Part shown: one piece after another, positions 1-64,000 of the stretch
Position numbering within the stretch: the stretch's first letter is position 1
Layout of the letters: each line of letters opens with the position of its first letter
Made by a program: the position numbers and the translations under genes
From: an uncultured candidate division Zixibacteria bacterium
GTDB taxonomy: Bacteria; Zixibacteria; MSB-5A5; UBA10806
Length of the DNA: 64,000 nucleotides
Assembly: GCA_963817915.1 (NCBI GenBank)
Contig: CAWFQL010000011.1
Coordinates: 128,001-192,000 of the forward strand
Reading direction: 5' to 3'
The notes under the pieces: generated by a model
The model's database searches: none
Told to the model about the DNA's origin: nothing
Seen by the model: the letters and a program-made list of their open reading frames with translations, nothing else

Positions 1-600
1 TCAGATGCTGAATTAAAAAAAATTACCGGTCTTTTCAAAAAAGAAGCTGTTTTGCTTTTCCCTACAGATACGGTCATGGGAATTGGCTGCCGATTTGATT
101 CCGAAAAGGGTATTGCCAGGTTAAGAGAAATCAAGGGTATCGATGGTAAGAATCCATTGGCTGTCTTGATTTCCGATATCGAACAACTTGATATGCTCAA
201 GGTTCGAAAAAGCAGCGTCTCCAATTTATTGATGAGCAAATTCTGGCCGGGGCCGCTAACAATCGTATTGACATCGGAAGATACGTACCCGTGCAGTGGT
301 GAGGGGAATTCATTGGGCTTGCGTCTGCCTGACGCTGCCGGGTTGCGCAGAATTATCGAAATGGTTGGTATTCCACTGGCGGCCACAAGCGCAAATGTCC
401 ATGGCCAGCCGGATGCCACCAGGCTTGCGAACGTCTCCAGAAAAATTGTAAAGGCTACGGATTACACGGTCGATATCCCCATTAATCCCTCGGGAATTTC
501 GTCAACTGTTGTCAAAATAGAGGGCGGCATCGTTAAAATTCTGCGGGAGGGCCTGATCACCAGAGCAGAACTCAAAGAAGTTGTAGGGGATAGGATTTGA
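1..600 (+). CDS. tsaC: L-threonylcarbamoyladenylate synthase (TsaC/Sua5/YrdC family), 5' partial
   Basis: Frame open from base 1; motifs FPTDTVMG, FWPGPLT, ATSAN, SSTVV..LREG. Confidence 0.9.
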   Translation, partial: SDAELKKITGLFKKEAVLLFPTDTVMGIGCRFDSEKGIARLREIKGIDGKNPLAVLISDIEQLDMLKVRKSSVSNLLMSKFWPGPLTIVLTSEDTYPCSGEGNSLGLRLPDAAGLRRIIEMVGIPLAATSANVHGQPDATRLANVSRKIVKATDYTVDIPINPSGISSTVVKIEGGIVKILREGLITRAELKEVVGDRI

Positions 601-1100
601 CAGGCAAGAATTATAAAGTTCTATTTATATGCACCGGCAATACCTGCAGGTCGCCGATGGCCGAAGGGATTTTGAAGTATCATCTCAAGGAAAAGGGGAT
701 TGATTTCATTGAAGTCTCATCCGCGGGAACATCGGCTATGGATGGCGCCTGGGCTACTCCCTTTGCAATCGAAGCGGCCAAGGCATGGGGGATCGATATC
801 AGCGGCCACAATGCTCGTTTCCTAACTGGCTCCATTATTGATGACGCCGATTTGATTCTGGCAATGGCGGCCGAACATGTGGAGACAGTCTTTAAAATAA
901 GATCGTCGGCGAAATCAAAAACATTCATGATAAAAGCCTTTCCCGAATCATATTCGCCGAATCAGGAAAAGGTATCAGACCCTATTGGAAGCGACCTTGA
1001 GCAATACAACCAGACATTTATGGAATTGGATGAACTATTGCGGCGAATCGAAGGTAGAATAATAAATATGGCTCAATCGGATGGAAAAAAAACTAAATGA
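597..1100 (+). CDS. Low molecular weight protein-tyrosine/arginine phosphatase (YwlE-like)
   Basis: P-loop CTGNTCRSPMAE, SSAGT, DPIG motif. Confidence 0.92.
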   Translation: MTGKNYKVLFICTGNTCRSPMAEGILKYHLKEKGIDFIEVSSAGTSAMDGAWATPFAIEAAKAWGIDISGHNARFLTGSIIDDADLILAMAAEHVETVFKIRSSAKSKTFMIKAFPESYSPNQEKVSDPIGSDLEQYNQTFMELDELLRRIEGRIINMAQSDGKKTK

Positions 1101-2009
1101 TCGCGAATGTAATCATGGCGACTTTCATAGGCTTTTTCCCCGGGCTGATTTATTCTGACAATGTTGTTTCTGATTCTGCCAAACAAGAGGTGACATCGCC
1201 GGATTCAACTATTAACATCCCCAAAGATTCGACGGCGGCAAACGGCCCAAAATCCCAAACAGCAGATTCTGCCGTCGCAGCTAAAATAGTTTTTCCCGTT
1301 TTCTCTGATTCGGCTTGGTGGTTTCGCGAGGTCGATAACAAGGCATTCGGGGTTGGCGAAAGACTTGAATTCTCCGTAAAATATGGAATAATGCCAGCCG
1401 GCACTGCGATAATCGAAATACCCAGCATCATTAATTTTGACGATAATCTTTGCTATAATGTTATCACAACCGCCAATACAAATGATGTTATATCGGTATT
1501 CTATAAAGTTCGAGACAGTGTGACTACCGTAGTCGATGTCAAAGGGCTTTTTACCAGGCAATTCAAGAAGCATTTGAGAGAGGGTACTTATAAAAATGAC
1601 CGCATGACTTTATTTAATCAGCGGAAGCATCTGGCAGTCACCGGGAATGATACAATTCCGACATATTCCTTTGTTCAGGATCCGTTGTCGAGTCTTTATT
1701 ATGTGCGCACCAAAGAGCTTGTTCCCGGGCAGCCGTTGATGATAGATTGTCATGCCGACAAAAAAAATTATCCTTTGAAAATTAATGTACTTAGAAAAGA
1801 AACTGTGGAGGTTAGGGCCGGAAAATTCAATTGTGTCGTGGTCGAGCCTGTCATGCGAACTGAGGGGATATTTCGAGCCAAAGGGCCGAATTTGGATATG
1901 GCTTACCGATGACCAATATAAAATGCCTGTTATGATGAAAACCGAGGTATATTTCCTGGGATCGATATCCGCGTCTCTTACTAAATTCACGCGCGGCAAA
2001 ATCGGGTAA
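1097..2009 (+). CDS. DUF3108-like secreted protein; one frameshift near 1883
   Basis: ORF 1097-1912 (AFGVGERLEF, DPLSSLYYVR, VRAGKFNC) continues as KGRIWIWLTDD..PV in the next frame. Confidence 0.75.
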
Positions 2010-2013
2010 TAAA

Positions 2014-2977
2014 TTGAGCAAGTATAAAAAAATAGATATTTCTAAAATCAGGACAATCAAAGTTTCCGATCGTCCTACGAAGGCCGATATTCATAAATCT
2101 GGAAAAGCGATCGATCCCGGGGCGTCGATGGCCGAATTTTTCGATAGCCTTCCTGATTATTTGAAATCCGCAGATTTGAAAAAGTTAGCATTATCTAATT
2201 GCGACCGCAAAAGTCAACAAGAAGCCGATCATCTGGATGATGGGCGCGCATCCATTGAAGGTGGGTCTTTCGCCGATATTGAATGATTTGATAGATTTGG
2301 GCTTTATAGATCATATCGCGTTCAATGGCGCCGGCGCGATTCATGATATCGAGATGGCGTTTTTCGGCAGAACTTCCGAGGAAGTCGCCGCCGGCCTGGC
2401 CGATGGCACATTCGGGATGGTCGAAGAGACTCCTGCCCTTTTCTTCTCCGCAGTTAAGATGGCTGATACCAATAATCTCGGGCTCGGCGAAGGTTTGGGC
2501 AGATTTATCAAGGAAAAATCGCCGGAGTTTAAAGAATATTCCGTAATCCACAAATGCTATGAGAAAAATATCCCGTTGACAGTCCATGTCGCTATCGGAA
2601 CAGATACCATTTGTCAGCACAAGGATTTCGACGGCGCCTTAATGGGTAAATTGAGTCATCAGGATTTTCTGATATTTTGCCAGACGGTCTCCGGTTTATC
2701 CGGAGGAGTAGTTTTGAATATTGGCTCATCGGTCATTTTGCCTGAAGTCTTTCTAAAAGCATTGACCGTAGCTCGAAATATTAATGGGAAGATAGATAAT
2801 TTTGCCGCGGCCAATTTTGATATGATTCAGCATTACAGGCCCAATACCAATGTCGTGCAGAGGCCTGTAGCCGGTAACGGAATCGGGTTTAGCTTCACCG
2901 GCCATCACGAACTGATGATTCCCCTTTTGGCGGCGGCAATAAAAACCAATTATATGATGATTTCAAAAAAGGAATAG
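2014..2977 (+). CDS. Deoxyhypusine-synthase-like (GSU2086-like) protein; frameshift near 2197
   Basis: Removing one base joins KKLALS to IATAKVNKKPIIWMMGAHPLKVG; NGAGAIHD, TFGM, GSSVILPEVFLKAL, GHHELM motifs. Confidence 0.7.
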
Positions 2978-2979
2978 TA

Positions 2980-4509
2980 ATGTCCAAACTTGTCGAATGT
3001 GTTCCGAATTTTTCCGAAGGCAGGGACCCTCAAAAACTCGCAGTTATTTTAAGAGAGATAGAATCTGTCGAAGGCGTTCAGCTTCTCGATCAGGAAATGG
3101 ATAAAGATCATAACCGCGCCGTGGTCACGTTCGTAGGCGAGCCTGAGCCGGTTCTCGAAGCGGCATTCAAGGCTATGGCCGCGGCGACAGGCATTATCGA
3201 TATGGAAAAACATCGCGGCGAGCATCCCAGGATGGGTGCTACCGATGTCGTGCCATTTGTCCCGATTTCCGATGTCACGATGGATGAATGTGTCGAGCTG
3301 GCCAAGAGGCTGGGGGAACGGGTCGGCCGCGAGCTTCAGATACCGGTTTATCTATATGAAGCGGCCGCGAGTCGTCCTGAACGATCCAATCTTGCCGATG
3401 TGCGTAAGGGCGAATATGAAGGTATTCGCGATACCATTGAAACCGATCAATCGAGAATTCCAGACTATGGCCCCCGTAAGACACATCCTACTGCCGGCGC
3501 GACTGCTATCGGCGCTCGTCCTTATCTGGTGGCATTCAATGTTTATCTCGGTACAACCAATCTTCAAATTGCCAAGAATATTGCCAAAGCAATTAGATTC
3601 GGTGATGGCGGACTGCGCTATGTCAAAGCGCTCGGTTTCGAAATCAAGGAACGTCATTTGGTGCAGGTCTCGATGAATCTTGTCAATTTTGAATTGACTC
3701 CGATATTTCGAGCCTATGAAATGATTAAATCCGAAGCCCGTCGCTACGGCGTCCCTTTGGTATCATCTGAAATCGTAGGTTTGACTCCGATGAAAGCCCT
3801 GACCGATACGGCCGAATTCTTCCTGGGACTTGACAATTTCAAACAAGAACAAATATTGGAGTATAAGCTAAAATCAACTCAGCTGGCCGCCAAGCAAGGC
3901 ATGAAAGGATTTCTTGATACGGTCGCGGCTAATACGCCAACACCCGGCGGGGGATCGGTATCATCGCTGGCCGGGGCGCTGGCCGGGGCATTGGCAACAA
4001 TGGTCTGCGGACTGACAGTTGGAAAGAAAAAATACCTCGATGTCTCCGAGGAATTAAAAGGCGTATTGAAAAAAACCGACGCGTTGCGCATGGAGTTAAC
4101 TTATCTGATAGAAAAGGACGCGCAAGGTTTTGAAAGCGTGGTAGCCGCGAGAAAGATGCCGAAATATACCGATTTCGAAATTGAGCAGAGAAATTCTAAA
4201 ATTCAGGAAGCAACATTGATTGCCACATCGACTCCGCTCGAAGTTATGGAAAAGACAGTGGCTGTAATGGAACTGCTCCCGATAATAGCTGAAAAAGGGA
4301 ATGTCAATTCCATATCAGATATCGGGGTCGCCAATCTGATGGCTTATTCCGCGGTCAGAGGCGCTCATATGAATGTCAGGATTAATATTCCAGGTATCGA
4401 AAATAAAGATAAAGCCAATGAATTTATTTCCAAGGGGAAAAATCTCCTTCTACAAGCCCAGAAGCTTTATGAAAAAACCAATAAAATAGTAGAAGAGAAA
4501 TTAGGATGA
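2980..4509 (+). CDS. ftcD: Glutamate formimidoyltransferase-cyclodeaminase (bifunctional)
   Basis: VECVPNFSEGR, HPRMGATDVVPFVP, C-terminal TPGGGSV cyclodeaminase domain. Confidence 0.95.
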   Translation: MSKLVECVPNFSEGRDPQKLAVILREIESVEGVQLLDQEMDKDHNRAVVTFVGEPEPVLEAAFKAMAAATGIIDMEKHRGEHPRMGATDVVPFVPISDVTMDECVELAKRLGERVGRELQIPVYLYEAAASRPERSNLADVRKGEYEGIRDTIETDQSRIPDYGPRKTHPTAGATAIGARPYLVAFNVYLGTTNLQIAKNIAKAIRFGDGGLRYVKALGFEIKERHLVQVSMNLVNFELTPIFRAYEMIKSEARRYGVPLVSSEIVGLTPMKALTDTAEFFLGLDNFKQEQILEYKLKSTQLAAKQGMKGFLDTVAANTPTPGGGSVSSLAGALAGALATMVCGLTVGKKKYLDVSEELKGVLKKTDALRMELTYLIEKDAQGFESVVAARKMPKYTDFEIEQRNSKIQEATLIATSTPLEVMEKTVAVMELLPIIAEKGNVNSISDIGVANLMAYSAVRGAHMNVRINIPGIENKDKANEFISKGKNLLLQAQKLYEKTNKIVEEKLG

Positions 4510-5333
4510 AACGTGATAACATAGATTTGCATATTCATACCAATGCTTCCGACGGGCTTTTTACGCCTGCCGAAGTTGTTGAATACGCCAAGCGTATGGA
4601 GCTTCGTGCCATAGCCATTTCGGATCATGACACGATTGATGGCTTCGCCGAGGCCGTTACGCTGGTAGATAGTGAAGTGCTCGAAGTAATTTCCGGAGTG
4701 GAGCTTTCATGTATTTATAAGGGGATGGATGTTCATATTTTGGGATATATGATCGATTATGAAAACCCCGAATTCGTTAAAAAAATTCGCTTTTTCCGTC
4801 AGGAACGATATGAACGCGGCGAAGCCATGGTCGCCAAGCTTAACGATCTCGGCATTAATCTATCAATGGATACTGTTATTTCGATCGCTGGAAATAGCGC
4901 TGTTGGACGGCCCCACCTTGCCGATGCCTTGGTGAAAGAGGAATTTGTTCAGACCTATGATGAAGCGTTCGCTCGCTATCTCGGATATCACGCGCCGGCT
5001 TATGTCCCTAAAACAGCGCTGCCGCCGGAAGTCGGTATCGATTTGATTCATCTGGTTCGCGGCGTAGCGGTTCTGGCGCATCCCGGCACCCTTAAGCACG
5101 ATGAATTTATCGAGGATTTTGTAGGCATGGGGCTGGATGGTGTCGAAGCCTATCATTCATTGCATGATAAATCGACGGTCATTAAATATAAAAATTACGC
5201 TCAGAAATATGGCATTATTTATACCGGGGGATCGGATTGCCATGGACCTCGAAAAGGAAAAGCTCTCATGGGGTCTGTCAAAGTGCCTTACAAGTGCCTC
5301 CGCGATATTAAGAGAGTGAAGGAGGAAAAATGA
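4506..5333 (+). CDS. PHP-domain metal-dependent phosphoesterase (TrpH-like)
   Basis: DLHIHTNASDG, SDHDT, GRPH, LAHP, GGSDCHG. Confidence 0.92.
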   Translation: MKRDNIDLHIHTNASDGLFTPAEVVEYAKRMELRAIAISDHDTIDGFAEAVTLVDSEVLEVISGVELSCIYKGMDVHILGYMIDYENPEFVKKIRFFRQERYERGEAMVAKLNDLGINLSMDTVISIAGNSAVGRPHLADALVKEEFVQTYDEAFARYLGYHAPAYVPKTALPPEVGIDLIHLVRGVAVLAHPGTLKHDEFIEDFVGMGLDGVEAYHSLHDKSTVIKYKNYAQKYGIIYTGGSDCHGPRKGKALMGSVKVPYKCLRDIKRVKEEK

Positions 5334-7159
5334 CACGCCTTATTCTTGCGGGAATATTGATAATACTCCTGGCTTCCGTATCATTTGCAGGGGATGAGTC
5401 TTCAGGTGATAATCTGTATCTATATAATAAATTGGCCCAAATAAAAGGATTAACGCCTGCTCCTGTTTCGGAAGCCGGTCTTCCCGGACCCAAATGCGGG
5501 ACATCGATCGCGCTGGCCGTATCGGCCACTCTTCGGCAATCCAATAATCCGCTACTCGCGAATGTTTTGGCGCGTCCCAACTTGCCGGATACGCTGGGAG
5601 GCGCGCATTTCCTGATTCATTATACAACTACGGGGCCCGATTCATGTTACAGGCCGGGCGTTATTAATCCAGCGAACGGCGCTCCGTATTATATTGATTC
5701 TGTCCTTCAGATATTTGAATACAGTTGGAATATTGAAATAGATACTGCCCATCTCGGATACAACGCTCCGCCTATTGATTCCGGCAGGGGAGGAGATAAT
5801 AGATATGATGTTTATATCAAAAATCTGCCTTCGCCGATTCTGGGCTTGACATATCAGGAAGGGTTGGTTGATAACTATCATTATTATAGCTATATTGAAT
5901 TAGAGAATGATTTTGCTGGGACCCAATATGCCTCCAATCCGATTTCTGAAGTAAAGGTGACGGCCGCGCATGAATTCTTTCACGCTATACAATTCGGGTA
6001 TGATGCCTTTGAATTTCATTACACAAATATCAATATCGATACAACATACAAGCCATGGTGGCTCGAAGCCACCTCCACCTGGATGGAAACACAAGTATAT
6101 CCGGAAATTCCGGACTATCTCGGCTACCTGCCATACTTTTATAACTATCCCTGGATGGGTATGGGGTCGTTCTCTTACAATTACTATGATCCCCGATCGC
6201 TTCATCCTTATGCATGCTGTATCTGGCCTATTTATCTTTCGCAAAAATATGGGAGTAACATCATCAGGCAGATGTGGGAGGGCTGTGCTACTATAGCGGG
6301 CTACAATCTGCTCCCGGCATCCGATGCAATCTTCAATGGATTAGGAAGCAATTTTCAGGATGAATTTACCGAATTCGCCGTTTGGAATTTTCATACTGCC
6401 GATCGGGCGAATCTAAACACGTTTTATGCTCAGGGGAATTTATACCCTCGAGTCCTTCCCACTTCATCGATTGGTGATTTGACCTCAGTGCCGGTTTCGA
6501 TAGGCGGTCCTCAGGACCCGCCTGAAAATCTGGCTGCTAACTATATAGTTATCAAAGCGGGCGATACACCAGGCGGAGTCCTGGTAAATTTCATAGGACA
6601 AATTATTCAGGATCCAAAGTGGTATGTCGCACTTCTCGGATATCGACATGGCGATAGCCGCTGGAGAAAGATGGATATATTTCCAGACAACGGGACTGGT
6701 CAGGGATATTGGTGTAATTGGAGCGGATATGATTCGGTCGTTGTAATCCCGACCGTTTCGGGCTTGAATCCCACCTATGTGAGCTACTCCTATTCGGGCG
6801 ATGTGTCCTATGATGCCAGCCTGATCAATTGCGGAGTATCGGCCCAAGGATTTAAAATAACTTCTTCTTACCCATCGCCTTTCATAATTGATGGCAACGC
6901 ATCCACCAAAATGACTATTCAATATTCATTGGGTGAACGATTCAATGAATCGGATATTATTATCAGCATTTTCGATGTCAACGGGGATTTGGTACGAGTC
7001 ATGGATAGATCAGAGAGATTTCTGCCATCGGGAATAATCAGATGGGACGGCAAGAATGAAGATGGCGAGTATGTCGCTGGCGGCATATATATGCTGGTCA
7101 TGACCGCGGATAAAAATACATACAAAGCCAAAATAGCAGTCGTTAACGATTCCAGATGA
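5330..7159 (+). CDS. Secreted zinc metalloprotease (MXAN_6640-like) with C-terminal FlgD-Ig/T9SS-like domain
   Basis: Signal peptide, AHEFFHAIQ zincin motif, WWLEATSTW, C-terminal YPSPF...FDVNGDLVR...WDGKN...GGIY. Confidence 0.8.
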   Translation: MTRLILAGILIILLASVSFAGDESSGDNLYLYNKLAQIKGLTPAPVSEAGLPGPKCGTSIALAVSATLRQSNNPLLANVLARPNLPDTLGGAHFLIHYTTTGPDSCYRPGVINPANGAPYYIDSVLQIFEYSWNIEIDTAHLGYNAPPIDSGRGGDNRYDVYIKNLPSPILGLTYQEGLVDNYHYYSYIELENDFAGTQYASNPISEVKVTAAHEFFHAIQFGYDAFEFHYTNINIDTTYKPWWLEATSTWMETQVYPEIPDYLGYLPYFYNYPWMGMGSFSYNYYDPRSLHPYACCIWPIYLSQKYGSNIIRQMWEGCATIAGYNLLPASDAIFNGLGSNFQDEFTEFAVWNFHTADRANLNTFYAQGNLYPRVLPTSSIGDLTSVPVSIGGPQDPPENLAANYIVIKAGDTPGGVLVNFIGQIIQDPKWYVALLGYRHGDSRWRKMDIFPDNGTGQGYWCNWSGYDSVVVIPTVSGLNPTYVSYSYSGDVSYDASLINCGVSAQGFKITSSYPSPFIIDGNASTKMTIQYSLGERFNESDIIISIFDVNGDLVRVMDRSERFLPSGIIRWDGKNEDGEYVAGGIYMLVMTADKNTYKAKIAVVNDSR

Positions 7160-7725
7160 TAATGGCTCATGCCGCACATTCGAATACAGGATTGGCCTCT
7201 GTCGCCAGAATAGGGGTCTTTGCCGCTCTGGCATTCGGAGTCAACGCGCCTTTCCTGGCAATCCCCAATGTCGAAACATTCAGTCTTGCCTTATTTTTAT
7301 CCGGACTTTTTCTCGGAATCTACGAAGGGCTTTCGGTCGCGTTTATTGCCGGATTAATATTTATATTTTTCAATCCCAATGGTCCTCAGACTATACTCTT
7401 AGCCGGACTCGCCCAGCTAATCGGATTCGAACTTTTCGCGTTGGGCGGTGGGATTCTTAGGCCCTGGATTTTTTCGAATTATGGCATTAAAAGAAATATG
7501 ATAATATTGACTATCAGCGGAGCGCTCCTGACCTTGTGGTATGATTTTACTACCAATCTTGTTTTCGCGATTTTATTCGGCCCATTTTGGGCGGCAATGA
7601 TTGCCGGGATAGGATTTGGCATTATTCATTTCATAAGCAACACGGTCTTATTTGCGCTATCAACATTCGTCATAGGTAAAATTTGGAAAAGAATAGAATA
7701 TATAATGCCGCCGCTGGCACGTTAA
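7156..7725 (+). CDS. ECF transporter S component (CbrT-like, possibly cobalamin)
   Basis: 189 aa, about six hydrophobic segments, N-terminal RIGVFAAL and IPNVE motif. Confidence 0.65.
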   Translation: MIMAHAAHSNTGLASVARIGVFAALAFGVNAPFLAIPNVETFSLALFLSGLFLGIYEGLSVAFIAGLIFIFFNPNGPQTILLAGLAQLIGFELFALGGGILRPWIFSNYGIKRNMIILTISGALLTLWYDFTTNLVFAILFGPFWAAMIAGIGFGIIHFISNTVLFALSTFVIGKIWKRIEYIMPPLAR

Positions 7726-9656
7726 TATTAGTATTATCGTGTTTCAATTTCGCATTCTGTCAGGAAGTGAAGCCTGATTCTATAAAAATTCCCGTGCCGA
7801 TTCTCATCGATTCTACAAAAACGCTTACGCCGGTTGATTCCTCCAGCCATCTAAGTGACAGCTTGAAAAGCATTATTAAGCCGGATAGTCTTAAATTGGC
7901 GAAGGGCATCAATCCGCTGAGCATGGATACGCTCAAAATTGATACGACCGCTGAAATATTATCAACATACCAGAAAAGGATATATTTATCGCAGGGGATC
8001 GCCGATGAAACCAAAGGAATACCCGGAAGTTTCCTAATTAGCCCCGGTCCAGTAGGATCGCCGAGAATCCTCGATGAATATCTCAATGTCCCGGGAAATG
8101 ATATTTATATCAATGGAATGCCGTTTCTCTATAATGGCATTAACAGGCCTTTTGTCATTGGCATAGATATGGAGACAATACCCTGGGAGACAATCAATAA
8201 TATCGAAAGAAACAGCGACATTTCCAATTGCGACGGAATTGATTTCAGGATGGGCAGGCCGGCTAATAACGACAACAAATCCGACGTCGAATTGGCACGG
8301 GGCCCATATGGGTACAACGGCTCGCGCTGGCGATTCTTCAGGCCGTTTGGCCAAAAGGCATACGGGTATTTTACATTGGGATTCAAGAAGTCCGGCGGCT
8401 ATTTCGATAATTCAGATTACAATGGATATCATGTGTCGGGCGGTATTACCGCGAATATCCTCAATGGTACATTTAGCGCGGACCTCTGGAAACATCGCGC
8501 TAAGGCGGGGCTGAATTCATTTGAATATTTGATACCGCAAGTATCCCGTCAAAGTCGAGGCATTGATAGAGGCGAATTCAAATTCGTCAGAAAATTAAAA
8601 ACATCTGCACTTATGAATATTAGTACAGTATTCCAGAGAAATGCCCAGACAATATACGGCTATGCCAACCCGCTGACCGCAAATTTAAATCTCAGCGGTG
8701 GCATATTTAGTGTTGTCGATTCACTTAAGGGCAAAACGTTGGAAGCGGGAATTAAATATTATAATATGCACATGACTGGAGCCGTACGAAACAGCCCCCA
8801 GGTAAACGATTACGATTTCTATTCGAGGCTCAACTGGCTATTCGAAAAATGGCGATACGATATAAAGCTTGATTACGCCTGGAATAAAATCGACAAAAGT
8901 ACGCTTCTGCCATACGGGATAGTTAAATATGATTTATCGACAAATCTGACTCCGTATTTTTCCGTAGCTCGATATCGGCGACTACCGGATATGAATTTGC
9001 TATACCTCAATGATACTGTCGAGAATCTTGGTATTTCGGGACATTTGGAATCCTATAAATTAATATCAAATCCTGATCTTCATTCACCCCAAACAACCAA
9101 GGCAGCCATTGGGCTCCAATCTAAATTTGGTAAATTTTCCACGAATATTGGAGTATCGTATAAGACTATAGATTCGCAGATTTATTTGAATTATTCCGAT
9201 TCTTCGGGAAATTTTGTCGCCAGACCGACAAATTTCAACGACAGGTTTATTGAGCTAATTGTTTCCGCTGAAGGCAGTGTAGGCCCATTCTCCGGCGAAA
9301 TCTCGGGTACGGTCAGAAGATGGAATGATAAATATTTCGCTGATGGTCTCGAAAAGGATCCGGCTGCGATCGGATTCGGTAGAATATCGGTTCTAAAGCA
9401 ATTTTTTATTCCCAAGCTGTATTTAGGCGGCTCATTCGAGGCACGGGTAATGACGAGGCGCGACTATAGATCATTAATCGATGGCCACGCTGACGCGTTT
9501 GTGGCTACTTCGGGCAGGCTGGAATTTCGCTATTTGGATTTTACTTTCTGGTTAAACGAGGAAAACATTCTGAACAGCGCCTATACAACCTTGTGGCCTT
9601 ATAATGAAGCCGCGAGATTAGTATGGTGGGGTTTCAGATGGGATTTTATAGATTGA
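7683..9656 (+). CDS. Outer-membrane beta-barrel receptor (TonB-dependent-receptor-like)
   Basis: Signal peptide, plug-like IYINGMP..I..IE segment, amphipathic strands, terminal WGFRWDFID. Confidence 0.6.
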   Translation: MEKNRIYNAAAGTLILVLSCFNFAFCQEVKPDSIKIPVPILIDSTKTLTPVDSSSHLSDSLKSIIKPDSLKLAKGINPLSMDTLKIDTTAEILSTYQKRIYLSQGIADETKGIPGSFLISPGPVGSPRILDEYLNVPGNDIYINGMPFLYNGINRPFVIGIDMETIPWETINNIERNSDISNCDGIDFRMGRPANNDNKSDVELARGPYGYNGSRWRFFRPFGQKAYGYFTLGFKKSGGYFDNSDYNGYHVSGGITANILNGTFSADLWKHRAKAGLNSFEYLIPQVSRQSRGIDRGEFKFVRKLKTSALMNISTVFQRNAQTIYGYANPLTANLNLSGGIFSVVDSLKGKTLEAGIKYYNMHMTGAVRNSPQVNDYDFYSRLNWLFEKWRYDIKLDYAWNKIDKSTLLPYGIVKYDLSTNLTPYFSVARYRRLPDMNLLYLNDTVENLGISGHLESYKLISNPDLHSPQTTKAAIGLQSKFGKFSTNIGVSYKTIDSQIYLNYSDSSGNFVARPTNFNDRFIELIVSAEGSVGPFSGEISGTVRRWNDKYFADGLEKDPAAIGFGRISVLKQFFIPKLYLGGSFEARVMTRRDYRSLIDGHADAFVATSGRLEFRYLDFTFWLNEENILNSAYTTLWPYNEAARLVWWGFRWDFID

Positions 9657-9659
9657 AAG

Positions 9660-10121
9660 CTACCAGGATATGATAATGCACTTTCCTTTTTTATATTCAA
9701 TATTCAGCCGATCGAGGGCGTCCATTCGGCCAAGTGTCGGAGGGACATCATCAGTCGCGGCGATCGCGAATTTTGTTTTAAGCTTCCGACCGCCTAATTT
9801 TATTGTCAGATGATGAATATAGATATTTTTCGTAGCTCCTGCCACGAGCCCGGTAATCTTGTATCGTTTGCCGTTGTGGATATTGCCGACAAGGAGGACT
9901 CCCAGGCTTTTGGGAAGCACCGAAATATCAGCCCCGGTATCGGCCAGTACTTCATCGATCGCTATCCAGCTCGAAAGGACGGCGGAATAAATTTGGATAT
10001 CCACTTTTGGACGGAAAACACTATGAAATATATTCGATTTTTCTTTAGTGTACGGGACTATGATCTTTTTGCGGCCGGGATTGTTTTTCTTTTTAGTAGG
10101 GCGGCTTTTGATGTCAGACAA
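9660..10121 (-). CDS. Retropepsin-like (clan AA) aspartyl protease
   Basis: LADTGADISVLP catalytic motif and C-terminal TLGRM. Confidence 0.8.
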   Translation of the reverse strand: MSDIKSRPTKKKNNPGRKKIIVPYTKEKSNIFHSVFRPKVDIQIYSAVLSSWIAIDEVLADTGADISVLPKSLGVLLVGNIHNGKRYKITGLVAGATKNIYIHHLTIKLGGRKLKTKFAIAATDDVPPTLGRMDALDRLNIEYKKGKCIIISW

Positions 10122-10308
10122 TGAAAAACTCCACGTCGTTTTTCCAGCTGATGCTCAGGCTTTTTCCGGGATTTTTATTGGCGATCAACGGGAATTTATC
10201 CAGCGGATTTTTACCTTCCCAAACCGTTTTCCCTTCGAGCTTAATAACATACTTTCCACTCAAAGGAACATTCTTTTTTAATATGATTTTCGTCTGGTTT
10301 TTCATCAT
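10114..10308 (-). CDS. Small DUF5678-like protein
   Basis: 64 aa, GKYVIKLEGKTVWEG pattern, SD AAAGGGG, overlaps the protease start. Confidence 0.55.
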   Translation of the reverse strand: MMKNQTKIILKKNVPLSGKYVIKLEGKTVWEGKNPLDKFPLIANKNPGKSLSISWKNDVEFFIV

Positions 10309-10328
10309 ACAAAACCCCTTTCACTATT

Positions 10329-10357
10329 ACAATATAATATTATCTTCATAATGTCAA
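10329..10357 (-). promoter_or_regulatory. Sigma70-type promoter for the DUF5678/protease pair
   Basis: TTGACA-N17-TATTGT on the minus strand. Confidence 0.55.
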
Positions 10358-10367
10358 AGGATTTTCT

Positions 10368-10913
10368 ATGATACGCGAAGAAGCGCTGCAATGGGTACAA
10401 TCGGAATTAACCAATAAGAATCTCGTGAAGCATGTTCTCGCGGTCGAGGCTTCCTGCAGATGCCTGGCCGAGCATTTCGGGGAGGATCCTGAGGTATGGG
10501 CCATGGCGGGGCTGCTCCATGATATCGATTATGAACATACAAAGGACAACCCTCAAAGACATACCGTAATGGCATCGGAATGGCTCAAAGAAAAAGGATT
10601 TGATGATAACATAATACACGCTATAATGGCACATGCGTCGGCGGTCAAACCAGAATCCAAATTCGATTGGACATTATTCTGTGTCGATCCCGCCACAGGC
10701 TTGATAGTAGCGGCGGCCCTGATGCACCCATCGAAAACGCTGGCAGGTTTGGATATAGAATTCATAATGAAGCGATTTAAAGAAAAAAGATTCGCCGCCG
10801 GGGCAAGGAGAGAAGATATCGCCGCCTGCTCCAATTTAGGCTTACCAACCGAGGATTTTCTGAAACTTGTTCTTGAAGGCATGCAGAGGATTTCCAATGA
10901 GCTTGGGTTATAG
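10368..10913 (+). CDS. HD (HDIG-type) metal-dependent phosphohydrolase
   Basis: KHVLAVEA, GLLHDIDYE, AH, KRFKEKRFAAG. Confidence 0.9.
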   Translation: MIREEALQWVQSELTNKNLVKHVLAVEASCRCLAEHFGEDPEVWAMAGLLHDIDYEHTKDNPQRHTVMASEWLKEKGFDDNIIHAIMAHASAVKPESKFDWTLFCVDPATGLIVAAALMHPSKTLAGLDIEFIMKRFKEKRFAAGARREDIAACSNLGLPTEDFLKLVLEGMQRISNELGL

Positions 10914-11247
10914 GAAAGTAGTTCTAATCATCATATTGGTGGCATCGCTATCGTCAGTATGCCTTGCCGGTCAGCATAGTAATGATCGATGGTTTGCCAA
11001 AGACAAATACCAGCATTTTGCGGTTTCCGCATTTTACTCGGCGGGGACAACTTTGGTGGCTCATCGGCATTTCGAAATGGGCCAGGAAAAATCGATGGCG
11101 ATTGGAATAGGAATTACACTTTCATTGGGAGCGGCAAAAGAGGGATGGGATTACAAATCCCGAAAAGGCACTGCCAGTATCAAGGATTTTATCTGGGATA
11201 TCGCCGGAGCGCTGACGGGCGCGCTGGTAATCGGGCTGACTGAATGA
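10867..11247 (+). CDS. YfiM/DUF2279-like membrane or secreted protein
   Basis: DRWFAKDKYQHF, GAAKEGWD, SIKDFIWDIAG motifs; true start probably near 10897. Confidence 0.75.
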   Translation: MFLKACRGFPMSLGYRKVVLIIILVASLSSVCLAGQHSNDRWFAKDKYQHFAVSAFYSAGTTLVAHRHFEMGQEKSMAIGIGITLSLGAAKEGWDYKSRKGTASIKDFIWDIAGALTGALVIGLTE

Positions 11248-12479
11248 AATATTCGAAGACAAAAATATTCACTTGGTCGCTGTATGATTTTGCCGATACG
11301 ATATTCTCAATGAATGTCGTCAGCCTCAATTTCCCGCTGATGATAAAAAATGTCTATAACGGCGCGGATATTTATCTTTCAATTGCCAGATCGACCGCGA
11401 TGATCGTTGTAGCATTGACTATGCCGCTTGCCGGAATAGTGGCCGATAAATATCGCCGCCGAATGCCATTGACAATCTTCTTTACAGTCGCCTGCTGCCT
11501 GGCCACTGTATTCATGGGTCAAACCAATTCCATGATCATCGATCTGGTTCTTTTCGGAATAGCCCTCTATGCCTATTCATCGGCAATGGTCTTTTACAAT
11601 GCTATTTTGCCTCAGATATCGGGCCCGGATAGAATGGGGCGGGTTTCCGGCTATGGAGTGGCATTGGGGTATATTGGCACCATATTTGGCCTGACGGTAG
11701 TAGGCTCAATTACAGGGTCGAGGGAATATTCAGCGATCTTTCCGTTGACGGCGATGTTCTTCTTTATATTCGCAATGCCATTTTTTATTACCGTAAAAGA
11801 TGAGGCTCCGGAAAAGCTCAGAGGCGTCTGGAAAATGACTGTGGAATCCATGAAACGGATATCAGATGTCTATGTAGACGCCAAATCCAAGCCTGGAATG
11901 CTCCGTTTTCTACTTGGCAGGTTCTTTGTAGTCGAGGCGCTGGAGACAATCATATTTTTCATGGCCATATATTTAAAAGAGGCGGTCGGTTTTTCCGATG
12001 CTGGCCCATTCTGGGGGAATCTTAACGAGATTACCGTCTTTCTAATTATAGTGACCATATTTACGGCGGCAGGTTCATTCGCATGGGGTTTTATTACCGA
12101 GAAGTTCGGCCCTCGAAACGCTTTATTCGCCAATGTGATTATATGGATAGTGACGCTAACCGGCATAATATTCTTCTCCGATAAAACAATCTTTTTCGTT
12201 CTGGGCTCGCTCGCCGGGATTTCGCTTGGCGGCGTCTGGACTGCTGAACGGCCGCTGCTGATAAACCTTGTCAATGACAATGAAAAATTGGCCGGCTATT
12301 TCGGCCTGTTTGCATTGTCGGGGCGAATGGCGGCTGTCGCGGGGCCGTTGATATGGGGAATCACAGTCGCGGTCTTTGATTCTTTCGGTCCGATAAGATA
12401 TCGATTCGCTGTCGGTTCCATTCTAATAATGATGATAGCGGGAATTATTATTTTAAGGAAAGTCCCCGATGCCAGATAG
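11244..12479 (+). CDS. MFS transporter (UMF1/Atg22-like)
   Basis: WSLYDFA, FYNAILP, GRVSGYGVALGYIG, about 12 TM segments. Confidence 0.9.
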   Translation: MKYSKTKIFTWSLYDFADTIFSMNVVSLNFPLMIKNVYNGADIYLSIARSTAMIVVALTMPLAGIVADKYRRRMPLTIFFTVACCLATVFMGQTNSMIIDLVLFGIALYAYSSAMVFYNAILPQISGPDRMGRVSGYGVALGYIGTIFGLTVVGSITGSREYSAIFPLTAMFFFIFAMPFFITVKDEAPEKLRGVWKMTVESMKRISDVYVDAKSKPGMLRFLLGRFFVVEALETIIFFMAIYLKEAVGFSDAGPFWGNLNEITVFLIIVTIFTAAGSFAWGFITEKFGPRNALFANVIIWIVTLTGIIFFSDKTIFFVLGSLAGISLGGVWTAERPLLINLVNDNEKLAGYFGLFALSGRMAAVAGPLIWGITVAVFDSFGPIRYRFAVGSILIMMIAGIIILRKVPDAR

Positions 12480-13512
12480 AAAAATGCATGAAATTGTCGG
12501 AGTGATTCATATTCATTCCACCTACTCCGATGGCAGCAAGGGCATTGATGAGATCGCGAAAATCGGGGAAACTGCCGGGCTCGATTACTTGATGTTTTGC
12601 GATCATATGACATTGCAGCCGTTGCGAGATGGTCACGAGGCATTTCATGGCAAAACCGCCGTAATTATCGGGTATGAGATTGAAGACTCGGCCAATGAAA
12701 ATCATTTTCTGGCATTTGGGATGAGCGATGAATTGCCAAACGGCCTTGCCGCCCCGGAATATGTAAAAGGAGTCAGGGAATCAGGGGGATTGGGGATAAT
12801 CGCCCATCCCGATGAAGTCCGTCGAGCATTGCCGAAATATCCGAGTTTCCCATGGACCGCTTGGGAAGCACTTGATTTTGACGGCCTGGAGATATGGAAT
12901 CACATGTCGGCCTGGCTGGAATCGCTCAAAAGATCGAATATGCTAAAGATGGCATTGAGTCCGCGGCGAAGCCTCCAGGGGCCGACCTCGCGCGTCCTCG
13001 CCAAATGGGATGAGCTGGCGCAGACCCGCAATGTCGCCGGCATAGGCTCTGCCGATGTTCACGCGCATGCCTACCGCAAAGGGCCCATCAGATTGATAAT
13101 ATTCCCATATAAGGTCCAGTTCAGAGCAATCAGGACACATTTATTGCTGGATGCGCCTTTATCGGAAGATATCCGGGCGGCAAAATCACAAATTATAGAC
13201 GCTATTAGAAAAACTCGTGTTTTCGTATCGCATTATCGATGGGGTGATGCTCGTGGTTTTGAATTCTATGCTGAATCCGGAGGAAATAGGTTCGATATGG
13301 GGGATAATATCAAGTTTGCCGCAGACGTGACGCTTCACGCAAAGGCGCCGCTTCCTGGAGAGATAAGAATAGTCGCCGATGGCAATACTGCCAAATCATT
13401 CTATGGTGATAATCTTATTTACAAAGTGAATAGGCCCGGAATCTATAGGGTTGAATTATATCGCGATGGCAAGGGATGGATTTTTTCTAATCACATCAGG
13501 ATTTTGGCATAA
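12469..13512 (+). CDS. PHP-domain metallohydrolase (CehA/McbA-like)
   Basis: HIHSTYSDG, CDH, IAHP, LEIWN, GSADVH, C-terminal WIFSNHI. Confidence 0.85.
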   Translation: MPDRKMHEIVGVIHIHSTYSDGSKGIDEIAKIGETAGLDYLMFCDHMTLQPLRDGHEAFHGKTAVIIGYEIEDSANENHFLAFGMSDELPNGLAAPEYVKGVRESGGLGIIAHPDEVRRALPKYPSFPWTAWEALDFDGLEIWNHMSAWLESLKRSNMLKMALSPRRSLQGPTSRVLAKWDELAQTRNVAGIGSADVHAHAYRKGPIRLIIFPYKVQFRAIRTHLLLDAPLSEDIRAAKSQIIDAIRKTRVFVSHYRWGDARGFEFYAESGGNRFDMGDNIKFAADVTLHAKAPLPGEIRIVADGNTAKSFYGDNLIYKVNRPGIYRVELYRDGKGWIFSNHIRILA

Positions 13513-13580
13513 AAAAAGGGCGAAACAATGCCAAGGTAGAGGGGGGCTGAAACTACCCAAACATTAACGTCTCACCCTTA
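13511..13580 (-). ncRNA. Candidate ~70 nt small RNA or long terminator hairpin
   Basis: Minus-strand long stem with G-U pairs (C-A mismatches on +), C-rich loop, U7 tail, TATAAT about 7 nt upstream. Confidence 0.4.
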
Positions 13581-13679
13581 AATCTTATTATAAATATGAC
13601 TCTAAGCGGTGCATGTCAAGGAGATAATTGTCGATTTTACCGTCTCCTTTGATGCTCCCCTTAAAGAACCTCTTGCTGC

Positions 13680-13883
13680 TCAAGAAATTAAATCTGTTAT
13701 GAGACTTTGCAATTCCGATTTGTAATCTCCGGTAGATAATTTTGATTTGAAGGCGCTTTGGTTGACAATGAGTGTCTCAGCGCTCTTTACCATTTCCGCT
13801 GTCATACCTCGCGAAGCCATCCGAGCTGGGCGGTCCATTTGCTGTGAACCTGATTCTAATCCTTTGGTGCTTGGTAGTCTCAT
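13680..13883 (-). CDS. Small protein resembling a flagellar rod/hook C-terminal (Flg_bbr_C-like) helix
   Basis: AEMVKSAETLIVNQSAFKSKL...ELQSLITDL pattern; AGGA SD; upstream GCCGATAT. Confidence 0.4.
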   Translation of the reverse strand: MRLPSTKGLESGSQQMDRPARMASRGMTAEMVKSAETLIVNQSAFKSKLSTGDYKSELQSLITDLIS

Positions 13884-14049
13884 AATTTCCTACAGCGATA
13901 ATATCGGCACAAAATCCCATATCCATTAATATTTCCCTCAGTGTCTAATCGCAGTTAATAAGAGATTTCAATAATAGATATTGTTAATGAACGGGGAAAA
14001 TCGGCGCATATTCAGGAAGTAAGGACAAGGGCCCTCGATATTTCTCTGA

Positions 14050-14078
14050 TTGACTTAATTTTGTGAGAAGACTAAAAT
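14050..14078 (+). promoter_or_regulatory. Sigma70 promoter, leaderless configuration
   Basis: TTGACT-N17-TAAAAT-N6-ATG(14085). Confidence 0.7.
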
Positions 14079-14084
14079 AACCTT

Positions 14085-16097
14085 ATGTCAAATAAACCTG
14101 TCGACAGGCCGGGTCTTTTCTATGGTATAAAATTAAGGCATGCAGTTGCCCTATTAACCTGCCTGGCAACTATCTTGATATTGGCAGGCTTCTTTTCAGT
14201 CTCTGCCGGTCAAAAAGCGGCATTGGAGACTGTTACCTCGCAGGGACAGGCTCTGACCGAGACACTTCTGTCATCGGCTGGCATAATAATCGAATCCGAT
14301 AAACAAATTACTCAGTTGGCCATTCAGCGCCTGGTGGAATTGGTGGCCGATTACGATATTGACCAAAAAATTCCCGATGAAAGCAAATTTGAAAGCTTGC
14401 GGCAGGCATTGGGCGCATCCAAAATGGTCCTGATAGAAAAAAACAAGGTCAGCATGTCATCATCGGATGCTATTACAACTCTTAGCAACGACAAAATAAT
14501 CGAATGGCTCGATTCTCTCCAGATTGATCCTGATGCCGAGGTGATTTATGAATTCTCTACTGTCGGAGAGAGCAGAATATTCTGGGGATATTTTCCAATA
14601 ACAAATACCCTCGGTTTATTTGCCGCGATCGACTGGAAATACGGCCAATATGGCAATTCCAAATTGAGCCTCTACGATCTGCTCAATCGTGTCGGCCAGG
14701 AAACCGGTGTCGAATATATCATGATGCAGAATCAGGACGGTATCGTATTCGCCTCGAAGAAGATCCTGAGCATGCCGCGTCTTGCCGATGACCAATTCCT
14801 GGTCGACGCTCTCAAAAACGACACCACCCGCAGTCGGCTGATGATGTTCCAGGACAGACAGGTATTGGAATGTATAAGGAAATTCAAGTCCAGCGAATTT
14901 GAAGGTGTTTTTCGCGTAGGGTTATCACTTTACGGTTATCGTGAAATAGCCGCAGGCATGAAACGGCAGGTCTGGCTGGTGGTGGCCGCGCTGATTATTC
15001 TCGGAATGATCGGATTCGGAATCGTGGTCGGATTTCAGAATTTTGACGTACTGAAAAATAGCTTCAATAAGGCCCAAATAATCGCCCAAAGCCTTCTCGA
15101 TTCTATCCCCGGCCCCGTAATCGCGATTGATCACAATAAGATTATTACCGATATTAATTCCTCCGCCAGGAAGCTATTCGGAATATCCGCGATATCGCCT
15201 GTAGGCTCAGAGTATGTTAAGATATTTGCCGATGATCCATTTCACTTTAATGATATTCTCTCCAATGCCCGTGGCACTAATTTTGAAAAAATACTAGGGG
15301 ATAATAGCCAGCGGTTCTTCATTACGGCCACCCCATTAATCGAAAAAAATGGCGTGTTGATGGGAGCTATCGCCATTGCTCAGGATATCACCGATGTCAG
15401 GCGGATGGAAGAGATGTCCGAATCCAGACGCAGACTTTCGGAACTGGGTGCGCTGGCGGCATCGATGGCGCATGAAGTGCGAAATCCCCTCAACGCCATT
15501 GGAATCACGATCCAGCGTATGAAAAGCGAAATAAAGCCCGCTGAAAAAGAAGAAGATTACGCGCGTTTTCTCGACGGTCTTAAAAACGAAATCAAACGGC
15601 TAAATGAAATTATCGAAAAATTCCTCGCCGTTGCCCGTTCTGTTCGGCCGGAAATGGCGGAATATGATATTAATGATTTAATAACGCCAACCCTTGATTT
15701 ATTCAAGGGCCAGGCAGCTTTGAAAAATATAAAGATAAATAGTAATATCAAATCAGGTTTGAAGATATACTGCGATAAGGCCGGAATTACGCAGAGCCTT
15801 ATTAATATTATCAAAAATAGCATTGAGGCGATCCGGAGCGATGGCAAAATAGATGTCAACGCAAGCGATGAGAACGGGAAAATAAGAATTTCAATAATAG
15901 ATGACGGGCCCGGAATCGCCGATATCAATATCGCCATGAAACCATTTTATACATCCAAGATGGACGGCACCGGTCTTGGCCTGGCCACGGCCTCGAAGAT
16001 AGTCGCAGACCATGGCGGCGAGATGATAATCGAATCCTCGCCCGGCAAAGGGTGCAGGGTCGACTTTGTATTACCAAAAAAGGAAAATTCCAAATGA
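14085..16097 (+). CDS. Membrane PAS-domain sensor histidine kinase (ZraS/AtoS-like)
   Basis: Two TM helices, PAS, H-box [28 protein letters not shown]. Confidence 0.93.
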
Positions 16098-17432
16098 GAA
16101 TAATGGTAGTCGATGACGAAGCTCATCAGCGGGAGCTTTTAGCGGAGTTTCTCGAAAAAAATGGTCATCAGGTAATGAGGGCATCCGATGGCCAGGAGGC
16201 GATCGAATTTCTGAAGATCGATGGGGCCGAGGCGGCATTAGTAGATCTGCAGATGCCTCGCATGGACGGCCTGACCTTCATAAAGAAAGCCCTCGAGCTC
16301 TATCCCGATATGGGGATTGTTGTCATGACCGCCTACGGAACGGTAGAATCCGCAGTTCAGGCAATGAAATCAGGCGCCGCCGATTTCCTACTCAAGCCGA
16401 TCGAGCTCGATCATGTCATGATAATCCTGAAAAAAATCGAATCTAATCTCAGGCTTATCGCGGAAAATCGCTATCTAAAAAGAAAATTGGAGCAGGTCGA
16501 GAATTTCGAGGGAATTATCGGAGAATCGAATGGCATCAAAAAAGTGCTTTCCGAGATCGCCCGTATATCCCAATCCGACGCCACGGTGCTTATCAGAGGC
16601 GAATCGGGGACAGGCAAGGAGCTTGTGGCCCGCGCCATTCATTTCGCATCGCCGCGGGCCGCAGGGCCGTTACTGGCGGTAAATTGCACTTCTCTGCCCG
16701 AGACGCTCCTCGAATCAGAGCTGTTCGGTCATGAAAGAGGATCGTTTACGGGAGCGGTCGCGCGGCATCTGGGCCGTTTCGAACTTGCCAATAACGGCAC
16801 TCTTATTCTTGGATGAAATCGGCGATATCTCCCAGCCGATACAGGCAAAACTCTTGCGAGTCCTCGAAACTCATACCTTCCAGCGGCTCGGCGGAGAGAA
16901 GGATATCGCGGTCAATGTTCGAATACTGGCCGCCACCAATCGCGACCTGGAAGCGAAGGTCAAGGATGGCAGCTTCAGGGAAGATCTCTTTTACCGATTA
17001 AATGTTATTCCTATAGTGATTCCGCCACTGCGCTCAAGAAAAGATGACATACTTCGTCTGGTCGAGTATTTTATCGCAAAGTACAATAAGAAGAATAACA
17101 AATCCATTAGGGCGTTGACTCCTAAAGCGCGAGACCTGCTACTAGGTCATTCTTGGCCCGGCAATGTCCGCGAGCTTGAGAATGTCATCGAACGAGCCAT
17201 AGTCCTGTCGCAGAGCGATATTATCGATGTGGATGATATCAATCCATTTACGGCCGAAAATAGAGCTTCAGAGCTTATGACCGACAATCTGAATCTGGAA
17301 TCGGCTGAAAAAGAGATTATAACGCGAGCTCTGCAAAAAACGGATGGCAGCCTGGCTCAAGCCGCAGAATTGCTTGGAATACACAGAAATACATTAAGAT
17401 TAAAAATAAATAAATATCAGATCAAAATTTAA
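16094..17432 (+). CDS. Sigma54-dependent response regulator (NtrC family); frameshift near 16804
   Basis: REC domain, [21 protein letters not shown] restored by deleting one T, WPGNVREL, Fis HTH. Confidence 0.92.
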
Positions 17433-17470
17433 TGCACAATTGGCTTTCGCCGTGAACAATAATTGTGCAT
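17432..17470. promoter_or_regulatory. Inverted repeat, probable enhancer-binding-protein site
   Basis: ATGCACAATT...AATTGTGCAT, containing TGAAC-N7-GTGCA (NtrC-like). Confidence 0.55.
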
Positions 17471-17543
17471 CGCGATCAAGCGGATAACTGCCATATATTA
17501 TTTAACTTACTGTTCAATAACGAGTTAACCTTATAGTTTATTG

Positions 17544-17558
17544 TGGCACGATAATTGA
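17544..17558 (+). promoter_or_regulatory. Sigma54 promoter
   Basis: TGGCACGATAATTGA (GG-N10-GA, one mismatch at -12). Confidence 0.6.
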
Positions 17559-17591
17559 GTTAATGTCAGGCATGATGAATAGGAGGACAAA

Positions 17592-18488
17592 ATGAATTTC
17601 AGCAAGTTACCAATGGTAAAAAAGGTAGAATTAGCGATTCTTACGGTTTTGGTTTTAGGATTATTATTTATGGCATGTGATAATCGTGGAACGGTTTATG
17701 TCAATTCACAGGATAATATCGCCCCAGCAGTGCCTACTGGAATACGAACTGTCACAATGGATCGGGAAGTCAGAATTTATTGGAATCCAGTTATAATGGA
17801 TCCTCAGTATGATAACCTTGGCGGCTATAGGGTTTGGCGGAGTACGGACAATCTTCAATTTACACATATCGGCACTGTTGGCCATGATGTCACCGAATAT
17901 TCTGATACTGACGTCATCAATGGCACGACCTATTGGTATGGCGTAAGCTCATTCAATAATAATGGTGTCGAGTCCAAAGTCTCATTCGATTATGAGACAG
18001 CATTCGATACGCCGCGCCCTGAAGGTTTCGACGATACTTTGTTTTCATATCTCGTGCCTGGCTATAATTTAAGGTCGGGATTTGATTTTCACGCTGAAAA
18101 CAGGGTGCCCTGGGATTTTACTTCATGCGATTTCTTTCTTGAATACGATACTACCAGCAGCATTCAGACCTATTTCCTCTGGCTCGGGAATAATGGAGCC
18201 TATATTCAAGACATGGGATATACGGATAGTTTCGATGATATCACATTCGCTCCCAACCAAGGCTGGTCAACATTCAGCTATATTGAAGCTATCCTGGGTC
18301 ACACTTATGTAATCTGGACAGCAGATAACCATTATGCCAAGGTGAGAGTAAAAGAATTCTATGTCGATCCCGCTCGCAGTATTGTGTTTGACTGGGGATT
18401 TCAAATTGCCGCAGGCAATCGCGAGCTCAAGATTGCGCCTCCCAATGGCGTTACAGTGGGCGCGACAAACAATAACGCGGTTCAGTGA
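17592..18488 (+). CDS. Fibronectin type III domain lipoprotein
   Basis: SD AGGAGG, lipobox FMAC, APAVPTG..W..GYRVWRS..NGTTYWYGVSS. Confidence 0.8.
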   Translation: MNFSKLPMVKKVELAILTVLVLGLLFMACDNRGTVYVNSQDNIAPAVPTGIRTVTMDREVRIYWNPVIMDPQYDNLGGYRVWRSTDNLQFTHIGTVGHDVTEYSDTDVINGTTYWYGVSSFNNNGVESKVSFDYETAFDTPRPEGFDDTLFSYLVPGYNLRSGFDFHAENRVPWDFTSCDFFLEYDTTSSIQTYFLWLGNNGAYIQDMGYTDSFDDITFAPNQGWSTFSYIEAILGHTYVIWTADNHYAKVRVKEFYVDPARSIVFDWGFQIAAGNRELKIAPPNGVTVGATNNNAVQ

Positions 18489-18545
18489 TAGGGATTTGAT
18501 ATTATGAAGATCGCAGGGATATTTGAGAAATTAAGGAGGTTTGAT

Positions 18546-19982
18546 ATGAGAAAGATTATGTTCGCAATCGTGACGCTGATGCTGTTCGGAACAGCGTCGG
18601 CGCTTGAACCGGAAGGGATGTATTATCAGTCCGGTTCGGGACCCAACATCGATGTTTGGACTAATAAAGGCAACAATTCAACCTACTATTTCGGCGAAGA
18701 TGTTGCGGTGTATTTCCGCGCCGATAGAGATTGCTACGCGGTCGTGTACGATATCGATCCGTCGGGGCAGGTCAATGTTTTATATCCTTCCGGGCCTTAC
18801 GGAAGCTGCTTTGTCGAGGGAGATAAGGTTTATCGTGTACCGGATTATAATGATGACTTCAAAATGGAAGTCTCTGATAATTCCGGCAACGAGCATATCT
18901 TCGCGGTCGCAAGCTATGATCATATATCTCCACCCGATTTTATCAGATACATCAACTATGATTACGGCAATTCCGGCGACTACGATGATAATTACTTTGT
19001 TCTCCAGGTGCGCGGTGATATGGACGATTTCGTCAGACGGATCGATGGCCGTATAGTTAGAAATGATTATTCTGTCGCCCATGTCAGCTTTAATGTCGAT
19101 AGCGGTTATCGTCCGATGAGGCATTATCGTTACTGGGATTACGATCCTTACGATGTCGGTTCGGTCTGGGTCGGATGCAATTTCCCAGGCTCCGAAATCT
19201 GGATTGACGGCGTCTACTATGGTATCTCACCTCTCCTGATTCCCCAGATAGTAGTCGGTTATCATTGGATCTGGATGTACTACGGAGGCTACCCTTGCTA
19301 CCAGAGAAACTTCTACGTGGGATATTCTCAGCGATTCTATATCGATGCCGACATAGATTATCATTTCAGGGATTACAGATATAGGCATGACACATTCCAC
19401 GGATGGCAATTTGGAGAGAAGAAATACCGCAATGATGATGGTTTTATTGAAAGATCCAAGCAGTTAAGAGATAATAGAGTTCGCACCAGGGCTCTTCCTG
19501 CGAAGATTGTTCGAGATTATGAAGCAAGGGGAGTAATTCACAAGGACTCGCAGATCATCAAACGTCTCGGCAATGATTCTTACGATCGCGATTCGAATAA
19601 CAGGGTAATCAAACGCGGCGAAATGGTGAAGACTCCACGGGAGAATGCTCCCGAAGTCAGGTCCAAGGCTGACGAATCAAACCGCACCAATGATAAAGGC
19701 GAAGTCAAAAGAATATGGGAAGGCAATCGCAATTATAATCCATCCGATAGAGAACAGCCATCCCAGAAGCCATCGATAGACGCCAAACGAAATCAGCAAT
19801 CGGATGAAGGACGTAAGATAGAGAATAAAACTCCCGAACGTTCCACTGAAAAGGCCGCGCCATCCAGAAGCTACCAGCCTTCGAATGAGAAAAAGTCCTC
19901 ACCAAAGGAATCCGGGCGCGAATCAAAATCATCGCGAAATTCAGACCGTTCATCTGAAAAGGAAAAAGGAAAGAAGCGATGA
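18546..19982 (+). CDS. Secreted DUF4384/PEGA domain protein with low-complexity charged tail
   Basis: SD AGGAGG, signal peptide, YYFGEDV...DPSGQVNVLYP, GSEIWIDGVYYGISPL. Confidence 0.7.
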   Translation: MRKIMFAIVTLMLFGTASALEPEGMYYQSGSGPNIDVWTNKGNNSTYYFGEDVAVYFRADRDCYAVVYDIDPSGQVNVLYPSGPYGSCFVEGDKVYRVPDYNDDFKMEVSDNSGNEHIFAVASYDHISPPDFIRYINYDYGNSGDYDDNYFVLQVRGDMDDFVRRIDGRIVRNDYSVAHVSFNVDSGYRPMRHYRYWDYDPYDVGSVWVGCNFPGSEIWIDGVYYGISPLLIPQIVVGYHWIWMYYGGYPCYQRNFYVGYSQRFYIDADIDYHFRDYRYRHDTFHGWQFGEKKYRNDDGFIERSKQLRDNRVRTRALPAKIVRDYEARGVIHKDSQIIKRLGNDSYDRDSNNRVIKRGEMVKTPRENAPEVRSKADESNRTNDKGEVKRIWEGNRNYNPSDREQPSQKPSIDAKRNQQSDEGRKIENKTPERSTEKAAPSRSYQPSNEKKSSPKESGRESKSSRNSDRSSEKEKGKKR

Positions 19983-20350
19983 TTTACCGACTGCTCCTGA
20001 TAATCATATTGGCGCAGATAATCTTTGCGGGCGAGGTTCTGGCGGTGAAAAGAGTGCCCAAGGACGCGACTCAGGCTCAAAAGGATACTACAACGAAGGT
20101 CAATCCTCCTCCGAATCAGCCCGGCACAAACAGGCAACCCGGTTCGCAGGCCCCACAGCAAAAGATTCCGATTGGAAGACCGGGAAATCGGCCCAACCAG
20201 CCGGATAGAGGCAAGGCAATCGATAAGGATAAATTCATCGATGAAGACGGCGATGGGATCAATGATAAAATCAAAAAGCCGCCTGAAATCATAAAGAAGA
20301 AGAGAGACATTAATCAGGATTCATCAAAGCAAAAGAAGAATTCACGCTAA
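19979..20350 (+). CDS. Small secreted Pro/Gln-rich protein with Ca-binding-like loop
   Basis: Signal peptide, FIDEDGDGIND motif, ATGA overlap. Confidence 0.65.
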   Translation: MIYRLLLIIILAQIIFAGEVLAVKRVPKDATQAQKDTTTKVNPPPNQPGTNRQPGSQAPQQKIPIGRPGNRPNQPDRGKAIDKDKFIDEDGDGINDKIKKPPEIIKKKRDINQDSSKQKKNSR

Positions 20351-20373
20351 AGCAGATTAAGCAATAATTTATT

Positions 20374-20405
20374 GAGCCCCGCCGACCGCAAGCGGGGCTC
20401 TTTTG
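20374..20405 (+). terminator. Rho-independent terminator
   Basis: GAGCCCCGC-loop-GCGGGGCTC followed by TTTTT. Confidence 0.9.
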
Positions 20406-20523
20406 TTATTCAATGGCTCCAGTCAATTGCAGCCCAAAACCCCCTTAGTTTTGGGGCATGTTCCCTAATCTCTTCGAGATTTTGGCTACTTGGACCCCGC
20501 GCCCGCCCGATTAATAATGAAAT

Positions 20524-20597
20524 CGCAGCGGTTTGATTTATCAAATCCGCCCGCAAAAGAACGATTATTCCCGTAGGGGCACAACATGCTGTGCCCT
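20524..20597. repeat. Degenerate REP-like palindromes
   Basis: GCGGTTTGATTTATCAAATCCGC and GTAG-GGGCACA-ACATGC-TGTGCCC. Confidence 0.55.
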
Positions 20598-20706
20598 CCC
20601 TTCCCTGCCCCGCAAGGAATCCTTTCCTTACAGCTTCTCGCAAATAAACGATACCATTTCCCAAAAAATCTGTTATACTACGGCAAGTAGTTTCGCCCAA
20701 ATAACA

Positions 20707-22199
20707 ATGAGGAATTGTGTGCCCAAATCCTTAATTTCAATAATCGCTTATTTATGAGCCTGTCAGTCGCAACGACTTCTGCCGGCTGGGACAATCTCAT
20801 GATTGTTCCGGGGTCATCGGGCGCGAACGGAGGGCGTGCAATAGCCGTAGGGGATACAGTGCACATCGTTTCTGATTGGGGTGAGTTATTTTACTATACG
20901 AGATCATTCGATAATGGATTGTTCTGGTCTCAGCCGGTGATAATTCCAGATTCGTCTTATGCTTTCTATAATCCTGATATCATTTATAGCAAAGGCCGCA
21001 TTCATATAGCCTGCATTGATTATTCGGCCGATAGACAACAGGTTTATCATATATCCAGTAGTGATGGAGGTAGAAGCTGGGGCTCGCCTCATCAAGTGTT
21101 CAACAATAGAGATCCGATGGTAAGACCTCCTCGAATTGCCGCCAATGGCGATACTCTATTTATATGCTACCGGACCTCATCGGAATTTCTTTCATTCTAT
21201 AGCCGCGATGCCGGTTTAACCTGGCACCGAGGCGCGAATATAGAAGGAGGGCCGATCGTTATTGATCAAGATCCAGCCGTTCTCTTTACGAACGGCCGTA
21301 TACATGTAATTTTTTCTTTGGCGGTAGTAGGTGATTCGTTTACATTTGAAATTTACGATCGTTATAGCGACAATATGGGAATACGGTGGCACCCAAGAAT
21401 CCCTCTTTCCACGTTGGAGCCACTTCCTAATTGCAGGGCCAGCCAGATCCCTTCCGCTTATGCAGATTCCGCTGGCAATATTATCGCATTATGGATGGAC
21501 TATAAATATGGGGGCATGTGCGCAGTTAGCGGTGAAATATTAGGAAGATTCAGCAGTGATAATGGGTATTCCTGGTCAGAGGAATTAAGACTGACTGATA
21601 CTCAAAGTGGATGCGGTTCCTCCTGCGTTATAAAGGATGGAATTATTTATGCTATTTGGGAAGACTTCTGGCCTCTGGGATGCGAATATCCTAAAATACT
21701 CTTTTCGTCGTCGCAAGACTGGGGACAAACTTGGTCCGAATACGAAGCTATTACGGATTTTTCGGACGCTATGGAGGAAGGTCCTAATATATTTTTTGGT
21801 TCAGCGGAAAGTAATTCGCTTTTGCATTGTCTTTTCAGAGTTACTTCTCCAAATGGCGGTCTATTGCTTTATCATGCAGTAAAAGATATTTCTACATCTA
21901 TCGGCGACGAGGCAAATCAGTCGCAGATAAAGGAAATTTCTATTAGCGCCTATCCAAATCCGTTTAACTCAAATACAATGATTACATTCAACAATCCTGA
22001 AGGAGGTGATTTGGAAATAGGCATATATGATCTTATGGGCCGGCAAGTGCGGACATTCAATTTGATTAGGGCAAAGGAGGGAGAAATAAAATGGGACGCC
22101 CGGGATGCTATGGGAAATAGAGTCTCTACAGGCATTTATTTCGCCAGAGCAAGAGAGAAGTCATCGCAAATCACAACTAAGCTTATCTATTTAAAATAA
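20707..22199 (+). CDS. Asp-box (BNR) beta-propeller secreted protein with T9SS-like CTD; probable frameshift in the signal peptide
   Basis: Six S-x-D-x-G-x-x-W-like boxes, C-terminal AYPNPFN..YDLMGRQV..WDARD..TGIYF. Confidence 0.75.
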
Positions 22200-22289
22200 T
22201 CATACCCTAAAATCCCTATATCATTGTATATGGACGTTGTTCCGACCCCATAAGTCGAGAGAAGCCGATATTTCGGCTATCATTAGTGG

Positions 22290-22318
22290 TTGACAAAATC
22301 GGGCAGAAGAATGATAAT
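22290..22318 (+). promoter_or_regulatory. Sigma70 promoter, leaderless configuration
   Basis: TTGACA-N17-GATAAT-N7-ATG(22326). Confidence 0.6.
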
Positions 22319-22325
22319 TGAAACA

Positions 22326-23231
22326 ATGGGTTCAGCAGAAAAATCTAAAGTCATTTCCGTAAAATCAAACCTGGTTATCGATGGTAACGGCAAAATAGAT
22401 ACTGATATTTTGCATCAAATGCTCGAAATGGGACTGGAAAAATTATCCGATCGAAATGATACGGCCGCATTTCTCAATTCTCGGTTTGGCAGCGCCGATT
22501 CAATTGGATTCAAGGTGAATGTCTTAGGCGGGCATGGAGTCTCAACCCACCCGGAAATCGCGAAGGCATTATCCGGAATATTGAACGATTCCGGAGTAAA
22601 AGCCAATAGGCATATAATCTGGGATAGATCGGCCAGTGAGCTCGCCGATAATGGCTATACAATCAAGACATCAGGCTCCGGGTTATTATGTTTCGCCACC
22701 GATAGCAAGGGAATTGGTTATTCGGATGAATTGGTATCCAAAGGCAAGGTTGGGGGGCTGCTCAGCAAGTTGCTGACTGAGTATTGCGATACCATCATCA
22801 ATCTTCCGGTATTAAAAGATCATGGAATTGCTGGAATCACCTGCGCAATGAAAAATTATTACGGTGCCATTCATAACCCCAATAAATACCATAGCACTGC
22901 CTGCGATCCCTATATCGCCGATTTAAATAGCCTGGATCAGATTCGATCTAAAGAAAAGCTGATTATAGTCGATGCTCTGAAAGTCCAGTTTCATGGAGGT
23001 CCGTCGTATCATCAACGCTGGTCTGCAAAATATGGCGCTCTGCTTTTGGGAACCGATCCCGTCGCCATCGATACAATCGGATATGATATAATAGAGGGAT
23101 TGAGGAAAGACGCGGGGATCGAAATGATAAAGGGATCGAAAAGAGAGCCAAAATATATCACTACTGCCGCCGGTTATGGTTTGGGAATATGCGATCGATC
23201 TCAAATAGATCTGATTGAAATTAAGGCCTGA
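22326..23231 (+). CDS. DUF362 domain protein
   Basis: FKVN, STHPE, IINLPVLKDHG.AGITCAMKN..G, DPVAID. Confidence 0.85.
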   Translation: MGSAEKSKVISVKSNLVIDGNGKIDTDILHQMLEMGLEKLSDRNDTAAFLNSRFGSADSIGFKVNVLGGHGVSTHPEIAKALSGILNDSGVKANRHIIWDRSASELADNGYTIKTSGSGLLCFATDSKGIGYSDELVSKGKVGGLLSKLLTEYCDTIINLPVLKDHGIAGITCAMKNYYGAIHNPNKYHSTACDPYIADLNSLDQIRSKEKLIIVDALKVQFHGGPSYHQRWSAKYGALLLGTDPVAIDTIGYDIIEGLRKDAGIEMIKGSKREPKYITTAAGYGLGICDRSQIDLIEIKA

Positions 23232-23261
23232 AAATAAAATGAATTCGAAACGGAGAAATTA

Positions 23262-24944
23262 ATGAAATTTGCGAAATATATTGTCCCAATTACCTTATTG
23301 GTGTTCCTCGCCTGTGGCGGCGCTGCCAAAAAAGAAGCTGCGAAAACCGCGCCGCAGCTGCCTGATCAATTTTCTTCGTACCTCGCCTATGACTATTTCG
23401 TCAAAGGTAACTTAGCCGAACAATCAGGGGATCTCGAATCCGCCGCCGAGCAATATCGCAAAGCATTATTTTATGATAATAAATCAATCGAGATAAAAAG
23501 GGTTCTGTCGGATATCTATATAAAGCAAAAAAAATACAGCGACGCCATGCTAATCCGCGCGGAGATCGAGGACAAGACCGCTGATGATTATACATTTATC
23601 GGCGATTGTCTGAGATATACATCGGATATACCCGGAGCCATCAGCTATTATAATCAGGCGGTTAAGGCTGATTCGTCGCAGTATATGGCGCATTATTATC
23701 TGGCAAGAATCTATTACCTTACAAAACAATATGCCAGCGCCGAAGCAGAATATAAATCATTAGTCAGATATGCGCCGGATCGGGCCGAAGCGTTAATCGA
23801 TTACGGCGATTTCAGCATGGAGCTTAATAAGACCGACCAGGCTTTCGATGCCTATTCGGAAGCTGCCAAAATTAATTCCGATGACTACAGAGCCTCGAGT
23901 GGAATGGTAGCCGTGCTTGTGATAAGAGGAGATACGTTAACAGCGGACAGCATCTTAGTCTCAACCGCCGAAAAAAATTGGGATAATCCCAAGATTTTGG
24001 ATTCGATCCTGACATCATTTATAAAGACCGGCAATTTCAAGGAAGCTCAAAAGACCGCAGGGCGTATAGCCGAGCTCAATCCCAGCGATTTCGACGCTTT
24101 GAAAAGCTATTATATCATCGCGACACGAAATAATGATTCTGCCATTGCCGATTCGCTTTTAAATGAGATCAATAAACAGGGAGGTCCCGACGCGGTTACC
24201 TATTATTACCTGGCGTTGATAAAAAGAGACAATAAGGATTTACCGGCGGCGGAAGATTATCTCCGAAAGTCTCTGGCATTAACAGATTCTATTCCCGAAG
24301 TTTGGACAAGGCTCGCAAACACTCTCGATGGCGAAGGTAAGTATTCCGATGCCCTCGAAACTATGCGCCGGGCTCTAAGCGCGGTGCCTTACGATTCAAT
24401 CAATATCATGTTTTTGACCTCTACTATTCATGCCAATAATAAACATTATGATCTCGCCCGCGATGGCTATCTGCGGATATTAAAAACGGTTCCGGATGGC
24501 GCGGAAATCAGATTTAATCTAGCGTCAGCCTATGAACGATTGGGCGAGTTCGACAAGGCCGAAGAGGGATTCAAATGGATTTTGGAAAAGTATCCGGATA
24601 ACGCTCTGGCCCTGAATTATCTTGGATACATGTATGCTGATAAGGGGATCAAGCTTGATACCGCTCAAATAATGATTGAGAAAGCGTTAAAAGTTGATCC
24701 AAAAAACGGCGCCTATCTTGATAGCTACGCCTGGGTACTCTATAAATTGGGACGATACGATGAGGCGTTGATTCAGATGCAAAAAGCGATGGAAAGCAAT
24801 CCCAAGGACGCCGTTATCTTCGAACATGAGGGAGATATCTACAGCGCCATGAATAATATCGAAAAAGCAAAAGAAAGCTGGGGTAAGGCCCTGCAGCTTG
24901 ATCCAGAAAATGAAGCTCTGAAAAAGAAACTCGATAGCAAGTGA
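23262..24944 (+). CDS. TPR-repeat lipoprotein
   Basis: Lipobox FLAC, many TPRs, ALNYLGY...AYLDSYAWVLYKLG. Confidence 0.9.
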   Translation: MKFAKYIVPITLLVFLACGGAAKKEAAKTAPQLPDQFSSYLAYDYFVKGNLAEQSGDLESAAEQYRKALFYDNKSIEIKRVLSDIYIKQKKYSDAMLIRAEIEDKTADDYTFIGDCLRYTSDIPGAISYYNQAVKADSSQYMAHYYLARIYYLTKQYASAEAEYKSLVRYAPDRAEALIDYGDFSMELNKTDQAFDAYSEAAKINSDDYRASSGMVAVLVIRGDTLTADSILVSTAEKNWDNPKILDSILTSFIKTGNFKEAQKTAGRIAELNPSDFDALKSYYIIATRNNDSAIADSLLNEINKQGGPDAVTYYYLALIKRDNKDLPAAEDYLRKSLALTDSIPEVWTRLANTLDGEGKYSDALETMRRALSAVPYDSINIMFLTSTIHANNKHYDLARDGYLRILKTVPDGAEIRFNLASAYERLGEFDKAEEGFKWILEKYPDNALALNYLGYMYADKGIKLDTAQIMIEKALKVDPKNGAYLDSYAWVLYKLGRYDEALIQMQKAMESNPKDAVIFEHEGDIYSAMNNIEKAKESWGKALQLDPENEALKKKLDSK

Positions 24945-24999
24945 TTCATACGCTGATTATTCTTGCAATTCCAATAGGCTCGATATAAAAATAGTCCGC

Positions 25000-26691
25000 A
25001 TGAATAGTAAATTACGATTAGTCGCAATTTGGCTCATCCTGCCTGTATTGTTTTCCTGTGCTTTGAGGCAGGCTCCTCCGGGCGGGCCCGAGGACAAGAC
25101 TCCTCCAGGCATTGTCGAAATGACTCCTAAGTCTGGCGGCACAAACATTTCTCCAGATACAAAATTTACCATCATTTTTTCAAAATCAATGGATCATACT
25201 CAGACTGAAAATGCGATATTTCTCTCGCCGGTGTTCTGGGATTACCCCACGATAAACTGGTCCGGCAAAAAAATGACATTTACTCCTCCGCAAAATCTTC
25301 GCTCAAATTGCACCTACATATTGACAATCGGCGCGGGGGCTGTGGACGAGCACGGCAATAGACTTGGGAAATCCCATAGCTTCGCGTTTTCAACCGGGGC
25401 GCAAATCGACAGCGGCTCGATTTCCGGCAGCGTTTATTCGATTTCGGCATCCAGACCTGTATATGACATCTGGGCCTACTCGTTGAATGATACTTCTGGA
25501 ATGCGGTTTTGGACCCGAATACCTGATTATGCTACTCAAGTGGATTCGCTTGGGAATTTTTCTATTTCCTATCTCGGGAAAAGCAAATATATGGTTATCG
25601 CAATTGATGATAAAAATGACGACCTGTTTTGGGAACCCGAATCGGAGCCGTTGGGCCTGCCGCCATTCCTGATTTCCCTGGATTCAAATAACGTCCAGAA
25701 TGAAATTGTCTTTGTTCCCGAGCAGCGAGATACGTTGTTGGCAGCATTCTCCAGGGTCTCGACGATCAACAATCAGCGCATTTCAGTTGAATTTTCGCAG
25801 CCGATAGCCTTAATCGAATCACTTTCAGTCAATTCATTTAAGCTAATCACTATTGACACTCTGGCGGAGAAAATTGCCATAAGAGGGGCGTATCCCGGGG
25901 CTGAAAAGCAATATATTCTCGAAACTGATCAGCAGACCGGCAATCAAGCATATAGATTAATTGCCAATAATATCCACAGCATATGGGGAATACCATTCGA
26001 TACAATTGGCACGAGATTCACCGGCGCCGCATTTCCGGATACTGTCGGGCCATCTCTTTTGATAACAGTCCCTTCAAAGGGCTCTGAAAATACATTTCAG
26101 GATAGCGTCATTGAGCTCGGATTCGATGAAAGAATCAAGCCGCTGAATTTTGGCCAGGCAGTATCTGTGATAGCCGATTCCACCGATACATTGAAATTCC
26201 TGCCTTACTGGATATATCCTAATTATGTCCGACTTAGAATCACGGGGCGATTGCCCCATAGCAAGACAATCCATGTTGTCCTGGAGCCGAAAAACATCTT
26301 TGATGCCAGTAGCAATCCCATGCCCGACAGCGCCTTATCCTATAATTTCAAATTAGTGCCAATGGATACCTTGGGGGAGGTTACAGCGCTGGTCTACCCG
26401 GAAAGTCATTACCAATTATACGGCTATCTGACCGGTCAGGCTAAGGGTGGTCCGACCTATAAATCACGCGGTGACAAAACCGGTAAAATCCACTTCAATG
26501 CGGTAATGCCCGGTACTTATAAATTTCACTTTTTTGAAGATTCTGATAGCAACGGCATCTGGACTCCAGGGGTCATTGAGCCATTCAAGCCGGCGGAGAG
26601 GCTGTCGTTCGTTCCGGATACCGTCAAGGTTCGTTCACGTTGGACTACCGATATTGGGAGCGCAAGTCTGCCGTCTCCGAATTCCAGATAA
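25000..26691 (+). CDS. Lipoprotein with bacterial Ig-like (Big_5) domains
   Basis: Lipobox LFSC, CA...PPGGPEDKTPP, FAFSTG.IDSG, DSDSNGIWTPG..PAE. Confidence 0.8.
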   Translation: MNSKLRLVAIWLILPVLFSCALRQAPPGGPEDKTPPGIVEMTPKSGGTNISPDTKFTIIFSKSMDHTQTENAIFLSPVFWDYPTINWSGKKMTFTPPQNLRSNCTYILTIGAGAVDEHGNRLGKSHSFAFSTGAQIDSGSISGSVYSISASRPVYDIWAYSLNDTSGMRFWTRIPDYATQVDSLGNFSISYLGKSKYMVIAIDDKNDDLFWEPESEPLGLPPFLISLDSNNVQNEIVFVPEQRDTLLAAFSRVSTINNQRISVEFSQPIALIESLSVNSFKLITIDTLAEKIAIRGAYPGAEKQYILETDQQTGNQAYRLIANNIHSIWGIPFDTIGTRFTGAAFPDTVGPSLLITVPSKGSENTFQDSVIELGFDERIKPLNFGQAVSVIADSTDTLKFLPYWIYPNYVRLRITGRLPHSKTIHVVLEPKNIFDASSNPMPDSALSYNFKLVPMDTLGEVTALVYPESHYQLYGYLTGQAKGGPTYKSRGDKTGKIHFNAVMPGTYKFHFFEDSDSNGIWTPGVIEPFKPAERLSFVPDTVKVRSRWTTDIGSASLPSPNSR

Positions 26692-26694
26692 GAA

Positions 26695-26722
26695 TTGACA
26701 ATTATCCATCATTTAATATCTT
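26695..26722 (+). promoter_or_regulatory. Sigma70 promoter, leaderless configuration
   Basis: TTGACA-N16-TATCTT-N6-ATG(26729). Confidence 0.6.
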
Positions 26723-26728
26723 AGCTGT

Positions 26729-29700
26729 ATGCATCTTTTGAAGCAGGTATCGCGGATTAATTTAATATTGCCTTTCATGGTAATTTTGTCTATGGGAATT
26801 TTATCACCTGTTGTCAGCGGGGCGGCTGAATTATATCAGACAACATTTGTCCCATCTCACCCCATTATGGGCCCTTTGGAAATAGTAAATCTTAAGCATA
26901 AATCAGAACTTGTATTCGTGCAATATACGATTTCCGGCAACCGTCAAATTGCTGTTCCATACGAGGCTAAAGGCAGCAAGATAAGGCTCAATTATTCAGG
27001 GCATGATGAAATCTTAACGCTGACATTAATATTTGGCGGCGAGATAAAGGATTTTAATACACATCTGCCTGAGATAATATCCGGCAAAGACCGGATTAAT
27101 GGTCAATGGGATGATTTGATTTCATTGTCATCAGGGGCCATAATACAAGTTACCAATACATTGGAATCAAGCGTAGCCGGTGACACTACAAGTCATATGA
27201 TAGGGTTCAACACTACTACCGACACATTAAGTAGCGGTGGAATTATTATGGTGACATACCCGCCCGGATTCATAATAGATGCTATAGACAGCGCAATTTA
27301 TTCTGATAATGATCCTTCCAACGATTCCAACGAACCGCACGTAACTGCAGTCAGTGTTACAGGAGGAACTGTATTCATTCAGCTTGATTCATTGTCTCAG
27401 CAAGCAATCGCAACTTCCCGAATTGATATAAATCTTAAGCATATAGTCAATGACACAACCTCCGGTTCACGTTATGTTTACGTGCAGACAACCCGGCCTG
27501 ATGGCGAAATCGATAATAATCCGCAGATTTCAGCGCCTTTTGATATTGTGCCCGGCGCTCTTTATCGCATAAATGTCTCTCCGTCCGGCAATCTGACTTT
27601 GGCCTCCGATTCGACAATATATTTCAGCGGGATAGGACGGGATTCTTATGGCAATATTATCGGTGGACTCGTATTCGATTATCTTGTCATGCCCGATTCG
27701 CATGGCAGTATTACCAGCGGTATCTTCAGGGCGTTAAAGGCCGGAGAATGCTATGTGACCCTGACGAATGGTATTGTGACAGATTCTACGGGGCTTATTA
27801 CCGTGGAACCGGGACGGTTAAATCATTTCGGAATCGACGGTCTGCCGCTTACTCCGGTTCCCGCCGGAGTACCATTTGGAAGCGTAATGGTGACCGCCCT
27901 TGATAATCATGACAATAGAATTGTCAATTTTGCGGATTCAGTTTGGGTCACCTCTAACGATACTCTGGCTTCATTGCCGATTCATAAATTTGATCCCGCG
28001 GATTCGGGGATATTTCAATTCCCGGCGAATTCGTTTTCTCTAAGGTCTAAGGGCTCCACAAGAATAACCTTTAGCAATGGAATCATCGAAAGCATTTCGA
28101 ATCCTGTAACCGTAGTTCCCACCTCGATTCAGACGTTTGTATTCGGTTTGGGCCTGAATCAGGTGGCAGGAAATAGTTTCAGACTGCAGGTAACCGAAGC
28201 TCGCGATTCATGTTCTAATCTGACAAATGGAATCGTAGTAGTAGGGGATTCGTTAGAACCTCATTTTTCTCCCAATGGATTTCCCCCTATATTTAATGAG
28301 ATACCGGTTTCAGAAGAGGGAGTCGGATACGCGATGCAGACGCTTACCAATGCGGACACGACCGTTCTGAAGGGGAGTGTTTTTGCATCCGGCGCCGTAA
28401 TTTATACCAGTCGCATTATAGTAGAGCCCGGCAGTACAGATTACTTCGGAATTACCGACTATCCTGATACTGTTACCGCAGGCATACCGTTTTCCGGTGT
28501 CATGGTCTCGGTTTTCGATTTGTTCGGCAACTTGCAGACAAATTTCGCGGATCAAGTATATTTCACCAGCAACGATGGAAACGCTTTGCTGCCATTTACG
28601 GCCTCAAATCGATTTACTTGGCTTTCTAATAACGGCGGGCGTCATACATTCGACAATTTCTCACTTAGAACTTCCGGTATCAAGACAATCACTTTCGCCA
28701 ACGACTCGCTATCGATTACCTCTCAAAATATTGCCGTGAGACCCGCTCCAATTTCAACTTATACTCTTGTAAATCCGGGCACAATTATGGCAGGGGTAAG
28801 CCACGAACTTAGGGTTGAGAATGCGCGTGATTCACTTGCCAATTTTGCCACAGGCGAAGTAAATATTTCCGGCTTATTAAATGTGGACAATTCACCTTAC
28901 GGTATTGCGCCGACTCTAAATAGAATATCCGTGGATAGTTTTGGAACCGGGCATTCATCACAGATACTCACTTCAGCCAATAGCAATGTTATTCTTCAAG
29001 GTGACGCCAATGGTATAATTGAAAATACCGGCTCTTTCATTGTTCTGCCGGGCGATCTCGATCATTATGATATTTCCGGATTCACTGATACCCTGACCGC
29101 CGGAAATACATTCCCCGGCCCGGGAATAAATGTCGAGGTCCTCGACGCTCTTGGAAATCGAAAAACAAACTATATCGATTCAGTATATTTTGTCAGCAGC
29201 GATCCTCAACCGCAACTGCCCAATACTCAATCCTCGAAATATTACTTTAATAATTCGGGCTACAATAGATTCCCCGCGGATTCCTTTTCGCTTAGAACAT
29301 CTGGCGCGCAAACCATATCAGTAACCAACGGTACTATGTCGGCTTCATCGCAAAATATATCGGTTGCGCCAAGTATCTTGAATTCATTCAGAATTGCGGA
29401 TCCTGGTACAATAACCAGCGGAGTGCCGTTCAGTATTAATATTTTAGATGCTATCGATACCTGGAACAATCCAACTTTGGGTACTATTACTGTCTCTACG
29501 TATTCAGGAGGCGGTCCATCACCCGATGGCACGCTACCGAACTTTACGCCGATACAGCTCAATAACGGATCTGGTTCCGCGAGTCAAACTCTTTATAACG
29601 CGGATAGTACCGTTCTTTCATTATCCACTGGCGTTTTTGATTCTTTGACGGCGAATTTAGCTGTATTACCTGGCTCAGTCAGCCATTTCACTGTATTTAT

Positions 29701-32700
29701 TTATAGTCCCCAAATATCAGGAGCCCCATTCAGCGTTTCGGCATACCTGACCGCCTACGATTCCCATGGCAACATCAAACGCAATTATGATGCCTCCAGC
29801 GATACTGTCGTGATTACCGCCTCCAACGGCGGACAAATGACCAATAATATCCTGAATCAAAATGCGAGCTTCTTTAATGGTACTGCGAATCTCGTTGCTC
29901 TGAATACTACTTATTCCGGAGCTGGAGGGCCGGTAACATTCAATGCCCTATCTCAATCAGGCGCAACGGGTACATCAAACCCGGTCAATTTCAGCGCGCT
30001 TTATTGCAGCGGCCTTACGATTAATGAAACTGCCGTTTCTATCGGAGGAACGATGACCGGTTCAGTGAGTGTTCGCAATGAGGGCGGAGTCGTGGCCAAG
30101 ATAGATGATATAGGATTATACTCGGTTGGCGATCCATGGCAGGATGCGCTGGTATTCATACAACCACTGGATTCAATTGCGGCCGGCGCTGAATCGACTT
30201 ATACATTTTCGTATATTATTCCATTGGGCTTTTCGCCTTCGCATGTAAATATCGATATTCCTACTACGGCGACGATTATTGGCCGTTACGGATCATATAG
30301 TGTTTACGATACTCTTACCGGTTATCCGGATACTGTTCAAGTGCAGACTAATTCTCATCCCGGTTATGTGAACGGCTCTTTAAGCAGAGACACTTTGTCA
30401 ACGGGAGAATATTATTCACTTTCGCTCAGTCTTAGCAATTCCGGCGGCGCTGGGCTCGGCGTTTTGGATAGTTCGTATATTTATTTTTCCGATATTAGCA
30501 GCCACATATTCAGATCGAAAATTTCTACAGGCATATTTCTTCCACCGAACAGCCTGAATACTCCGGTGAATTTCGATTCGACCTTGGTCGTCGCATCATT
30601 TATTCCCGGTGATTATCAGGCCGCGATTCACTGCTTCGGCCGGGAAAATGGAATATTCGTAGTCGATACGATTGCCGTAGCAGATATAATTCATATTCAG
30701 TCTCGGGCAGTTCTCAGCTATCTTGAGAATACATTAAATCCCGATACACTCGTGGCAGGCCAGAATGCCATGCTGAGTGTTAGAGTCAGAAATAGCGGGA
30801 CATCCGAGTTTATTCTCGATAATCAATTTTCGCGCATCCATTTCGGCAATGCCCAAATGGAATTTATCGCCAATATCGATACCAGCGCCGGTCGCAGAAT
30901 AGATATTATAACCAGCGATACAACCCTGCATTTTGAACAAACCATATTATCACCGAATTTTAGCCTGGGTCAATTTACACCTGAGATTGCTATCAGGGGC
31001 AGCCAGAATGGCCGTCAAATTGAATTCAATATCGATACTAACCCGAATTCCATAAATGTCATTTCTCCATGCGCCGTTCGAATCGATTCAACTTATTCTA
31101 TTTCTCCCAACGCGCCATTTGTTAATGAGGGTCAGCAATGCTCTATACGAGTGGTAATTGAAAATACGGGAATGGAAGGGATCGATTCGGTTACTATTAA
31201 TCTTTTGCAATTCCCACGCGCGACATTTCAATCATCATTCCTGATTGAGCATCTCGATGGCGATAGCAGTATGGTCAGCCGCACATTCACTGGAGTTGCG
31301 GATTCGGTACCTAATTCAGGTCGGATTTTCAATTCAATTTTATCAGGAGGGGTAGGCAGTCGTTCCCGAATGATCGGCTTCGATTGCTCAACCATTGGAT
31401 AATACGGCGTTGTTCATGGTGGAATCCCCGGCGAATATCGTCATGCATCCCATAAATATCGTTGGCCCTGAATCCGCGCTTGATAGCATAATATCAATAA
31501 ACCAGCCGATATCGATTTCCGCTATGGCCACGAATTCGGGTCAGGCGGATATTATAGGCATTAAGAAGATGGTCTTGGATACGACCGGTTCCGGATTTAC
31601 GGTGTTGGATTCCGTAAACAGAGATTTCAATTTAGGCCAAACAGTTTCCTGGAATCTTAGAGCTCCAGGCAACGAAAGAGCTTCCTCGATTTTAAGTGTC
31701 GCTTTTCTGGATTCGCTTTTCGATAGAAATGATCTCCGATATGCAATAACACTTGGCTCTTCTTCCATAGAGTTTGTAGTCAATTCCGCTCCCACGATAT
31801 CGCATAGAGCTGAGATAGTCGGGCCGCCGGGCGCGACCGATAGTACTGTTTCCACTAATCAGGAATTTACAATTGCCGATTATTTTACTCCGGGCGGAGT
31901 ATATCAAAATTTGACCTGCAGTATTAATTTGCCATCGGGCTTTTCGACATCCGATTCGATTATCAAGCATCCTGATCCGGCCGAAAACTTCGTGCGCTGG
32001 AATGTTCGTGCTTCAACGAACGCCGGGCTCGATACCATATCAATATTAAGCTGGTTATACGGCGTCAATCTAAATGACTCTGTGGGAACCGCGCCCGAAA
32101 GAATACCTGTTACGGTTGAAAGATCGTCGTCTCTTAGGTTAACATCCAGGATTGCAGGGCCGGGCTCGGCATTAGACGGTATCTTGGAACCCGGATCGCA
32201 GCTCGAATATCGGGCGACAGTATTCAATGACGGTCAGGCAGCCGTATCAAGCGGCAGCCTTAATCTCAAATGCCCGATCTTGGGACTGGATTCTGTGCGG
32301 ACATTTAATGTCGGCGATAATATCGACTGGATTATCACGATGCCGGATACCGAAATAGCTGTACCGTTTCCGATTTGGACAAAAATTTCCAGTGTCCCGA
32401 CGGAAGAAAATATTCAAGCGCCTGCAATTACTGCCATAGATTCGTCTTCAATTACCGTGCTCGTAAAAAATCTATTACCCAGACTTATGATTACGAATTC
32501 CACCGGCTTTTCCGGCTCGCTTGTCAAAGGACAGACTCTGGATTATTTATCGCTTGAATCTGAAAAATGATGATAGAGGTGGGAGTTATACTATCGGAAT
32601 CGCATCCTTTTCATTTGATCTCAATTCAAATCCACCGGTCGATGCATCCCAACTATTCTCGTCATTAATCCTCTCCTCGGATTCAGGATCAGCTACTGCC

Positions 32701-33276
32701 AATATTGTCGATGGCAATAAAATTGTATTTGCGCTTCCCGATACGATTCACCTCTTGCCAGGCCGCTCGCTGCAATTCACAATGCAATTGGCCATTTCCC
32801 CCAATACGACTGTCGGCGATTTTTCCTTTTCGCTTTCAGAAAATGGAATCGCGGCTGTAATGATACAGCACGGCGGTCCGGCAACTCCGATTTCAGTCGT
32901 CAATTCCAGAGGAGATCCGTTTACCTGGAGCAGCAGCCCATCGGCTATATTTGAACAGAATTTTTCGGCTTCGGTCTCAAGTTATCCCAATCCATTCAAT
33001 CCAAGGGATGGCGGGGTTAAGATAGGATATTATTTAAGCCAAAATTCATCATTGGAAATAAAAATCTTTACTCTGTTCGGTGAATTGGTTTGGACTAAGA
33101 CTATCACACCTTCCGATCCTCAGGGACAAATGGGTATGCGCACTGAAGATACCGCGGTTCGCTGGGATGGCAAAAATGATTCGGGCCATGAAATCCGTTC
33201 TGGGGTCTATATCTGCATTATCAAAAACCTGACATCAGGCGAGGAGAAAAAATTAAAAATCGCTGTCGTAAAATAA
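26729..33276 (+). CDS. Giant (~2180 aa) repeat-rich surface protein with T9SS-like CTD; frameshifts near 31377 and 32554
   Basis: Three overlapping ORFs join by single-base deletions; signal peptide, Ig-like repeats, SYPNPF..FTLFGELV..WDGKND..SGVY. Confidence 0.75.
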
Positions 33277-35112
33277 TCGCGTTATCCGCGGTTTTTGTAA
33301 TTTCCTGTTTCGGCCTCGCGCTTTCGCAGGGCGATGCCGGTCGCGAATCGCCGTTTATTTTCGGCGCTGGCGGCCGTGGCATGGGGATGGGCCGGGCGTT
33401 TGTGGCCTTGAACGGCGATGCGTCGGCGCCATTCTGGAATCCCGGAGCCGCCGCGACTATCGATCGCGCCGGATTCATGGTATTTCACACATCTTTGTTC
33501 ATGGGGACTAATTACGACTGTTTTTCATTGTCTTATCCTTTTGAGACTCATGGAGTGGTCTCAATCTTTGCCGGACGACTCTCGACCGGCGATATTCAAG
33601 CACGGGACGAATTCAATCGCCTGATCAGGTCGTTTACATCTGCGGAAAATCAATTTGGGATCGGCTTCGGGCGAAATATAGCATACGGTTTTTATGCGGG
33701 AATGTCGCTCAAGGCCGCTTCGATGGAAATAAATTCAATCTCCGGATATGGTTTCGGTGCCGATGTCGGTTTGCAATTCAAACCTCATTATGTAAAAGGA
33801 TTGACTGCCGGGCTGAGCATAAACGATATCATAAAGCCCTCAATAAAATTATCTTCGGTAAGCGATCGATACCAGACTGTCTCGCGTTTCGGGCTATCAT
33901 ATACGCACGGCATTTTGAAAAATATGGAATCAACATTGGCATTACAGTATGAGACGGTCAAAGACCGAAAATCAATAACACGGGCCGGAATTGAAATGGC
34001 ATTTTATGATCATTATTTTCTGCGCGCCGGCATAGATGATTCCAGACCGACATTTGGCGCCGGCATAGATTATAATGATTTTGTGGTTCTGGATTATGCT
34101 TATGAGAATATCGAATTCTTCGGCTCCAGTCACCGAATTTCGCTGGCATTTTCTTTCGGCAAATCAATTGCCCGTTCGCGCGAGGAAGCCCGAGCTCGGA
34201 TTATACAGGACGAAAAAGAAACCTGGCAAAAAGAAGTCGAAAGCCAAAGAAAAATGGAATATAGGTCTTTTCTCGATAATGCTGATAGCCTTCGCCGGGC
34301 CGGCAAATTGGAGGACGCGCTTGGATATTACGAGCGAGCCCTGGCCATTGATAGCACTTCTCGACGTGCCAAAGCCTCCAGCGATAGCGTGATGAGCGAT
34401 ATAATTGCTCAAAGCATTTCAGTTACCCAGGACAAAAAACGGGAAGAGCTTATTTCCAATAGAATCGAGCTGGCGTTGCGGTCGTTGCGAGCCGGTCAGT
34501 ACAATGATGCGATTGCTCAATATCAAATGGTACTGGAGATCGAACCCAGCAATCCCACAGTTGTTGACCTGCTTCAATCGGCACGACAGATGCTCCAGAC
34601 TGAGATTAATAGCGTAAAATCGAAAGCTCAAGCTTCTCAGTCAGCAGGCGATTATGCCAATGCACTTGCTGGAATGGAAGAGACTTAACGATATTGCTCC
34701 GGCTGATAGCGAGGCATTGAGGGGGATAAATATCGCCAAAGGCCAATTGAAAGTCGATGGTCTTGTGGCCACAGCTGTCAACTCGATGAGAAATGGTGAA
34801 TATGCGAATGCGCTTACTTATCTTCAACAAGCGCAGTCACTTAGGCCGAACGATAAGTCTATCGGTTCACTGCTTGCGGAGGCCAAGGCAAAATCCGCGC
34901 CGCCCACGACGCTAAATGATATAAAGGCATCAAAAGAAAATTGGTCTATATATCTTAACGGTCTGGAACAGTATCAATCAGGAAAGTATTCTAAAGCCCT
35001 GGAAAATTGGGAATCGTTGCGAGAATTCTATCCCAATAATCCCGAGCTTGAGAAAAACATCAGCCAGGCCAAGAGCCGTCTTCAAACCGAGGGCGGAGCC
35101 CCCAAAGATTAG
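33252..35112 (+). CDS. PorV/PorQ-family beta-barrel fused to coiled coil and TPRs; frameshift near 34667; start uncertain
   Basis: GAGGRGMGMGRAFVA..DASAPFWNPG, LDYAY..HRISL, then TPRs; signal peptide lies upstream of the ATG at 33381. Confidence 0.8.
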
Positions 35113-35167
35113 CCTTTACAGATTCTTTTTGCTGAATTACTATTTGATGTCTGGAGCGCCTTGATTT

Positions 35168-38113
35168 ATGGGAAAAAAACCAATTAAAGAAGTATTCATG
35201 AGCTTCGCTGCCGAGGAATCCCAAATGGAGGATATCCGAAGCAGCATTCGCGATGTATTGGCCGATTCCGACCTTACAACGAAAGACGTTAATAGTGTTC
35301 TTCTGGCTCTTGAGGAAGGCTGTACCAATGTTATTCGTCATGCATATCTCTATGGCCCTGGCACCATTCGAATTAAGGTAAAGCTTTACCCTGGCAAGGT
35401 TCAATTTTCGATATTTGATCGTGGCCGGGCGTTCGACTTTGACCATTCCGATGTGCCTAATTTGGATCGCTATGTCAAAACGGGACGCAAAGGCGGTTTG
35501 GGGCTTTATCTTATTCGCAAGATGATGGATTCTGTCGATTATCATTCCCGCGATGGCGAAAATGAACTTCGAATGGAAAAAATATCCGATAAAACCAGCT
35601 CGCGATCGATTCGCATTCCAGGTTTCTCAATCCGTGTAAAATTCGCCTTATGGGCATCGCTTGTGGTATTTATGATTGTTGCGGGTGTCTTTTACTATTT
35701 TGATAATCGCGGCCGAAAAAATGCCAGAGAACGATTCTTCGATGGCTCCACGAACGCGATGGAAACATTCGTATCGGATATTGGGGATAAAATCTTATTG
35801 AGGGATTTGGATCTTAATAAATCCGCGGCGTCCTGGCTCGACGCCAACAAAAATCTGTTTTCGTTTATCGTGGTGACAGATACCGGAGGGATTATTATTG
35901 CCGATCCGGAAAGCCCTTCGCTTTTCCTTTCTGCATTTCGCGGAATTGACAGCGGAGATTATAATACTGATATCGCGGTGAAAGACAGCCTGAACAACAA
36001 AATCTTTTATTACAAAAGAGCAGCCAGGATTAATGATCAAACTGTCGGCTACGCTTATTTCGGATTAAGAGAAAGTCCTTTGAAATCCGAATTATCTCAA
36101 ACGCGTACCGGCCTGCTGTTGATTGCATTTGCGGGCCTGTTTGTAGGTTTCATGGCAGTCTATGCCTTGTCCAACTACTTTGTGAAGCCTATTCAAAAAC
36201 TGACCGAAGGCGTACTTAGATTTGGCGAGGGTAATTTAGATCAATCACTGCCGGTGGATGGTTCGGATGAATTTTCGGAGATTGCCCGGGCCTTTAATGA
36301 AATCACAGGCAAATTCAAAAAGGCGCAAGAGAATGTTGTCGAGCAGGAGCGATTGCAAAAAGAAATGCAGGTCGCTCAGGAAATTCAGCATACACTGCTT
36401 CCGCGCACTTTCCCCGATATCGAAGGTTATGATATTGCTACAGTTTACAGGGCCGCCAAAGATGTAGGCGGTGATTATTTTGATTTCGTCAGAATCGATG
36501 AAAACACGCTCGGAATTATCGTCGCCGATGTGTCCGGAAAGGGTATTCCCGGTTCATTGGTTATGACGATGATTCGAACCGCTTTGAGAATGGAAGCGAG
36601 AGGCAATTTCTCCCCCATAGATATTCTTTCGAGAGTAAATAATTTCGTTGCCGATGATGTCAAGAAGGGCATGTTCATTACCATATTTTTCATAATGCTC
36701 AATTCTGAGAGTCGGGCGATATCGTTCTCATCGGCTGGCCACAATCCCATGATTCTTTATCGCAAAGAATCGAATTCTTGCTATTTCCTGAATCCTCGCG
36801 GAATGCCGCTGGGGATAAGTCTCCCTGACGGTGTCAGTTTCGAGAAATCCTTGGAATCAGATAAAGTACAATTGAAAAAAGATGATATGTTGATTGTCTA
36901 TACCGATGGCATAACCGAAGCCATGAACAAGCTCGGTGAGCAATTCGGCAATGATAGGCTGATTCAATTCATAAGAGACAATTCAGATCTTCATCCCAAG
37001 GATTTTGCCAGCAAGCTGGATTTCGAAATCAATAAGTTTACTGGCGGCGCGCCTCAAAATGATGATATCACGTTAGTCGTTATTAAAGAAAAATTGATGC
37101 TCGACGAGGTAATATTCCAGAAACGAAGACGGCTTATAGAGATGGTAGAAAAAGAAGGCGTTCCTCTTGAAGAAGCCTGCACTCAAATGGGAGTATCGAC
37201 CTCGACCTATTATAAATATCTTCGCAGATGGCAAAAATTAGGCGATATGGGTTTATTGAATAAGAAGCTTCGCGCCGAGACCAATATAAAGCAAATTTCA
37301 ACCGAAGTCCGCAAGGAAATCTTGAAGATTGTCAGGGAAGATCCCGAGCTCGGAGGCAAAAGAATTCTTCAAAAGCTTTCGGAATTGGGAATTCAGAATA
37401 TTGATATTCGAGGGCTGTATCTTGAACTCGTAAGAATGCGCCTTAATACCAAAAAACTCAGATTAGAATATGTCGAGCGGGTTGGCGGTTCCACTCCTGA
37501 AATTCGGGCTGAACTCGAAAAAGAAATCCTCAAAGAGGTCAGCAAGAAAGAAGAATTCGATAGAGTTGAGTATATCGAAACTATTAAAAAGAATCTTGAT
37601 CAGAAAAAAGAACAGCTCGGAACGTCGGCCAGGGGGCTTGTCAGCAAGCTTCAGCAAATGGAGCCTGTTCTTGGTGATGCCAGCCTCTATGGTGAAATCG
37701 CCGCTGAACTTGGCAAACTGGGCGAGGGGGAGGATATCGCCAAATTATTTGAGAATCTAATCCTCAAAATGGCGTATAAGAATAAGGGTATCGAGAAATC
37801 ATCAGAGACAGAAATTCCTGCGCCAGCGACAATAAAGCCCATGCCCGATTTGTCCGCAGAAACACCCGTAACGGCAGGCATCGTTTCGGAAGAGGACTCA
37901 ATACCGAAAATAGCACCCAACGATAGTAATTCGGAAATAGCAATCAAGCCGGAAACCGTTGCTCCAATTCAGCCGTTACCCGAGCAGGAAAATACCCCAA
38001 TCGACGTAATTGAAAATGCCAGCAAGCCTCAAATTGATGAAGAAAAAAAGGATGAAGAATTGGATTGGGATGATTATGGTAAGAAGCTTGTTGAAAAATT
38101 TAAGAAAGAATGA
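35168..38113 (+). CDS. Membrane fusion: RsbW-like HATPase + 2TM sensor + HAMP + SpoIIE PP2C phosphatase + transposase-like HTH domains
   Basis: EEGCTNVIRHAY, DRG, GGLGL; VGGDYFD, DVSGKG, SAGH, YTDGITE, DDIT; GVSTSTYYKYLRRW. Confidence 0.9.
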   Translation: MGKKPIKEVFMSFAAEESQMEDIRSSIRDVLADSDLTTKDVNSVLLALEEGCTNVIRHAYLYGPGTIRIKVKLYPGKVQFSIFDRGRAFDFDHSDVPNLDRYVKTGRKGGLGLYLIRKMMDSVDYHSRDGENELRMEKISDKTSSRSIRIPGFSIRVKFALWASLVVFMIVAGVFYYFDNRGRKNARERFFDGSTNAMETFVSDIGDKILLRDLDLNKSAASWLDANKNLFSFIVVTDTGGIIIADPESPSLFLSAFRGIDSGDYNTDIAVKDSLNNKIFYYKRAARINDQTVGYAYFGLRESPLKSELSQTRTGLLLIAFAGLFVGFMAVYALSNYFVKPIQKLTEGVLRFGEGNLDQSLPVDGSDEFSEIARAFNEITGKFKKAQENVVEQERLQKEMQVAQEIQHTLLPRTFPDIEGYDIATVYRAAKDVGGDYFDFVRIDENTLGIIVADVSGKGIPGSLVMTMIRTALRMEARGNFSPIDILSRVNNFVADDVKKGMFITIFFIMLNSESRAISFSSAGHNPMILYRKESNSCYFLNPRGMPLGISLPDGVSFEKSLESDKVQLKKDDMLIVYTDGITEAMNKLGEQFGNDRLIQFIRDNSDLHPKDFASKLDFEINKFTGGAPQNDDITLVVIKEKLMLDEVIFQKRRRLIEMVEKEGVPLEEACTQMGVSTSTYYKYLRRWQKLGDMGLLNKKLRAETNIKQISTEVRKEILKIVREDPELGGKRILQKLSELGIQNIDIRGLYLELVRMRLNTKKLRLEYVERVGGSTPEIRAELEKEILKEVSKKEEFDRVEYIETIKKNLDQKKEQLGTSARGLVSKLQQMEPVLGDASLYGEIAAELGKLGEGEDIAKLFENLILKMAYKNKGIEKSSETEIPAPATIKPMPDLSAETPVTAGIVSEEDSIPKIAPNDSNSEIAIKPETVAPIQPLPEQENTPIDVIENASKPQIDEEKKDEELDWDDYGKKLVEKFKKE

Positions 38114-38856
38114 TTAAACTCGCTATCCTGACATCCAAAGGCGGGACAGGGAAGACTACTACCGCTATTAACCTTGGACATGGTCTGGCTTTATCCGGGA
38201 AGAAGGTGTTGTTAGTCGATTGCGATCCGCAGGGGTCAACATCGGCGGCTTTTGGTGTTGATGGCGAAAGGGGACTTTCGAATTTATTAACGGATGGTAA
38301 AGTCGATATTTATCAGGTTAGACCAAGGCTCTTTTTATTGCCGTCGGGCAAGAAACGTTTGGCTGACCTTGAGATGACATTAGCCACTATGGACGATAAA
38401 GAATACAGAATCAGCAACGCCCTGGGAAGGCTTTCGGGAAGCGATTGGGTTATTTTAGATTGCTCTCCGTCAATAAATATAATAAATTTAAATGCTTTAG
38501 GGTTTGCGGAACATCTCCTGATTCCAGCATCACTGGATTTTTTTTCGCTGGAGGGAGTTAAATCCACGATGGAATTGGCTAAAGAGATTACGGCAAAAGG
38601 AAAGGGAATGCTTGAGATTCTCGGAGTATTGCCGACATTTTATGATAGAAGGACTATTATTTCGAGGCTGGCTTTAGATGAACTGCGGAATAGCTACGGC
38701 CCGCTCGTATTTAATACTGAAATAAGATTGAATGCCGAGATAAAGAAATCGCAATGGTACAGGCAAACCGTTTTTGAATATGCCCCATTTTCTCATGGAG
38801 CTTATGATTATTATAAATTATCGAAAGAGGTCCAGGAAAGATTGGAGACGAAATAA
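38110..38856 (+). CDS. ParA/Soj-family ATPase (orphan)
   Basis: KGGTGKTT, DCDPQG, LDCSPS, GVLPTFYD. Confidence 0.92.
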   Translation: MIKLAILTSKGGTGKTTTAINLGHGLALSGKKVLLVDCDPQGSTSAAFGVDGERGLSNLLTDGKVDIYQVRPRLFLLPSGKKRLADLEMTLATMDDKEYRISNALGRLSGSDWVILDCSPSINIINLNALGFAEHLLIPASLDFFSLEGVKSTMELAKEITAKGKGMLEILGVLPTFYDRRTIISRLALDELRNSYGPLVFNTEIRLNAEIKKSQWYRQTVFEYAPFSHGAYDYYKLSKEVQERLETK

Positions 38857-38858
38857 AT

Positions 38859-39581
38859 ATGAGTGATATAAAAATATCTTTAGACAGCGCGGGTCCCAAG
38901 GGAGAAATTTCAGTAGTCAGGGTCGACGGGGTCATTGATACCATGACTTCCAGCGACCTCGAAAAAGTAATGAATTCTCTTCTTGAGAGGGGCAAATATT
39001 ATATCGTAATCGATCTCGGCGGGGTAGATTATATATCATCAGCGGGATGGGGTATATTTATTTCGAATATAAGAGAAATCCGCCAGCATTCTGGCGATAT
39101 CAAGCTGGCTCGTATGATTCCCAATGTGTACGAGATATTTGAGCTGTTGGAATTCGATAGCATTCTTAAAGCTTTTGACAGCGTCGAAAAGGCCAAATCG
39201 GATTTTAGCTTCATCAAAAGAAATGGCGCCGACTCCGGCGAAAGAGTGCCCGTAGAGGTTGCGGTTGCGGCGCTGGATTCCGCGGAACCTACTCAGAAGA
39301 TTAAAGAAGTGGCGAATCCGTCAACGAATCTGCAAGATGCTCCCAAACAGCTTTCGCAGTTAGAAAAGAAATCAACCGCTCCCGGGCTTCAGGAAATAGT
39401 TGTTGAGATGGTCATAAAGGACCCCTTCTTTTCGATATCAGAAATTAAAACCGAAATCGCCAGAAAATATCCGACCGCCCAATCTGGTTGGTGGCAGATT
39501 TGGAATGTTTTGCGTCAAAATCGCCTCTTAAGCAAGAAAAGCCGTTTTCGCCTGTCACGTTTTAAGAGCGGAGTTCGATAA
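38859..39581 (+). CDS. STAS anti-sigma-factor antagonist with C-terminal HTH-like domain
   Basis: VDYISSAGWG phosphoacceptor motif, linker, then DPFFSISEI...WNVLRQNRLLSKKSR. Confidence 0.88.
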   Translation: MSDIKISLDSAGPKGEISVVRVDGVIDTMTSSDLEKVMNSLLERGKYYIVIDLGGVDYISSAGWGIFISNIREIRQHSGDIKLARMIPNVYEIFELLEFDSILKAFDSVEKAKSDFSFIKRNGADSGERVPVEVAVAALDSAEPTQKIKEVANPSTNLQDAPKQLSQLEKKSTAPGLQEIVVEMVIKDPFFSISEIKTEIARKYPTAQSGWWQIWNVLRQNRLLSKKSRFRLSRFKSGVR

Positions 39582-39584
39582 TTA

Positions 39585-41429
39585 ATGATCAATAAGCCAA
39601 AGGCGTGGCCCTTTATAGTAATTTCATTGATGCTGGCCGGCATAGTAATAGCATCAGGGTTTTTCTTGAAAAACCTTAATGCAAGAATATCTATTTATCT
39701 GGCAGGAATATTGATATTGGGGTATTTGATCTATTCATATATCCGTGCCTCCTGGAAGGCCGCCATCATCGAAAAATTAATCAATACAGATTCAAATGAT
39801 AAGGATACCCTGGCCAATTCATTGCTTTCGGAGATAATCGCATCAGGTATTCAGAAAAAATCGATTCAGCAAGCGGCATCGGAAATCATAAAATCAAAAT
39901 TTGGCATCGATAAATTCGTAATTTATTTTCGCGATGACGATAAATTAATTCCTCGAATATATTCAAATGTTAATATTAAAAATCTGGGATATCTGAACAC
40001 CGATAAAATTAAAAAATACCTGGGTTCAAATATGGATTCCGGAATAATATTTAAGAATGACACCTTATTTCACGCCGCTGCAAAAAATAATGATAATGAT
40101 GAATTCGAATCCTATAATATTTTTGCTTTTTCCTGGGGCAAAGGCGGATTAATTCTGATAATTTTCGATGATACCATTGGGCATTTTACCGAAATATTAA
40201 AAAATGCCGACATGAACAAAATGCTTTGGCCGGGTTTGGATTATACATTAAGAGTCCATTTCGATCTCAAGGAAAATGCCGCCGATCTAAAGCAAAATCG
40301 AATAGAATTGGGTCGCGCGAAGAAAGAATTGATTGAATTGAATAAAGAACTCAACAAGAAGATGCTCGATGTCCAGTCGTTCGTCAAGATATCAAACGAT
40401 CTTTATTCACTATTCAATGAAGATCAGCTATTCCCTACATTGAAAAACACGATTAGCAATCAACTTGGGGCGACTAAAGTCGAAATCTTAAAGCCATCCG
40501 GCGACGGGACTTTCAAATTATCCGCCGAAGCTACGGGCAATTCCAATTCGGGATTTGAACTTATATTAGACAGTGAATCGGCTCTATTGAAATTATTGCA
40601 AAAAAGCGCCAAACCACTTTTAATGCCGCTGGTAGGCTCAGGATTAAGCCCCAAAGAACCATTTCTCGACGCGGCAGCCCAGGCCGGTTTTCAGATAGCC
40701 TCGCCAATAAAGGTCAGCGGCCGAATTGAATGCATTATTTTAGTGGGCGAAAAGAAGGATAAAGGACAATATCTAAACCAGGATATAGATTCATTTTATA
40801 GTATCAGTAATATTGCCTCGCTGGCATTGGAAAATATAAAACAGTATTCAACAATAGAGAAACTTTCATATACTGACAGCATGACGGGTATTTATAACTA
40901 TCGCTATTTCTATAAACGTCTCAGCGAGGAAATTCTGAGAGCTCAAAGATACAACCGTGAAATCGCATTGGTAATCATGGATATCGATAATTTCAAAACT
41001 TTTAATGATAATTTTGGCCATCAGGCCGGAGATATGGTATTAAAACAATTGTCGGAGCTGATAACTCGGACGATAAGGTCAATTGATGTTGTCAGCCGCT
41101 ATGGAGGCGAGGAATTCTGTATTATCATGCCGGATACGGGGACTGCCAATTGCAGTATTTTTATCGAACGTTTAAGAGCCGAAATTGCGGGTTTTAAATT
41201 TGAATCGGAGGCGTCCCATATTAATTCAATAACAGTTTCAGTCGGGGGAGCGGTCTACCCATATCACGGGACTAATCCCGACCGATTGATATATTGTTCT
41301 GATATGGCATTATTGAAAGCAAAATCGTCGGGCAGGAACCGCGCGTTGATGTATAGCGTAAATAGTGATGATAAAGGGGATTTAATGTCTGGGAGGTCAG
41401 ATGTCGCTAAAAGGGAATATACAGAATAG
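39585..41429 (+). CDS. Membrane GAF-like/GGDEF diguanylate cyclase
   Basis: 2 TM helices, TDSMTG, DIDNFK, RSID I-site, RYGGEEF. Confidence 0.93.
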   Translation: MINKPKAWPFIVISLMLAGIVIASGFFLKNLNARISIYLAGILILGYLIYSYIRASWKAAIIEKLINTDSNDKDTLANSLLSEIIASGIQKKSIQQAASEIIKSKFGIDKFVIYFRDDDKLIPRIYSNVNIKNLGYLNTDKIKKYLGSNMDSGIIFKNDTLFHAAAKNNDNDEFESYNIFAFSWGKGGLILIIFDDTIGHFTEILKNADMNKMLWPGLDYTLRVHFDLKENAADLKQNRIELGRAKKELIELNKELNKKMLDVQSFVKISNDLYSLFNEDQLFPTLKNTISNQLGATKVEILKPSGDGTFKLSAEATGNSNSGFELILDSESALLKLLQKSAKPLLMPLVGSGLSPKEPFLDAAAQAGFQIASPIKVSGRIECIILVGEKKDKGQYLNQDIDSFYSISNIASLALENIKQYSTIEKLSYTDSMTGIYNYRYFYKRLSEEILRAQRYNREIALVIMDIDNFKTFNDNFGHQAGDMVLKQLSELITRTIRSIDVVSRYGGEEFCIIMPDTGTANCSIFIERLRAEIAGFKFESEASHINSITVSVGGAVYPYHGTNPDRLIYCSDMALLKAKSSGRNRALMYSVNSDDKGDLMSGRSDVAKREYTE

Positions 41430-42429
41430 TCTTATGGTTAGCCCAAAAATTAATTGTACTTCTCGAATTGTGCTAATATTTGCTATTTTGTTCATTTCGG
41501 CTAACGCGCAGGATAAGGATACTTATATTATTGGTCCGACGGACAGATTAGCCATATCATTCTGGCAGCAGCCCGATTTAAATACAACAGTTCGAGTCAG
41601 TGATAATGGAAATATAACCTTGCCGGTAATAGGGGAGATCAGGGCTGCGGGACTGACCACCGCGGAATTATCAAAAAAAATTGTAGAGCAAATGGTGTTT
41701 TATAATAGTCCTGTATCACAGGCGACAATAGCAGTCACTGAGTATAATTCCCGGACAGTGGTTGTCACCGGGCAGGTATTGACCCCCGGAAGCCATAGCT
41801 ATGAAAAAATACCTGATATCTGGAAAGTCATTCTCGATTCTGGAGGGCCCACATCTCAGGCGAATCTTTCCGGTGTCACGATTGTACGGAAGGATGGCGA
41901 AAAGACTGATGTAATTGATGTCGATTTGTATAAAATAATCAAAGATGGTGATTTATCGAAGGCTCCTCCACTCAAACCGGGTGATTTGGTCAATATTCCT
42001 GTTTCACCATATGGGTCGGCGGTTGAGCTTGCCGGAACGCCTCAAGCTGAACGGAAAAATATCTATTTTGTTTTTGGAAGGGTTACAACTCCCGGGGCCA
42101 GGGACCTTCAAGAGGGTATCGATATAATGGATGCCATCACGCTGGCCGGTGGACCTCTTGCGGATGCTGATTTGAGAAATATCAGAGTAATTATGAAAGA
42201 CGCCGGGCCGTCGAATATAGTCAAAATTGATCTCGAAAATTATATTGATAAGGGAACTCCTTCTCGTTTTTTGCTTCGTGCTGAAGACACCGTGGTTATT
42301 CCACTGCGTAGGGACGGCACTTTCACAAATATTACGAATAGGCTTGCTACGGTTGTACCAATCATTACCGCCATAGGGACATTGATATTATTATACTATA
42401 ATATTCAAGAGATAAATAGGAGACGTTAG
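41401..42429 (+). CDS. Polysaccharide export protein (OPX/Wza-like, SLBB domains)
   Basis: YIIGPTDRL, GNITLPVIG..AAGLT, two SLBB repeats. Confidence 0.88.
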   Translation: MSLKGNIQNSLMVSPKINCTSRIVLIFAILFISANAQDKDTYIIGPTDRLAISFWQQPDLNTTVRVSDNGNITLPVIGEIRAAGLTTAELSKKIVEQMVFYNSPVSQATIAVTEYNSRTVVVTGQVLTPGSHSYEKIPDIWKVILDSGGPTSQANLSGVTIVRKDGEKTDVIDVDLYKIIKDGDLSKAPPLKPGDLVNIPVSPYGSAVELAGTPQAERKNIYFVFGRVTTPGARDLQEGIDIMDAITLAGGPLADADLRNIRVIMKDAGPSNIVKIDLENYIDKGTPSRFLLRAEDTVVIPLRRDGTFTNITNRLATVVPIITAIGTLILLYYNIQEINRRR

Positions 42430-42432
42430 AGC

Positions 42433-44016
42433 TTGAGTAACGATAAAAAGCAAATAAATCTTAAAGAATACTGGGGCATTCTTACGCGTCGCAAGACGCT
42501 CCTAATATTGCCTATTTTGATAATACCATTAGTCTCAATTGCGGTAAGCTATTTTTTAAAGCCTCAATATGTTTCATCTGTTACCATTTTGACCGGAGAA
42601 ACCAATATTTTGCCCCCTTCAGTCGAGAGAGAATTGCAAAGCGGACAAAGATTCGATTGGACTGAGCCGCAGGAACGGCTGATTTCGATTACGAGTAAGA
42701 TCACATCAACTAAGTATTTGAGAAGATTGATTTCAGTTCTTGATATTAAAGCTACACCTGAGATAATGAAGGTCGTGACTGAAACCAAGACCGCATTCCC
42801 GGATATTTCTGAAGCTGATCTTGCCGAAAATATTATGGCTGATCAGCTTAGAAATAATATAACTGTCAATTTACGCTCGAATAACGTTTTTGAAATTCTT
42901 TTTGCGTCCGCCGACCCAATTATGGCGCAGAAGCTTGCCAAATCACTCGCCGACATTTTTATTGAAGAGAATTTAGCACAGGATATGGCGGGGATTAGGT
43001 CCAATATCAGCTTTTCGGAAGAGCAATTAGCAGTTTATCACGAGAAGCTTAAAGATGCCGAGGACAAGTTGAAGGACTATCGTGAAGGCATTCTGGCGAC
43101 ATCTGTCGGGGAAGATACTACTGGCGCAAGCCTCCGGATGATAATTTCCGCTGCAGAAGCGCTTGATTTGGAAATACGAAAAGAAGAGGAATCTCAGGAT
43201 AGTGTGCGATTATATCTGGTAAACAATAAGGTCGATTTGGCAAATCTGGTGTTGCCGGTAAACCTGCAAAACGAAAAATCCAGGCTCATTAATCTCTTAT
43301 CGACTCTAACTGAATTGTTGACTAGAAATAGCTGGCGAGACCCCAAAGTAGTCAATTTAAACGAAGAAGCCAAAAATCTGCATGATCTCATTACACGGGA
43401 AATCGGCATTTTTACTGAAAGTCAATATGCAGATAAATCTTCTCAATTTAAAGATAAAATATCTGAATATCTAACTGGTTCGGTATCGCTCGAATATAGC
43501 AGGGCAAAGAAAGAGGCTCTCGATAAAAGCGTAGGCAAGATCAAATCGCGGATAACCAAAAATCCTGATACCGAAGTAACTATTCAGAGGCTGCAAAGCG
43601 AGGTCAATACTTATCGTGATTTGTACAATACATTCGTGATGCATTCGCAGTACGGAGCGATAGACCAATCCGCCAAGAAGGTCGAAGCTGAAGCCAAATT
43701 TATGATAATAAAGCCAGCCTCGCTCCCATTAACGCCCGAATCACCCAACAGACAGAAACTGGCATTAATGGGAATAGTTCTGGCGTTAGCAATTGGAGTG
43801 GGAGCAATCATTATACTGGAATTGCTCGATAACTCATTCAAGAAGATCGATGATGCTGAAAATTATTTGAATATTGCCGTAATAGGGACTATTCCAAAAA
43901 TCCTTCTTCCCTATTATTCGCCGATTAAAAAAAGAATTCCAATCCTAATCGGAACCGGCATCAGTTTTATGCTTATTATATTAATACTTTATTTAAATTT
44001 AAGGAAAAGCGGGTAA
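42433..44016 (+). CDS. Polysaccharide co-polymerase (Wzz/GumC-type membrane module)
   Basis: INLKEYWGIL, N- and C-terminal TM helices, coiled coil, PESPNR, LDNSFK. Confidence 0.88.
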   Translation: MSNDKKQINLKEYWGILTRRKTLLILPILIIPLVSIAVSYFLKPQYVSSVTILTGETNILPPSVERELQSGQRFDWTEPQERLISITSKITSTKYLRRLISVLDIKATPEIMKVVTETKTAFPDISEADLAENIMADQLRNNITVNLRSNNVFEILFASADPIMAQKLAKSLADIFIEENLAQDMAGIRSNISFSEEQLAVYHEKLKDAEDKLKDYREGILATSVGEDTTGASLRMIISAAEALDLEIRKEEESQDSVRLYLVNNKVDLANLVLPVNLQNEKSRLINLLSTLTELLTRNSWRDPKVVNLNEEAKNLHDLITREIGIFTESQYADKSSQFKDKISEYLTGSVSLEYSRAKKEALDKSVGKIKSRITKNPDTEVTIQRLQSEVNTYRDLYNTFVMHSQYGAIDQSAKKVEAEAKFMIIKPASLPLTPESPNRQKLALMGIVLALAIGVGAIIILELLDNSFKKIDDAENYLNIAVIGTIPKILLPYYSPIKKRIPILIGTGISFMLIILILYLNLRKSG

Positions 44017-44020
44017 ATAA

Positions 44021-45139
44021 GTGGTTTTCAACGGTTATACAGACAAATTCAAAAGACTGGGAAGGGAGTATCTTTTTCAGACTTCTATAGATAATAGTCG
44101 CAAACAAGTAGTAAGTTCGTTGTTTCATGCGGGGCAGCTGCTGAATAGTATCGCTACTCCATTTCAGGATGCTTCGCAGGGAGAGAAGTTGTTTGAAAAG
44201 GCGCTAAGTTTTCATAAGCAAAATCTTGGGGATCTGGATTCATTGCTTGGCTTGGCCGAACGGATGCGAAGTTTAGAAAAGCCGGATATAATCGAAAAGC
44301 TCGGGAAATCATTATGTGCAAGACAGCTTTATGATGAAGGTTTGGAACTGCTGCTTCTGGCTTCTCAGAAATACCCCGAAAGTCCCGGGCTGCATCATGT
44401 TCTCGGCAAATTATACCTGGCCAAGGGACAGGTCAATGATGCCGAAACTGAATTTGGACGCGCCGTTGATTTGGCGCCCGATTTCCCGGACTATAGAAAC
44501 GCCCTTGGAATCGCCTATTTAAAATCAAACAAGGCTGTGGCCGCAATCTCCGAATTCAAAAAAGCCGTGACGCTTAATATCTATTTTGATAAGGCTTATT
44601 TTAATCTGGGTTTGGGGTATATAGCCAATGGCATCATTAGGGAAGATTTCAATCTGGCCAAAAATCTCGTCCAAAATAGCATGGATGCTCTCCAAAAAGC
44701 CGCGTTGTTTAATCCGGCTTATAATACGGATAAATATACCGAGGGCCTTGAATTTCTTAATGAAGGCGAATATGAAAAGGCCTATTCAACGTTGTCGAAA
44801 GTTGCCGAGGAACATACATCTCGTTCCGCGGAAGAGCATTTGGTCGAATTATATCTTCGATATATTCATAACGAGACCGGAATGTCCGAAGAGGGGATTA
44901 ACAACTTTATTGAACGGATTAAAGACTTATTGAAATTAAATCCAGGATATGCCGATTTGCATAATGAATTGGGCATGGCATATACTATCCTGTGTAAATT
45001 TATGAATGATAAGGCAATTTATCATTTTCAGGAGGCGCTCAAAATTAATCCCAATTTTACAAAGGCTGTAAAAAATCTAAAATTATCGAAAAATGACTTG
45101 AAGGGATTCGAAATTCTTTTGGAAGCGATTTTAAAATGA
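44021..45139 (+). CDS. TPR-repeat protein
   Basis: PDFPDYRNALG, PGYADLHNELG repeats. Confidence 0.85.
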   Translation: MVFNGYTDKFKRLGREYLFQTSIDNSRKQVVSSLFHAGQLLNSIATPFQDASQGEKLFEKALSFHKQNLGDLDSLLGLAERMRSLEKPDIIEKLGKSLCARQLYDEGLELLLLASQKYPESPGLHHVLGKLYLAKGQVNDAETEFGRAVDLAPDFPDYRNALGIAYLKSNKAVAAISEFKKAVTLNIYFDKAYFNLGLGYIANGIIREDFNLAKNLVQNSMDALQKAALFNPAYNTDKYTEGLEFLNEGEYEKAYSTLSKVAEEHTSRSAEEHLVELYLRYIHNETGMSEEGINNFIERIKDLLKLNPGYADLHNELGMAYTILCKFMNDKAIYHFQEALKINPNFTKAVKNLKLSKNDLKGFEILLEAILK

Positions 45140-45864
45140 AAAATAACGGCAAATTTCCGCCATTAACGGCTGTCTTCGATAAGGAATCATCGGTTGCGAC
45201 TGAATTCAGAAGGCTTTATTCCAATTTAAAATCCCGCAAGGGAACTGAAAATTTAAAAACGATAATGATTACTTCCGCGATAATTGGCGAGGGCAAATCC
45301 CTTACAAGTTCCCTGCTATCAATGACAATGGCGGATCTGACCAAAGCCAAAATTGGATTGGTTGATTTCGATTTAAGACGTCCCAAATTGAATATTTATT
45401 TTAATTTGCCTATAGAAAATGGCGTCTCCGATGTCCTTGGGGGCAAAATCGGCATAAAGGAAATTTGCCGCAAGACTACTATACCAAATCTGACAGTGCT
45501 TTGCGCGGGGAAACCAAATAATAATCCAAGCGAAATTATCGATAGAGCCGATATACCTGCATTTTTTCAGGAGCTAAAATTCTATTTCGATTACATTGTG
45601 ATCGATTCGCCCCCTGTAATTCCCGTTTCGGATCCATTGCTGATCGCTGATCAGGTTGATGGCGTGTTATTAGTTGTAAGGGCCGGAACAACCCAGCGCG
45701 AGGTAGTCGGCAGGGCCGTAAATCTTCTGAAGAATGCCAAAGTCAATCTTCTTGGCGCCGTATTGAATGACTGCGAAAGCGTTTTGCCCTATTATTACAA
45801 AGAAAGCTACTACGGATATCGTTATTATCACAAAGATAATAAAAAATCCCAAAAGACCGCATAA
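45136..45864 (+). CDS. BY-kinase (CpsD/CapB family tyrosine kinase)
   Basis: EFRRL, TS..GEGKS, DFDLRRP, IDSPP, C-terminal Tyr cluster YYYKESYYGYRYY. Confidence 0.93.
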   Translation: MKNNGKFPPLTAVFDKESSVATEFRRLYSNLKSRKGTENLKTIMITSAIIGEGKSLTSSLLSMTMADLTKAKIGLVDFDLRRPKLNIYFNLPIENGVSDVLGGKIGIKEICRKTTIPNLTVLCAGKPNNNPSEIIDRADIPAFFQELKFYFDYIVIDSPPVIPVSDPLLIADQVDGVLLVVRAGTTQREVVGRAVNLLKNAKVNLLGAVLNDCESVLPYYYKESYYGYRYYHKDNKKSQKTA

Positions 45865-46083
45865 CCCCGACCTTAATGCATTTTTGTTGCATTGTATTGC
45901 ATAGTGGGTTGATTTAGTCCATTTTAGTTACCCCATATTTTAGCCTAATATTAATTTATGTTCTTATTTCACGCCGCCATTGTGGTAATATAACTTATTA
46001 CACTGTTTATATTTATAAGACAATGAGCATTAAAATTAATATCAATAAAATTAACTAAAGTTGAATCTCTCAAATCCCATTTG

Positions 46084-46099
46084 TGGCAGATATTTTGCA
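46084..46099 (+). promoter_or_regulatory. Sigma54 promoter
   Basis: TGGCAGATATTTTGCA (GG-N10-GC), AT-rich region and TGCA motifs upstream. Confidence 0.7.
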
Positions 46100-46140
46100 T
46101 TAGGTCATATCAACTTAGAGGATAGAGGGAGAAGACTGTT

Positions 46141-47040
46141 ATGCGTTATCAAAATCCAATTCCAAGCCCCATGGCACACTACTGGGAAGAAGAGGCAATT
46201 AATGCCTGGGGAACTTGGTTAAGGTTACGTAAGGGCGGTCGCCGCGTCTTAAATTTTGTGCTTAGCGAAGTAGTTCTTGCTAATATTTATCTGCTTTCCG
46301 GCTTGATCGCAAACTCTGGCCTGCTCTTGGAAGCAAGAGCAAAGTCCGCAGTTTTATCGAATCATATAAACATCGGAGCGATTCTTAAAAGATCTGTGGA
46401 TATTATCGGAGCGGCATTTGGGCTGGTATTGACATTGCCTATCTGGATAATAGTACCGATCGCCATTAAACTGGATAGTTGCGGATCAGTTTTTTATACT
46501 CAGGAAAGAGTTGGGATTAACAGACGCAGAGGCAATCGCAGAAAAATTGCTGTCGATGGCGAAGAAAATAGAGTTTCGGTCGAAAGAAGAAAGAAATTCA
46601 GCTACGGTAGATCATTTACGATATTAAAATTCCGAACTATGTACATCAACGCAGAATCGATTTCAGGTCCGAAATGGGCATGCAAGAATGATCCCAGAGT
46701 GACAAAATTGGGACGAATTATGAGAGCCACCAGGATTGATGAAATTCCCCAATTATTGAATGTTTTAATGGGAGATATGAGCCTGGTTGGGCCGCGGCCG
46801 GAAAGACCGTTCTTTGTAGACAAGCTTCGTCAAAGTATCGATGAGTATGCCTGCAGATTCGAGGTAAAGCCGGGAATCACAGGGCTTGCTCAGGTCGAAC
46901 ATAAATATGACGAGAGTCTCGAGGATGTAAGCAAGAAAATTAAGTATGATCTTAATTATATTCGAAATTGGACTTTATTCCAGGATATGAAGATTATCGT
47001 TAAGACCATATCGGTGGTTTTAACCGCCCGAGGGATGTAG
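46141..47040 (+). CDS. Priming polyprenyl-phosphate sugar transferase (Bac_transf)
   Basis: KRSVDI, KFRTM, DPRVT, IDEIPQL.NV..GDMSLVGPRPE, KPGITGLAQ. Confidence 0.93.
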   Translation: MRYQNPIPSPMAHYWEEEAINAWGTWLRLRKGGRRVLNFVLSEVVLANIYLLSGLIANSGLLLEARAKSAVLSNHINIGAILKRSVDIIGAAFGLVLTLPIWIIVPIAIKLDSCGSVFYTQERVGINRRRGNRRKIAVDGEENRVSVERRKKFSYGRSFTILKFRTMYINAESISGPKWACKNDPRVTKLGRIMRATRIDEIPQLLNVLMGDMSLVGPRPERPFFVDKLRQSIDEYACRFEVKPGITGLAQVEHKYDESLEDVSKKIKYDLNYIRNWTLFQDMKIIVKTISVVLTARGM

Positions 47041-47062
47041 AATTAATAAGGTTAATGGTACC

Positions 47063-47092
47063 GACGGGGATTGCAATCCCCGTCTTTTTTTT
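47063..47092 (+). terminator. Rho-independent terminator
   Basis: Palindrome GACGGGGATTGCAATCCCCGTC followed by T8. Confidence 0.9.
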
Positions 47093-47276
47093 GCATAATT
47101 TTAATTATGTTCCAGTCGATATCATAATTAGGATGAGATCGACTATTTCCCCCAAAATTATATTTTGAGTTTTGAATATGATTATGGTATAAGTAATAGG
47201 TAATTATGGCCAGGAAGATAAATATTTAACAGATCACCATCCAAGGCCATTTAGATTTCGTGGATGGTGAGATAAA

Positions 47277-48002
47277 ATGCTTAATTCGGAGACTACAATG
47301 ATAAAGAGAATTTTCATAATGATTGTATTGGCTCTATTGATTTTTCAAACAAGCGTCTGGGCCCAGGACAAGGATAATATCATCTTAACTACCAGACCGG
47401 CCGGAGCTACTATTTACTTGAATGGCGAATATGAGGTTGTAGCCAATGCGCCCGCCAGACTGCCGTCAAGCATCGCGGGGCGCTATAATGTCAAAATAAC
47501 GCGGCCGGGTTATGAGACCTGGAAAGGCATCCTTACTTTTGTCCCAGGCAGTGCCAATAATATGACTATCGATCTGAGTAGGAAGACAAGATTCAAATCA
47601 TGCCTGCGTTCGATTTTTATTCCGGGATGGGGCCAGATCTATTCAGGGCAGACCCTGAAGGGAAGCGCTATTACCGGAGCGGCGATTCTATCCGCTGCCT
47701 CATTTTATTTCGCGGATAAACGCTATCAAAAGAAAAAAACAGATTTCGATATCGCCATGTCAGAATATAGAGTGGCGACTTCAGCTGAAGATCAAATCAG
47801 GCTCAAAGTTAATTTGGATAGTCGGCAGCGTTCGGCATACCAGGCTGAGACCGATAGACGCACGGCCATGGGAGTTGCGGCCGCTGTTTGGGCATACAAT
47901 ATAATAGACGCTTTAATTTTCTTTCCTGACAATGAATTATTTTATCCTTCGGCTGTTGCTTTAAATGATGGTGCCATGTTGAAATTTACGATGGAATTTT
48001 AG
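47277..48002 (+). CDS. PEGA + DUF5683-like protein (start may be 47298)
   Basis: TRPAGATIYLNG..P, RSIFIPGWGQIY, WAYNIIDA. Confidence 0.75.
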   Translation: MLNSETTMIKRIFIMIVLALLIFQTSVWAQDKDNIILTTRPAGATIYLNGEYEVVANAPARLPSSIAGRYNVKITRPGYETWKGILTFVPGSANNMTIDLSRKTRFKSCLRSIFIPGWGQIYSGQTLKGSAITGAAILSAASFYFADKRYQKKKTDFDIAMSEYRVATSAEDQIRLKVNLDSRQRSAYQAETDRRTAMGVAAAVWAYNIIDALIFFPDNELFYPSAVALNDGAMLKFTMEF

Positions 48003-48016
48003 GGTGGGGGATATTT

Positions 48017-49879
48017 ATGAAAATTGATAATATTAAAATAATAAGCATAATAATGCTTCTCTTCGTCGTAATCGCGGTGGGGTGTTCCAGAAAAATTACC
48101 GAGCCGGTATCTCCTCCGATCAATAATTTTGTCCCTCCAACTCCTGAAAGTGTTCTTGCTACAGTGGGTGACAGGACCATCGTACTGTCCTGGACAATTT
48201 CAGATACCAGTAGGATAGCACATTATAAAATTTATATGTCGGATTCGCTCCAGGGAACATATAATTTGCAGGCAGAACCGGCAGTACAGACATACTCATT
48301 AAGTGATCTTCAAAATGGCACAATCTATTTTATCAGAGTTTCCGCGGTAAGCGATTCGGGTTTTGAGGGCTATAGAAGCGCTCCGATTTCAGTGACGCCT
48401 GATGTTTTCTCTATTCTTATCGATAATGGCGCTCTCTATACAAATCGACTTGATTTAAACCTGGCACTGACCGCTCCGGTCGGTACAAGGCTAATGCAGA
48501 TATCAAATAATTCCGAGTTTTCCGGCGCTCAATGGGAGCCATTCGCTGTAACGCGTACCTGGCAATTGCTGCCCGGAGATGGGATTAAATCAGTGTATGC
48601 GCGCTTCAGGGATTTCAATGATTATTCAACCACAAATAATATTTCCGACCAGATTGAGCTGGACACCAAGGCCATGGTCGATTCAGTTACATTCGAGCCG
48701 ATACAGGGCTTTTTTGTCGCGGGAAATACTGTTCGTTTTAGATTATATTCAGGTGAACCTTACGGCAGCGCGTCGATCACTGTCGGAAATAATTTGCTGA
48801 ATTTGACATTATATGATGATGGCAGCATGGGAGATTCTATCGCGGGAGATGGTATTTACGAATTGAATTACCAAATCCCCGGTTTTCTCGATTTTGAAAA
48901 TGAGATGGTTATAGGCGGCTTCACTGACCGTGCCGGAAATACCGCTCAGCAGGCTCAGGCAGCAGCGTTTTTCTCTGTGCGCCGCCACCCCGACGCTATT
49001 TCTATCAATAGTCTGTTTCCCCCATTGCAGTATTATGATAGAGTTGAAATTTCCTGGGGGCAGTCGCAGGCGCCCGATTTCGCGAGCTATAGAGTATACA
49101 GGAAGGCCACGTCCGGGGTTGATTCCAGCTCGACACTGGTCCTTTTGGCCACGTCGGCAGGAGCTACGACCGCAATAGATAGCGGACTTGCCGCCAGCAC
49201 TCAATATTATTATCGAGTGTACGTTGTCGACAATACTGGGCTTTGGGCCGGTTCATCGGAAAGTCACGTTACCACCAATTCTGATCAGCCGCCTGTGCCG
49301 GTTACTCTGATGCCAATATCTACTCTGCCCGATCAATACCAAAATGTTACCGTTTCGTGGACAGAATCCGGCGATGTGGATTATTCAAATTACAGATTGT
49401 ATCGTTGGATTGCCGGTTCGCCCAGATCAGACAGCGCGCTGGTAACCATAATATCCGATAGGGCGACTACAGCTTTCGAGGATCATCCGCTATTTGGGGC
49501 CGGCCAGAATACTATTACTTACCGGTATATTATTCATTTATATGATATCGGCGGTAACCACGCCGCATCCGATAGTGTCAATGCGACTCTTACGGATCTG
49601 ATTCCACCTCAGGTATCGGGGAATGTAGCCCCATCGGAAAATTCTCTCATTATCACCTGGGCGCCGTCGACAATTCCGGATTTCGCGTCGTACCGGCTTC
49701 TGCGCAATACAACATCGAATCCAGCCACAGCCATCACGGTATTTGTCGCATCGGATTCAGCCACTATCACCTACACCGATGCCAACACCGTGACGGGGCA
49801 GACTTACTATTATTGGCTGGATATATTTGATAGGCGAGATAATAGCTCCCGCACACTATTAGGCAGCGCGAATTGGTAG
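48017..49879 (+). CDS. Multi-fibronectin type III lipoprotein
   Basis: Lipobox AVGC, repeated W....DF.SYR.YR FN3 units, LYDDG..GD..AGDGIY motif. Confidence 0.8.
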   Translation: MKIDNIKIISIIMLLFVVIAVGCSRKITEPVSPPINNFVPPTPESVLATVGDRTIVLSWTISDTSRIAHYKIYMSDSLQGTYNLQAEPAVQTYSLSDLQNGTIYFIRVSAVSDSGFEGYRSAPISVTPDVFSILIDNGALYTNRLDLNLALTAPVGTRLMQISNNSEFSGAQWEPFAVTRTWQLLPGDGIKSVYARFRDFNDYSTTNNISDQIELDTKAMVDSVTFEPIQGFFVAGNTVRFRLYSGEPYGSASITVGNNLLNLTLYDDGSMGDSIAGDGIYELNYQIPGFLDFENEMVIGGFTDRAGNTAQQAQAAAFFSVRRHPDAISINSLFPPLQYYDRVEISWGQSQAPDFASYRVYRKATSGVDSSSTLVLLATSAGATTAIDSGLAASTQYYYRVYVVDNTGLWAGSSESHVTTNSDQPPVPVTLMPISTLPDQYQNVTVSWTESGDVDYSNYRLYRWIAGSPRSDSALVTIISDRATTAFEDHPLFGAGQNTITYRYIIHLYDIGGNHAASDSVNATLTDLIPPQVSGNVAPSENSLIITWAPSTIPDFASYRLLRNTTSNPATAITVFVASDSATITYTDANTVTGQTYYYWLDIFDRRDNSSRTLLGSANW

Positions 49880-49880
49880 A

Positions 49881-50726
49881 ATGAAATATACCGCGCTCGA
49901 CAAGATAAACTTGTTTTTATCCTTTTATGGCCGGCTGTTTTCGGCGATTTTCAGGATTTCCTTATGGTTTCCATTTTTGATATTGGCATTAATTCAGTCG
50001 TCTGCGCTTCTGGGCTTGCTCTGGTACTATAAACCTGGATTTAACAATATTGTTTTCCCAATCTTATCACTGATTCTTCCTGCGCAGGTTTTTCATTATC
50101 CGCAATATTACCTGGTATTGCCGTCGATTTATACATTTATCGATGGCTTGATTATCGGCCCGACATTATGGGTAATATTGTCGGCGGCATCGGTTTACAA
50201 ATTGGGTGGATATTTTTCCGATAACGGCAGAAAATTATCAGATGGATTTTCGAAGGCTGTCAAATCATATTGGCCGCTATTGCTCTTCTGGCTTATTGAA
50301 ACATGTTTAGCGCTGATTGTATTATTTGTCCCATCCAATGTTTTATCTTCATATATTGTAGGATCACCAAGAGCCAAATTTGCCCTGGAATTAGCGCTGC
50401 AATTGTTTTCCCTTGGCATATCATCATTCCTGATATTCACAATTCCCGGGGTGATGATCGGCGGCAAGGGCGTTGGACAAGCGATGGCCGATAGTATCAG
50501 GCTATGCTTCCATAATATGATATTGACCTATTCAATAGTCTTGATACCCAATCTGATTAGGATCGGTGTAGATCTAGTATTGACCAATTATGCCATAAAT
50601 ATTGTCAGCAAATTGGATCCAGCGCTGATTATGACTATTATCCTGTTTAAAATAGTGAGCGGGATTTTCATCAATTTATTTGTTTATGGCGCGGCTGTGG
50701 GCGTCTATACCGAAATGTCCGATTAA
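49881..50726 (+). CDS. Hypothetical integral membrane protein
   Basis: 281 aa, about six hydrophobic segments. Confidence 0.75.
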   Translation: MKYTALDKINLFLSFYGRLFSAIFRISLWFPFLILALIQSSALLGLLWYYKPGFNNIVFPILSLILPAQVFHYPQYYLVLPSIYTFIDGLIIGPTLWVILSAASVYKLGGYFSDNGRKLSDGFSKAVKSYWPLLLFWLIETCLALIVLFVPSNVLSSYIVGSPRAKFALELALQLFSLGISSFLIFTIPGVMIGGKGVGQAMADSIRLCFHNMILTYSIVLIPNLIRIGVDLVLTNYAINIVSKLDPALIMTIILFKIVSGIFINLFVYGAAVGVYTEMSD

Positions 50727-50811
50727 TTCAAAAAGCTCCCCAATCCAATATTAAATCGCCTTTTTTTAATTTATATCTTCAAGATTTCGGATTTATTCCG
50801 ACAACAGTACT

Positions 50812-52572
50812 ATGGTACTGAATTTGATTCTTCCAGTGGTTATAGCCGTAATCTCATTCCTGTTTTTCGCGGGGCAGACCTGTCCGACATTTTATTTTTG
50901 GGATTCGGCTGAGCTTACCGCGGCAATATTGAATTCCGGCATACCGCATGCGTCCGGTTTTCCGTTCTTTCTTTTGGCGGCAAAAATTTGGCTTGGCATA
51001 CTGCCCGATAATCCTGCTCATTCACTAAATTTGTTCTCGGCATTCTTTGCCGCGCTGGGCCTGGCAGTATGGTTTGCAGTCATACAAACTGTAATCAAAA
51101 GGTCCGAAATTGTTAAAGGCGCCCTTTTGATATCTTTATCCGCGCTCGTAGGGACAATAATAATGGCAATATCGTTGACCTATAGTATTCAGGCCACTCG
51201 ACTCGAAGTTTATTCTTTTAACTTTTTCGGCTTCGCATTAATGACTTACTTCGCCCTGAAAATATCCGAATCAGCCAATTATCCCTACTGGTGGCTTGGC
51301 GCACTTACGGTCATAATAGGGTTATTCCTCGGAGTACATACTCTGACAATCGCATTGGCTATCCCCGGAATACTTCTATTCCCCATCATTAGAAAACGCC
51401 TCAAATTCAAATGGGTGACAGCAGTAGCACTGGGCGCATTGTTGATTGTGGTGCTTTTGTATTCAAGCATTATGGTAATGGCATCTCACAATCCGATCTT
51501 GAATTGGGGCAATCCCTCGAATCCTGGGCGGCTGATTGATTATATTACCGCGAGCGACTTTTCGAAGAATTTCAAATGGCTCAGCCTTGATCATATAAGC
51601 GCGAATTTTTCTTTTGTTTTGGACCTGATGTCCAAGCAAATCGGACTGGTCAGCCTGCTGTTATCGATTTGGGGAATTTTCTATTTGGCATTTAGAAAGG
51701 TTTCTATCGGACTGCCGCTATTGATTATCATGATCCTGAATTTCTTTTCCATAATAATGGCTGAAAATTATTTCTATGAGAATTACGATCTTCATGGATA
51801 TCTAATGATATCCCTGGCGATTCTTGCAGTAGGATTGGCCACATCGATGATGCTAATTTATAGCTATGTATCAAGCCGACTTTCAATTCTACAAGTAAGA
51901 TTCTCAAATATAATTCTCATCATATTATTGGTTGCAGGCTCTTACGCTATTCTCTATCAACCATTGAATGATAATCTGTATTGCGGCGATCTTTCAAAAA
52001 CCAATGAGGCTAAAGTCTTTGCCGCGGGATTTCTGGAGAATGCGCCGGACAGCAGCCTGATTGTCACATCATCCTATAATACTTATTTTACTCTGCTGGC
52101 GTATCAATCTCTTTATGGCAATAATAAAAATCAAAAAGTCCTGAATCTCTATAACTGGGATCATAAATGGGGGAGGGAAGCGACTGATAATCTCCTTAAG
52201 ATGACATCAGCAATCAATTTGGATCGGCAGGCATATTACAGAGGATTTCTAAATCAGTATATGAATCAACGACCAATATATGTTGAATATGATCAATCGA
52301 GCGGAGCCGCGGCAAGATATCTCAGGCCGGACGGTCCGGGGTATATATTTTCGGCTTCGGATACCTCCAATATAAGTGTCGAAGATTCCTGGCGCGATAT
52401 CAATTCTCATCTTTTGACTGCGACATCTTCTAACGATATCGAAAATATCAGAACCTGGATCAACTGGTTTCAGAATCGCGGCGAATTTTACCGCCGAAAA
52501 GGCAATGAAACTCTCGCACTACATTATTTCGGTTTAATCGAACCACTTGCAATGTTGGCTGTACTCAAATAA
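50812..52572 (+). CDS. DUF2723 (TMEM260-like) GT-C glycosyltransferase
   Basis: PTFYFWDSAEL...GIPHASGFP, QATRLEVYS, LNWGNP; multi-TM. Confidence 0.8.
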   Translation: MVLNLILPVVIAVISFLFFAGQTCPTFYFWDSAELTAAILNSGIPHASGFPFFLLAAKIWLGILPDNPAHSLNLFSAFFAALGLAVWFAVIQTVIKRSEIVKGALLISLSALVGTIIMAISLTYSIQATRLEVYSFNFFGFALMTYFALKISESANYPYWWLGALTVIIGLFLGVHTLTIALAIPGILLFPIIRKRLKFKWVTAVALGALLIVVLLYSSIMVMASHNPILNWGNPSNPGRLIDYITASDFSKNFKWLSLDHISANFSFVLDLMSKQIGLVSLLLSIWGIFYLAFRKVSIGLPLLIIMILNFFSIIMAENYFYENYDLHGYLMISLAILAVGLATSMMLIYSYVSSRLSILQVRFSNIILIILLVAGSYAILYQPLNDNLYCGDLSKTNEAKVFAAGFLENAPDSSLIVTSSYNTYFTLLAYQSLYGNNKNQKVLNLYNWDHKWGREATDNLLKMTSAINLDRQAYYRGFLNQYMNQRPIYVEYDQSSGAAARYLRPDGPGYIFSASDTSNISVEDSWRDINSHLLTATSSNDIENIRTWINWFQNRGEFYRRKGNETLALHYFGLIEPLAMLAVLK

Positions 52573-52623
52573 AATATACTCATGATCCCCAAATTTAACT
52601 GAATAATTTTCTGACGCCGGGTA

Positions 52624-52643
52624 TTGCATTTTGCAAAATGCAA
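52624..52643. promoter_or_regulatory. Perfect 20 bp palindrome, probable activator site
   Basis: TTGCATTTTGCAAAATGCAA about 135 bp upstream of a sigma54 promoter. Confidence 0.6.
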
Positions 52644-52776
52644 AAGAATTATCCGATGTTTTGGCTAAATTAACTTCCTAATAATCAGGCAGGTCGCGGT
52701 TTCAGGCTTTGCTAACTATCCAATTCATAAGGGCTTGGCATCAAATTATATCCGATCTGTCAGATTCTGGGACTTA

Positions 52777-52791
52777 CGGCACATGATTTGC
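52777..52791 (+). promoter_or_regulatory. Sigma54 promoter of the pilin array
   Basis: CGGCACATGATTTGC (GG-N10-GC). Confidence 0.7.
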
Positions 52792-52931
52792 CTTATAGGT
52801 CTGCGGTTTCGCGAAGAAATCAAAATGAGACAGTCAGACAAAAGCTAATCCGGCACAGATTAAAGTTGAAATTGCAAAGTTCGATAAAACAAATGGAAAA
52901 CCAGGGAACTAGAAAACAGAGAGGTGAGAAA

Positions 52932-53357
52932 ATGTTAAGGAAATCAAACCGAAATGCAAAAGGTTTTACATTAATCGAATTGATGATTGTCGTAGTCATC
53001 ATCGGTATCCTGGCAGCATTGGCTATTCCGCGCTTTATGCGTTCAACTACTAAATCCAAGCAATCAGAAGCCAAGCAGCTTCTAAAGCAGATCTACACCA
53101 TGCAGCACGCATACAGACAGGAATTTGATTCCTATTGCTTGAACGGAACAGCCGCTTCCGCAGCCGCCCCGACAGCCTTCGCCAGATTAGGCGTTGATAT
53201 CGGTTCAACAGCTCGTTATTCCTACGCGATGGTTTCAGCGCTCAATACCTTTACTTGCACTGCAACATCGAATCTGGATGATGACGCTTCAGTCGATACC
53301 TGGACTATCGACGATACCGGCACGTTGACTTGCACTATCGACGATTCAGTACTATAG
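52932..53357 (+). CDS. pilA: Type IVa pilin, copy 1
   Basis: SD GAGGTG, KG|FTLIELMIVV class III signal. Confidence 0.92.
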   Translation: MLRKSNRNAKGFTLIELMIVVVIIGILAALAIPRFMRSTTKSKQSEAKQLLKQIYTMQHAYRQEFDSYCLNGTAASAAAPTAFARLGVDIGSTARYSYAMVSALNTFTCTATSNLDDDASVDTWTIDDTGTLTCTIDDSVL

Positions 53358-53371
53358 CGAATATTTCTTGG

Positions 53372-53400
53372 GGGGACGGTTCGCCGTCCCCTTAATTTTT
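53372..53400 (+). terminator. Stem-loop after pilin 1
   Basis: GGGGACGG-TTCG-CCGTCCCC followed by TTAATTTTT. Confidence 0.75.
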
Positions 53401-53447
53401 GCAACGGATGATGGAAGAGACCAAATAACCATTTTAAGGGAGGAAGT

Positions 53448-53864
53448 ATGAAGAGACAGAAAACAGCAGGTTTTACGTTAATCGAATTGATGATTGTCGT
53501 AGTCATCATCGGTATCTTAGCGGCATTAGCTATCCCACGTTTTATGCGTTCAACAACCAAGTCCAAGCAATCAGAAGCCAAGCAGCTTCTAAAGCAGATC
53601 TACACCATGCAGCACGCATACAGACAGGAATTTGATTCCTATTGCTTGAATGGAACAGCCGCTTCCGCCGCCGCCCCGACAGCCTTCGCCAGATTAGGCG
53701 TTGATATCGGTTCAACAGCTCGTTATTCCTACGCGATGGTTTCAGCGCTCAATACCTTTACTTGCACTGCAACATCGAACCTGGATGATGATGCTACAGT
53801 CGATACCTGGACTATCGACGATACCGGCACGTTGACTTGCACTATCGACGATTCAGTTCTATAG
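53448..53864 (+). CDS. pilA: Type IVa pilin, copy 2
   Basis: SD GGAGG, AG|FTLIEL; mature protein differs from copy 1 by one residue. Confidence 0.92.
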   Translation: MKRQKTAGFTLIELMIVVVIIGILAALAIPRFMRSTTKSKQSEAKQLLKQIYTMQHAYRQEFDSYCLNGTAASAAAPTAFARLGVDIGSTARYSYAMVSALNTFTCTATSNLDDDATVDTWTIDDTGTLTCTIDDSVL

Positions 53865-53872
53865 ATTCCTAT

Positions 53873-53909
53873 AATAAAGGGGACGGCAATACCGTCCCCT
53901 TTATTTCTT
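53873..53909 (+). terminator. Stem-loop after pilin 2
   Basis: AATAAAGGGGACGG-CAATA-CCGTCCCCTTTATT. Confidence 0.8.
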
Positions 53910-53954
53910 CTATGAATTCCGAATAAAGAGCTCATGAGAAAAGGATGGCAAAAT

Positions 53955-54380
53955 ATGAAAGCAAATAGATATCGATATACAAAGGGCTTCACACTGATCG
54001 AATTGATGATAGTCGTAGTCATCATAGGTATTCTTGCCGCTCTTGCCATTCCACGCTTCATGCGTTCCGCCACTAAATCCAAGCAGTCTGAAGCCAAAGA
54101 ACTCTTAAAGCAGATTTATACAATGCAACATGCCTATAGGCAGGAATTCGATTCGTATTGCCTCAATGGAGTTACAGCTTCAACAGCGGCGCCGTTAGCA
54201 ATGGCCCGCCTTGGAATTGAAATCGGACCGACTGCTCGTTATTCGTACGCCATGGTTTCCGCGGCAGGTACTTTCACCTGCACCGCCACAGCGGCGCTTG
54301 ATGACGACGCTACCAATGATGTCTGGACAATCGATGATACCGGATTATTGCTTTGTACCAGCGATGATTCCGCATTGTAA
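53955..54380 (+). CDS. Type IVa pilin, paralog 3
   Basis: KG|FTLIEL, full-length similarity to copies 1 and 2. Confidence 0.9.
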   Translation: MKANRYRYTKGFTLIELMIVVVIIGILAALAIPRFMRSATKSKQSEAKELLKQIYTMQHAYRQEFDSYCLNGVTASTAAPLAMARLGIEIGPTARYSYAMVSAAGTFTCTATAALDDDATNDVWTIDDTGLLLCTSDDSAL

Positions 54381-54447
54381 TTACCATCAGAGCTGACGTG
54401 TACTATTCGGGCGATTCAACAGGGTATTCTGCATCAAGGGAGTCTAA

Positions 54448-54873
54448 ATGAAAAGATCGCGCATGATTAACAAAAAAGGCTTCACATTAATCGAATTGAT
54501 GATAGTAGTAGTGATAATTGGAATTCTCGCGGCGCTGGCGGTTCCCAGATTCATGCAGGCGGCGGCAAAATCCAAGCAGTCCGAAGCCAAACAATTGCTA
54601 AAGCAAATTTATACCATGCAGCATGCCTATTTTGCCATGCATGAAAACTACTGCCTTAATGGTACGACTGCGTCATCGGCCATACCGCTTGCTTACGCCC
54701 AAATTCATGTTGAAGTGATGGTACCTGCAAGATACTCGTACCTGATGGTCGCCGCAGGCAATACTTTTAGCTGCACGGCAACCGCCAATATCGATAGCGA
54801 TGCTACTCTGGATACGTGGGTAATTGACCAGACCGGCACGCTACTCAATACAATTGACGATTCGGTATTGTAG
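54448..54873 (+). CDS. Type IVa pilin, paralog 4
   Basis: KG|FTLIEL, more diverged paralog. Confidence 0.9.
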   Translation: MKRSRMINKKGFTLIELMIVVVIIGILAALAVPRFMQAAAKSKQSEAKQLLKQIYTMQHAYFAMHENYCLNGTTASSAIPLAYAQIHVEVMVPARYSYLMVAAGNTFSCTATANIDSDATLDTWVIDQTGTLLNTIDDSVL

Positions 54874-54910
54874 TGTTTTCAATGATTCCCAAACTCGACT
54901 CCATTAGCAG

Positions 54911-54939
54911 TTTACAAGATATGACATTTAATATATAAT
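54911..54939 (+). promoter_or_regulatory. Sigma70 promoter, leaderless configuration
   Basis: TTTACA-N17-TATAAT-N6-ATG(54946). Confidence 0.7.
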
Positions 54940-54945
54940 CCGCTT

Positions 54946-55732
54946 ATGGTAGATTTATTTATTGCCGCCTTTGTCTTTTTATTTGGAATAGCCCTCGGCA
55001 GTTTTCTCAATGTTATTATCTACAGGCTTCCCGGAGGCGAATCTCTAGTACGCCCGCCTTCGCACTGCCCCAATTGCAATTCTGAAATCAGATACTACGA
55101 CAATATTCCCATTCTATCATATTTGAATCTTCGGCGGGAAATGCCGTAACTGCAATGAAAAGATCTCCTGCCGTTATCCTTTAGTCGAGTTGGTTACCGG
55201 ATTATTATTTGTACTGGCAATTTACGTCTTTGGACTTTCGCTGAAAGGATATGAAGCGGTATTTCTGTCATTCGTCTTTATGGCGGTATTTTTTATCGAT
55301 CTTGACCATCAGATAATACCCAATGAATTTACGATCCCGGGAGTTGTGATTGGGCTTATTTTAAGCTTTATACCCAATGGATTTATTGGCTGGCAGCACT
55401 CATTTATAGGGGCCTTAGTAGGCGCCGGGATATTTTGGTTGGTCGGATTTTTCGGAAAATTGATTTTTAAAAAAGAAGCGATGGGGCTGGGGGATGTCAA
55501 ATTCGCCGCCATGCTTGGCGCATTTTTCGGATGGCAGAAGCTGATTCTCATTTTGGTTGCGGCTTCCTTTCTCGGTTCAATAATTGGAATTATAATCCTA
55601 TATACCTCCTCGAAGAAAAAGGAAGCCAATTACGTGCCCTTTGGACCTTTTTTGGTTGTCGCGGCCATGATTGCCATGTATCTGGGCGACACCATCATAA
55701 ACGCGTATTTGAGCTATTTTCTTCATAGATAA
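54946..55732 (+). CDS. pilD: Prepilin peptidase; frameshift near 55126
   Basis: GSFLNV..RLP, SHCPNC, GKCRNC after one-base deletion, FFIDLD, MGLGDVK, PFGPF. Confidence 0.92.
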
Positions 55733-55774
55733 TTCTTTTATACAGCTACCCATATCTGCCGATAATTCGTAATA

Positions 55775-57583
55775 ATGAAGCGAAAATACGATTCCTATGA
55801 AATTGAAATAGTAATATCACTGAGCCTCCTGGTTGTCATTCTGATTTCCCTGAGTTTTCTTTCGGGATACGCCTTCGAAAATGCGCGACGCTGGCAGCTA
55901 ATTCAATTTGATGAAAATCTTAATCTCGCAGTTGAAAATGCCAAATTGGTCCTCGAAAATGATATCGATAATTGGCGTCATTCCGATATCGCCACACTCA
56001 AACGGCTACGAGATCTTTCCGCCCAAACTGGAATTGCCGACATTTCAGTCACGGATACTCTCGGCAATGTAATTTCCGCAATTTCGAGTCACCCGGAAAT
56101 CAAATCGAAAAATTCGTATTTCGAAGTTCGCCGACCTATTGTCAATCGAGACGGCAAAATAATGGCCTACGTGATATTTTCTTCGATCAATACGGCCGGA
56201 ATCAAATTTCAGCTTCTCTCTCGCTGGGATGCGGTCTTCAGGATCGCGGGCCTTCTTTCGGCGCTTGTGGTCGGCGCGTTCTTTTTGAAATCGATTCTTT
56301 CGCCATACAGAAGAATCAAGCGGGAGGCGATCGATTACAATCTCGATTGGGGCGATAATGAAAAAAATAAGGGTACTGATTATATCATCGCGACTTTTAA
56401 AAATATTGTCGCCGAACTCGAAGAGAAAAAAGGCCGTCTTGAACAAATGTATGCCACATCTGAAAAAAGAGCGGATTCCCTCGCCAGATATAATGAAGAT
56501 ATCCTGGGCTCCATCACATCGGGAGTCATGATTTGTGACTCAAGCGGCATAATCACCAGACTAAATAGATCGGCTCAGACAATACTGAAATATTTCGAGA
56601 AAGACTGTCTGGGCAGGCATTATCGAGATATTTTCGGCTTAGAACATAAATTAACCATGCTTTTCGACGACGCTCTGCAGCGAAAAGTCGTGCATTCCCG
56701 AATTGAATTCGAGATCAAGCGCCCTGATAATGACAAGCTCTGGATTGGCTGTTCATCGTCTATGATCAACGATGAAAAGGGGGATGGCATGGGGGCCGCC
56801 ATCTTAATGATCGATTTGACTGAAATTCGAAAATTGCAGGAAATTTCTTCATTCAATGAAAAGATGGCTTCTCTGGGACAAACTGCGGCCGGATTGGCTC
56901 ATGAAATCAGAAATTCATTTGCCACCATCGTAGGATTTGCGACTCTCCTCAAGAAGAGTATTGTCGATGATCCTCAAATCGCGAAGCATGTCGATTCTAT
57001 CCGAAATGAATCCATGGCTGCTGAATCATTGCTTTCGAGATTCCTTGATTTTGCCAAGCCTCTTGAGCCCAGAATCGAACGAATACATATCAAAAGCCTG
57101 ATTGATTCCGCGCTTCAATGTCTCCATCATCCGGGTCTTTCCAATATCAAAGTCACCCAAATTATATCGCATGATCTATCCGATTATATGGGTGATTCCG
57201 CGTTATTGCGTCAAGCCTTGATAAATCTTCTGCTAAATTCCTGCGATGCAATCAGCGGCAATGGCGAAATTCGGATTGAAGCATATGTTGCCGATAAAGC
57301 GCACGCAATAAATAAAACCGAATTGGTAATAGCCATCCTCGATAACGGGGCAGGTATTGATTCGAAAGTAATTGGCAAAATATTCGATCCCTTCTTTTCA
57401 GATAAAAAGAATGGTACAGGATTAGGACTGGCTCTGGTCAAAAAAATTGTGGTCTTGCATAACGGCCTTATTGAAGTTCATAGCAAAAAGGGAAGAGGGA
57501 CAAAATTCACCGTTAGGTTGCCTATAATTAGAGATATTGCGATTACCGACAAGAAGCAAATTATGTCATTTCGGGAGGCTTAG
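55775..57583 (+). CDS. Membrane PAS sensor histidine kinase (PilS-like, no adjacent regulator)
   Basis: 2 TM helices, PAS, AHEIRNS, NLLLNS, DNGAG, GTGLGL. Confidence 0.92.
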   Translation: MKRKYDSYEIEIVISLSLLVVILISLSFLSGYAFENARRWQLIQFDENLNLAVENAKLVLENDIDNWRHSDIATLKRLRDLSAQTGIADISVTDTLGNVISAISSHPEIKSKNSYFEVRRPIVNRDGKIMAYVIFSSINTAGIKFQLLSRWDAVFRIAGLLSALVVGAFFLKSILSPYRRIKREAIDYNLDWGDNEKNKGTDYIIATFKNIVAELEEKKGRLEQMYATSEKRADSLARYNEDILGSITSGVMICDSSGIITRLNRSAQTILKYFEKDCLGRHYRDIFGLEHKLTMLFDDALQRKVVHSRIEFEIKRPDNDKLWIGCSSSMINDEKGDGMGAAILMIDLTEIRKLQEISSFNEKMASLGQTAAGLAHEIRNSFATIVGFATLLKKSIVDDPQIAKHVDSIRNESMAAESLLSRFLDFAKPLEPRIERIHIKSLIDSALQCLHHPGLSNIKVTQIISHDLSDYMGDSALLRQALINLLLNSCDAISGNGEIRIEAYVADKAHAINKTELVIAILDNGAGIDSKVIGKIFDPFFSDKKNGTGLGLALVKKIVVLHNGLIEVHSKKGRGTKFTVRLPIIRDIAITDKKQIMSFREA

Positions 57584-57659
57584 ATCGAGCGGGATTCGAG
57601 TAGTTTTGGTATTATTAATTTGCCGGTATCATAGTATGATTCACCATGAAATTACGACA

Positions 57660-57686
57660 TAAAGGCTCAGGATAATAAGCCGATAG
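57660..57686 (+). promoter_or_regulatory. Sigma28 (FliA/SigD)-type promoter
   Basis: TAAA-N15-GCCGATAG. Confidence 0.65.
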
Positions 57687-57719
57687 TTAGTAATGAATGG
57701 GTAGCGAAAGGGGAATGCC

Positions 57720-59030
57720 ATGACTTTGAAAAATAAAATTCTTACGAAACTAAGTTCATTGGAAGTTGTTGCTTCGCCTGCTCCCGTTCTTGCGGAAATC
57801 CTTACATTATTAGATCAGGAATCCTCAAATGCCAAAAATCTTACAGAAATAATTTTAAAAGATCCTAACCTGACTGCGAGAATTCTTAAAGCCGCGAATT
57901 CATCTTTTTATGGTGTTCGTCAAAAAGTAAACACTATCAATCAGGCGGTTTTGGTCCTCGGGCTTGATGCGGTAAAATGCCTGGTACTTTCCATCTCTAT
58001 TTACAATCAGTTATCCACCAGAGGAAATGTTAACGAACACGAATTCTCGGGGCTCTGGAGGCATTTCCTGGAATCCGCGGCGGCCGCGAAGAATATTGCT
58101 ATAAATATAAAATACCCAAGTATCGAAGAAGCGTATATAGCCGGTTTGCTGCATGATTTTGGAAGACTCTTCCTCTTGCGATATTTTTCTCCGGAGGTAT
58201 TTCAGACCAATAGAATGGTTGCCGAGGGCGCCAGGCTGGTCGAGGCGGAAGAGAAGATTTTTGGATTGGATCATCAGGAAATAGGTCACTATATCGCTAC
58301 CAAGTGGAATCTTCCGGACAAGCTTGTTGCTGCTATAGGCGCGCATCATCCCAAGAATGAGCAGGAAGTATCTAATCTATCGCTTCTGACAAAAATCGCC
58401 GCCCTGGCCGAACACCTTTGTCCTAATAGCCAGGAATTACCGGAGACTCCGGAGGGAGTGAGCCATAAGGCGCTTATTCTGGATACCTGCTGTACCCAGA
58501 TGGGAATCGGCATGGATGTTATTCAGAAAATCTATGGAGTCCTGCCTCAAGAAGTATTGCATCACGCGGAAAGCATGGAAATCAATATCGGCGATGCCAT
58601 TGAATATTTGACTCGCACCAATATGGAGCTTTTCAATCTTTATGTCGAATTGGCCTCGACCTTCAAACAAAGGCAGGAATTGTCAAAAAGGATACTTGCC
58701 GATGAAAGAGTGGAAGGCACACTCGAATCGCTTCATATCGCTCTGGCAACATTGTCGCACTATATCAATAATTCCACTATGAGTATCAGCGGTCAATGCG
58801 AAGTGGTCAATTTGCTTCATACAAAGGGTGATAAGAACGGGGTATACGAGAGAATTCCCGGACTCACCGATTCCATACGAAAATCGATAAAGAAAATCTC
58901 GATCGTTTTACAGGAGCTTTCGAATATAACTACTCTTGAAAGAATAAACTATTTCAAGCATTCCAAGGCGATCGATATCGAAAAATCGCTCAAAGATCGT
59001 CTCGAAAGAGAATCCGCTCCAGTCGCATAG
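57720..59030 (+). CDS. HDOD domain protein with C-terminal HisKA-like helical domain
   Basis: DPNLTARILKAANS, LWRH, GLLHDFG, DHQEIG..W.LP; ATLSHYINN. Confidence 0.88.
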   Translation: MTLKNKILTKLSSLEVVASPAPVLAEILTLLDQESSNAKNLTEIILKDPNLTARILKAANSSFYGVRQKVNTINQAVLVLGLDAVKCLVLSISIYNQLSTRGNVNEHEFSGLWRHFLESAAAAKNIAINIKYPSIEEAYIAGLLHDFGRLFLLRYFSPEVFQTNRMVAEGARLVEAEEKIFGLDHQEIGHYIATKWNLPDKLVAAIGAHHPKNEQEVSNLSLLTKIAALAEHLCPNSQELPETPEGVSHKALILDTCCTQMGIGMDVIQKIYGVLPQEVLHHAESMEINIGDAIEYLTRTNMELFNLYVELASTFKQRQELSKRILADERVEGTLESLHIALATLSHYINNSTMSISGQCEVVNLLHTKGDKNGVYERIPGLTDSIRKSIKKISIVLQELSNITTLERINYFKHSKAIDIEKSLKDRLERESAPVA

Positions 59031-59636
59031 TTATTTTACAAATATTTTCCCAGGCACAAATTTTGGCTTCCATGAATGGACTCCATCCGGAGAACCAAAA
59101 TATAATTCCTTTTGAAGCGGATCCGCCGTCAATTGGAAATCGTAAACTCCGGTTTTCGCGTTCTGAGATATCGAAATAAATAATTTTAACATTTGCTCGG
59201 GCTTGCCGGATGTAAATATGGTTGGCTTTTCCTTGCCGCCCAGGCTGTGAATGCCATTTATGGAAATGAAGCCCGTATCGATTTTGGCATTGGTAAATTT
59301 CTCATCCCATTTGCTCATCGTTCCCATAAAATTCACCGAATCAATTTTAAAAGCCTTTGAATCATATTTTATGGGGATACAAAGAGTGCCGATCCCGTAC
59401 CATTGTTTTCCGTCCTGTTTGACAGTATCGTCAACCCAAAATCTAATCCCGAGTTCGACCTTTTGTCCTGCCGCAGTCAAAACTGAATCCATGATTATTT
59501 CATCAGGTTTGCCGGGATCTATTGCCACTGAGCTCTTCGGTGTTTCGCTGGCCTTTTTTGTATCCGCACCTGCCAAATTATAAAAAAATGCTCCCCAAAT
59601 AACTATAGCCGCGATATTAAGAATGTTTTTTCTCAT
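59031..59636 (-). CDS. Secreted cohesin-like beta-sandwich protein
   Basis: Signal peptide, AGQKVELGI...IPIKYD..FKIDSVNF...P.FVPGKI pattern. Confidence 0.55.
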   Translation of the reverse strand: MRKNILNIAAIVIWGAFFYNLAGADTKKASETPKSSVAIDPGKPDEIIMDSVLTAAGQKVELGIRFWVDDTVKQDGKQWYGIGTLCIPIKYDSKAFKIDSVNFMGTMSKWDEKFTNAKIDTGFISINGIHSLGGKEKPTIFTSGKPEQMLKLFISISQNAKTGVYDFQLTADPLQKELYFGSPDGVHSWKPKFVPGKIFVK

Positions 59637-59647
59637 TTGATTTTGCC

Positions 59648-60439
59648 CTACTGAATAATTGTTGCGCGTATTGGTATTGTTATTCTTGTATCCGGATTAT
59701 CTTTGGCCTCGATCGTGACTGATTTATGGAGGGTCGTGGTATCCGCTTGAGGAGCAAGATCCATTGTAAGAATCATCGACTTACCTGCCTTGATAATATC
59801 TCCAGCCAGAGTGGTTGACATCATGCTTTTGGCGGGCTCTTCGACTATTGCAACCATATGATCGAGGCTGTCACCGTTGATAAGATTTATCTTTATTTGC
59901 GATTTTTCCCCTATCTTGACTCCGCCGAAATCAGGCTCAAGCGGATCAATTTTGAAAACCTGCGTTGGATCGTTAATAACCGCTGTAAATGAGACTTTCA
60001 TGTATGGATTAATAGGATCATTGGATTCGATATAAATCCATTTCTCAACTCGGCCATTAAATTTTTGCGTATTGAATGTTGCCGCGACATAAGCTGTGCC
60101 GCCCGGCGGAACTTTATCATTTGAAACAGGCGCGATAGTGCAGCCGCAGGTAGGTTTGACCTTGGTGATTATCAAAGTATCCTGACCCTTATTTTCGACC
60201 CCGAAATTATGAAGTACAATGGCCCCTTTTGGTATCGAGCCAAAATTCCATGAGTCATTGTCAAACGCAATACGTGCTTTGCATGCCGGATCGATTTTTA
60301 TTGTCGGTTTGAAGCTGGGAGGGCTCTGCGGCTGATTTGGATCCTGTGTCGCAGTTTGGGCATTAAGATTCCCCTCAAAAATGAAGCATATAGCCATCAT
60401 AAAGATGCATGCCGTGACCAGTACATTTAATCTTTTCAT
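59648..60439 (-). CDS. DUF1573 domain secreted protein
   Basis: SD AAGGAG, signal peptide, WNFGSI, NKG..L.I..VKPTCGCT, SNDP. Confidence 0.85.
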   Translation of the reverse strand: MKRLNVLVTACIFMMAICFIFEGNLNAQTATQDPNQPQSPPSFKPTIKIDPACKARIAFDNDSWNFGSIPKGAIVLHNFGVENKGQDTLIITKVKPTCGCTIAPVSNDKVPPGGTAYVAATFNTQKFNGRVEKWIYIESNDPINPYMKVSFTAVINDPTQVFKIDPLEPDFGGVKIGEKSQIKINLINGDSLDHMVAIVEEPAKSMMSTTLAGDIIKAGKSMILTMDLAPQADTTTLHKSVTIEAKDNPDTRITIPIRATIIQ

Positions 60440-60488
60440 TTTGTAGGCGTCTCCTTCTTGTCCTATTTTTATTTTATTCAATTCTATT

Positions 60489-61481
60489 CTAATTAATGTA
60501 TCCCAACTGTTTCATCCAGTTATCGTTAAAAGCTTTAGACAAATACCGGTTACCCGAATCGGCTAAAATAACGACAGGGTATCTGAAATTAGAGCCCTCT
60601 CTTAGGAGCTTTCTCGCAGCTGAGACAACCGCCCCAGATGATCCCCCCGCAAGAAGTCCTTCTTCCCGGGCTATTTCGCGAGTTGTTAAAAAGGCTTCTT
60701 TGTCGCTGATCTGAATAAATCTATCGATAACTTTGAAATCCATTGCGCCAACAAGCTTGTCGGTACCTATGCCCTCGATCTCATAATGAGTCGCTTCTAT
60801 CACTTTGCCGGTCTCGAAATAATGGGTAAATATCGAACCTTCCGAATCGACCGCGATAATCTTAATCTGGGGATTTTTCTCTTTCAAGTAGCGACCAGCA
60901 CCTGATATAGTCCCGCCGGTGCCCGCGCCGGCAATTAAACAATCTATCTGACCGTCAGTTTGAAGCCACAACTCAGGGCCGGTAGTTTGATAATGGCAGT
61001 CGATATTGGCCGGGTTATTATATTGATCGAGATAAATTGAATTCGGGATTTGCGATGCCAACCGCTCGGCAGTCTTATAATTGCATTGAGGATCGTCCGG
61101 TTTCGCGGTATGCGGAGTCAAAACTAATTCCGCGCCAAAAAGCTTCATCATATCCTGCTTTTCGCGCGAATTTTTATCGCTCATTACTATAATGGCTTTA
61201 TATCCCTTAGCGGCGCATATCCATGCCACGGCAATACCGGTATTGCCCGATGTCACCTCAATGACTGTCCCGCCCGGTTTTAGACGGCCATCCTTTTCAG
61301 CCGATTCTATCAAAGAAATGGCCAGACGGTCCTTGAGCGAACCACTGGGATTGAACATTTCAGCCTTCGCGTTGATGACAGCCGATAATCCCCTCGACAT
61401 TTTGGCGAGCGGAATTAACGGTGTCTTACCAATCAAATTTAACGATGTATTTGCCATAAAAGGCGTCGTGCGAACCAGCAT
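60489..61481 (-). CDS. Cysteine synthase / cystathionine beta-synthase family PLP enzyme (start may be 61457)
   Basis: IGKTPL, NPSGSLKDR, TSGNTG, GAGTGGT, DSGNRYLS. Confidence 0.92.
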   Translation of the reverse strand: MLVRTTPFMANTSLNLIGKTPLIPLAKMSRGLSAVINAKAEMFNPSGSLKDRLAISLIESAEKDGRLKPGGTVIEVTSGNTGIAVAWICAAKGYKAIIVMSDKNSREKQDMMKLFGAELVLTPHTAKPDDPQCNYKTAERLASQIPNSIYLDQYNNPANIDCHYQTTGPELWLQTDGQIDCLIAGAGTGGTISGAGRYLKEKNPQIKIIAVDSEGSIFTHYFETGKVIEATHYEIEGIGTDKLVGAMDFKVIDRFIQISDKEAFLTTREIAREEGLLAGGSSGAVVSAARKLLREGSNFRYPVVILADSGNRYLSKAFNDNWMKQLGYIN

Positions 61482-61782
61482 TTACAGTTATACCCCTCTT
61501 CCGACCAAAAGATTCAATTTTTGAGGCGGATTCTATACATTAATTACCTTTTGTCCACCCTTGTTAATAGGAATAATATATTTTATCGCATTTGTCAAAA
61601 ATATTCTAATTTGAGCAAATTGAAGCGCCATTGGGGGTAGAACGATAAAAAGGTAATTTCTTTCGTTGCTGGACTCCCTTGATTAGCCAGATGGCAGGGA
61701 TTCGGCGGGGAATCCAAAAACCTGTTGTATTTGTCTTTGAATTTATTGTATATCTCTTTCAGGACAAAAAATTTGGAGGATA

Positions 61783-63066
61783 ATGAAAATTCTTGTAATA
61801 GGAAAAGGTGGCCGGGAACACGCGCTTGTATGGAAGTTATCTCAATCACCGCAAGTTAAAAAGATTTACGCCGCTCCGGGAAATGCCGGAATTTCCACGA
61901 TCGCGGAATCTGTGCCGATAGCCATCAATGATCTCGAAGGCTTGGCCAATTTCGCGAAAAAGAATTCCATCGGCTTGACAGTTGTCGGTCCCGAATTACC
62001 GTTGACGTTGGGCATTGTCGATATTTTCGAAGGGCATGGGTTGAAGATTTTCGGACCCACCAAAGAGGCATCGGAGATCGAGGGTTCTAAGTCATTCGCC
62101 AAGCAATTCATGCAAAAATACCACATTCCGACAGCGAGCTTTAGGATATTCCAAAATCACTTTGAGGCGATCGATTTCGTCTCGACTGCGCGCTACCCGT
62201 TGGTCATAAAGGCCGATGGGCTCGCCGCCGGCAAAGGCGCGGTAATCGCCGCGAATTTCGAAGAGGCCCGCTCCACAGTTGAAAATATCATGGTTCAGAA
62301 AGTATTCGGAGATGCCGGCGCCAAATTGGTAGTGGAGGAATTCCTTACAGGCGAGGAAATCACCGTAATGGCCTTGACCGACGGCGAGAGAGTCATTCCA
62401 ATGGTTTCCGCTCAAGATCACAAACGTATTTTTGACAATGACAAAGGTCCCAATACGGGCGGCATGGGTGCCTACGCTCCCGCGAATATAGTCTCAGACA
62501 AGATGCTTAAGAAAATTGTCGAGGAAATTCTTGAGCCGACAGTCCAGGGGCTCGCGGATCAAGGAAGACTTTATAAAGGCGTATTATATACCGGCCTGAT
62601 TATTACCGATAGAGGCCCCAAAGTGCTCGAGTATAACTGCAGATTCGGCGACCCCGAGACTCAGGCAGTCCTGCCGCTTCTGGAAAATGACCTGGCTCAG
62701 ATCTTTTTAGATATTGCCGATGGCTATCTTAATATCGATGAAGTTAAGTGGAAAGATATGTATTCAGTCTGCATTGTTTTGGCCTCGAAAGGATATCCTG
62801 AATCAACTGAAACAGGCATGGAAATAGACGGGCTGGATGATAAACGATTGCGCGATGTGCTGATATTTCATGCAGGCACGGTCAAAAAAGGCGAAAAATT
62901 TGTTACGGGCGGCGGTAGGGTTCTCGGAGTAACTGCGATGGATTATTCGATCAGGGGAGCAATCGCCAAGGCCTATGAAAGCGTAAAACATATTGGTTTC
63001 GATGGCATGCAATACAGGCATGATATCGGACAGAGGTCTGGAAGAGTAGATTCCAGTTATTTCTAA
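61783..63066 (+). CDS. purD: Phosphoribosylamine-glycine ligase
   Basis: GGREHAL, KADGLAAGKG, QDHKR, GPNTGGMG, RFGDPE. Confidence 0.97.
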   Translation: MKILVIGKGGREHALVWKLSQSPQVKKIYAAPGNAGISTIAESVPIAINDLEGLANFAKKNSIGLTVVGPELPLTLGIVDIFEGHGLKIFGPTKEASEIEGSKSFAKQFMQKYHIPTASFRIFQNHFEAIDFVSTARYPLVIKADGLAAGKGAVIAANFEEARSTVENIMVQKVFGDAGAKLVVEEFLTGEEITVMALTDGERVIPMVSAQDHKRIFDNDKGPNTGGMGAYAPANIVSDKMLKKIVEEILEPTVQGLADQGRLYKGVLYTGLIITDRGPKVLEYNCRFGDPETQAVLPLLENDLAQIFLDIADGYLNIDEVKWKDMYSVCIVLASKGYPESTETGMEIDGLDDKRLRDVLIFHAGTVKKGEKFVTGGGRVLGVTAMDYSIRGAIAKAYESVKHIGFDGMQYRHDIGQRSGRVDSSYF

Positions 63067-63530
63067 TGAAAAAGATCAAAGTACTTATAGTTCTCGGAAG
63101 CAAATCTGATAATGAAGCTATGGCCGGATGCGGAGCGCTTCTCGATGAATTCAAAATCCCTTTTACGCAGGAAATCAGTTCTGCCCATAGACAACCTGAT
63201 AAAACAATAAAATTACTGCGCCAGGCGGAATCATCCGGTGTTCAGATCGTAATCGCGGCGGCGGGCATGGCGGCTCACCTGCCCGGCTTTATCGCCTCTC
63301 AGACGATCTTACCGGTGATAGGCGTGCCGTTGTCTGGATCGGCATTGTCGGGTGTCGATGCGCTCTACTCGATAGTCCAGATGCCTGCTGGTGTGCCGGT
63401 AGCAACTATGGCCATAGGCGCGCATGGGGCAAAGAATGCGGCCCTGCTTGCGATCGAGATTCTTTCTCTCGCCGACGAAAAATTGAAGAAAAAACTTGTC
63501 GAATATCGAAAAGGTGCGGGAGGGCATTGA
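63066..63530 (+). CDS. purE: N5-CAIR mutase
   Basis: GSKSD, SAHR, AGMAAHLPG, SIVQMPAGVPVAT. Confidence 0.97.
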   Translation: MKKIKVLIVLGSKSDNEAMAGCGALLDEFKIPFTQEISSAHRQPDKTIKLLRQAESSGVQIVIAAAGMAAHLPGFIASQTILPVIGVPLSGSALSGVDALYSIVQMPAGVPVATMAIGAHGAKNAALLAIEILSLADEKLKKKLVEYRKGAGGH

Positions 63531-63531
63531 T

Positions 63532-64000
63532 ATGATAGTTCTTATTTTTTTATTGCCTATAATTCTAGCCGTCATTGTCGCGATGATCGCCGTTTTCATT
63601 TATAATAATCTGGTGACCCTGAAAAATACCGCTGTGGCCGCCTGGCATCAAATTGATGTCCAACTGGCGAGGCGCGCCGATCTCGTCGGCAATCTGGTCG
63701 AAACTGTCAAAGGGTATGCCGCTCATGAAAAGACGGTTCTTGAGGACGTCACCAATGCCAGATCATCAGTCATGCAGAGTAAGACGCCCGGCGATGCAGG
63801 TAAGGCCATGACAGGGCTGGATGGCGCCTTGGCGCGTTTATTCGCGGTGGCCGAGAATTATCCCAATCTCAAGGCTGATACCAGTTTTCTATCGCTCCAA
63901 AATCAGCTCAGGGAAATCGAGTTGAGTATCGCGGAAGTGAGGCAGTATTATAATGGCGTCGTGCGAAATTACAATATTGCTTGCGAACGTTTCCCTGCCA
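63532..64000 (+). CDS. lemA: LemA family protein, 3' partial (not in the ORF track)
   Basis: N-terminal TM helix, YNNLV, AWHQIDVQL.RR.DL..NLVETVKGYA.HE, AENYPNLKA. Confidence 0.92.
   Translation, partial: MIVLIFLLPIILAVIVAMIAVFIYNNLVTLKNTAVAAWHQIDVQLARRADLVGNLVETVKGYAAHEKTVLEDVTNARSSVMQSKTPGDAGKAMTGLDGALARLFAVAENYPNLKADTSFLSLQNQLREIELSIAEVRQYYNGVVRNYNIACERFPA

Follow-up and report, generated by a model that had tools for sequence, protein, structure and literature searches.

Partner switches are usually viewed as soluble regulators of sigma factors. Among the described systems closest to the locus analyzed here is SypE/SypA of Vibrio fischeri. An N-terminal RsbW-type kinase, a central regulatory part (a REC domain) and, at the C-terminus, a PP2C phosphatase lie on one SypE chain, which is encoded within a polysaccharide (syp) locus and has under its control a single-domain STAS protein that is phosphorylated on serine; the STAS protein, not a sigma factor, is the downstream component (PMC10120452). 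In Pseudomonas aeruginosa, the HptB-HsbR-HsbA-HsbD pathway likewise contains a fused kinase/PP2C protein, HsbR, acting on the STAS protein HsbA, and one HsbA phospho-state binds the diguanylate cyclase HsbD, thereby controlling both biofilm formation and motility (PMC5085249). The SiaABCD system of the same species joins SiaA, a membrane HAMP-PP2C protein, to a kinase that opposes it and to a small phospho-switch protein; together these activate a cyclase for biofilm formation (PMC8457831). Outputs of the STAS-to-cyclase type are known from HsbA-HsbD (PMC5085249) and SiaC-SiaD (PMC8457831).

The switch gene described here occupies positions 35168-38113 of the plus strand of the window, the whole 64,000-nucleotide stretch of Zixibacteria DNA that was analyzed, and was defined by ORF calling, translation, Pfam and NCBIfam. 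It is a single ORF with exactly these bounds and encodes a switch protein of 981 aa (P0001). The N-terminal RsbW/SpoIIAB-type Ser kinase domain (aa 13-138; 35204..35581, plus strand, as are all domains of this gene) aligned with the complete HATPase_c_2 profile (PF13581, positions 1-127 of 127, E 4.2e-27; 95 bits against a Pfam cut-off of 27.4), and residues N54, D84, G86 and G109-G112, which we take to be its N-, G1- and G2-box, were invariant among 18 aligned orthologs. Two hydrophobic stretches in the translation, at about residues 159-178 and 315-337, flank a variable extracytoplasmic sensor (aa ~159-337 including both TM segments; 35642..36178). The sensor is the least conserved folded part of the protein, with 30% mean pairwise identity, and sCache_3_2 scored in this region of some orthologs. 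A HAMP domain follows (aa 334-378; 36167..36301; PF00672, 47 bits), and then a PP2C/SpoIIE phosphatase (aa 445-640; 36500..37087; PF07228, E 2.1e-48, 165 bits against a cut-off of 25) that shows 70% mean pairwise identity and has invariant acidic residues D436, D439, D454, D580, D632 and D633 in the aligned orthologs.

The C-terminal third consists of a bipartite transposase-type HTH module (aa 645-771; 37100..37480; HTH_23, IS481 N-terminal profile, AF2 model), a helical region (aa 776-875; 37493..37792) modeled as a long helix with falling confidence and 25% mean pairwise identity, and an acidic Pro-rich disordered linker (aa 876-960; 37793..38047) with pLDDT <50, pI 4.05, 18 D+E against 6 K+R residues, 17% identity and variable length. 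The chain closes with a conserved C-terminal helix and motif (aa 962-978; 38051..38101), the helix having pLDDT 70-84 in the model. The original prediction had proposed the order kinase-TM-sensor-TM-HAMP-SpoIIE-HTH-tail, with the kinase and phosphatase intact, an IS481-type N-terminal HTH lacking DDE at about 37121-37471 (residues 652-768) and an acidic Pro-rich tail. The order was borne out by Pfam, NCBIfam and translation, the catalytic motifs were invariant in orthologs, and the profile matches and tail composition agreed with the remainder. Among the profiles it had named for an HMM check, HATPase_c_2, HAMP and SpoIIE were matched, and HTH_28 and HTH_32 (680-741) fell below their cut-offs; HTH_23, a further profile, scored above its own.

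Compared with SypE, P0001 has a direct TM-Cache-TM-HAMP membrane sensor instead of REC; Pfam returned no Response_reg match in P0001, and the TM-sensor-TM-HAMP segment fills that place. P0001 also differs in having the HTH pair and the tail, as well as a ParA partner; its STAS protein is extended by a basic C-terminal region, and the neighboring genes include one for a GGDEF cyclase. HsbR differs from P0001 in being soluble and REC-driven, without HTH or ParA, and its partner HsbA also switches to FlgM (PMC5085249). For residues 318-638, SiaA was the best NCBIfam match. The locus nevertheless scored far below the Sia equivalogs (NF038263 for SiaA, 73.6 against a cut-off of 700; NF038266 for SiaD, 155.4 against 290), and, in Sia, the kinase is a separate protein and SiaC belongs to DUF1987, as against a true Pfam STAS partner here (PMC8457831).

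That partner, a protein of 240 aa (38859..39581, plus strand; PF01740, 62.9 bits), comprises a STAS domain, a disordered linker and a basic four-helix C-terminal extension (pLDDT ~90, pI 11). Its model matched SpoIIAA (1tid_B) with Z 19.0 and rmsd 1.8 over 116 residues, and SiaC (6kko_C) with Z 8.0. S60 and S61 were invariant among orthologs, and S61 falls at the alignment position of the serine mutated to Ala in 1tid_B, presumably SpoIIAA phospho-Ser58. For the C-terminal extension, ESM Atlas gave no usable match, and the matches listed by the fold search with the STAS model were taken up by the STAS domain. Given the intact domains and the conserved cognate pair, P0001 is very probably a membrane-bound bifunctional partner switch on STAS Ser61. 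The Cache-like extracytoplasmic domain would, via HAMP, tilt activity toward either the RsbW-type kinase or the PP2C phosphatase, and the target of both would be Ser61 of the STAS protein, whose gene is the second one downstream.

Directly after the STAS gene lies a predicted membrane diguanylate cyclase of 614 aa (39585..41429, plus strand; GGDEF E 1.7e-45) with N-terminal hydrophobic helices and the sequence RSID (an RxxD site), five residues, then GGEEF. It is followed by EPS export and chain-length genes (41401..45864, plus strand) encoding a Wza-like protein (Poly_export/SLBB), a Wzz-like protein (Wzz/GNVR), a TPR protein and a BY-kinase-like P-loop protein (ParA/AAA_31), and after these by a gene with a Bac_transf domain match (46141-47040). 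In Zixibacteria, one STAS phospho-state may control the adjacent membrane GGDEF cyclase, and c-di-GMP from that cyclase would in turn control the Wza/Wzz/BY-kinase exopolysaccharide genes. Synteny, together with the HsbA-HsbD and SiaC-SiaD precedents, tips the balance slightly in favor of this route from STAS through the cyclase to EPS.

The gene order switch-(ParA)-STAS-GGDEF-Wza was present in all five long-form Zixibacteria loci examined, and STAS and/or GGDEF lay 3' of the switch in nine of nine short-form loci. The position of the switch gene is fixed across phyla, and the two upstream TPR proteins (33381..35112, plus strand; Pfam) are syntenic with it in Zixibacteria and in Krumholzibacteriota/Latescibacterota loci by tblastn. 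Since one Krumholzibacteriota locus examined has no GGDEF gene near the switch, the cyclase output may be lineage-specific. No sigma-70 factor was found among the 49 scanned of the 53 window ORFs of at least 150 aa, in agreement with the original prediction that no sigma factor is adjacent. Its further step, from the missing sigma factor to direct DNA contact, does not follow of necessity, since the genes next downstream, for a cognate STAS protein and a GGDEF cyclase, offer another output; the downstream genes (ParA, STAS, GGDEF, EPS) give a likely output. The ParA-like ATPase, the STAS protein and the GGDEF cyclase had not figured in that prediction.

Orthologs of the switch occur in long and short forms. 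Short forms of about 655-735 aa, without the HTH, occur in families f3, f4, f6, f10 and f11, and most sampled Zixibacteria families have positional orthologs without any HTH. No separate HTH gene that would indicate a split form was found by tblastn (E <= 1e-5) in the flanks of the nine short-form loci. Because many orthologs are short forms, the HTH is an accessory module and not the core output. The best correlate of the C-terminal extension is an adjacent ATPase gene: in Zixibacteria, each of the 21 distinct long-form loci has a ParA-like gene next to the switch on its downstream side; such a gene also occurs in 19 Krumholzibacteriota/Latescibacterota-type loci with at least 3 kb of downstream sequence, and it is absent from all nine short-form loci. 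Some loci have the HTH but no ParA-like gene, namely those of f14 Zixibacteria, eight labelled as Bacteroidota, and others labelled as KSB1 or Cytophagia, so the function of the HTH is predicted to be independent of ParA.

ParA/Soj acts with ParB/Spo0J in partition, and orphan ParA ATPases position cargo. The ATPase encoded here (248 aa; 38110..38856, plus strand; AAA_31/CbiA) has a KGGTGKT Walker A motif and matched Thermus Soj 1wcv over its full length (E 1.8e-48). A BcsQ or MinD identity, prompted by Pfam and NCBIfam matches, was considered and set aside, as the search against solved structures favors Soj/ParA. The ATPase start overlaps the switch-gene stop (ATGA), and a stop/start overlap is found in both lineages. 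The two ParB_N genes of the genome lie on other contigs, each adjoining another ParA homolog, and the ATPase is therefore an orphan ParA. As in ParABS, a Soj-type deviant Walker A ATPase adjoins a protein with an HTH and a short terminal peptide containing Lys/Arg. Unlike ParB, P0001 lacks ParB_N (Pfam found no ParB family in it), has a transposase-type HTH, carries its peptide at the C-terminus, is itself an integral membrane signaling enzyme and has no known parS.

The peptide conforms to the motif [WF]xx[YL]xx[KR][LI], in the version D-W-D-D-Y-G-K-K-L in P0001. It was present in 40 of 42 complete ORFs linked to ParA and in none of 14 ParA-less ORFs, across two phylum-level lineages, a comparison in which the pattern was written after the sequences had been seen and the relatedness of the orthologs leaves about two or three independent lineages. 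Elsewhere, the motif matched only three times in 24,124 internal residues. It is kept despite wholly different intervening sequence, a helical region and disordered tail in Zixibacteria as against three STAS domains in Krumholzibacteriota. A predicted complex of the peptide with ParA scored 0.60, in the weak band, against 0.02 for the best of three controls, and no interface was returned. In calibration, 116 of 157 solved complexes attained the mark, as did 2 of 215 mismatches, and scores at or below 0.60 that passed it came from 18 of the 157 solved complexes and from both passing mismatches. At least 41% of contacts agreed between runs and the partner pLDDT was at least 56; these runs used their own alignments and ATP, unlike the calibration, and solved ParA-partner complexes could lend the score some likeness. 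Strict co-occurrence and this weak complex prediction together make a peptide-ParA link reasonably probable.

The HTH itself was identified by Pfam HTH_23 at residues 651-693 (30.9 bits against a cut-off of 24.6) and by the IS481 transposase profile NF033577, of which positions 1-109 of 284 align to residues 652-765 (E 2.9e-16). The NF033577 score of 59.8 bits lies under the cut-off of 224, and of the transposase P0001 thus has just the N-terminal DNA-binding portion; the match stops at profile position 109, and no rve/DDE family was found in P0001 by Pfam at E <= 0.01. In the AF2 model the module forms two helical subdomains (pLDDT >90). It has a pI of 9.7 and, at 49% mean pairwise identity, is better conserved than the sensor (30%), and its conserved basic residues R47, R62, R75, R118, R125 and R131 (numbering of A4) lie on predicted helices. 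Structural comparisons gave little: Foldseek against the PDB returned nothing at E <= 0.001, with a best E of 0.21 and TnsB, Pax paired domains and Mu transposase as top rows (E 0.2-2), and the VIA wide fold search gave Z 5.3-6.3 (ArgR/AhrC, DeoR, TrpR, TnsB, IstA), within the common background range. Searching the C-terminal module against PDB chain sequences yielded nothing meaningful; the best match was CDNF (E 0.0031), in the helical tail, and the Sleeping Beauty HTH came at E 0.45. Putative DNA binding by the HTH stands at an even chance.

If the HTH does bind DNA, it could be the domain of a sequence-specific, membrane-tethered transcription factor through which the switch itself controls genes, the EPS operon being one example, with ParA incidental; this corresponds to the original prediction. 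The conserved basic module, its best profile match to a DNA-binding transposase N-terminus, the HTH forms without ParA and the absence of a sigma factor among the scanned window ORFs all fit this reading. It does not account for the way the terminal motif tracks the ParA gene across phyla, and both the full STAS/GGDEF output path directly downstream and the HTH-less positional orthologs in most sampled Zixibacteria families argue against it. In addition, a repeat scan of 32500-47400 brought out no candidate operator, repeated or palindromic, and gave only short low-identity pairs such as chance would produce, a result that is no argument against a binding site. Overall, we regard direct transcriptional control as unlikely.

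An equally improbable alternative is that the HTH no longer binds nucleic acid and serves as a protein-protein scaffold that docks STAS, cyclase or EPS-synthesis proteins, the peptide being a separate ParA or membrane contact. The relatives of the module lend themselves to this view. The nearest in sequence are signaling proteins and GT2 fusions, not transposases, and none of the 60 best carries a DDE domain at E <= 1e-8; the fold matches to DNA-binding domains are also weak. Some close relatives sit between PP2C and fused STAS domains, and others form tandem copies at the N-terminal end of GT2 glycosyltransferases, membrane EPS enzymes that do not regulate DNA. Five genomes of other phyla that carry the HTH switch yielded no GT2-HTH fusion in a search with P0168. 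Against a pure scaffold stand the conserved basic residues on predicted helices, the high pI and the fact that the matching sequence profiles are all DNA-binding HTH families.

Almost no credence can be given to a third reading, in which HTH and tail would be what is left of a recent IS481-type insertion, decaying and without function, as the best profile match and the many orthologs without the segment might suggest: the open frame with its HTH is kept in 119 of the best 120 homologs listed, down to 46% identity (the exception being a 569-aa partial), and in KSB1, Krumholzibacteriota, Latescibacterota and Bacteroidota-labelled MAGs as well as several Zixibacteria families by positional orthology, the HTH is better conserved than the sensor, its own gene is the only copy in the 3.33-Mb assembly at E <= 0.01, and no DDE remnant was found. 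The module shares the two-part HTH of IS481-family transposases (NF033577; HTH_23/28/32), but not their DDE/rve domain or mobile, multi-copy character, and its relatives are the signaling and GT2 fusions described above. The original prediction had named absence of the HTH from orthologs as a sign of a recent IS scar; the absence is real in many short forms, but the recent scar is contradicted by ortholog conservation, single copy number, occurrence in other phyla and identity above that of the sensor.

Our preferred explanation for the locus as a whole is a SypE/HsbR-like switch driving c-di-GMP and EPS, to which a ParB-like adaptor consisting of the HTH and a ParA-binding peptide has been added, and we judge the chances that this composite is correct to be evenly poised. 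The C-terminal extension would be an old accessory module acting like a built-in ParB: its basic bipartite HTH would contact DNA or the nucleoid, its terminal peptide would engage the orphan Soj-type ParA ATPase, which is translationally coupled to the switch, and through both the signaling complex would be tied to the nucleoid in its position, partitioning or activity. The fuller proposal, that the transposase-derived HTH and ParA-binding peptide make the switch a ParB-like cargo adaptor through which the nucleoid and ParA position, partition or gate the c-di-GMP/exopolysaccharide complex in several FCB-group phyla, is offered tentatively and is rather doubtful as it stands.

The original prediction had not recognised the architecture as characterised. 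This is too broad for the fused kinase/phosphatase, already known from SypE and HsbR, but it stands for the HTH/peptide addition, which has no described counterpart in the searchable literature. Neither a PP2C-HTH fusion nor a ParA linked to a partner switch is described in the full-text literature searched, a scope that leaves subscription journals outside.

Taken together, the locus is predicted from sequence to be a complete membrane-sensor partner switch of uncultured FCB-group phyla, tied to c-di-GMP and polysaccharide export, and the results suggest an undescribed link between biofilm-type signaling and a chromosome-partition-like machine. The peptide-ParA prediction is open to testing with purified proteins, which matters as the organisms are uncultured. 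If the built-in ParB-like adaptor is real, it would represent a new way in which envelope signaling or EPS secretion is linked with the nucleoid or with spatial positioning, and it would provide a clear example from bacteria of a transposase DNA-binding domain taken over for signaling.

A single open reading frame of 981 amino acids fills positions 35168–38113 of the forward strand of the window. On this strand, Pfam placed HATPase_c_2 at residues 13–138, HAMP at 334–378, SpoIIE at 445–640 and, above its cut-off, HTH_23 at 651–693, with HTH_32 and HTH_28 scoring under theirs. Residues 652–765 matched positions 1–109 of the 284-position IS481 transposase profile in NCBIfam (E 2.9e-16), and no DDE domain followed; SiaA was the top NCBIfam match for residues 318–638, far under its cut-off. 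The AF2 model shows the HTH region as two confident helical subdomains (pLDDT above 90); the chain then runs through one long helix and a disordered segment to a short helix at the C-terminus. The acidic tail (residues 876–960, pI 4.05) was predicted to be disordered. Because the reading frame, domain matches and tail properties agree with it, the original prediction of a one-chain kinase, sensor and phosphatase with an IS481-like N-terminal module and an acidic tail is correct in description and coordinates. The window contains 53 ORFs of 150 aa or longer; 49 were scanned, and none of these encodes a sigma-70 factor. Elsewhere in the window (16052–17432), overlapping frames divide a sigma-54-dependent response regulator (REC, AAA+, HTH_8) in two, with the Sigma54_activat profile interrupted at position ~96–99, which suggests a frameshift or assembly error.

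The HTH module could have been the recent scar of an insertion sequence, a reading that we rejected on copy number, homolog survey, conservation and basic residues. Fold searches agreed with HTH/winged-helix DNA-binding domains and transposase N-termini (TnsB, IstA, Pax, ArgR, DeoR), at scores that were not significant (Foldseek best E 0.21; VIA Z 5.3–6.3). No second HTH copy turned up at E ≤ 0.01 in the genome (3.33 Mb, 94% complete). Of the top 120 homologs listed, 119 carry HTH Pfam families, at identities down to 46%, and the one that lacks them is a 569-aa partial. Mean pairwise identity among 18 long-form orthologs, those with the HTH extension, was 49% for the HTH pair, 62% for the kinase, 70% for the PP2C and 30% for the sensor. 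Several basic residues of the pair (pI 9.7) are invariant or nearly so.

Source labels on the protein's homologs point to candidate division Zixibacteria. A kinase-TM-HAMP-PP2C homolog was present in all 201 Zixibacteria genomes sampled, with no second copy in the window's genome. Among the matches listed, the match extended past residue 770 in at least 39 genomes (families f1, f2, f5, f8, f18, f14) and stopped at about residue 640, after the PP2C, in most of the other genomes (families f3, f4, f6, f10, f11 and more). These short and long forms are positional orthologs, because the same two TPR genes precede both. The TPR genes (33381–35112) immediately precede the switch in Zixibacteria and also lie upstream of it in loci of Krumholzibacteriota, Latescibacterota and KSB1. 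The product of the first has a weak TraF_2 match, that of the second a weak BamD/YfiO-like match, and both may partner the sensor at the envelope. In a HAMP-PP2C tree of 77 rows, built by quick search and rooted only at its midpoint, the f3, f4 and f11 short forms were parted from all HTH-bearing rows by a branch whose SH-aLRT value is 99.

An HTH-only profile retrieved 3909 cluster representatives at E ≤ 0.001. None of the best 60 of these had a DDE domain at E ≤ 1e-8. They comprised three groups: kinase-HAMP-PP2C-HTH proteins, a few of which also carry TPR at the C-terminus or a fusion to three STAS domains; GT2 glycosyltransferases whose N-terminus bears the module once or twice; and short tandem-HTH proteins. 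Named members came from Krumholzibacteriota and Calditrichia. A genome scan with a Krumholzibacteriota protein yielded 43 loci from Krumholzibacteriia, Latescibacterota, KSB1 and Bacteroidota- or Cytophagia-labelled MAGs. At L045:9001-13368 and about 20 similar Krumholzibacteriota/Latescibacterota loci (L044–L070), the whole switch is a single ~1450-aa chain (kinase, TM-HAMP, PP2C, HTH, three STAS domains), after which come genes for a ParA-like protein, a TPR protein and two single STAS proteins. The GT2 proteins with one or two N-terminal modules (P0150, P0161, P0163–P0168, P0174, P0177, P0178, P0180–P0182) are cellulose-synthase-like, reach 2949 aa and are a second, independent tie of the module to polysaccharide synthesis; a search of five HTH-switch genomes from other phyla, with P0168 as query, found none.

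The ATG of a 248-aa ParA-like ATPase (38110–38856, forward strand) overlaps the switch-gene stop codon. The ATPase is Soj-like over its full length (1wcv, E 1.8e-48), with Walker A KGGTGKT, and the genome's two ParB_N genes lie on other contigs, each adjoining another ParA homolog. A ParA-like gene directly follows the switch in 21/21 distinct long-form Zixibacteria loci and, after the three fused STAS domains, lies downstream in 19 Krumholzibacteriota/Latescibacterota-type loci with at least 3 kb of downstream sequence. It is missing from 9/9 short-form loci, the f14 loci, the Bacteroidota-labelled, KSB1 and Cytophagia-labelled HTH-bearing loci, and loci L065 and L083; across the sample, the HTH thus occurs without ParA and ParA never without the HTH. 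A short motif lies at the very C-terminal end: D-W-D-D-Y-G-K-K-L in this protein and G-W-x-x-Y-G-x-K-L in those of Krumholzibacteriota. Scored in the last 45 residues with a pattern composed after the sequences had been seen, and with one locus set aside for too little downstream DNA, this motif was present in 40 of 42 ParA-linked complete ORFs versus 0 of 14 ParA-less ORFs, with only 3 matches in 24,124 internal residues. The exceptions were L014 (I as first hydrophobic residue) and L069 (an Arg-rich aberrant tail in the motif's place). L011 (G153:C28) has an in-frame TAA within its match; sequencing errors may explain this stop and the L069 tail, or the copies may be decaying. Because the rows are related to one another, the number of independent lineages among them is perhaps two or three.

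Complex prediction with two ATPase copies, ATP and switch residues 641–981 scored 0.60 (best of 3 controls 0.02; contacts agreeing at ≥41% between runs, partner pLDDT ≥56), which lends weak support to a predicted complex. The calibration mark was reached by 116/157 solved complexes and 2/215 mismatches, at scores of 0.60 or less by just 18 of the 157 and both passing mismatches. The self-made alignments and accompanying ATP are both unlike the calibration, the score comes without an interface, and likeness to solved ParA-partner complexes may contribute to it.

Further same-strand genes 3′ of the switch, missed along with the ParA-like gene by the original prediction, encode a 240-aa STAS protein (38859–39581), a membrane GGDEF cyclase of 614 aa (39585–41429) that has GGEEF and an RxxD site, EPS-type products (Wza-like, Wzz-like, TPR and BY-kinase-like proteins) and a Bac_transf sugar transferase. 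A low-molecular-weight phosphotyrosine phosphatase gene (597–1100), 34 kb upstream of the BY-kinase-like gene (45136–45864), could encode the Wzb-type partner. The STAS model matched SpoIIAA (Z 19.0, rmsd 1.8 over 116 residues) and RsbV (Z 15.9), and Ser61, invariant in 11 orthologs, aligns with the serine that 1tid_B has as alanine. Its C-terminal extension (aa 176–240; 39384–39578) is very basic (pI 11), confidently modelled as four helices with a conserved G-W-W...L-L-S-K-K-S-R-F-R segment, and occurs in short-form and long-form Zixibacteria alike.

We infer every step of the following mechanism. The core would be a bifunctional SypE/HsbR-type switch acting on STAS Ser61, with a membrane Cache-HAMP sensor where SypE and HsbR carry REC. 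Its output in Zixibacteria is most likely c-di-GMP/EPS, through the STAS protein and GGDEF cyclase, because the STAS-GGDEF-Wza order is conserved and HsbA/HsbD and SiaC/SiaD offer precedents: in excerpts of the respective papers, HsbA-P binds HsbD (PMC5085249) and SiaC binds the SiaD stalk (PMC8457831). This output may be lineage-specific, because one Krumholzibacteriota locus has no GGDEF gene near the switch. As for the C-terminal extension, its HTH and putative ParA-contacting peptide together look like a ParB-like adaptor of an accessory kind.

In logic, the closest characterised relative is SypE, which an excerpt of PMC10120452 describes as an N-terminal kinase, REC and C-terminal PP2C controlling the STAS protein SypA in a polysaccharide locus. 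Because SypE has both enzymes, the kinase-phosphatase fusion is not new. What is new, with no description returned by full-text literature searches, is a direct membrane sensor in this domain order, a transposase-type HTH, a ParA-linked peptide with an orphan ParA, and a basic helical STAS extension.

Follow-up and report, generated by a model that had tools for sequence, protein, structure and literature searches.

A STAS protein with an IS481-type helix-turn-helix tail beside a membrane kinase-phosphatase in Zixibacteria: a candidate phosphorylation-controlled regulator of exopolysaccharide genes

In an uncultured bacterium of the candidate division Zixibacteria, a STAS protein of 240 amino acids and the membrane-bound kinase-phosphatase encoded near it carry related helix-turn-helix (HTH) domains, an observation confirmed at the level of profiles and families, not in the pairwise comparison. 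The arrangement suggests that the STAS protein is a phosphorylation-controlled regulator of slime (exopolysaccharide, EPS) genes, with the enzyme as the probable adder and remover of its phosphate, and the two related HTH domains do not appear to need each other. All positions refer to the window, that is, the whole stretch of 64,000 nucleotides that was analysed.

The genes and elements of the locus are all found on the + strand. The enzyme of 981 amino acids (35168..38113) is composed of an RsbW/SpoIIAB-like GHKL serine kinase domain (residues 13-138, 35204..35581; PF13581, HATPase_c_2, E 4e-27), two hydrophobic segments, read off the sequence only, a HAMP domain (residues 334-378), a SpoIIE/PP2C phosphatase domain (residues 445-640, 36500..37087; PF07228, E 2e-48, with its acidic motifs in 59-60 of 60 homologues), a first HTH of the HTH_23/HTH_28 type that is not common to the STAS protein (HTH1, residues 642-696, 37091..37255), a second HTH homologous to the tail of the STAS protein (HTH2, residues 712-772, 37301..37483), and an acidic tail. 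A gene for a ParA/Soj-like ATPase (38110..38856) lies between the enzyme gene and the STAS gene (38859..39581; 63 related loci), which encodes a STAS anti-sigma-antagonist domain (residues 15-112, 38901..39194) with an SSAG motif (residues 60-63, 39036..39047), a variable linker (residues 119-176, 39213..39386) and the HTH tail (residues 177-237, 39387..39569). Directly 3' follows a GGDEF diguanylate cyclase gene (39585..41429), then Wza-like export, Wzz-like, TPR and CpsD/Wzc-like genes for EPS export (41401..45864) and, beyond a conserved triple TGCA repeat (45877..45901) and a conserved sigma-54-type promoter motif (46084..46099), the gene of a priming sugar transferase (46141..47040; PF02397). 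The GGDEF gene is present at 61 of 83 relative loci, in many of which wza-type export genes then follow; the named relatives belong mostly to the Zixibacteria.

The assignment of the STAS domain is based on PF01740 (62.9 bits, E 2.7e-17) and TIGR00377 (58.5 bits), both above cut-off, and on matches to TM1442 and SpoIIAA. The predicted phosphoacceptor Ser61 is the alignment counterpart of SpoIIAA Ser58, the position changed from serine to alanine in PDB 1TID, for which PMC13373217 gives the S58A replacement. Ser61, Ala62, Gly63 and Trp64 are invariant in 82 of 82 STAS-HTH proteins, and the preliminary description was right to call the phosphoacceptor motif intact. The N, G1 and G2 boxes of the kinase and the motifs of the phosphatase can be recognised in this enzyme and in 54-60 of the 60 homologues of full length, so that a GHKL kinase and a PP2C phosphatase with intact motifs reside near the STAS gene, as in a partner switch. 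A sigma-70 region-2 match was found nowhere inside the window; there are 13 elsewhere in the genome. Among the enzyme variants, one (P0061, 1432 amino acids) contains three fused STAS domains, and others (P0060, P0062-P0067) carry C-terminal TPRs.

The tail of the STAS protein begins at Leu177, in a stretch of 60 residues without a Pfam match; PF01498 is weakly matched by 31 of 58 members of the tail family. Its AlphaFold model (pLDDT 92) shows an HTH-class fold of four helices and no strands, with the character of an IS481/Tc1-type second HTH to which a further C-terminal basic helix has been added. Only one of the two transposase HTHs is represented, there is no wing, and the linker to the STAS domain, about 55 residues, is variable. 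The tail is basic (pI 11), the median net charge amounting to +8 in 75 relatives versus +2.5 in true IS481 HTH2 domains, and Arg229 is invariant among the relatives. The third (recognition) helix opens with aromatic residues (GWW or GYF) in the place where IS481 has polar Ser or Thr, and this aromatic start could be a protein-binding surface. In structure comparison by VIA-align all fold matches of the tail model were generic HTHs (Z ≤6.0), and Foldseek returned nothing under E 0.001; the sequence search of the PDB gave one match, not significant, the word search with the tail alone recovered only itself, and the Atlas search gave no usable match. Elsewhere, a DnaJ protein (P0184) ends in a tail domain of this type, and two genomes (G133 and G269) have the tail twice.

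The kinship of the two HTH domains had been proposed by eye, from a common DP and the pattern L..xRL.xKKxR. Both peptides are present, but some of the letters belong to this genome and not to the families at large (ENP in place of EDP in the enzyme family, xLL in place of RLL in the STAS family), and single-sequence BLASTP of the tail against the enzyme gave no similarity (E 28), so that the match by eye alone did not exceed chance. Its register, on the other hand, is identical to that of the profile-profile alignment which had been named as the check, and the families match beyond chance: hhalign of 60 tails against 83 enzyme regions aligned 57 columns with HTH2 with one gap and 18% identity (P 83.6%, E 8e-6, score 30), while 200 column shuffles gave a mean score of 9.6 and a maximum of 15.5, none reaching the true value. 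Across comparisons the HH probability of tail versus HTH2 was 84-94%; it was 63% in a repeat alignment with the whole two-HTH region, 0.9% with the reversed profile and 0.6% with HTH1. Separately computed AlphaFold models have the same four helices at matching distances (4-14/20-30/38-47/53-64 in the one, 72-84/90-99/107-116/122-132 in the other), and the VIA-align matches of the two models (Z ≤6.0 and ≤6.6) have 21 of the top 50 entries in common. An independent profile, built from 12 distant tail fragments and excluding the window sequence and any enzyme sequence, was applied to whole genomes (E ≤0.05, scoring pre-filtered candidates only) and recovered the tail plus the HTH2 of the enzyme, with no third match, in 19 of 21 and in 17 of 24 genomes, which makes 36 of 45 genomes with exactly two matches and no transposase; the tail alone was found in 2 + 6 genomes and nothing in one. 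In the genome of the window the tail scored E 1e-7 and HTH2 E 4e-5. Some of the genomes searched do hold IS481-like copies, as does G009, where nine of the ten matches to the enzyme HTH region are IS-like. Furthermore, a profile of 20 distant STAS tails gave at least 15 bits for 84 of 90 enzyme HTH2 domains and for none of 20 IS481 HTH2 domains. The "same module" of the preliminary description therefore applies to HTH2, which both partners have; the enzyme carries HTH1 and HTH2, the STAS protein only the second HTH. The recognition helices of the two differ strongly, GWWxxW in the tail versus DxRxLYEEL in the enzyme.

The origin of both domains can be traced to insertion sequences. The HTH region of the enzyme matches IS481 transposases, HTH1 and HTH2 together corresponding to the bipartite IS481-type head; residues 652-765 match NF033577 with E 3e-16, far below the family cut-off, and the match covers the profile no further than position 109 of 284. 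IS481 HTH2 can be aligned with both HTH2 domains, and no DDE or integrase-core family match was obtained in either protein. Judged by their sequences, both the STAS tail and the HTH2 of the enzyme derive from the second HTH of IS481-type elements and have been domesticated. As to how they are related to each other, one IS481 subgroup already carries the extra C-terminal helix (LET-x-K/R), so the L..KK.R motif in both is by itself no proof of duplication. In group scores the Zixibacteria tails differ little in their affinity to enzyme HTH2 (36) and IS481 (33), and distant tails reach 61 versus 42; tandem HTH1-HTH2 repeats, some fused to GT2, score 75-85 against the STAS tail where enzyme HTH2 scores 36-61, but these repeats were collected with the tail profile, which biases their scores upward, the 20 IS481 controls having been collected with the enzyme profile. 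Two sequences (P0068, P0155) were excluded from all groups as repeat artefacts, and three (P0175, P0195, P0196), weak matches without STAS, tail-fragment or repeat character, were left ungrouped. Trees of 64 columns are weak: a clade of STAS tail and enzyme HTH2 has AU p 0.42 and 0.31, one of STAS and GT2-type repeats AU p 0.61, so that neither grouping is rejected; enzyme HTH2 falls nearer IS481 in two of three trees, and the third sets all domesticated groups opposite IS481. Three divergent enzyme HTH2 domains fall inside the STAS group in one tree, perhaps as an effect of long branches. Between helices 2 and 3, a [YF]G loop occurs in 18 of 30 and 14 of 17 STAS-type tails and in 18 of 90 enzyme HTH2 domains, compared with 0 of 20 in IS481 and 1 of 25 in GT2-type repeats; its presence in distant tails and distant enzymes and its rarity elsewhere favour a common domesticated ancestor. 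The term "paralogous" used in the preliminary description thus holds in the sense of one domain family, whereas in the sense of one copy being the duplicate of the other it is neither shown nor rejected by the trees. Tail and enzyme HTH2 very probably belong to the same domesticated subfamily; for a direct sister duplication the chances are evenly balanced. At four loci (L014, L084, L085, L086) the enzyme ends in a divergent, shorter HTH tail, whose HTH2 cross-matches the STAS-tail profile and stands among STAS tails in one tree. Tandem head pairs of IS481 type without transposase core were also seen in P0166, P0167, P0171, P0174, P0177-P0180, P0183, P0200 and P0203-P0205, several of them fused to large GT2 glycosyltransferases, a further domestication that is again beside polysaccharide synthesis.

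The distribution of the tail is wide: it is present in 228 of 285 Zixibacteria genomes, nearly always as a single match, and in a library clustered at 50% it has 143 representatives at E ≤0.001, many of them STAS-fused and including clusters dominated by Calditrichota. Pooled dN/dS, with several pairs near saturation, is 0.08 for the tail (13 hand-picked close pairs) and 0.07 for the enzyme HTH2 (8 pairs). The tails could in principle be neutral remnants of IS481, whose type of ancestry they clearly show, but they are single, fixed in position, fused in frame without a transposase core, conserved across the phylum and accompanied by further relatives in clusters dominated by Calditrichota, and the codon data add to this, so that the idea of debris is refuted and retains hardly any probability; the selection claimed in the preliminary description is borne out. 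Mobility, with the varying copy number and position of an IS481 transposase, is contradicted by one copy in this genome, fixed synteny and one or two matches per genome in the 228.

The enzyme HTH region is much less widespread: at E ≤1e-20 it is matched in 60 of 285 genomes, and most of the weaker matches are frames of IS481 size, while that in G262 is a divergent enzyme. The tail is present in 58 of these 60 genomes, and about 170 of the 228 tail-bearing genomes are without the enzyme HTH, the conserved residues of the tail being unchanged there. Of 83 loci read directly, 31 have an enzyme with a long HTH tail and 4 one whose HTH tail is short and divergent; at 27 (of the 62 adjacent enzyme genes) the enzyme stops shortly after the phosphatase, 26-50 residues past its last motif in the 19 listed, and 21 loci are without an enzyme, as judged within the fetched DNA only. 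The STAS tail is kept at the 27 loci with an HTH-less enzyme and at 19 STAS loci without an enzyme in the fetched DNA, whereas ParA accompanies 31 of 31 enzymes with a long HTH tail and none of the 52 other loci. These counts, which describe lineage-level patterns and not independent events, indicate that the enzyme HTH is optional and tracks ParA, and that the STAS tail does not need it. At the C-terminal end of many long-tailed enzymes (region 37484-38113 here) stands a conserved peptide, D-W/F-x-x-Y-x-K-K-L, which might serve as a membrane helix or as a contact to ParA.

In one lineage of relatives the linker is the site of a run of nine or ten adenines, which is absent from the STAS gene of the window. 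In 17 of 77 STAS genes the frame closes directly behind the STAS domain and the HTH continues in another one, and the run stands at the junction in all 17 apparently split genes and in 10 fused ones (27 STAS genes in total: L023, L026, L033, L037, L039, L040, L044-L056, L058, L059, L061, L092-L094, L096, L097). It was found at 24 of 27 loci with an HTH-less enzyme and in none of 31 STAS genes whose enzyme has the HTH; the background is 37 such runs in 1.19 Mb. A reading in which many genomes encode the HTH as a gene of its own was rejected, since all 17 loci of this kind have the run at the junction. The simplest reading would be slippage at the run, giving both STAS and STAS-HTH, and phase variation is possible. 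Given the runs in split and fused genes alike and their low background, the fused form seems to be kept beside plain STAS.

Conserved DNA elements were found at several places. An alignment of 19 intergenic regions before the sugar transferase gene shows conservation of the motif TGGCA-N6-TTGC and, about 200 bp further upstream, of the triple TGCA; we take the former to be a sigma-54 promoter and the latter, a candidate enhancer or operator, to be probably an enhancer for an NtrC-type activator. The triple pattern has three occurrences in the genome, one of them beside such a promoter; a similar triple repeat is found at the operon head at three other loci (L037, L039, L097), and a gene for an NtrC-type activator precedes the STAS gene in another lineage. 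In two other lineages motifs of the form TAA-N15/16-G[CG]CGAT, presumably sigma-28-like, are conserved before the wza or the STAS gene, hinting that the module may belong to the flagellar regulon in some lineages; the loose pattern is at chance genome-wide (576 matches), and only its conserved position in alignments counts. It was noted before STAS at L028, L034-L036, L042, L043 and L060, before wza at L037, L045, L051-L053, L058, L061, L062, L093 and L097, and also at 57660 in the window. A FliA-type flagellar sigma factor is present in 274 of 285 genomes, here inside the flagellar cluster. Among the alignments listed no conserved palindrome upstream of the STAS or enzyme genes was seen by eye, and none of the conserved elements found could be assigned to either HTH.

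A precedent for a STAS protein with a DNA-binding tail is the CapK/CapS system (Chambers et al. 2026, PMC13373217), in which CapS is a STAS-winged-HTH repressor released by GHKL phosphorylation, its STAS homodimer binding palindromes and phosphorylation breaking the dimer. The likeness comprises a STAS protein that has the counterpart of SpoIIAA Ser58 and ends in a domain of the HTH class, an adjacent GHKL serine kinase that also has an HTH, a locus without a sigma factor, and an adjacent operon as the likely target. There are also differences: the MarR/ArsR-like winged HTH of CapS follows directly on the STAS domain, whereas here a wingless IS481-type HTH2, strandless in the model and with IS481/Tc1 HTH2 as its profile affinity, comes after a linker of 55 residues; CapK is a soluble HTH-STAS-GHKL protein that senses single-stranded DNA and whose HTH is dispensable, whereas the enzyme here is arranged as kinase, membrane segments, HAMP, PP2C, HTH1 and HTH2 and contains no STAS domain; and the target of CapK/CapS is an adjacent immune operon, while here GGDEF and EPS genes follow.

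By analogy with CapS, we tentatively favour, with somewhat less than even confidence, the view that the STAS-HTH protein is a phospho-switched, predicted nucleic-acid-binding regulator of EPS and c-di-GMP genes. It would form the output of a partner switch without a sigma factor of its own: the membrane enzyme would perceive an extracytoplasmic signal, its two antagonistic domains, kinase and phosphatase, would set the phosphorylation of Ser61, to go by their intact motifs and what is known of the families, and the basic four-helix tail would bind nucleic acid, the likeliest target being DNA of the linked EPS/c-di-GMP operon. As a single HTH of this kind is a weak binder, avidity may come from STAS-mediated self-association, broken or made by phosphorylation on the model of CapS. 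The HTH2 of the enzyme would be an optional add-on that travels with HTH1, the long tail and ParA, and would more likely position the membrane enzyme on the chromosome than pair with the STAS tail. Such a regulator is consistent with the intact STAS domain, Ser61 and catalytic domains, with the HTH fold, its basic character and invariant arginines, Arg229 among them, with purifying selection on a tail that is kept where the enzyme HTH or the enzyme itself is absent, with the GGDEF neighbour, with the adenine runs and with the CapS precedent (PMC13373217). The aromatic start of the recognition helix, the single wingless HTH, the generic fold matches and the variable linker, unlike the directly joined domains of CapS, argue against it, as do the lack of a conserved palindrome in the alignments listed and the conserved motifs, which look like sigma-54, enhancer and sigma-28 elements for other proteins to read. 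Nearly as likely is a protein-protein output as in HsbA or SypA, where the STAS domain would bind the neighbouring diguanylate cyclase, an anti-sigma factor or the kinase depending on phosphorylation and the tail would be a docking or localisation module, tying the protein non-specifically to the nucleoid or offering a surface to some other protein, and not a sequence-specific regulator. The GGDEF gene adjoins in most loci; the neighbouring cyclase HsbD is a binding partner of HsbA in its phosphorylated form (PMC5085249), and FlgM one of PA3347 in its unphosphorylated form (PMC8256260); the near-universal FliA-type sigma factor and the sigma-28-like motifs of two lineages point the same way, but FliA is also found in families without the tail. 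The aromatics heading the recognition helix, the same domain on GT2 glycosyltransferases and a DnaJ protein, and the plain STAS that the adenine-run lineage would also make fit a docking role as well; the greater basicity relative to IS481 HTH2 and the invariant arginines do not.

The preliminary description had gone further and supposed that phosphorylation could control a hetero-assembly on DNA; on this model both HTH2 paralogues would bind neighbouring or shared sites, or each other, and enzyme and substrate would assemble under the control of Ser61 phosphorylation. Tail and enzyme HTH2 are mutual closest relatives within these genomes (the 36 of 45 with exactly two matches), distant members of both have the [YF]G loop, and nearly every genome with the enzyme HTH has the tail too. 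Nevertheless, the tail is found in 228 genomes and the enzyme HTH in about 60, the tail residues are unchanged without it, many enzymes end after the phosphatase, and the enzyme HTH tracks ParA and not the tail; an obligatory assembly is therefore unlikely, and as a general mechanism the proposal is not supported. A DNA site common to both HTH2 domains is likewise unlikely in view of their recognition helices, and a sister grouping of the two is neither shown nor rejected. Hetero-assembly is possible in lineages having both HTHs, and overall we consider it improbable. It may even be imagined that an IS481 head was domesticated once and duplicated onto the kinase-phosphatase and its STAS substrate, which would meet on the DNA of the EPS operon, ParA placing the enzyme there and the sensor in the membrane directly switching a promoter-bound regulator, and that lineages losing the enzyme HTH evolved a slippery poly-A for STAS and STAS-HTH; this scenario, too, we hold to be unlikely.

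SypE of Vibrio fischeri is a soluble response regulator with neither a membrane sensor nor an HTH, and the enzyme described here differs from it in these respects. The likeness to SypE/SypA (PMC8256260) lies in an enzyme that is both serine kinase and phosphatase and has a STAS protein as its substrate, in a polysaccharide and biofilm locus, and in an output that is no known sigma factor, SypA being STAS-only, unlike the STAS-HTH protein. HsbR/HsbA/HsbD of Pseudomonas aeruginosa (PMC5085249 and PMC8256260, both available in part) is similar in its kinase-phosphatase, STAS protein, neighbouring diguanylate cyclase and sigma-28 link; HsbA is there described without an HTH, and the input is an Hpt phosphorelay, not a membrane HAMP sensor. 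Compared with the head of IS481 transposases (NF033577; HTH_23/HTH_28 plus HTH_32), the domains here are distinguished by the lack of a DDE core, single copy, fixed context and purifying selection, and the STAS tail by keeping only HTH2, with its aromatic recognition-helix start. The STAS-HTH system belongs to neither CapK/CapS nor IS481 and would represent a further form of partner switching; no paper on the combination of STAS-HTH2 and kinase-phosphatase was found in the literature searched, which covers few subscription journals.

Several partner switches beside polysaccharide loci, SypA being the standard example, lack a known output. In the present case a candidate output domain is part of the STAS protein itself; most of a bacterial phylum conserves it, Pfam misses it, and the question of the output becomes directly testable. 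If the STAS-HTH protein is indeed such a regulator, the logic of CapS, phospho-STAS controlling DNA binding, would have arisen a second time and independently, here out of a transposase domain, and bacteria would offer a clear example of a domesticated transposase part in signalling.

Two minor observations concern the surroundings of the locus. The gene of a large secreted protein (26729-33276) is spread over three frames and a PorV-like/TPR gene (33381-35112) is split over two, each compared with uninterrupted homologues; the frame changes, near 31.2-31.4 kb, 32554 and 34654-34667, may be assembly errors or decay. Outside the window, the same genome has two more plain STAS/RsbW/phosphatase clusters (C11:197810-199938 and C16:296427-299552), one of them near flagellar genes, and cross-talk of these with the enzyme of the window is possible.

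Follow-up and report, generated by a model that had tools for sequence, protein, structure and literature searches.

Related helix-turn-helix domains of IS481 ancestry in a STAS protein and its predicted membrane kinase-phosphatase partner

Background

A STAS protein and a membrane kinase-phosphatase (KP) are encoded in the same gene cluster of an uncultured bacterium, and both of them appear to carry helix-turn-helix (HTH) domains. How are these domains related, where do they come from and what might they do? An initial annotation had proposed that the STAS protein has a copy of the HTH domain of its partner and that both proteins could assemble together on DNA. Here we study the window, i.e. 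the whole stretch of 64,000 nucleotides which contains these genes, together with related loci in other genomes.

The locus and its relatives

The features which we will discuss are collected in Table 1. The order of genes in the window is PorV-like, KP, ParA, STAS-HTH, GGDEF, wza, wzz, TPR, cpsD and wcaJ-like genes; the closest named relatives of the locus are Zixibacteria. Its neighbours are secretion and exopolysaccharide (EPS) genes and not an immune operon, and PADLOC gives no match for either P0001 or P0002. No sigma factor was detected in the 64-kb window among the 48 ORFs scanned, out of the 53 with at least 150 aa.

Table 1. Features of the window (positions in nucleotides, all on the forward strand)
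Feature	Position	Strand	Basis or remarks
Promoter-like site of sigma70 type before KP, TTTACA-N17-TACTAT	35115..35143	+	Consensus match only
KP, membrane kinase-phosphatase (981 aa, P0002)	35168..38113	+	HATPase-TM-periplasmic domain-TM-HAMP-PP2C-HTH1-HTH2-helical region-acidic tail
RsbW-like HATPase kinase domain of KP	35204..35581	+	PF13581, E 4e-27
SpoIIE/PP2C phosphatase domain of KP	36500..37087	+	PF07228, E 2e-48
KP HTH1, first half of IS481-type bipartite region	37100..37282	+	No STAS counterpart
KP HTH2 with its fourth helix, homologous to the STAS tail	37301..37480	+	
ParA/Soj-like ATPase, between KP and STAS	38110..38856	+	
STAS-HTH gene (240 aa, P0001)	38859..39581	+	TIGR00377 above cut-off
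STAS domain (residues 15-112)	38901..39194	+	PF01740, E 2.7e-17; relatives SpoIIAA, RsbV, TM1442
Ser61, predicted phosphoacceptor in YISSAGW	39039..39041	+	Aligns with SpoIIAA Ser58
Variable linker (residues 117-175)	39207..39383	+	Mean identity of 16% in close relatives, with pN 0.61
IS481-derived HTH2 and basic fourth helix (residues 177-235)	39387..39563	+	Profiles, model
Membrane diguanylate cyclase (GGEEF, RxxD I-site), followed by wza-wzz-TPR-cpsD	39585..41429	+	
Triple box TGCA-N7-TGCA-N6-TGCA, ahead of the wcaJ promoter of sigma54 type (46084-46099)	45877..45901	+	Conservation

When GTDB genomes were scanned for the KP HTH pair, it was confirmed in 156 stretches, and the best 80 of these 156 loci were analysed. 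A STAS gene is present in 64 of the best 80, and every one of these 64 STAS proteins has the C-terminal tail. Six of the 80 loci end too early to be judged. In the 74 evaluable ones STAS-HTH follows KP in 64 cases; the other ten have the KP HTH pair and at least 1.9 kb downstream with no adjacent STAS. These ten loci (L061, L064, L065, L071-L076 and L080) mostly continue with FadL-like and GDSL genes, and six of them are titled Bacteroidota. KSB1-type is our name for 20 loci, only two of which are titled KSB1. The record titles are taken as they stand, and a large number of records with the title Ignavibacteria fall here with Zixibacteria. The system is conserved in Zixibacteria, in the KSB1 type and in lineages labelled Calditrichota; the genes found downstream vary by lineage (EPS export versus aconitase/IDH).

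A PorV-like barrel-TPR gene stands before KP almost without exception, in the window (26729-35112) and in most loci. A secreted protein of about 1,400-2,000 aa with a T9SS-like C-terminal domain is usually also found upstream of KP, again in the window and in most loci. This neighbourhood suggests that the signal input comes from that envelope complex. In the window the large secreted protein (26729-33276) and the PorV-TPR gene (33381-35112) are split into overlapping ORFs, while their relatives are mostly single ORFs; an NtrC-like regulator (16052-17432), also encoded in the window, is split in the same way. The three splits are likely assembly indels.

The two proteins

The peptides which the initial annotation quoted from the STAS protein are indeed present in the 240-aa ORF. 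Pfam calls only the STAS domain and misses a C-terminal domain of about 60 aa, the tail. Of 64 related STAS proteins, 63 have the motif YISSAGW and the remaining one has YVSSAGW; with Ser61 aligned to Ser58 of SpoIIAA, which is an alanine in the S58A chain 1tid_B, the phosphoacceptor motif SSAG is intact, as it had been claimed.

AlphaFold predicts four helices for the tail, without any strand and with a pLDDT of 90.9. Members of the tail family match HTH_Tnp_Tc3_2, HTH_32 and HTH_21 weakly (29, 23 and 15 of 65, respectively), and the best fold match of the tail in VIA-align is a generic HTH with Z 6.0. Foldseek gave no match at E<=0.001 for either the STAS-tail or the KP HTH model. When PDB sequences were searched with the profile of the tail, repeat artefacts and weak HTH matches only came up, and a search of the ESM Atlas with the tail alone gave no usable match. 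Some apparently standalone tail proteins of 85-100 aa are probably mis-started fragments of STAS-HTH proteins; the standalone reading was dropped because the full-length P0253 shares the LTVVD-like linker.

KP has two transmembrane (TM) helices, at residues 157-175 and 316-334. The N-box, G1 and G2 kinase motifs are present in 67 of 68 full-length KPs, and the four Asp-bearing PP2C motifs in all 68. KP has no STAS match and no HTH-STAS-GHKL layout. It carries two HTHs, and the second alone has a counterpart in the STAS protein.

The STAS tail is homologous to the second HTH of KP

When the two proteins of the window are compared directly, BLASTP finds nothing. Their tail and HTH2 share 10 identical residues out of 60, and a profile made from eight sequences, which is shallow, gives E-values that are not significant (0.012 to HTH2 and 0.005 to HTH1). 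Deep profiles give a clear answer: hhalign of 65 tails against 80 KP HTH2 domains gives a probability of 97.9 and E 4.9e-13 over 58 columns. The observed score is 62.2, as compared with 9.6 +/- 1.9 (maximum 14.1) in 60 column shuffles and 11.6 for the reversed alignment. The profile-profile comparison which had been proposed as a check of the two domains therefore found them similar. The deep STAS-tail profile has E 0.076 against HTH1, which rules out that the tail is a copy of HTH1 in spite of a similar-looking LLNKKLR end.

An HMM of the STAS tail detects 62 of 80 KPs at iE<0.01, with an iE of 0.19 for the KP of the window. In the opposite direction the KP HTH2 HMM matched 19 of 64 tails, all of them KSB1-type. 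This subfamily is the bridge between both domains, and its two copies share an ELNTEKYG-like loop. In the AlphaFold models of the two domains the helices (6-16, 22-32, 40-49 and 55-64 versus 73-85, 91-100, 108-117 and 123-132) have the same spacing. The STAS tail, approximately residues 177-235, is homologous to KP HTH2.

The alignment made by eye in the initial annotation has the right register, although the pair of the window does not establish homology by itself. The shared features on which it was based survive in part. In the DP pair the P is family-wide but the D is not: 93% of KPs have N, H or Y before P. Of the pattern L..xRL.xKKxR, conservation covers the two L, S/T, K/R and the last R, but not the R before L. 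Among 5,384 ORFs and frames in the window and the loci, no further copies were found beyond KP and STAS, with the exception of one match on the opposite strand (iE 0.078).

Origin in IS481 transposases

Residues 652-765 of KP match positions 1-109 of the 284 in NF033577 (IS481 transposase), with E 2.9e-16. The match ends there: the DDE/integrase core of IS481 is absent and Pfam finds no rve. The STAS tail matches the second HTH of IS481 and the next helix, but not the first half. In a tblastn search of plasmids most annotated top matches are IS481 transposases, with 24-33% identity. The best fold matches of the KP HTH model are the bipartite DNA-binding regions of TnsB and Pax, all of them weak (E>=0.1). 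Judging from these profiles, both HTH domains derive from the N-terminus of an IS481 transposase, from which they differ by the missing core, their fixed genomic position and their diverged recognition helices. The fixed synteny argues against IS481 mobility at these loci. By analogy with other transposases the IS481 region itself would bind DNA; the part of the paper on IS481EU which was accessible notes only a weak HTH similarity for the N-termini (PMC10045372).

Was the domain acquired once and then copied, or recruited separately by each protein? We built a tree with 188 rows, thinned from 365 domains, and 65 columns, including only 7 IS481 domains; its bootstrap had not completely converged. 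A 99/91 branch separates IS481 from a group which holds the STAS tails, the fragments, KP HTH2 and three rows from GT2 synthases. The KP rows, 29 in number, make up a clade which is nested next to copies linked to STAS. AU tests with 76 rows and 65 columns, in which the groups were named after the first tree had been seen, gave p values of 0.45, 0.36 and 0.38 for a common clade of STAS and KP copies, for KP with IS481/GspC and for a STAS-only clade; none of them is rejected.

Profile scores vary with the lineage. In KSB1-type loci the STAS tail and KP HTH2 score 85 with each other, against 57 and 35, respectively, with IS481. In the Zixibacteria type, to which the window belongs, the STAS tail scores 28 bits with KP HTH2, less than the 33 with IS481. 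When all loci are taken together, the STAS and KP profiles score about 61 with each other but higher, about 90 and 75, with the copies fused to GT2, in a comparison where the GT2 set had been found with the STAS profile. A direct and ancient copy of KP HTH2, which would precede the split between Zixibacteria and KSB1 types, is the favoured but unproven origin of the STAS tail. The term paralogous, used in the initial annotation, is plausible in view of the 99/91 branch; the AU tests reject neither copying nor separate recruitment.

Selection and divergence of the two domains

Their ancestry in IS481 is clear, and one may ask whether both domains are inert remnants of an insertion sequence, joined to these genes by chance fusion. 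However, they are found in frame, at a fixed position and in several lineages, and their invariant residues are kept. We compared the window with its 11 closest loci, using proportions as synonymous sites are mostly saturated. The STAS tail has pN 0.235 against pS 0.82, with 64% identity, and the adjacent linker pN 0.61 against pS 0.74, with 16% identity; KP HTH1 and HTH2 have pN 0.16 and 0.20. With pN far below pS in the tail, 156 KP-HTH stretches and the tail present in all 64 adjacent STAS proteins, the claim of selection rather than IS debris is upheld: both domains are under purifying selection. Inert remnants are extremely improbable, and IS debris can in practice be set aside.

The residues common to both domains belong to the structural core: P, W/Y, L, the hydrophobic residues of the helices and, capping helix 4, the motif L-x-S/T-K-x-x-R. 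In their recognition helix the Zixibacteria-type STAS proteins have G-W-W-x-x-W, and KP has D-E-x-x-I-Y-D/E-E-L with an invariant Glu. The mean net charge is +8.6 in the Zixibacteria-type STAS tail, +4.2 in the KSB1-type STAS and +2.0 in KP HTH2. The mostly acidic start in KP and the conserved Trp in the Zixibacteria-type STAS are atypical for base reading, so that binding to protein or membrane is a real alternative. Contrary to what had been stated, the two partners do not have the same module: STAS has only the second HTH, and the recognition helices differ in kind.

The model of the initial annotation was that equivalent HTHs in both partners assemble together on DNA, under the control of phosphorylation. 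It would agree with their shared ancestry, with the loop common to the KSB1-type copies and with the opposite charges of the third helices, which could be complementary; there are also STAS proteins with two copies, one S-like and one KP-like (P0170 and P0171, among the matches listed). Against it stands the low identity of the window pair (10/60), and partners from the same locus are no more alike than partners from different loci (identities of 0.195 vs 0.195 and 0.275 vs 0.276). Once the background is removed, the partial distance correlation is -0.03 over 59 loci, a crude figure from pairs which are not independent. Furthermore, ten of the 74 evaluable loci have KP HTHs and no neighbouring STAS. 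A complex prediction with KP HTH1-HTH2 and the STAS tail gave 0.00 in two runs, to which we give no weight, as controls were not folded and DNA was not included. We consider this model improbable, and nothing in the data favours an obligate hetero-assembly.

Promoters and candidate operators

A site equivalent to the sigma70-type promoter of the window precedes KP in 22 loci. We did not find any conserved operator at the KP promoters, where the spacers are variable. In KSB1-type loci a STAS promoter AAAAGAG-TTGACA-N10-TTTCTAT-TAAATT is present in 19 of 20 cases (L041-L079; for example L066, approximately 11550-11590). Its imperfect dyad, with a (T)TTCTAT-like stretch before the -10 region, is a weak candidate for an autoregulatory operator.

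A sigma54-type site is found before wcaJ in all 16 loci which have this gene, and the triple TGCA box in 15 of them. A lone box in the window is within chance, since 25 of 100 shuffles contain one when one mismatch is allowed; the evidence is its conservation. We considered this box as an operator for STAS-HTH, but it is more likely a site for an enhancer-binding protein, given the sigma54-type promoter. Its layout fits such a protein by the NtrC-type consensus, an NtrC-like regulator is encoded in the window, and an IHF-like stretch is also found upstream of the wcaJ-like gene. The box is a candidate enhancer for the EPS genes.

Possible functions

The reading which we prefer, tentatively and at somewhat less than even confidence as a whole, is a two-protein partner switch without a neighbouring sigma factor, in which STAS-HTH would itself be the output. 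KP would read a periplasmic signal through its TM-HAMP region. Its RsbW-like kinase and PP2C phosphatase would set the phosphorylation state of Ser61, as their intact motifs and the constant adjacency of the genes suggest. By analogy with CapS, phosphorylation might alter the oligomerisation of STAS or its binding to partners, and in this way the DNA binding of the flexibly tethered HTH. Both the phosphorylation and the DNA binding of STAS-HTH are predictions. The HTH1-HTH2 region of KP, a domesticated IS481 region, most likely keeps the enzyme near the chromosome and thereby close to the protein on which it acts, with no need of the STAS HTH, and the tail would have acquired a different surface by divergence after copying. 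Likely targets would be the envelope and EPS genes of the locus or the promoter of the module itself. The reading is favoured by the basic charge of the tail, by the regular pairing of both genes and by the correlation between STAS and PP2C distances (r 0.92). Against it speak the failure to find a conserved operator at the KP promoters, the better fit of the wcaJ box to an enhancer-binding protein, the atypical recognition helices, the merely generic HTH matches of the tail model and the change of downstream genes from one lineage to the other.

Two other readings deserve attention. In one of them the HTHs would bind the nucleoid or a partner without specificity, and STAS-HTH would be a phospho-switchable adaptor of ParA which positions membrane signalling and EPS export, with no role in transcription. 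The gap between parA and STAS-HTH is only 2 bp, ParA is found in each of the 44 loci whose tail is of the DPF/GWW type and in none of the 20 KSB1-type loci, and no operator was found at the KP promoters. In addition, GT2 synthases and GspC proteins carry the IS481-derived module on the N-terminal side of their predicted TM helices. However, the match of ParA with tail type is one lineage split and not a set of independent events, the KSB1-type loci have no adjacent ParA, and the search in which the GT2 and GspC fusions were found had started from the STAS tail. This reading is unlikely. The ParA of the window (38110-38856) has Glu, and its relatives Gln, at the position which we assume to be that of the DNA-binding Arg218 of Soj; its nucleoid binding may be altered.

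In the other reading, slightly less probable, STAS would contact the downstream diguanylate cyclase (DGC) or another protein, as in SypA, HsbA, BgrV or SiaC, and the HTH-fold tail would be an interaction surface. The GGDEF gene starts 3 bp past the STAS-HTH gene, RxxD and GGEEF are intact in 37 of 39 motif matches, and the Trp-rich helix suits protein binding. Partner switches which control DGCs are known, according to the accessible part of PMC8457831, and in SypE/SypA a bifunctional kinase/phosphatase with a downstream STAS governs syp polysaccharide biofilms, as stated in the part available of PMC10120452. On the other hand, the 20 KSB1-type STAS-HTH loci keep the tail with no DGC in the flanks searched, and the bipartite HTH of KP would be left unexplained.

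Comparison with known systems

A literature search, with most subscription papers outside its scope, found no paper on this system. RsbU/RsbV/RsbW and SpoIIE/SpoIIAA/SpoIIAB share with our system the two catalytic domains and the acceptor domain, whose motifs are intact here. In contrast to them, kinase and phosphatase are fused in a membrane protein, STAS has an extra domain and no sigma factor was found among the ORFs scanned in the window.

The action of a STAS protein directly on DNA has been shown recently, in 2026, for CapS, a STAS-wHTH repressor which phosphorylation releases from DNA (PMC13373217). As far as the accessible part of that paper goes, CapK/CapS is similar to our system in having a STAS-HTH with a SpoIIAA-type serine and a GHKL kinase partner, which also carries an HTH; no sigma factor takes part in CapK/CapS, and none was found among the ORFs scanned here. 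The differences are substantial: the winged HTH of CapS is MarR/ArsR-like, whereas the tail found here is all-helical and derived from IS481. CapK has a HTH-STAS-GHKL layout and is activated by ssDNA, whereas KP has a two-TM sensor, kinase, HAMP, PP2C and a C-terminal bipartite HTH. CapK/CapS lies beside immune operons, and the present system beside secretion and EPS genes. By analogy it would work like CapK/CapS without being a member; it would be best classed among partner-switching systems, with domesticated IS481 domains. It appears to be an independent solution for STAS on DNA: the HTH is of another kind, the sensor sits in the membrane, the phosphatase is built in, and the locus is tied to genes for the envelope and exopolysaccharide. 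It is also a clean bacterial example of the domestication of a transposase DNA-binding domain.

SypE/SypA of Vibrio fischeri (PMC10120452), HsbR/HsbA, BgrSTUWV and SiaABCD (PMC8457831) also have a kinase and a phosphatase which act on a STAS-like output, with a link to polysaccharide or DGC. SypA is a single-domain STAS protein (PMC10120452), while here both partners have HTHs of transposase origin. The sources, in the parts available, describe no HTH on the Syp, Hsb, Bgr or Sia partners, and in our system a ParA gene separates the two partners in Zixibacteria-type loci.

Other proteins with the IS481-derived region

A profile search of the whole library detected 607 proteins at E<=0.001, 150 of which are listed. 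Besides STAS fusions, the matches listed contain membrane GT2 synthases with two N-terminal HTH1-HTH2 pairs (P0156, P0205, P0217, P0219, P0239, P0260 and others) and the GspC-PDZ type II secretion proteins P0142 and P0248, with two to four tandem N-terminal HTH2 repeats. It is conceivable, but rather unlikely, that the IS481 DNA-binding region was domesticated several times over, each time as a portable tag on the cytoplasmic side of envelope machines of the inner membrane (KP, GT2, GspC). The STAS copy of Zixibacteria would then be a phospho-switchable, ParB-like adaptor which, with ParA, couples chromosome position to exopolysaccharide export. If true, it would represent a signal-controlled tether from nucleoid to envelope made from transposase parts. 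The matches listed also include one DnaJ fusion, P0154.
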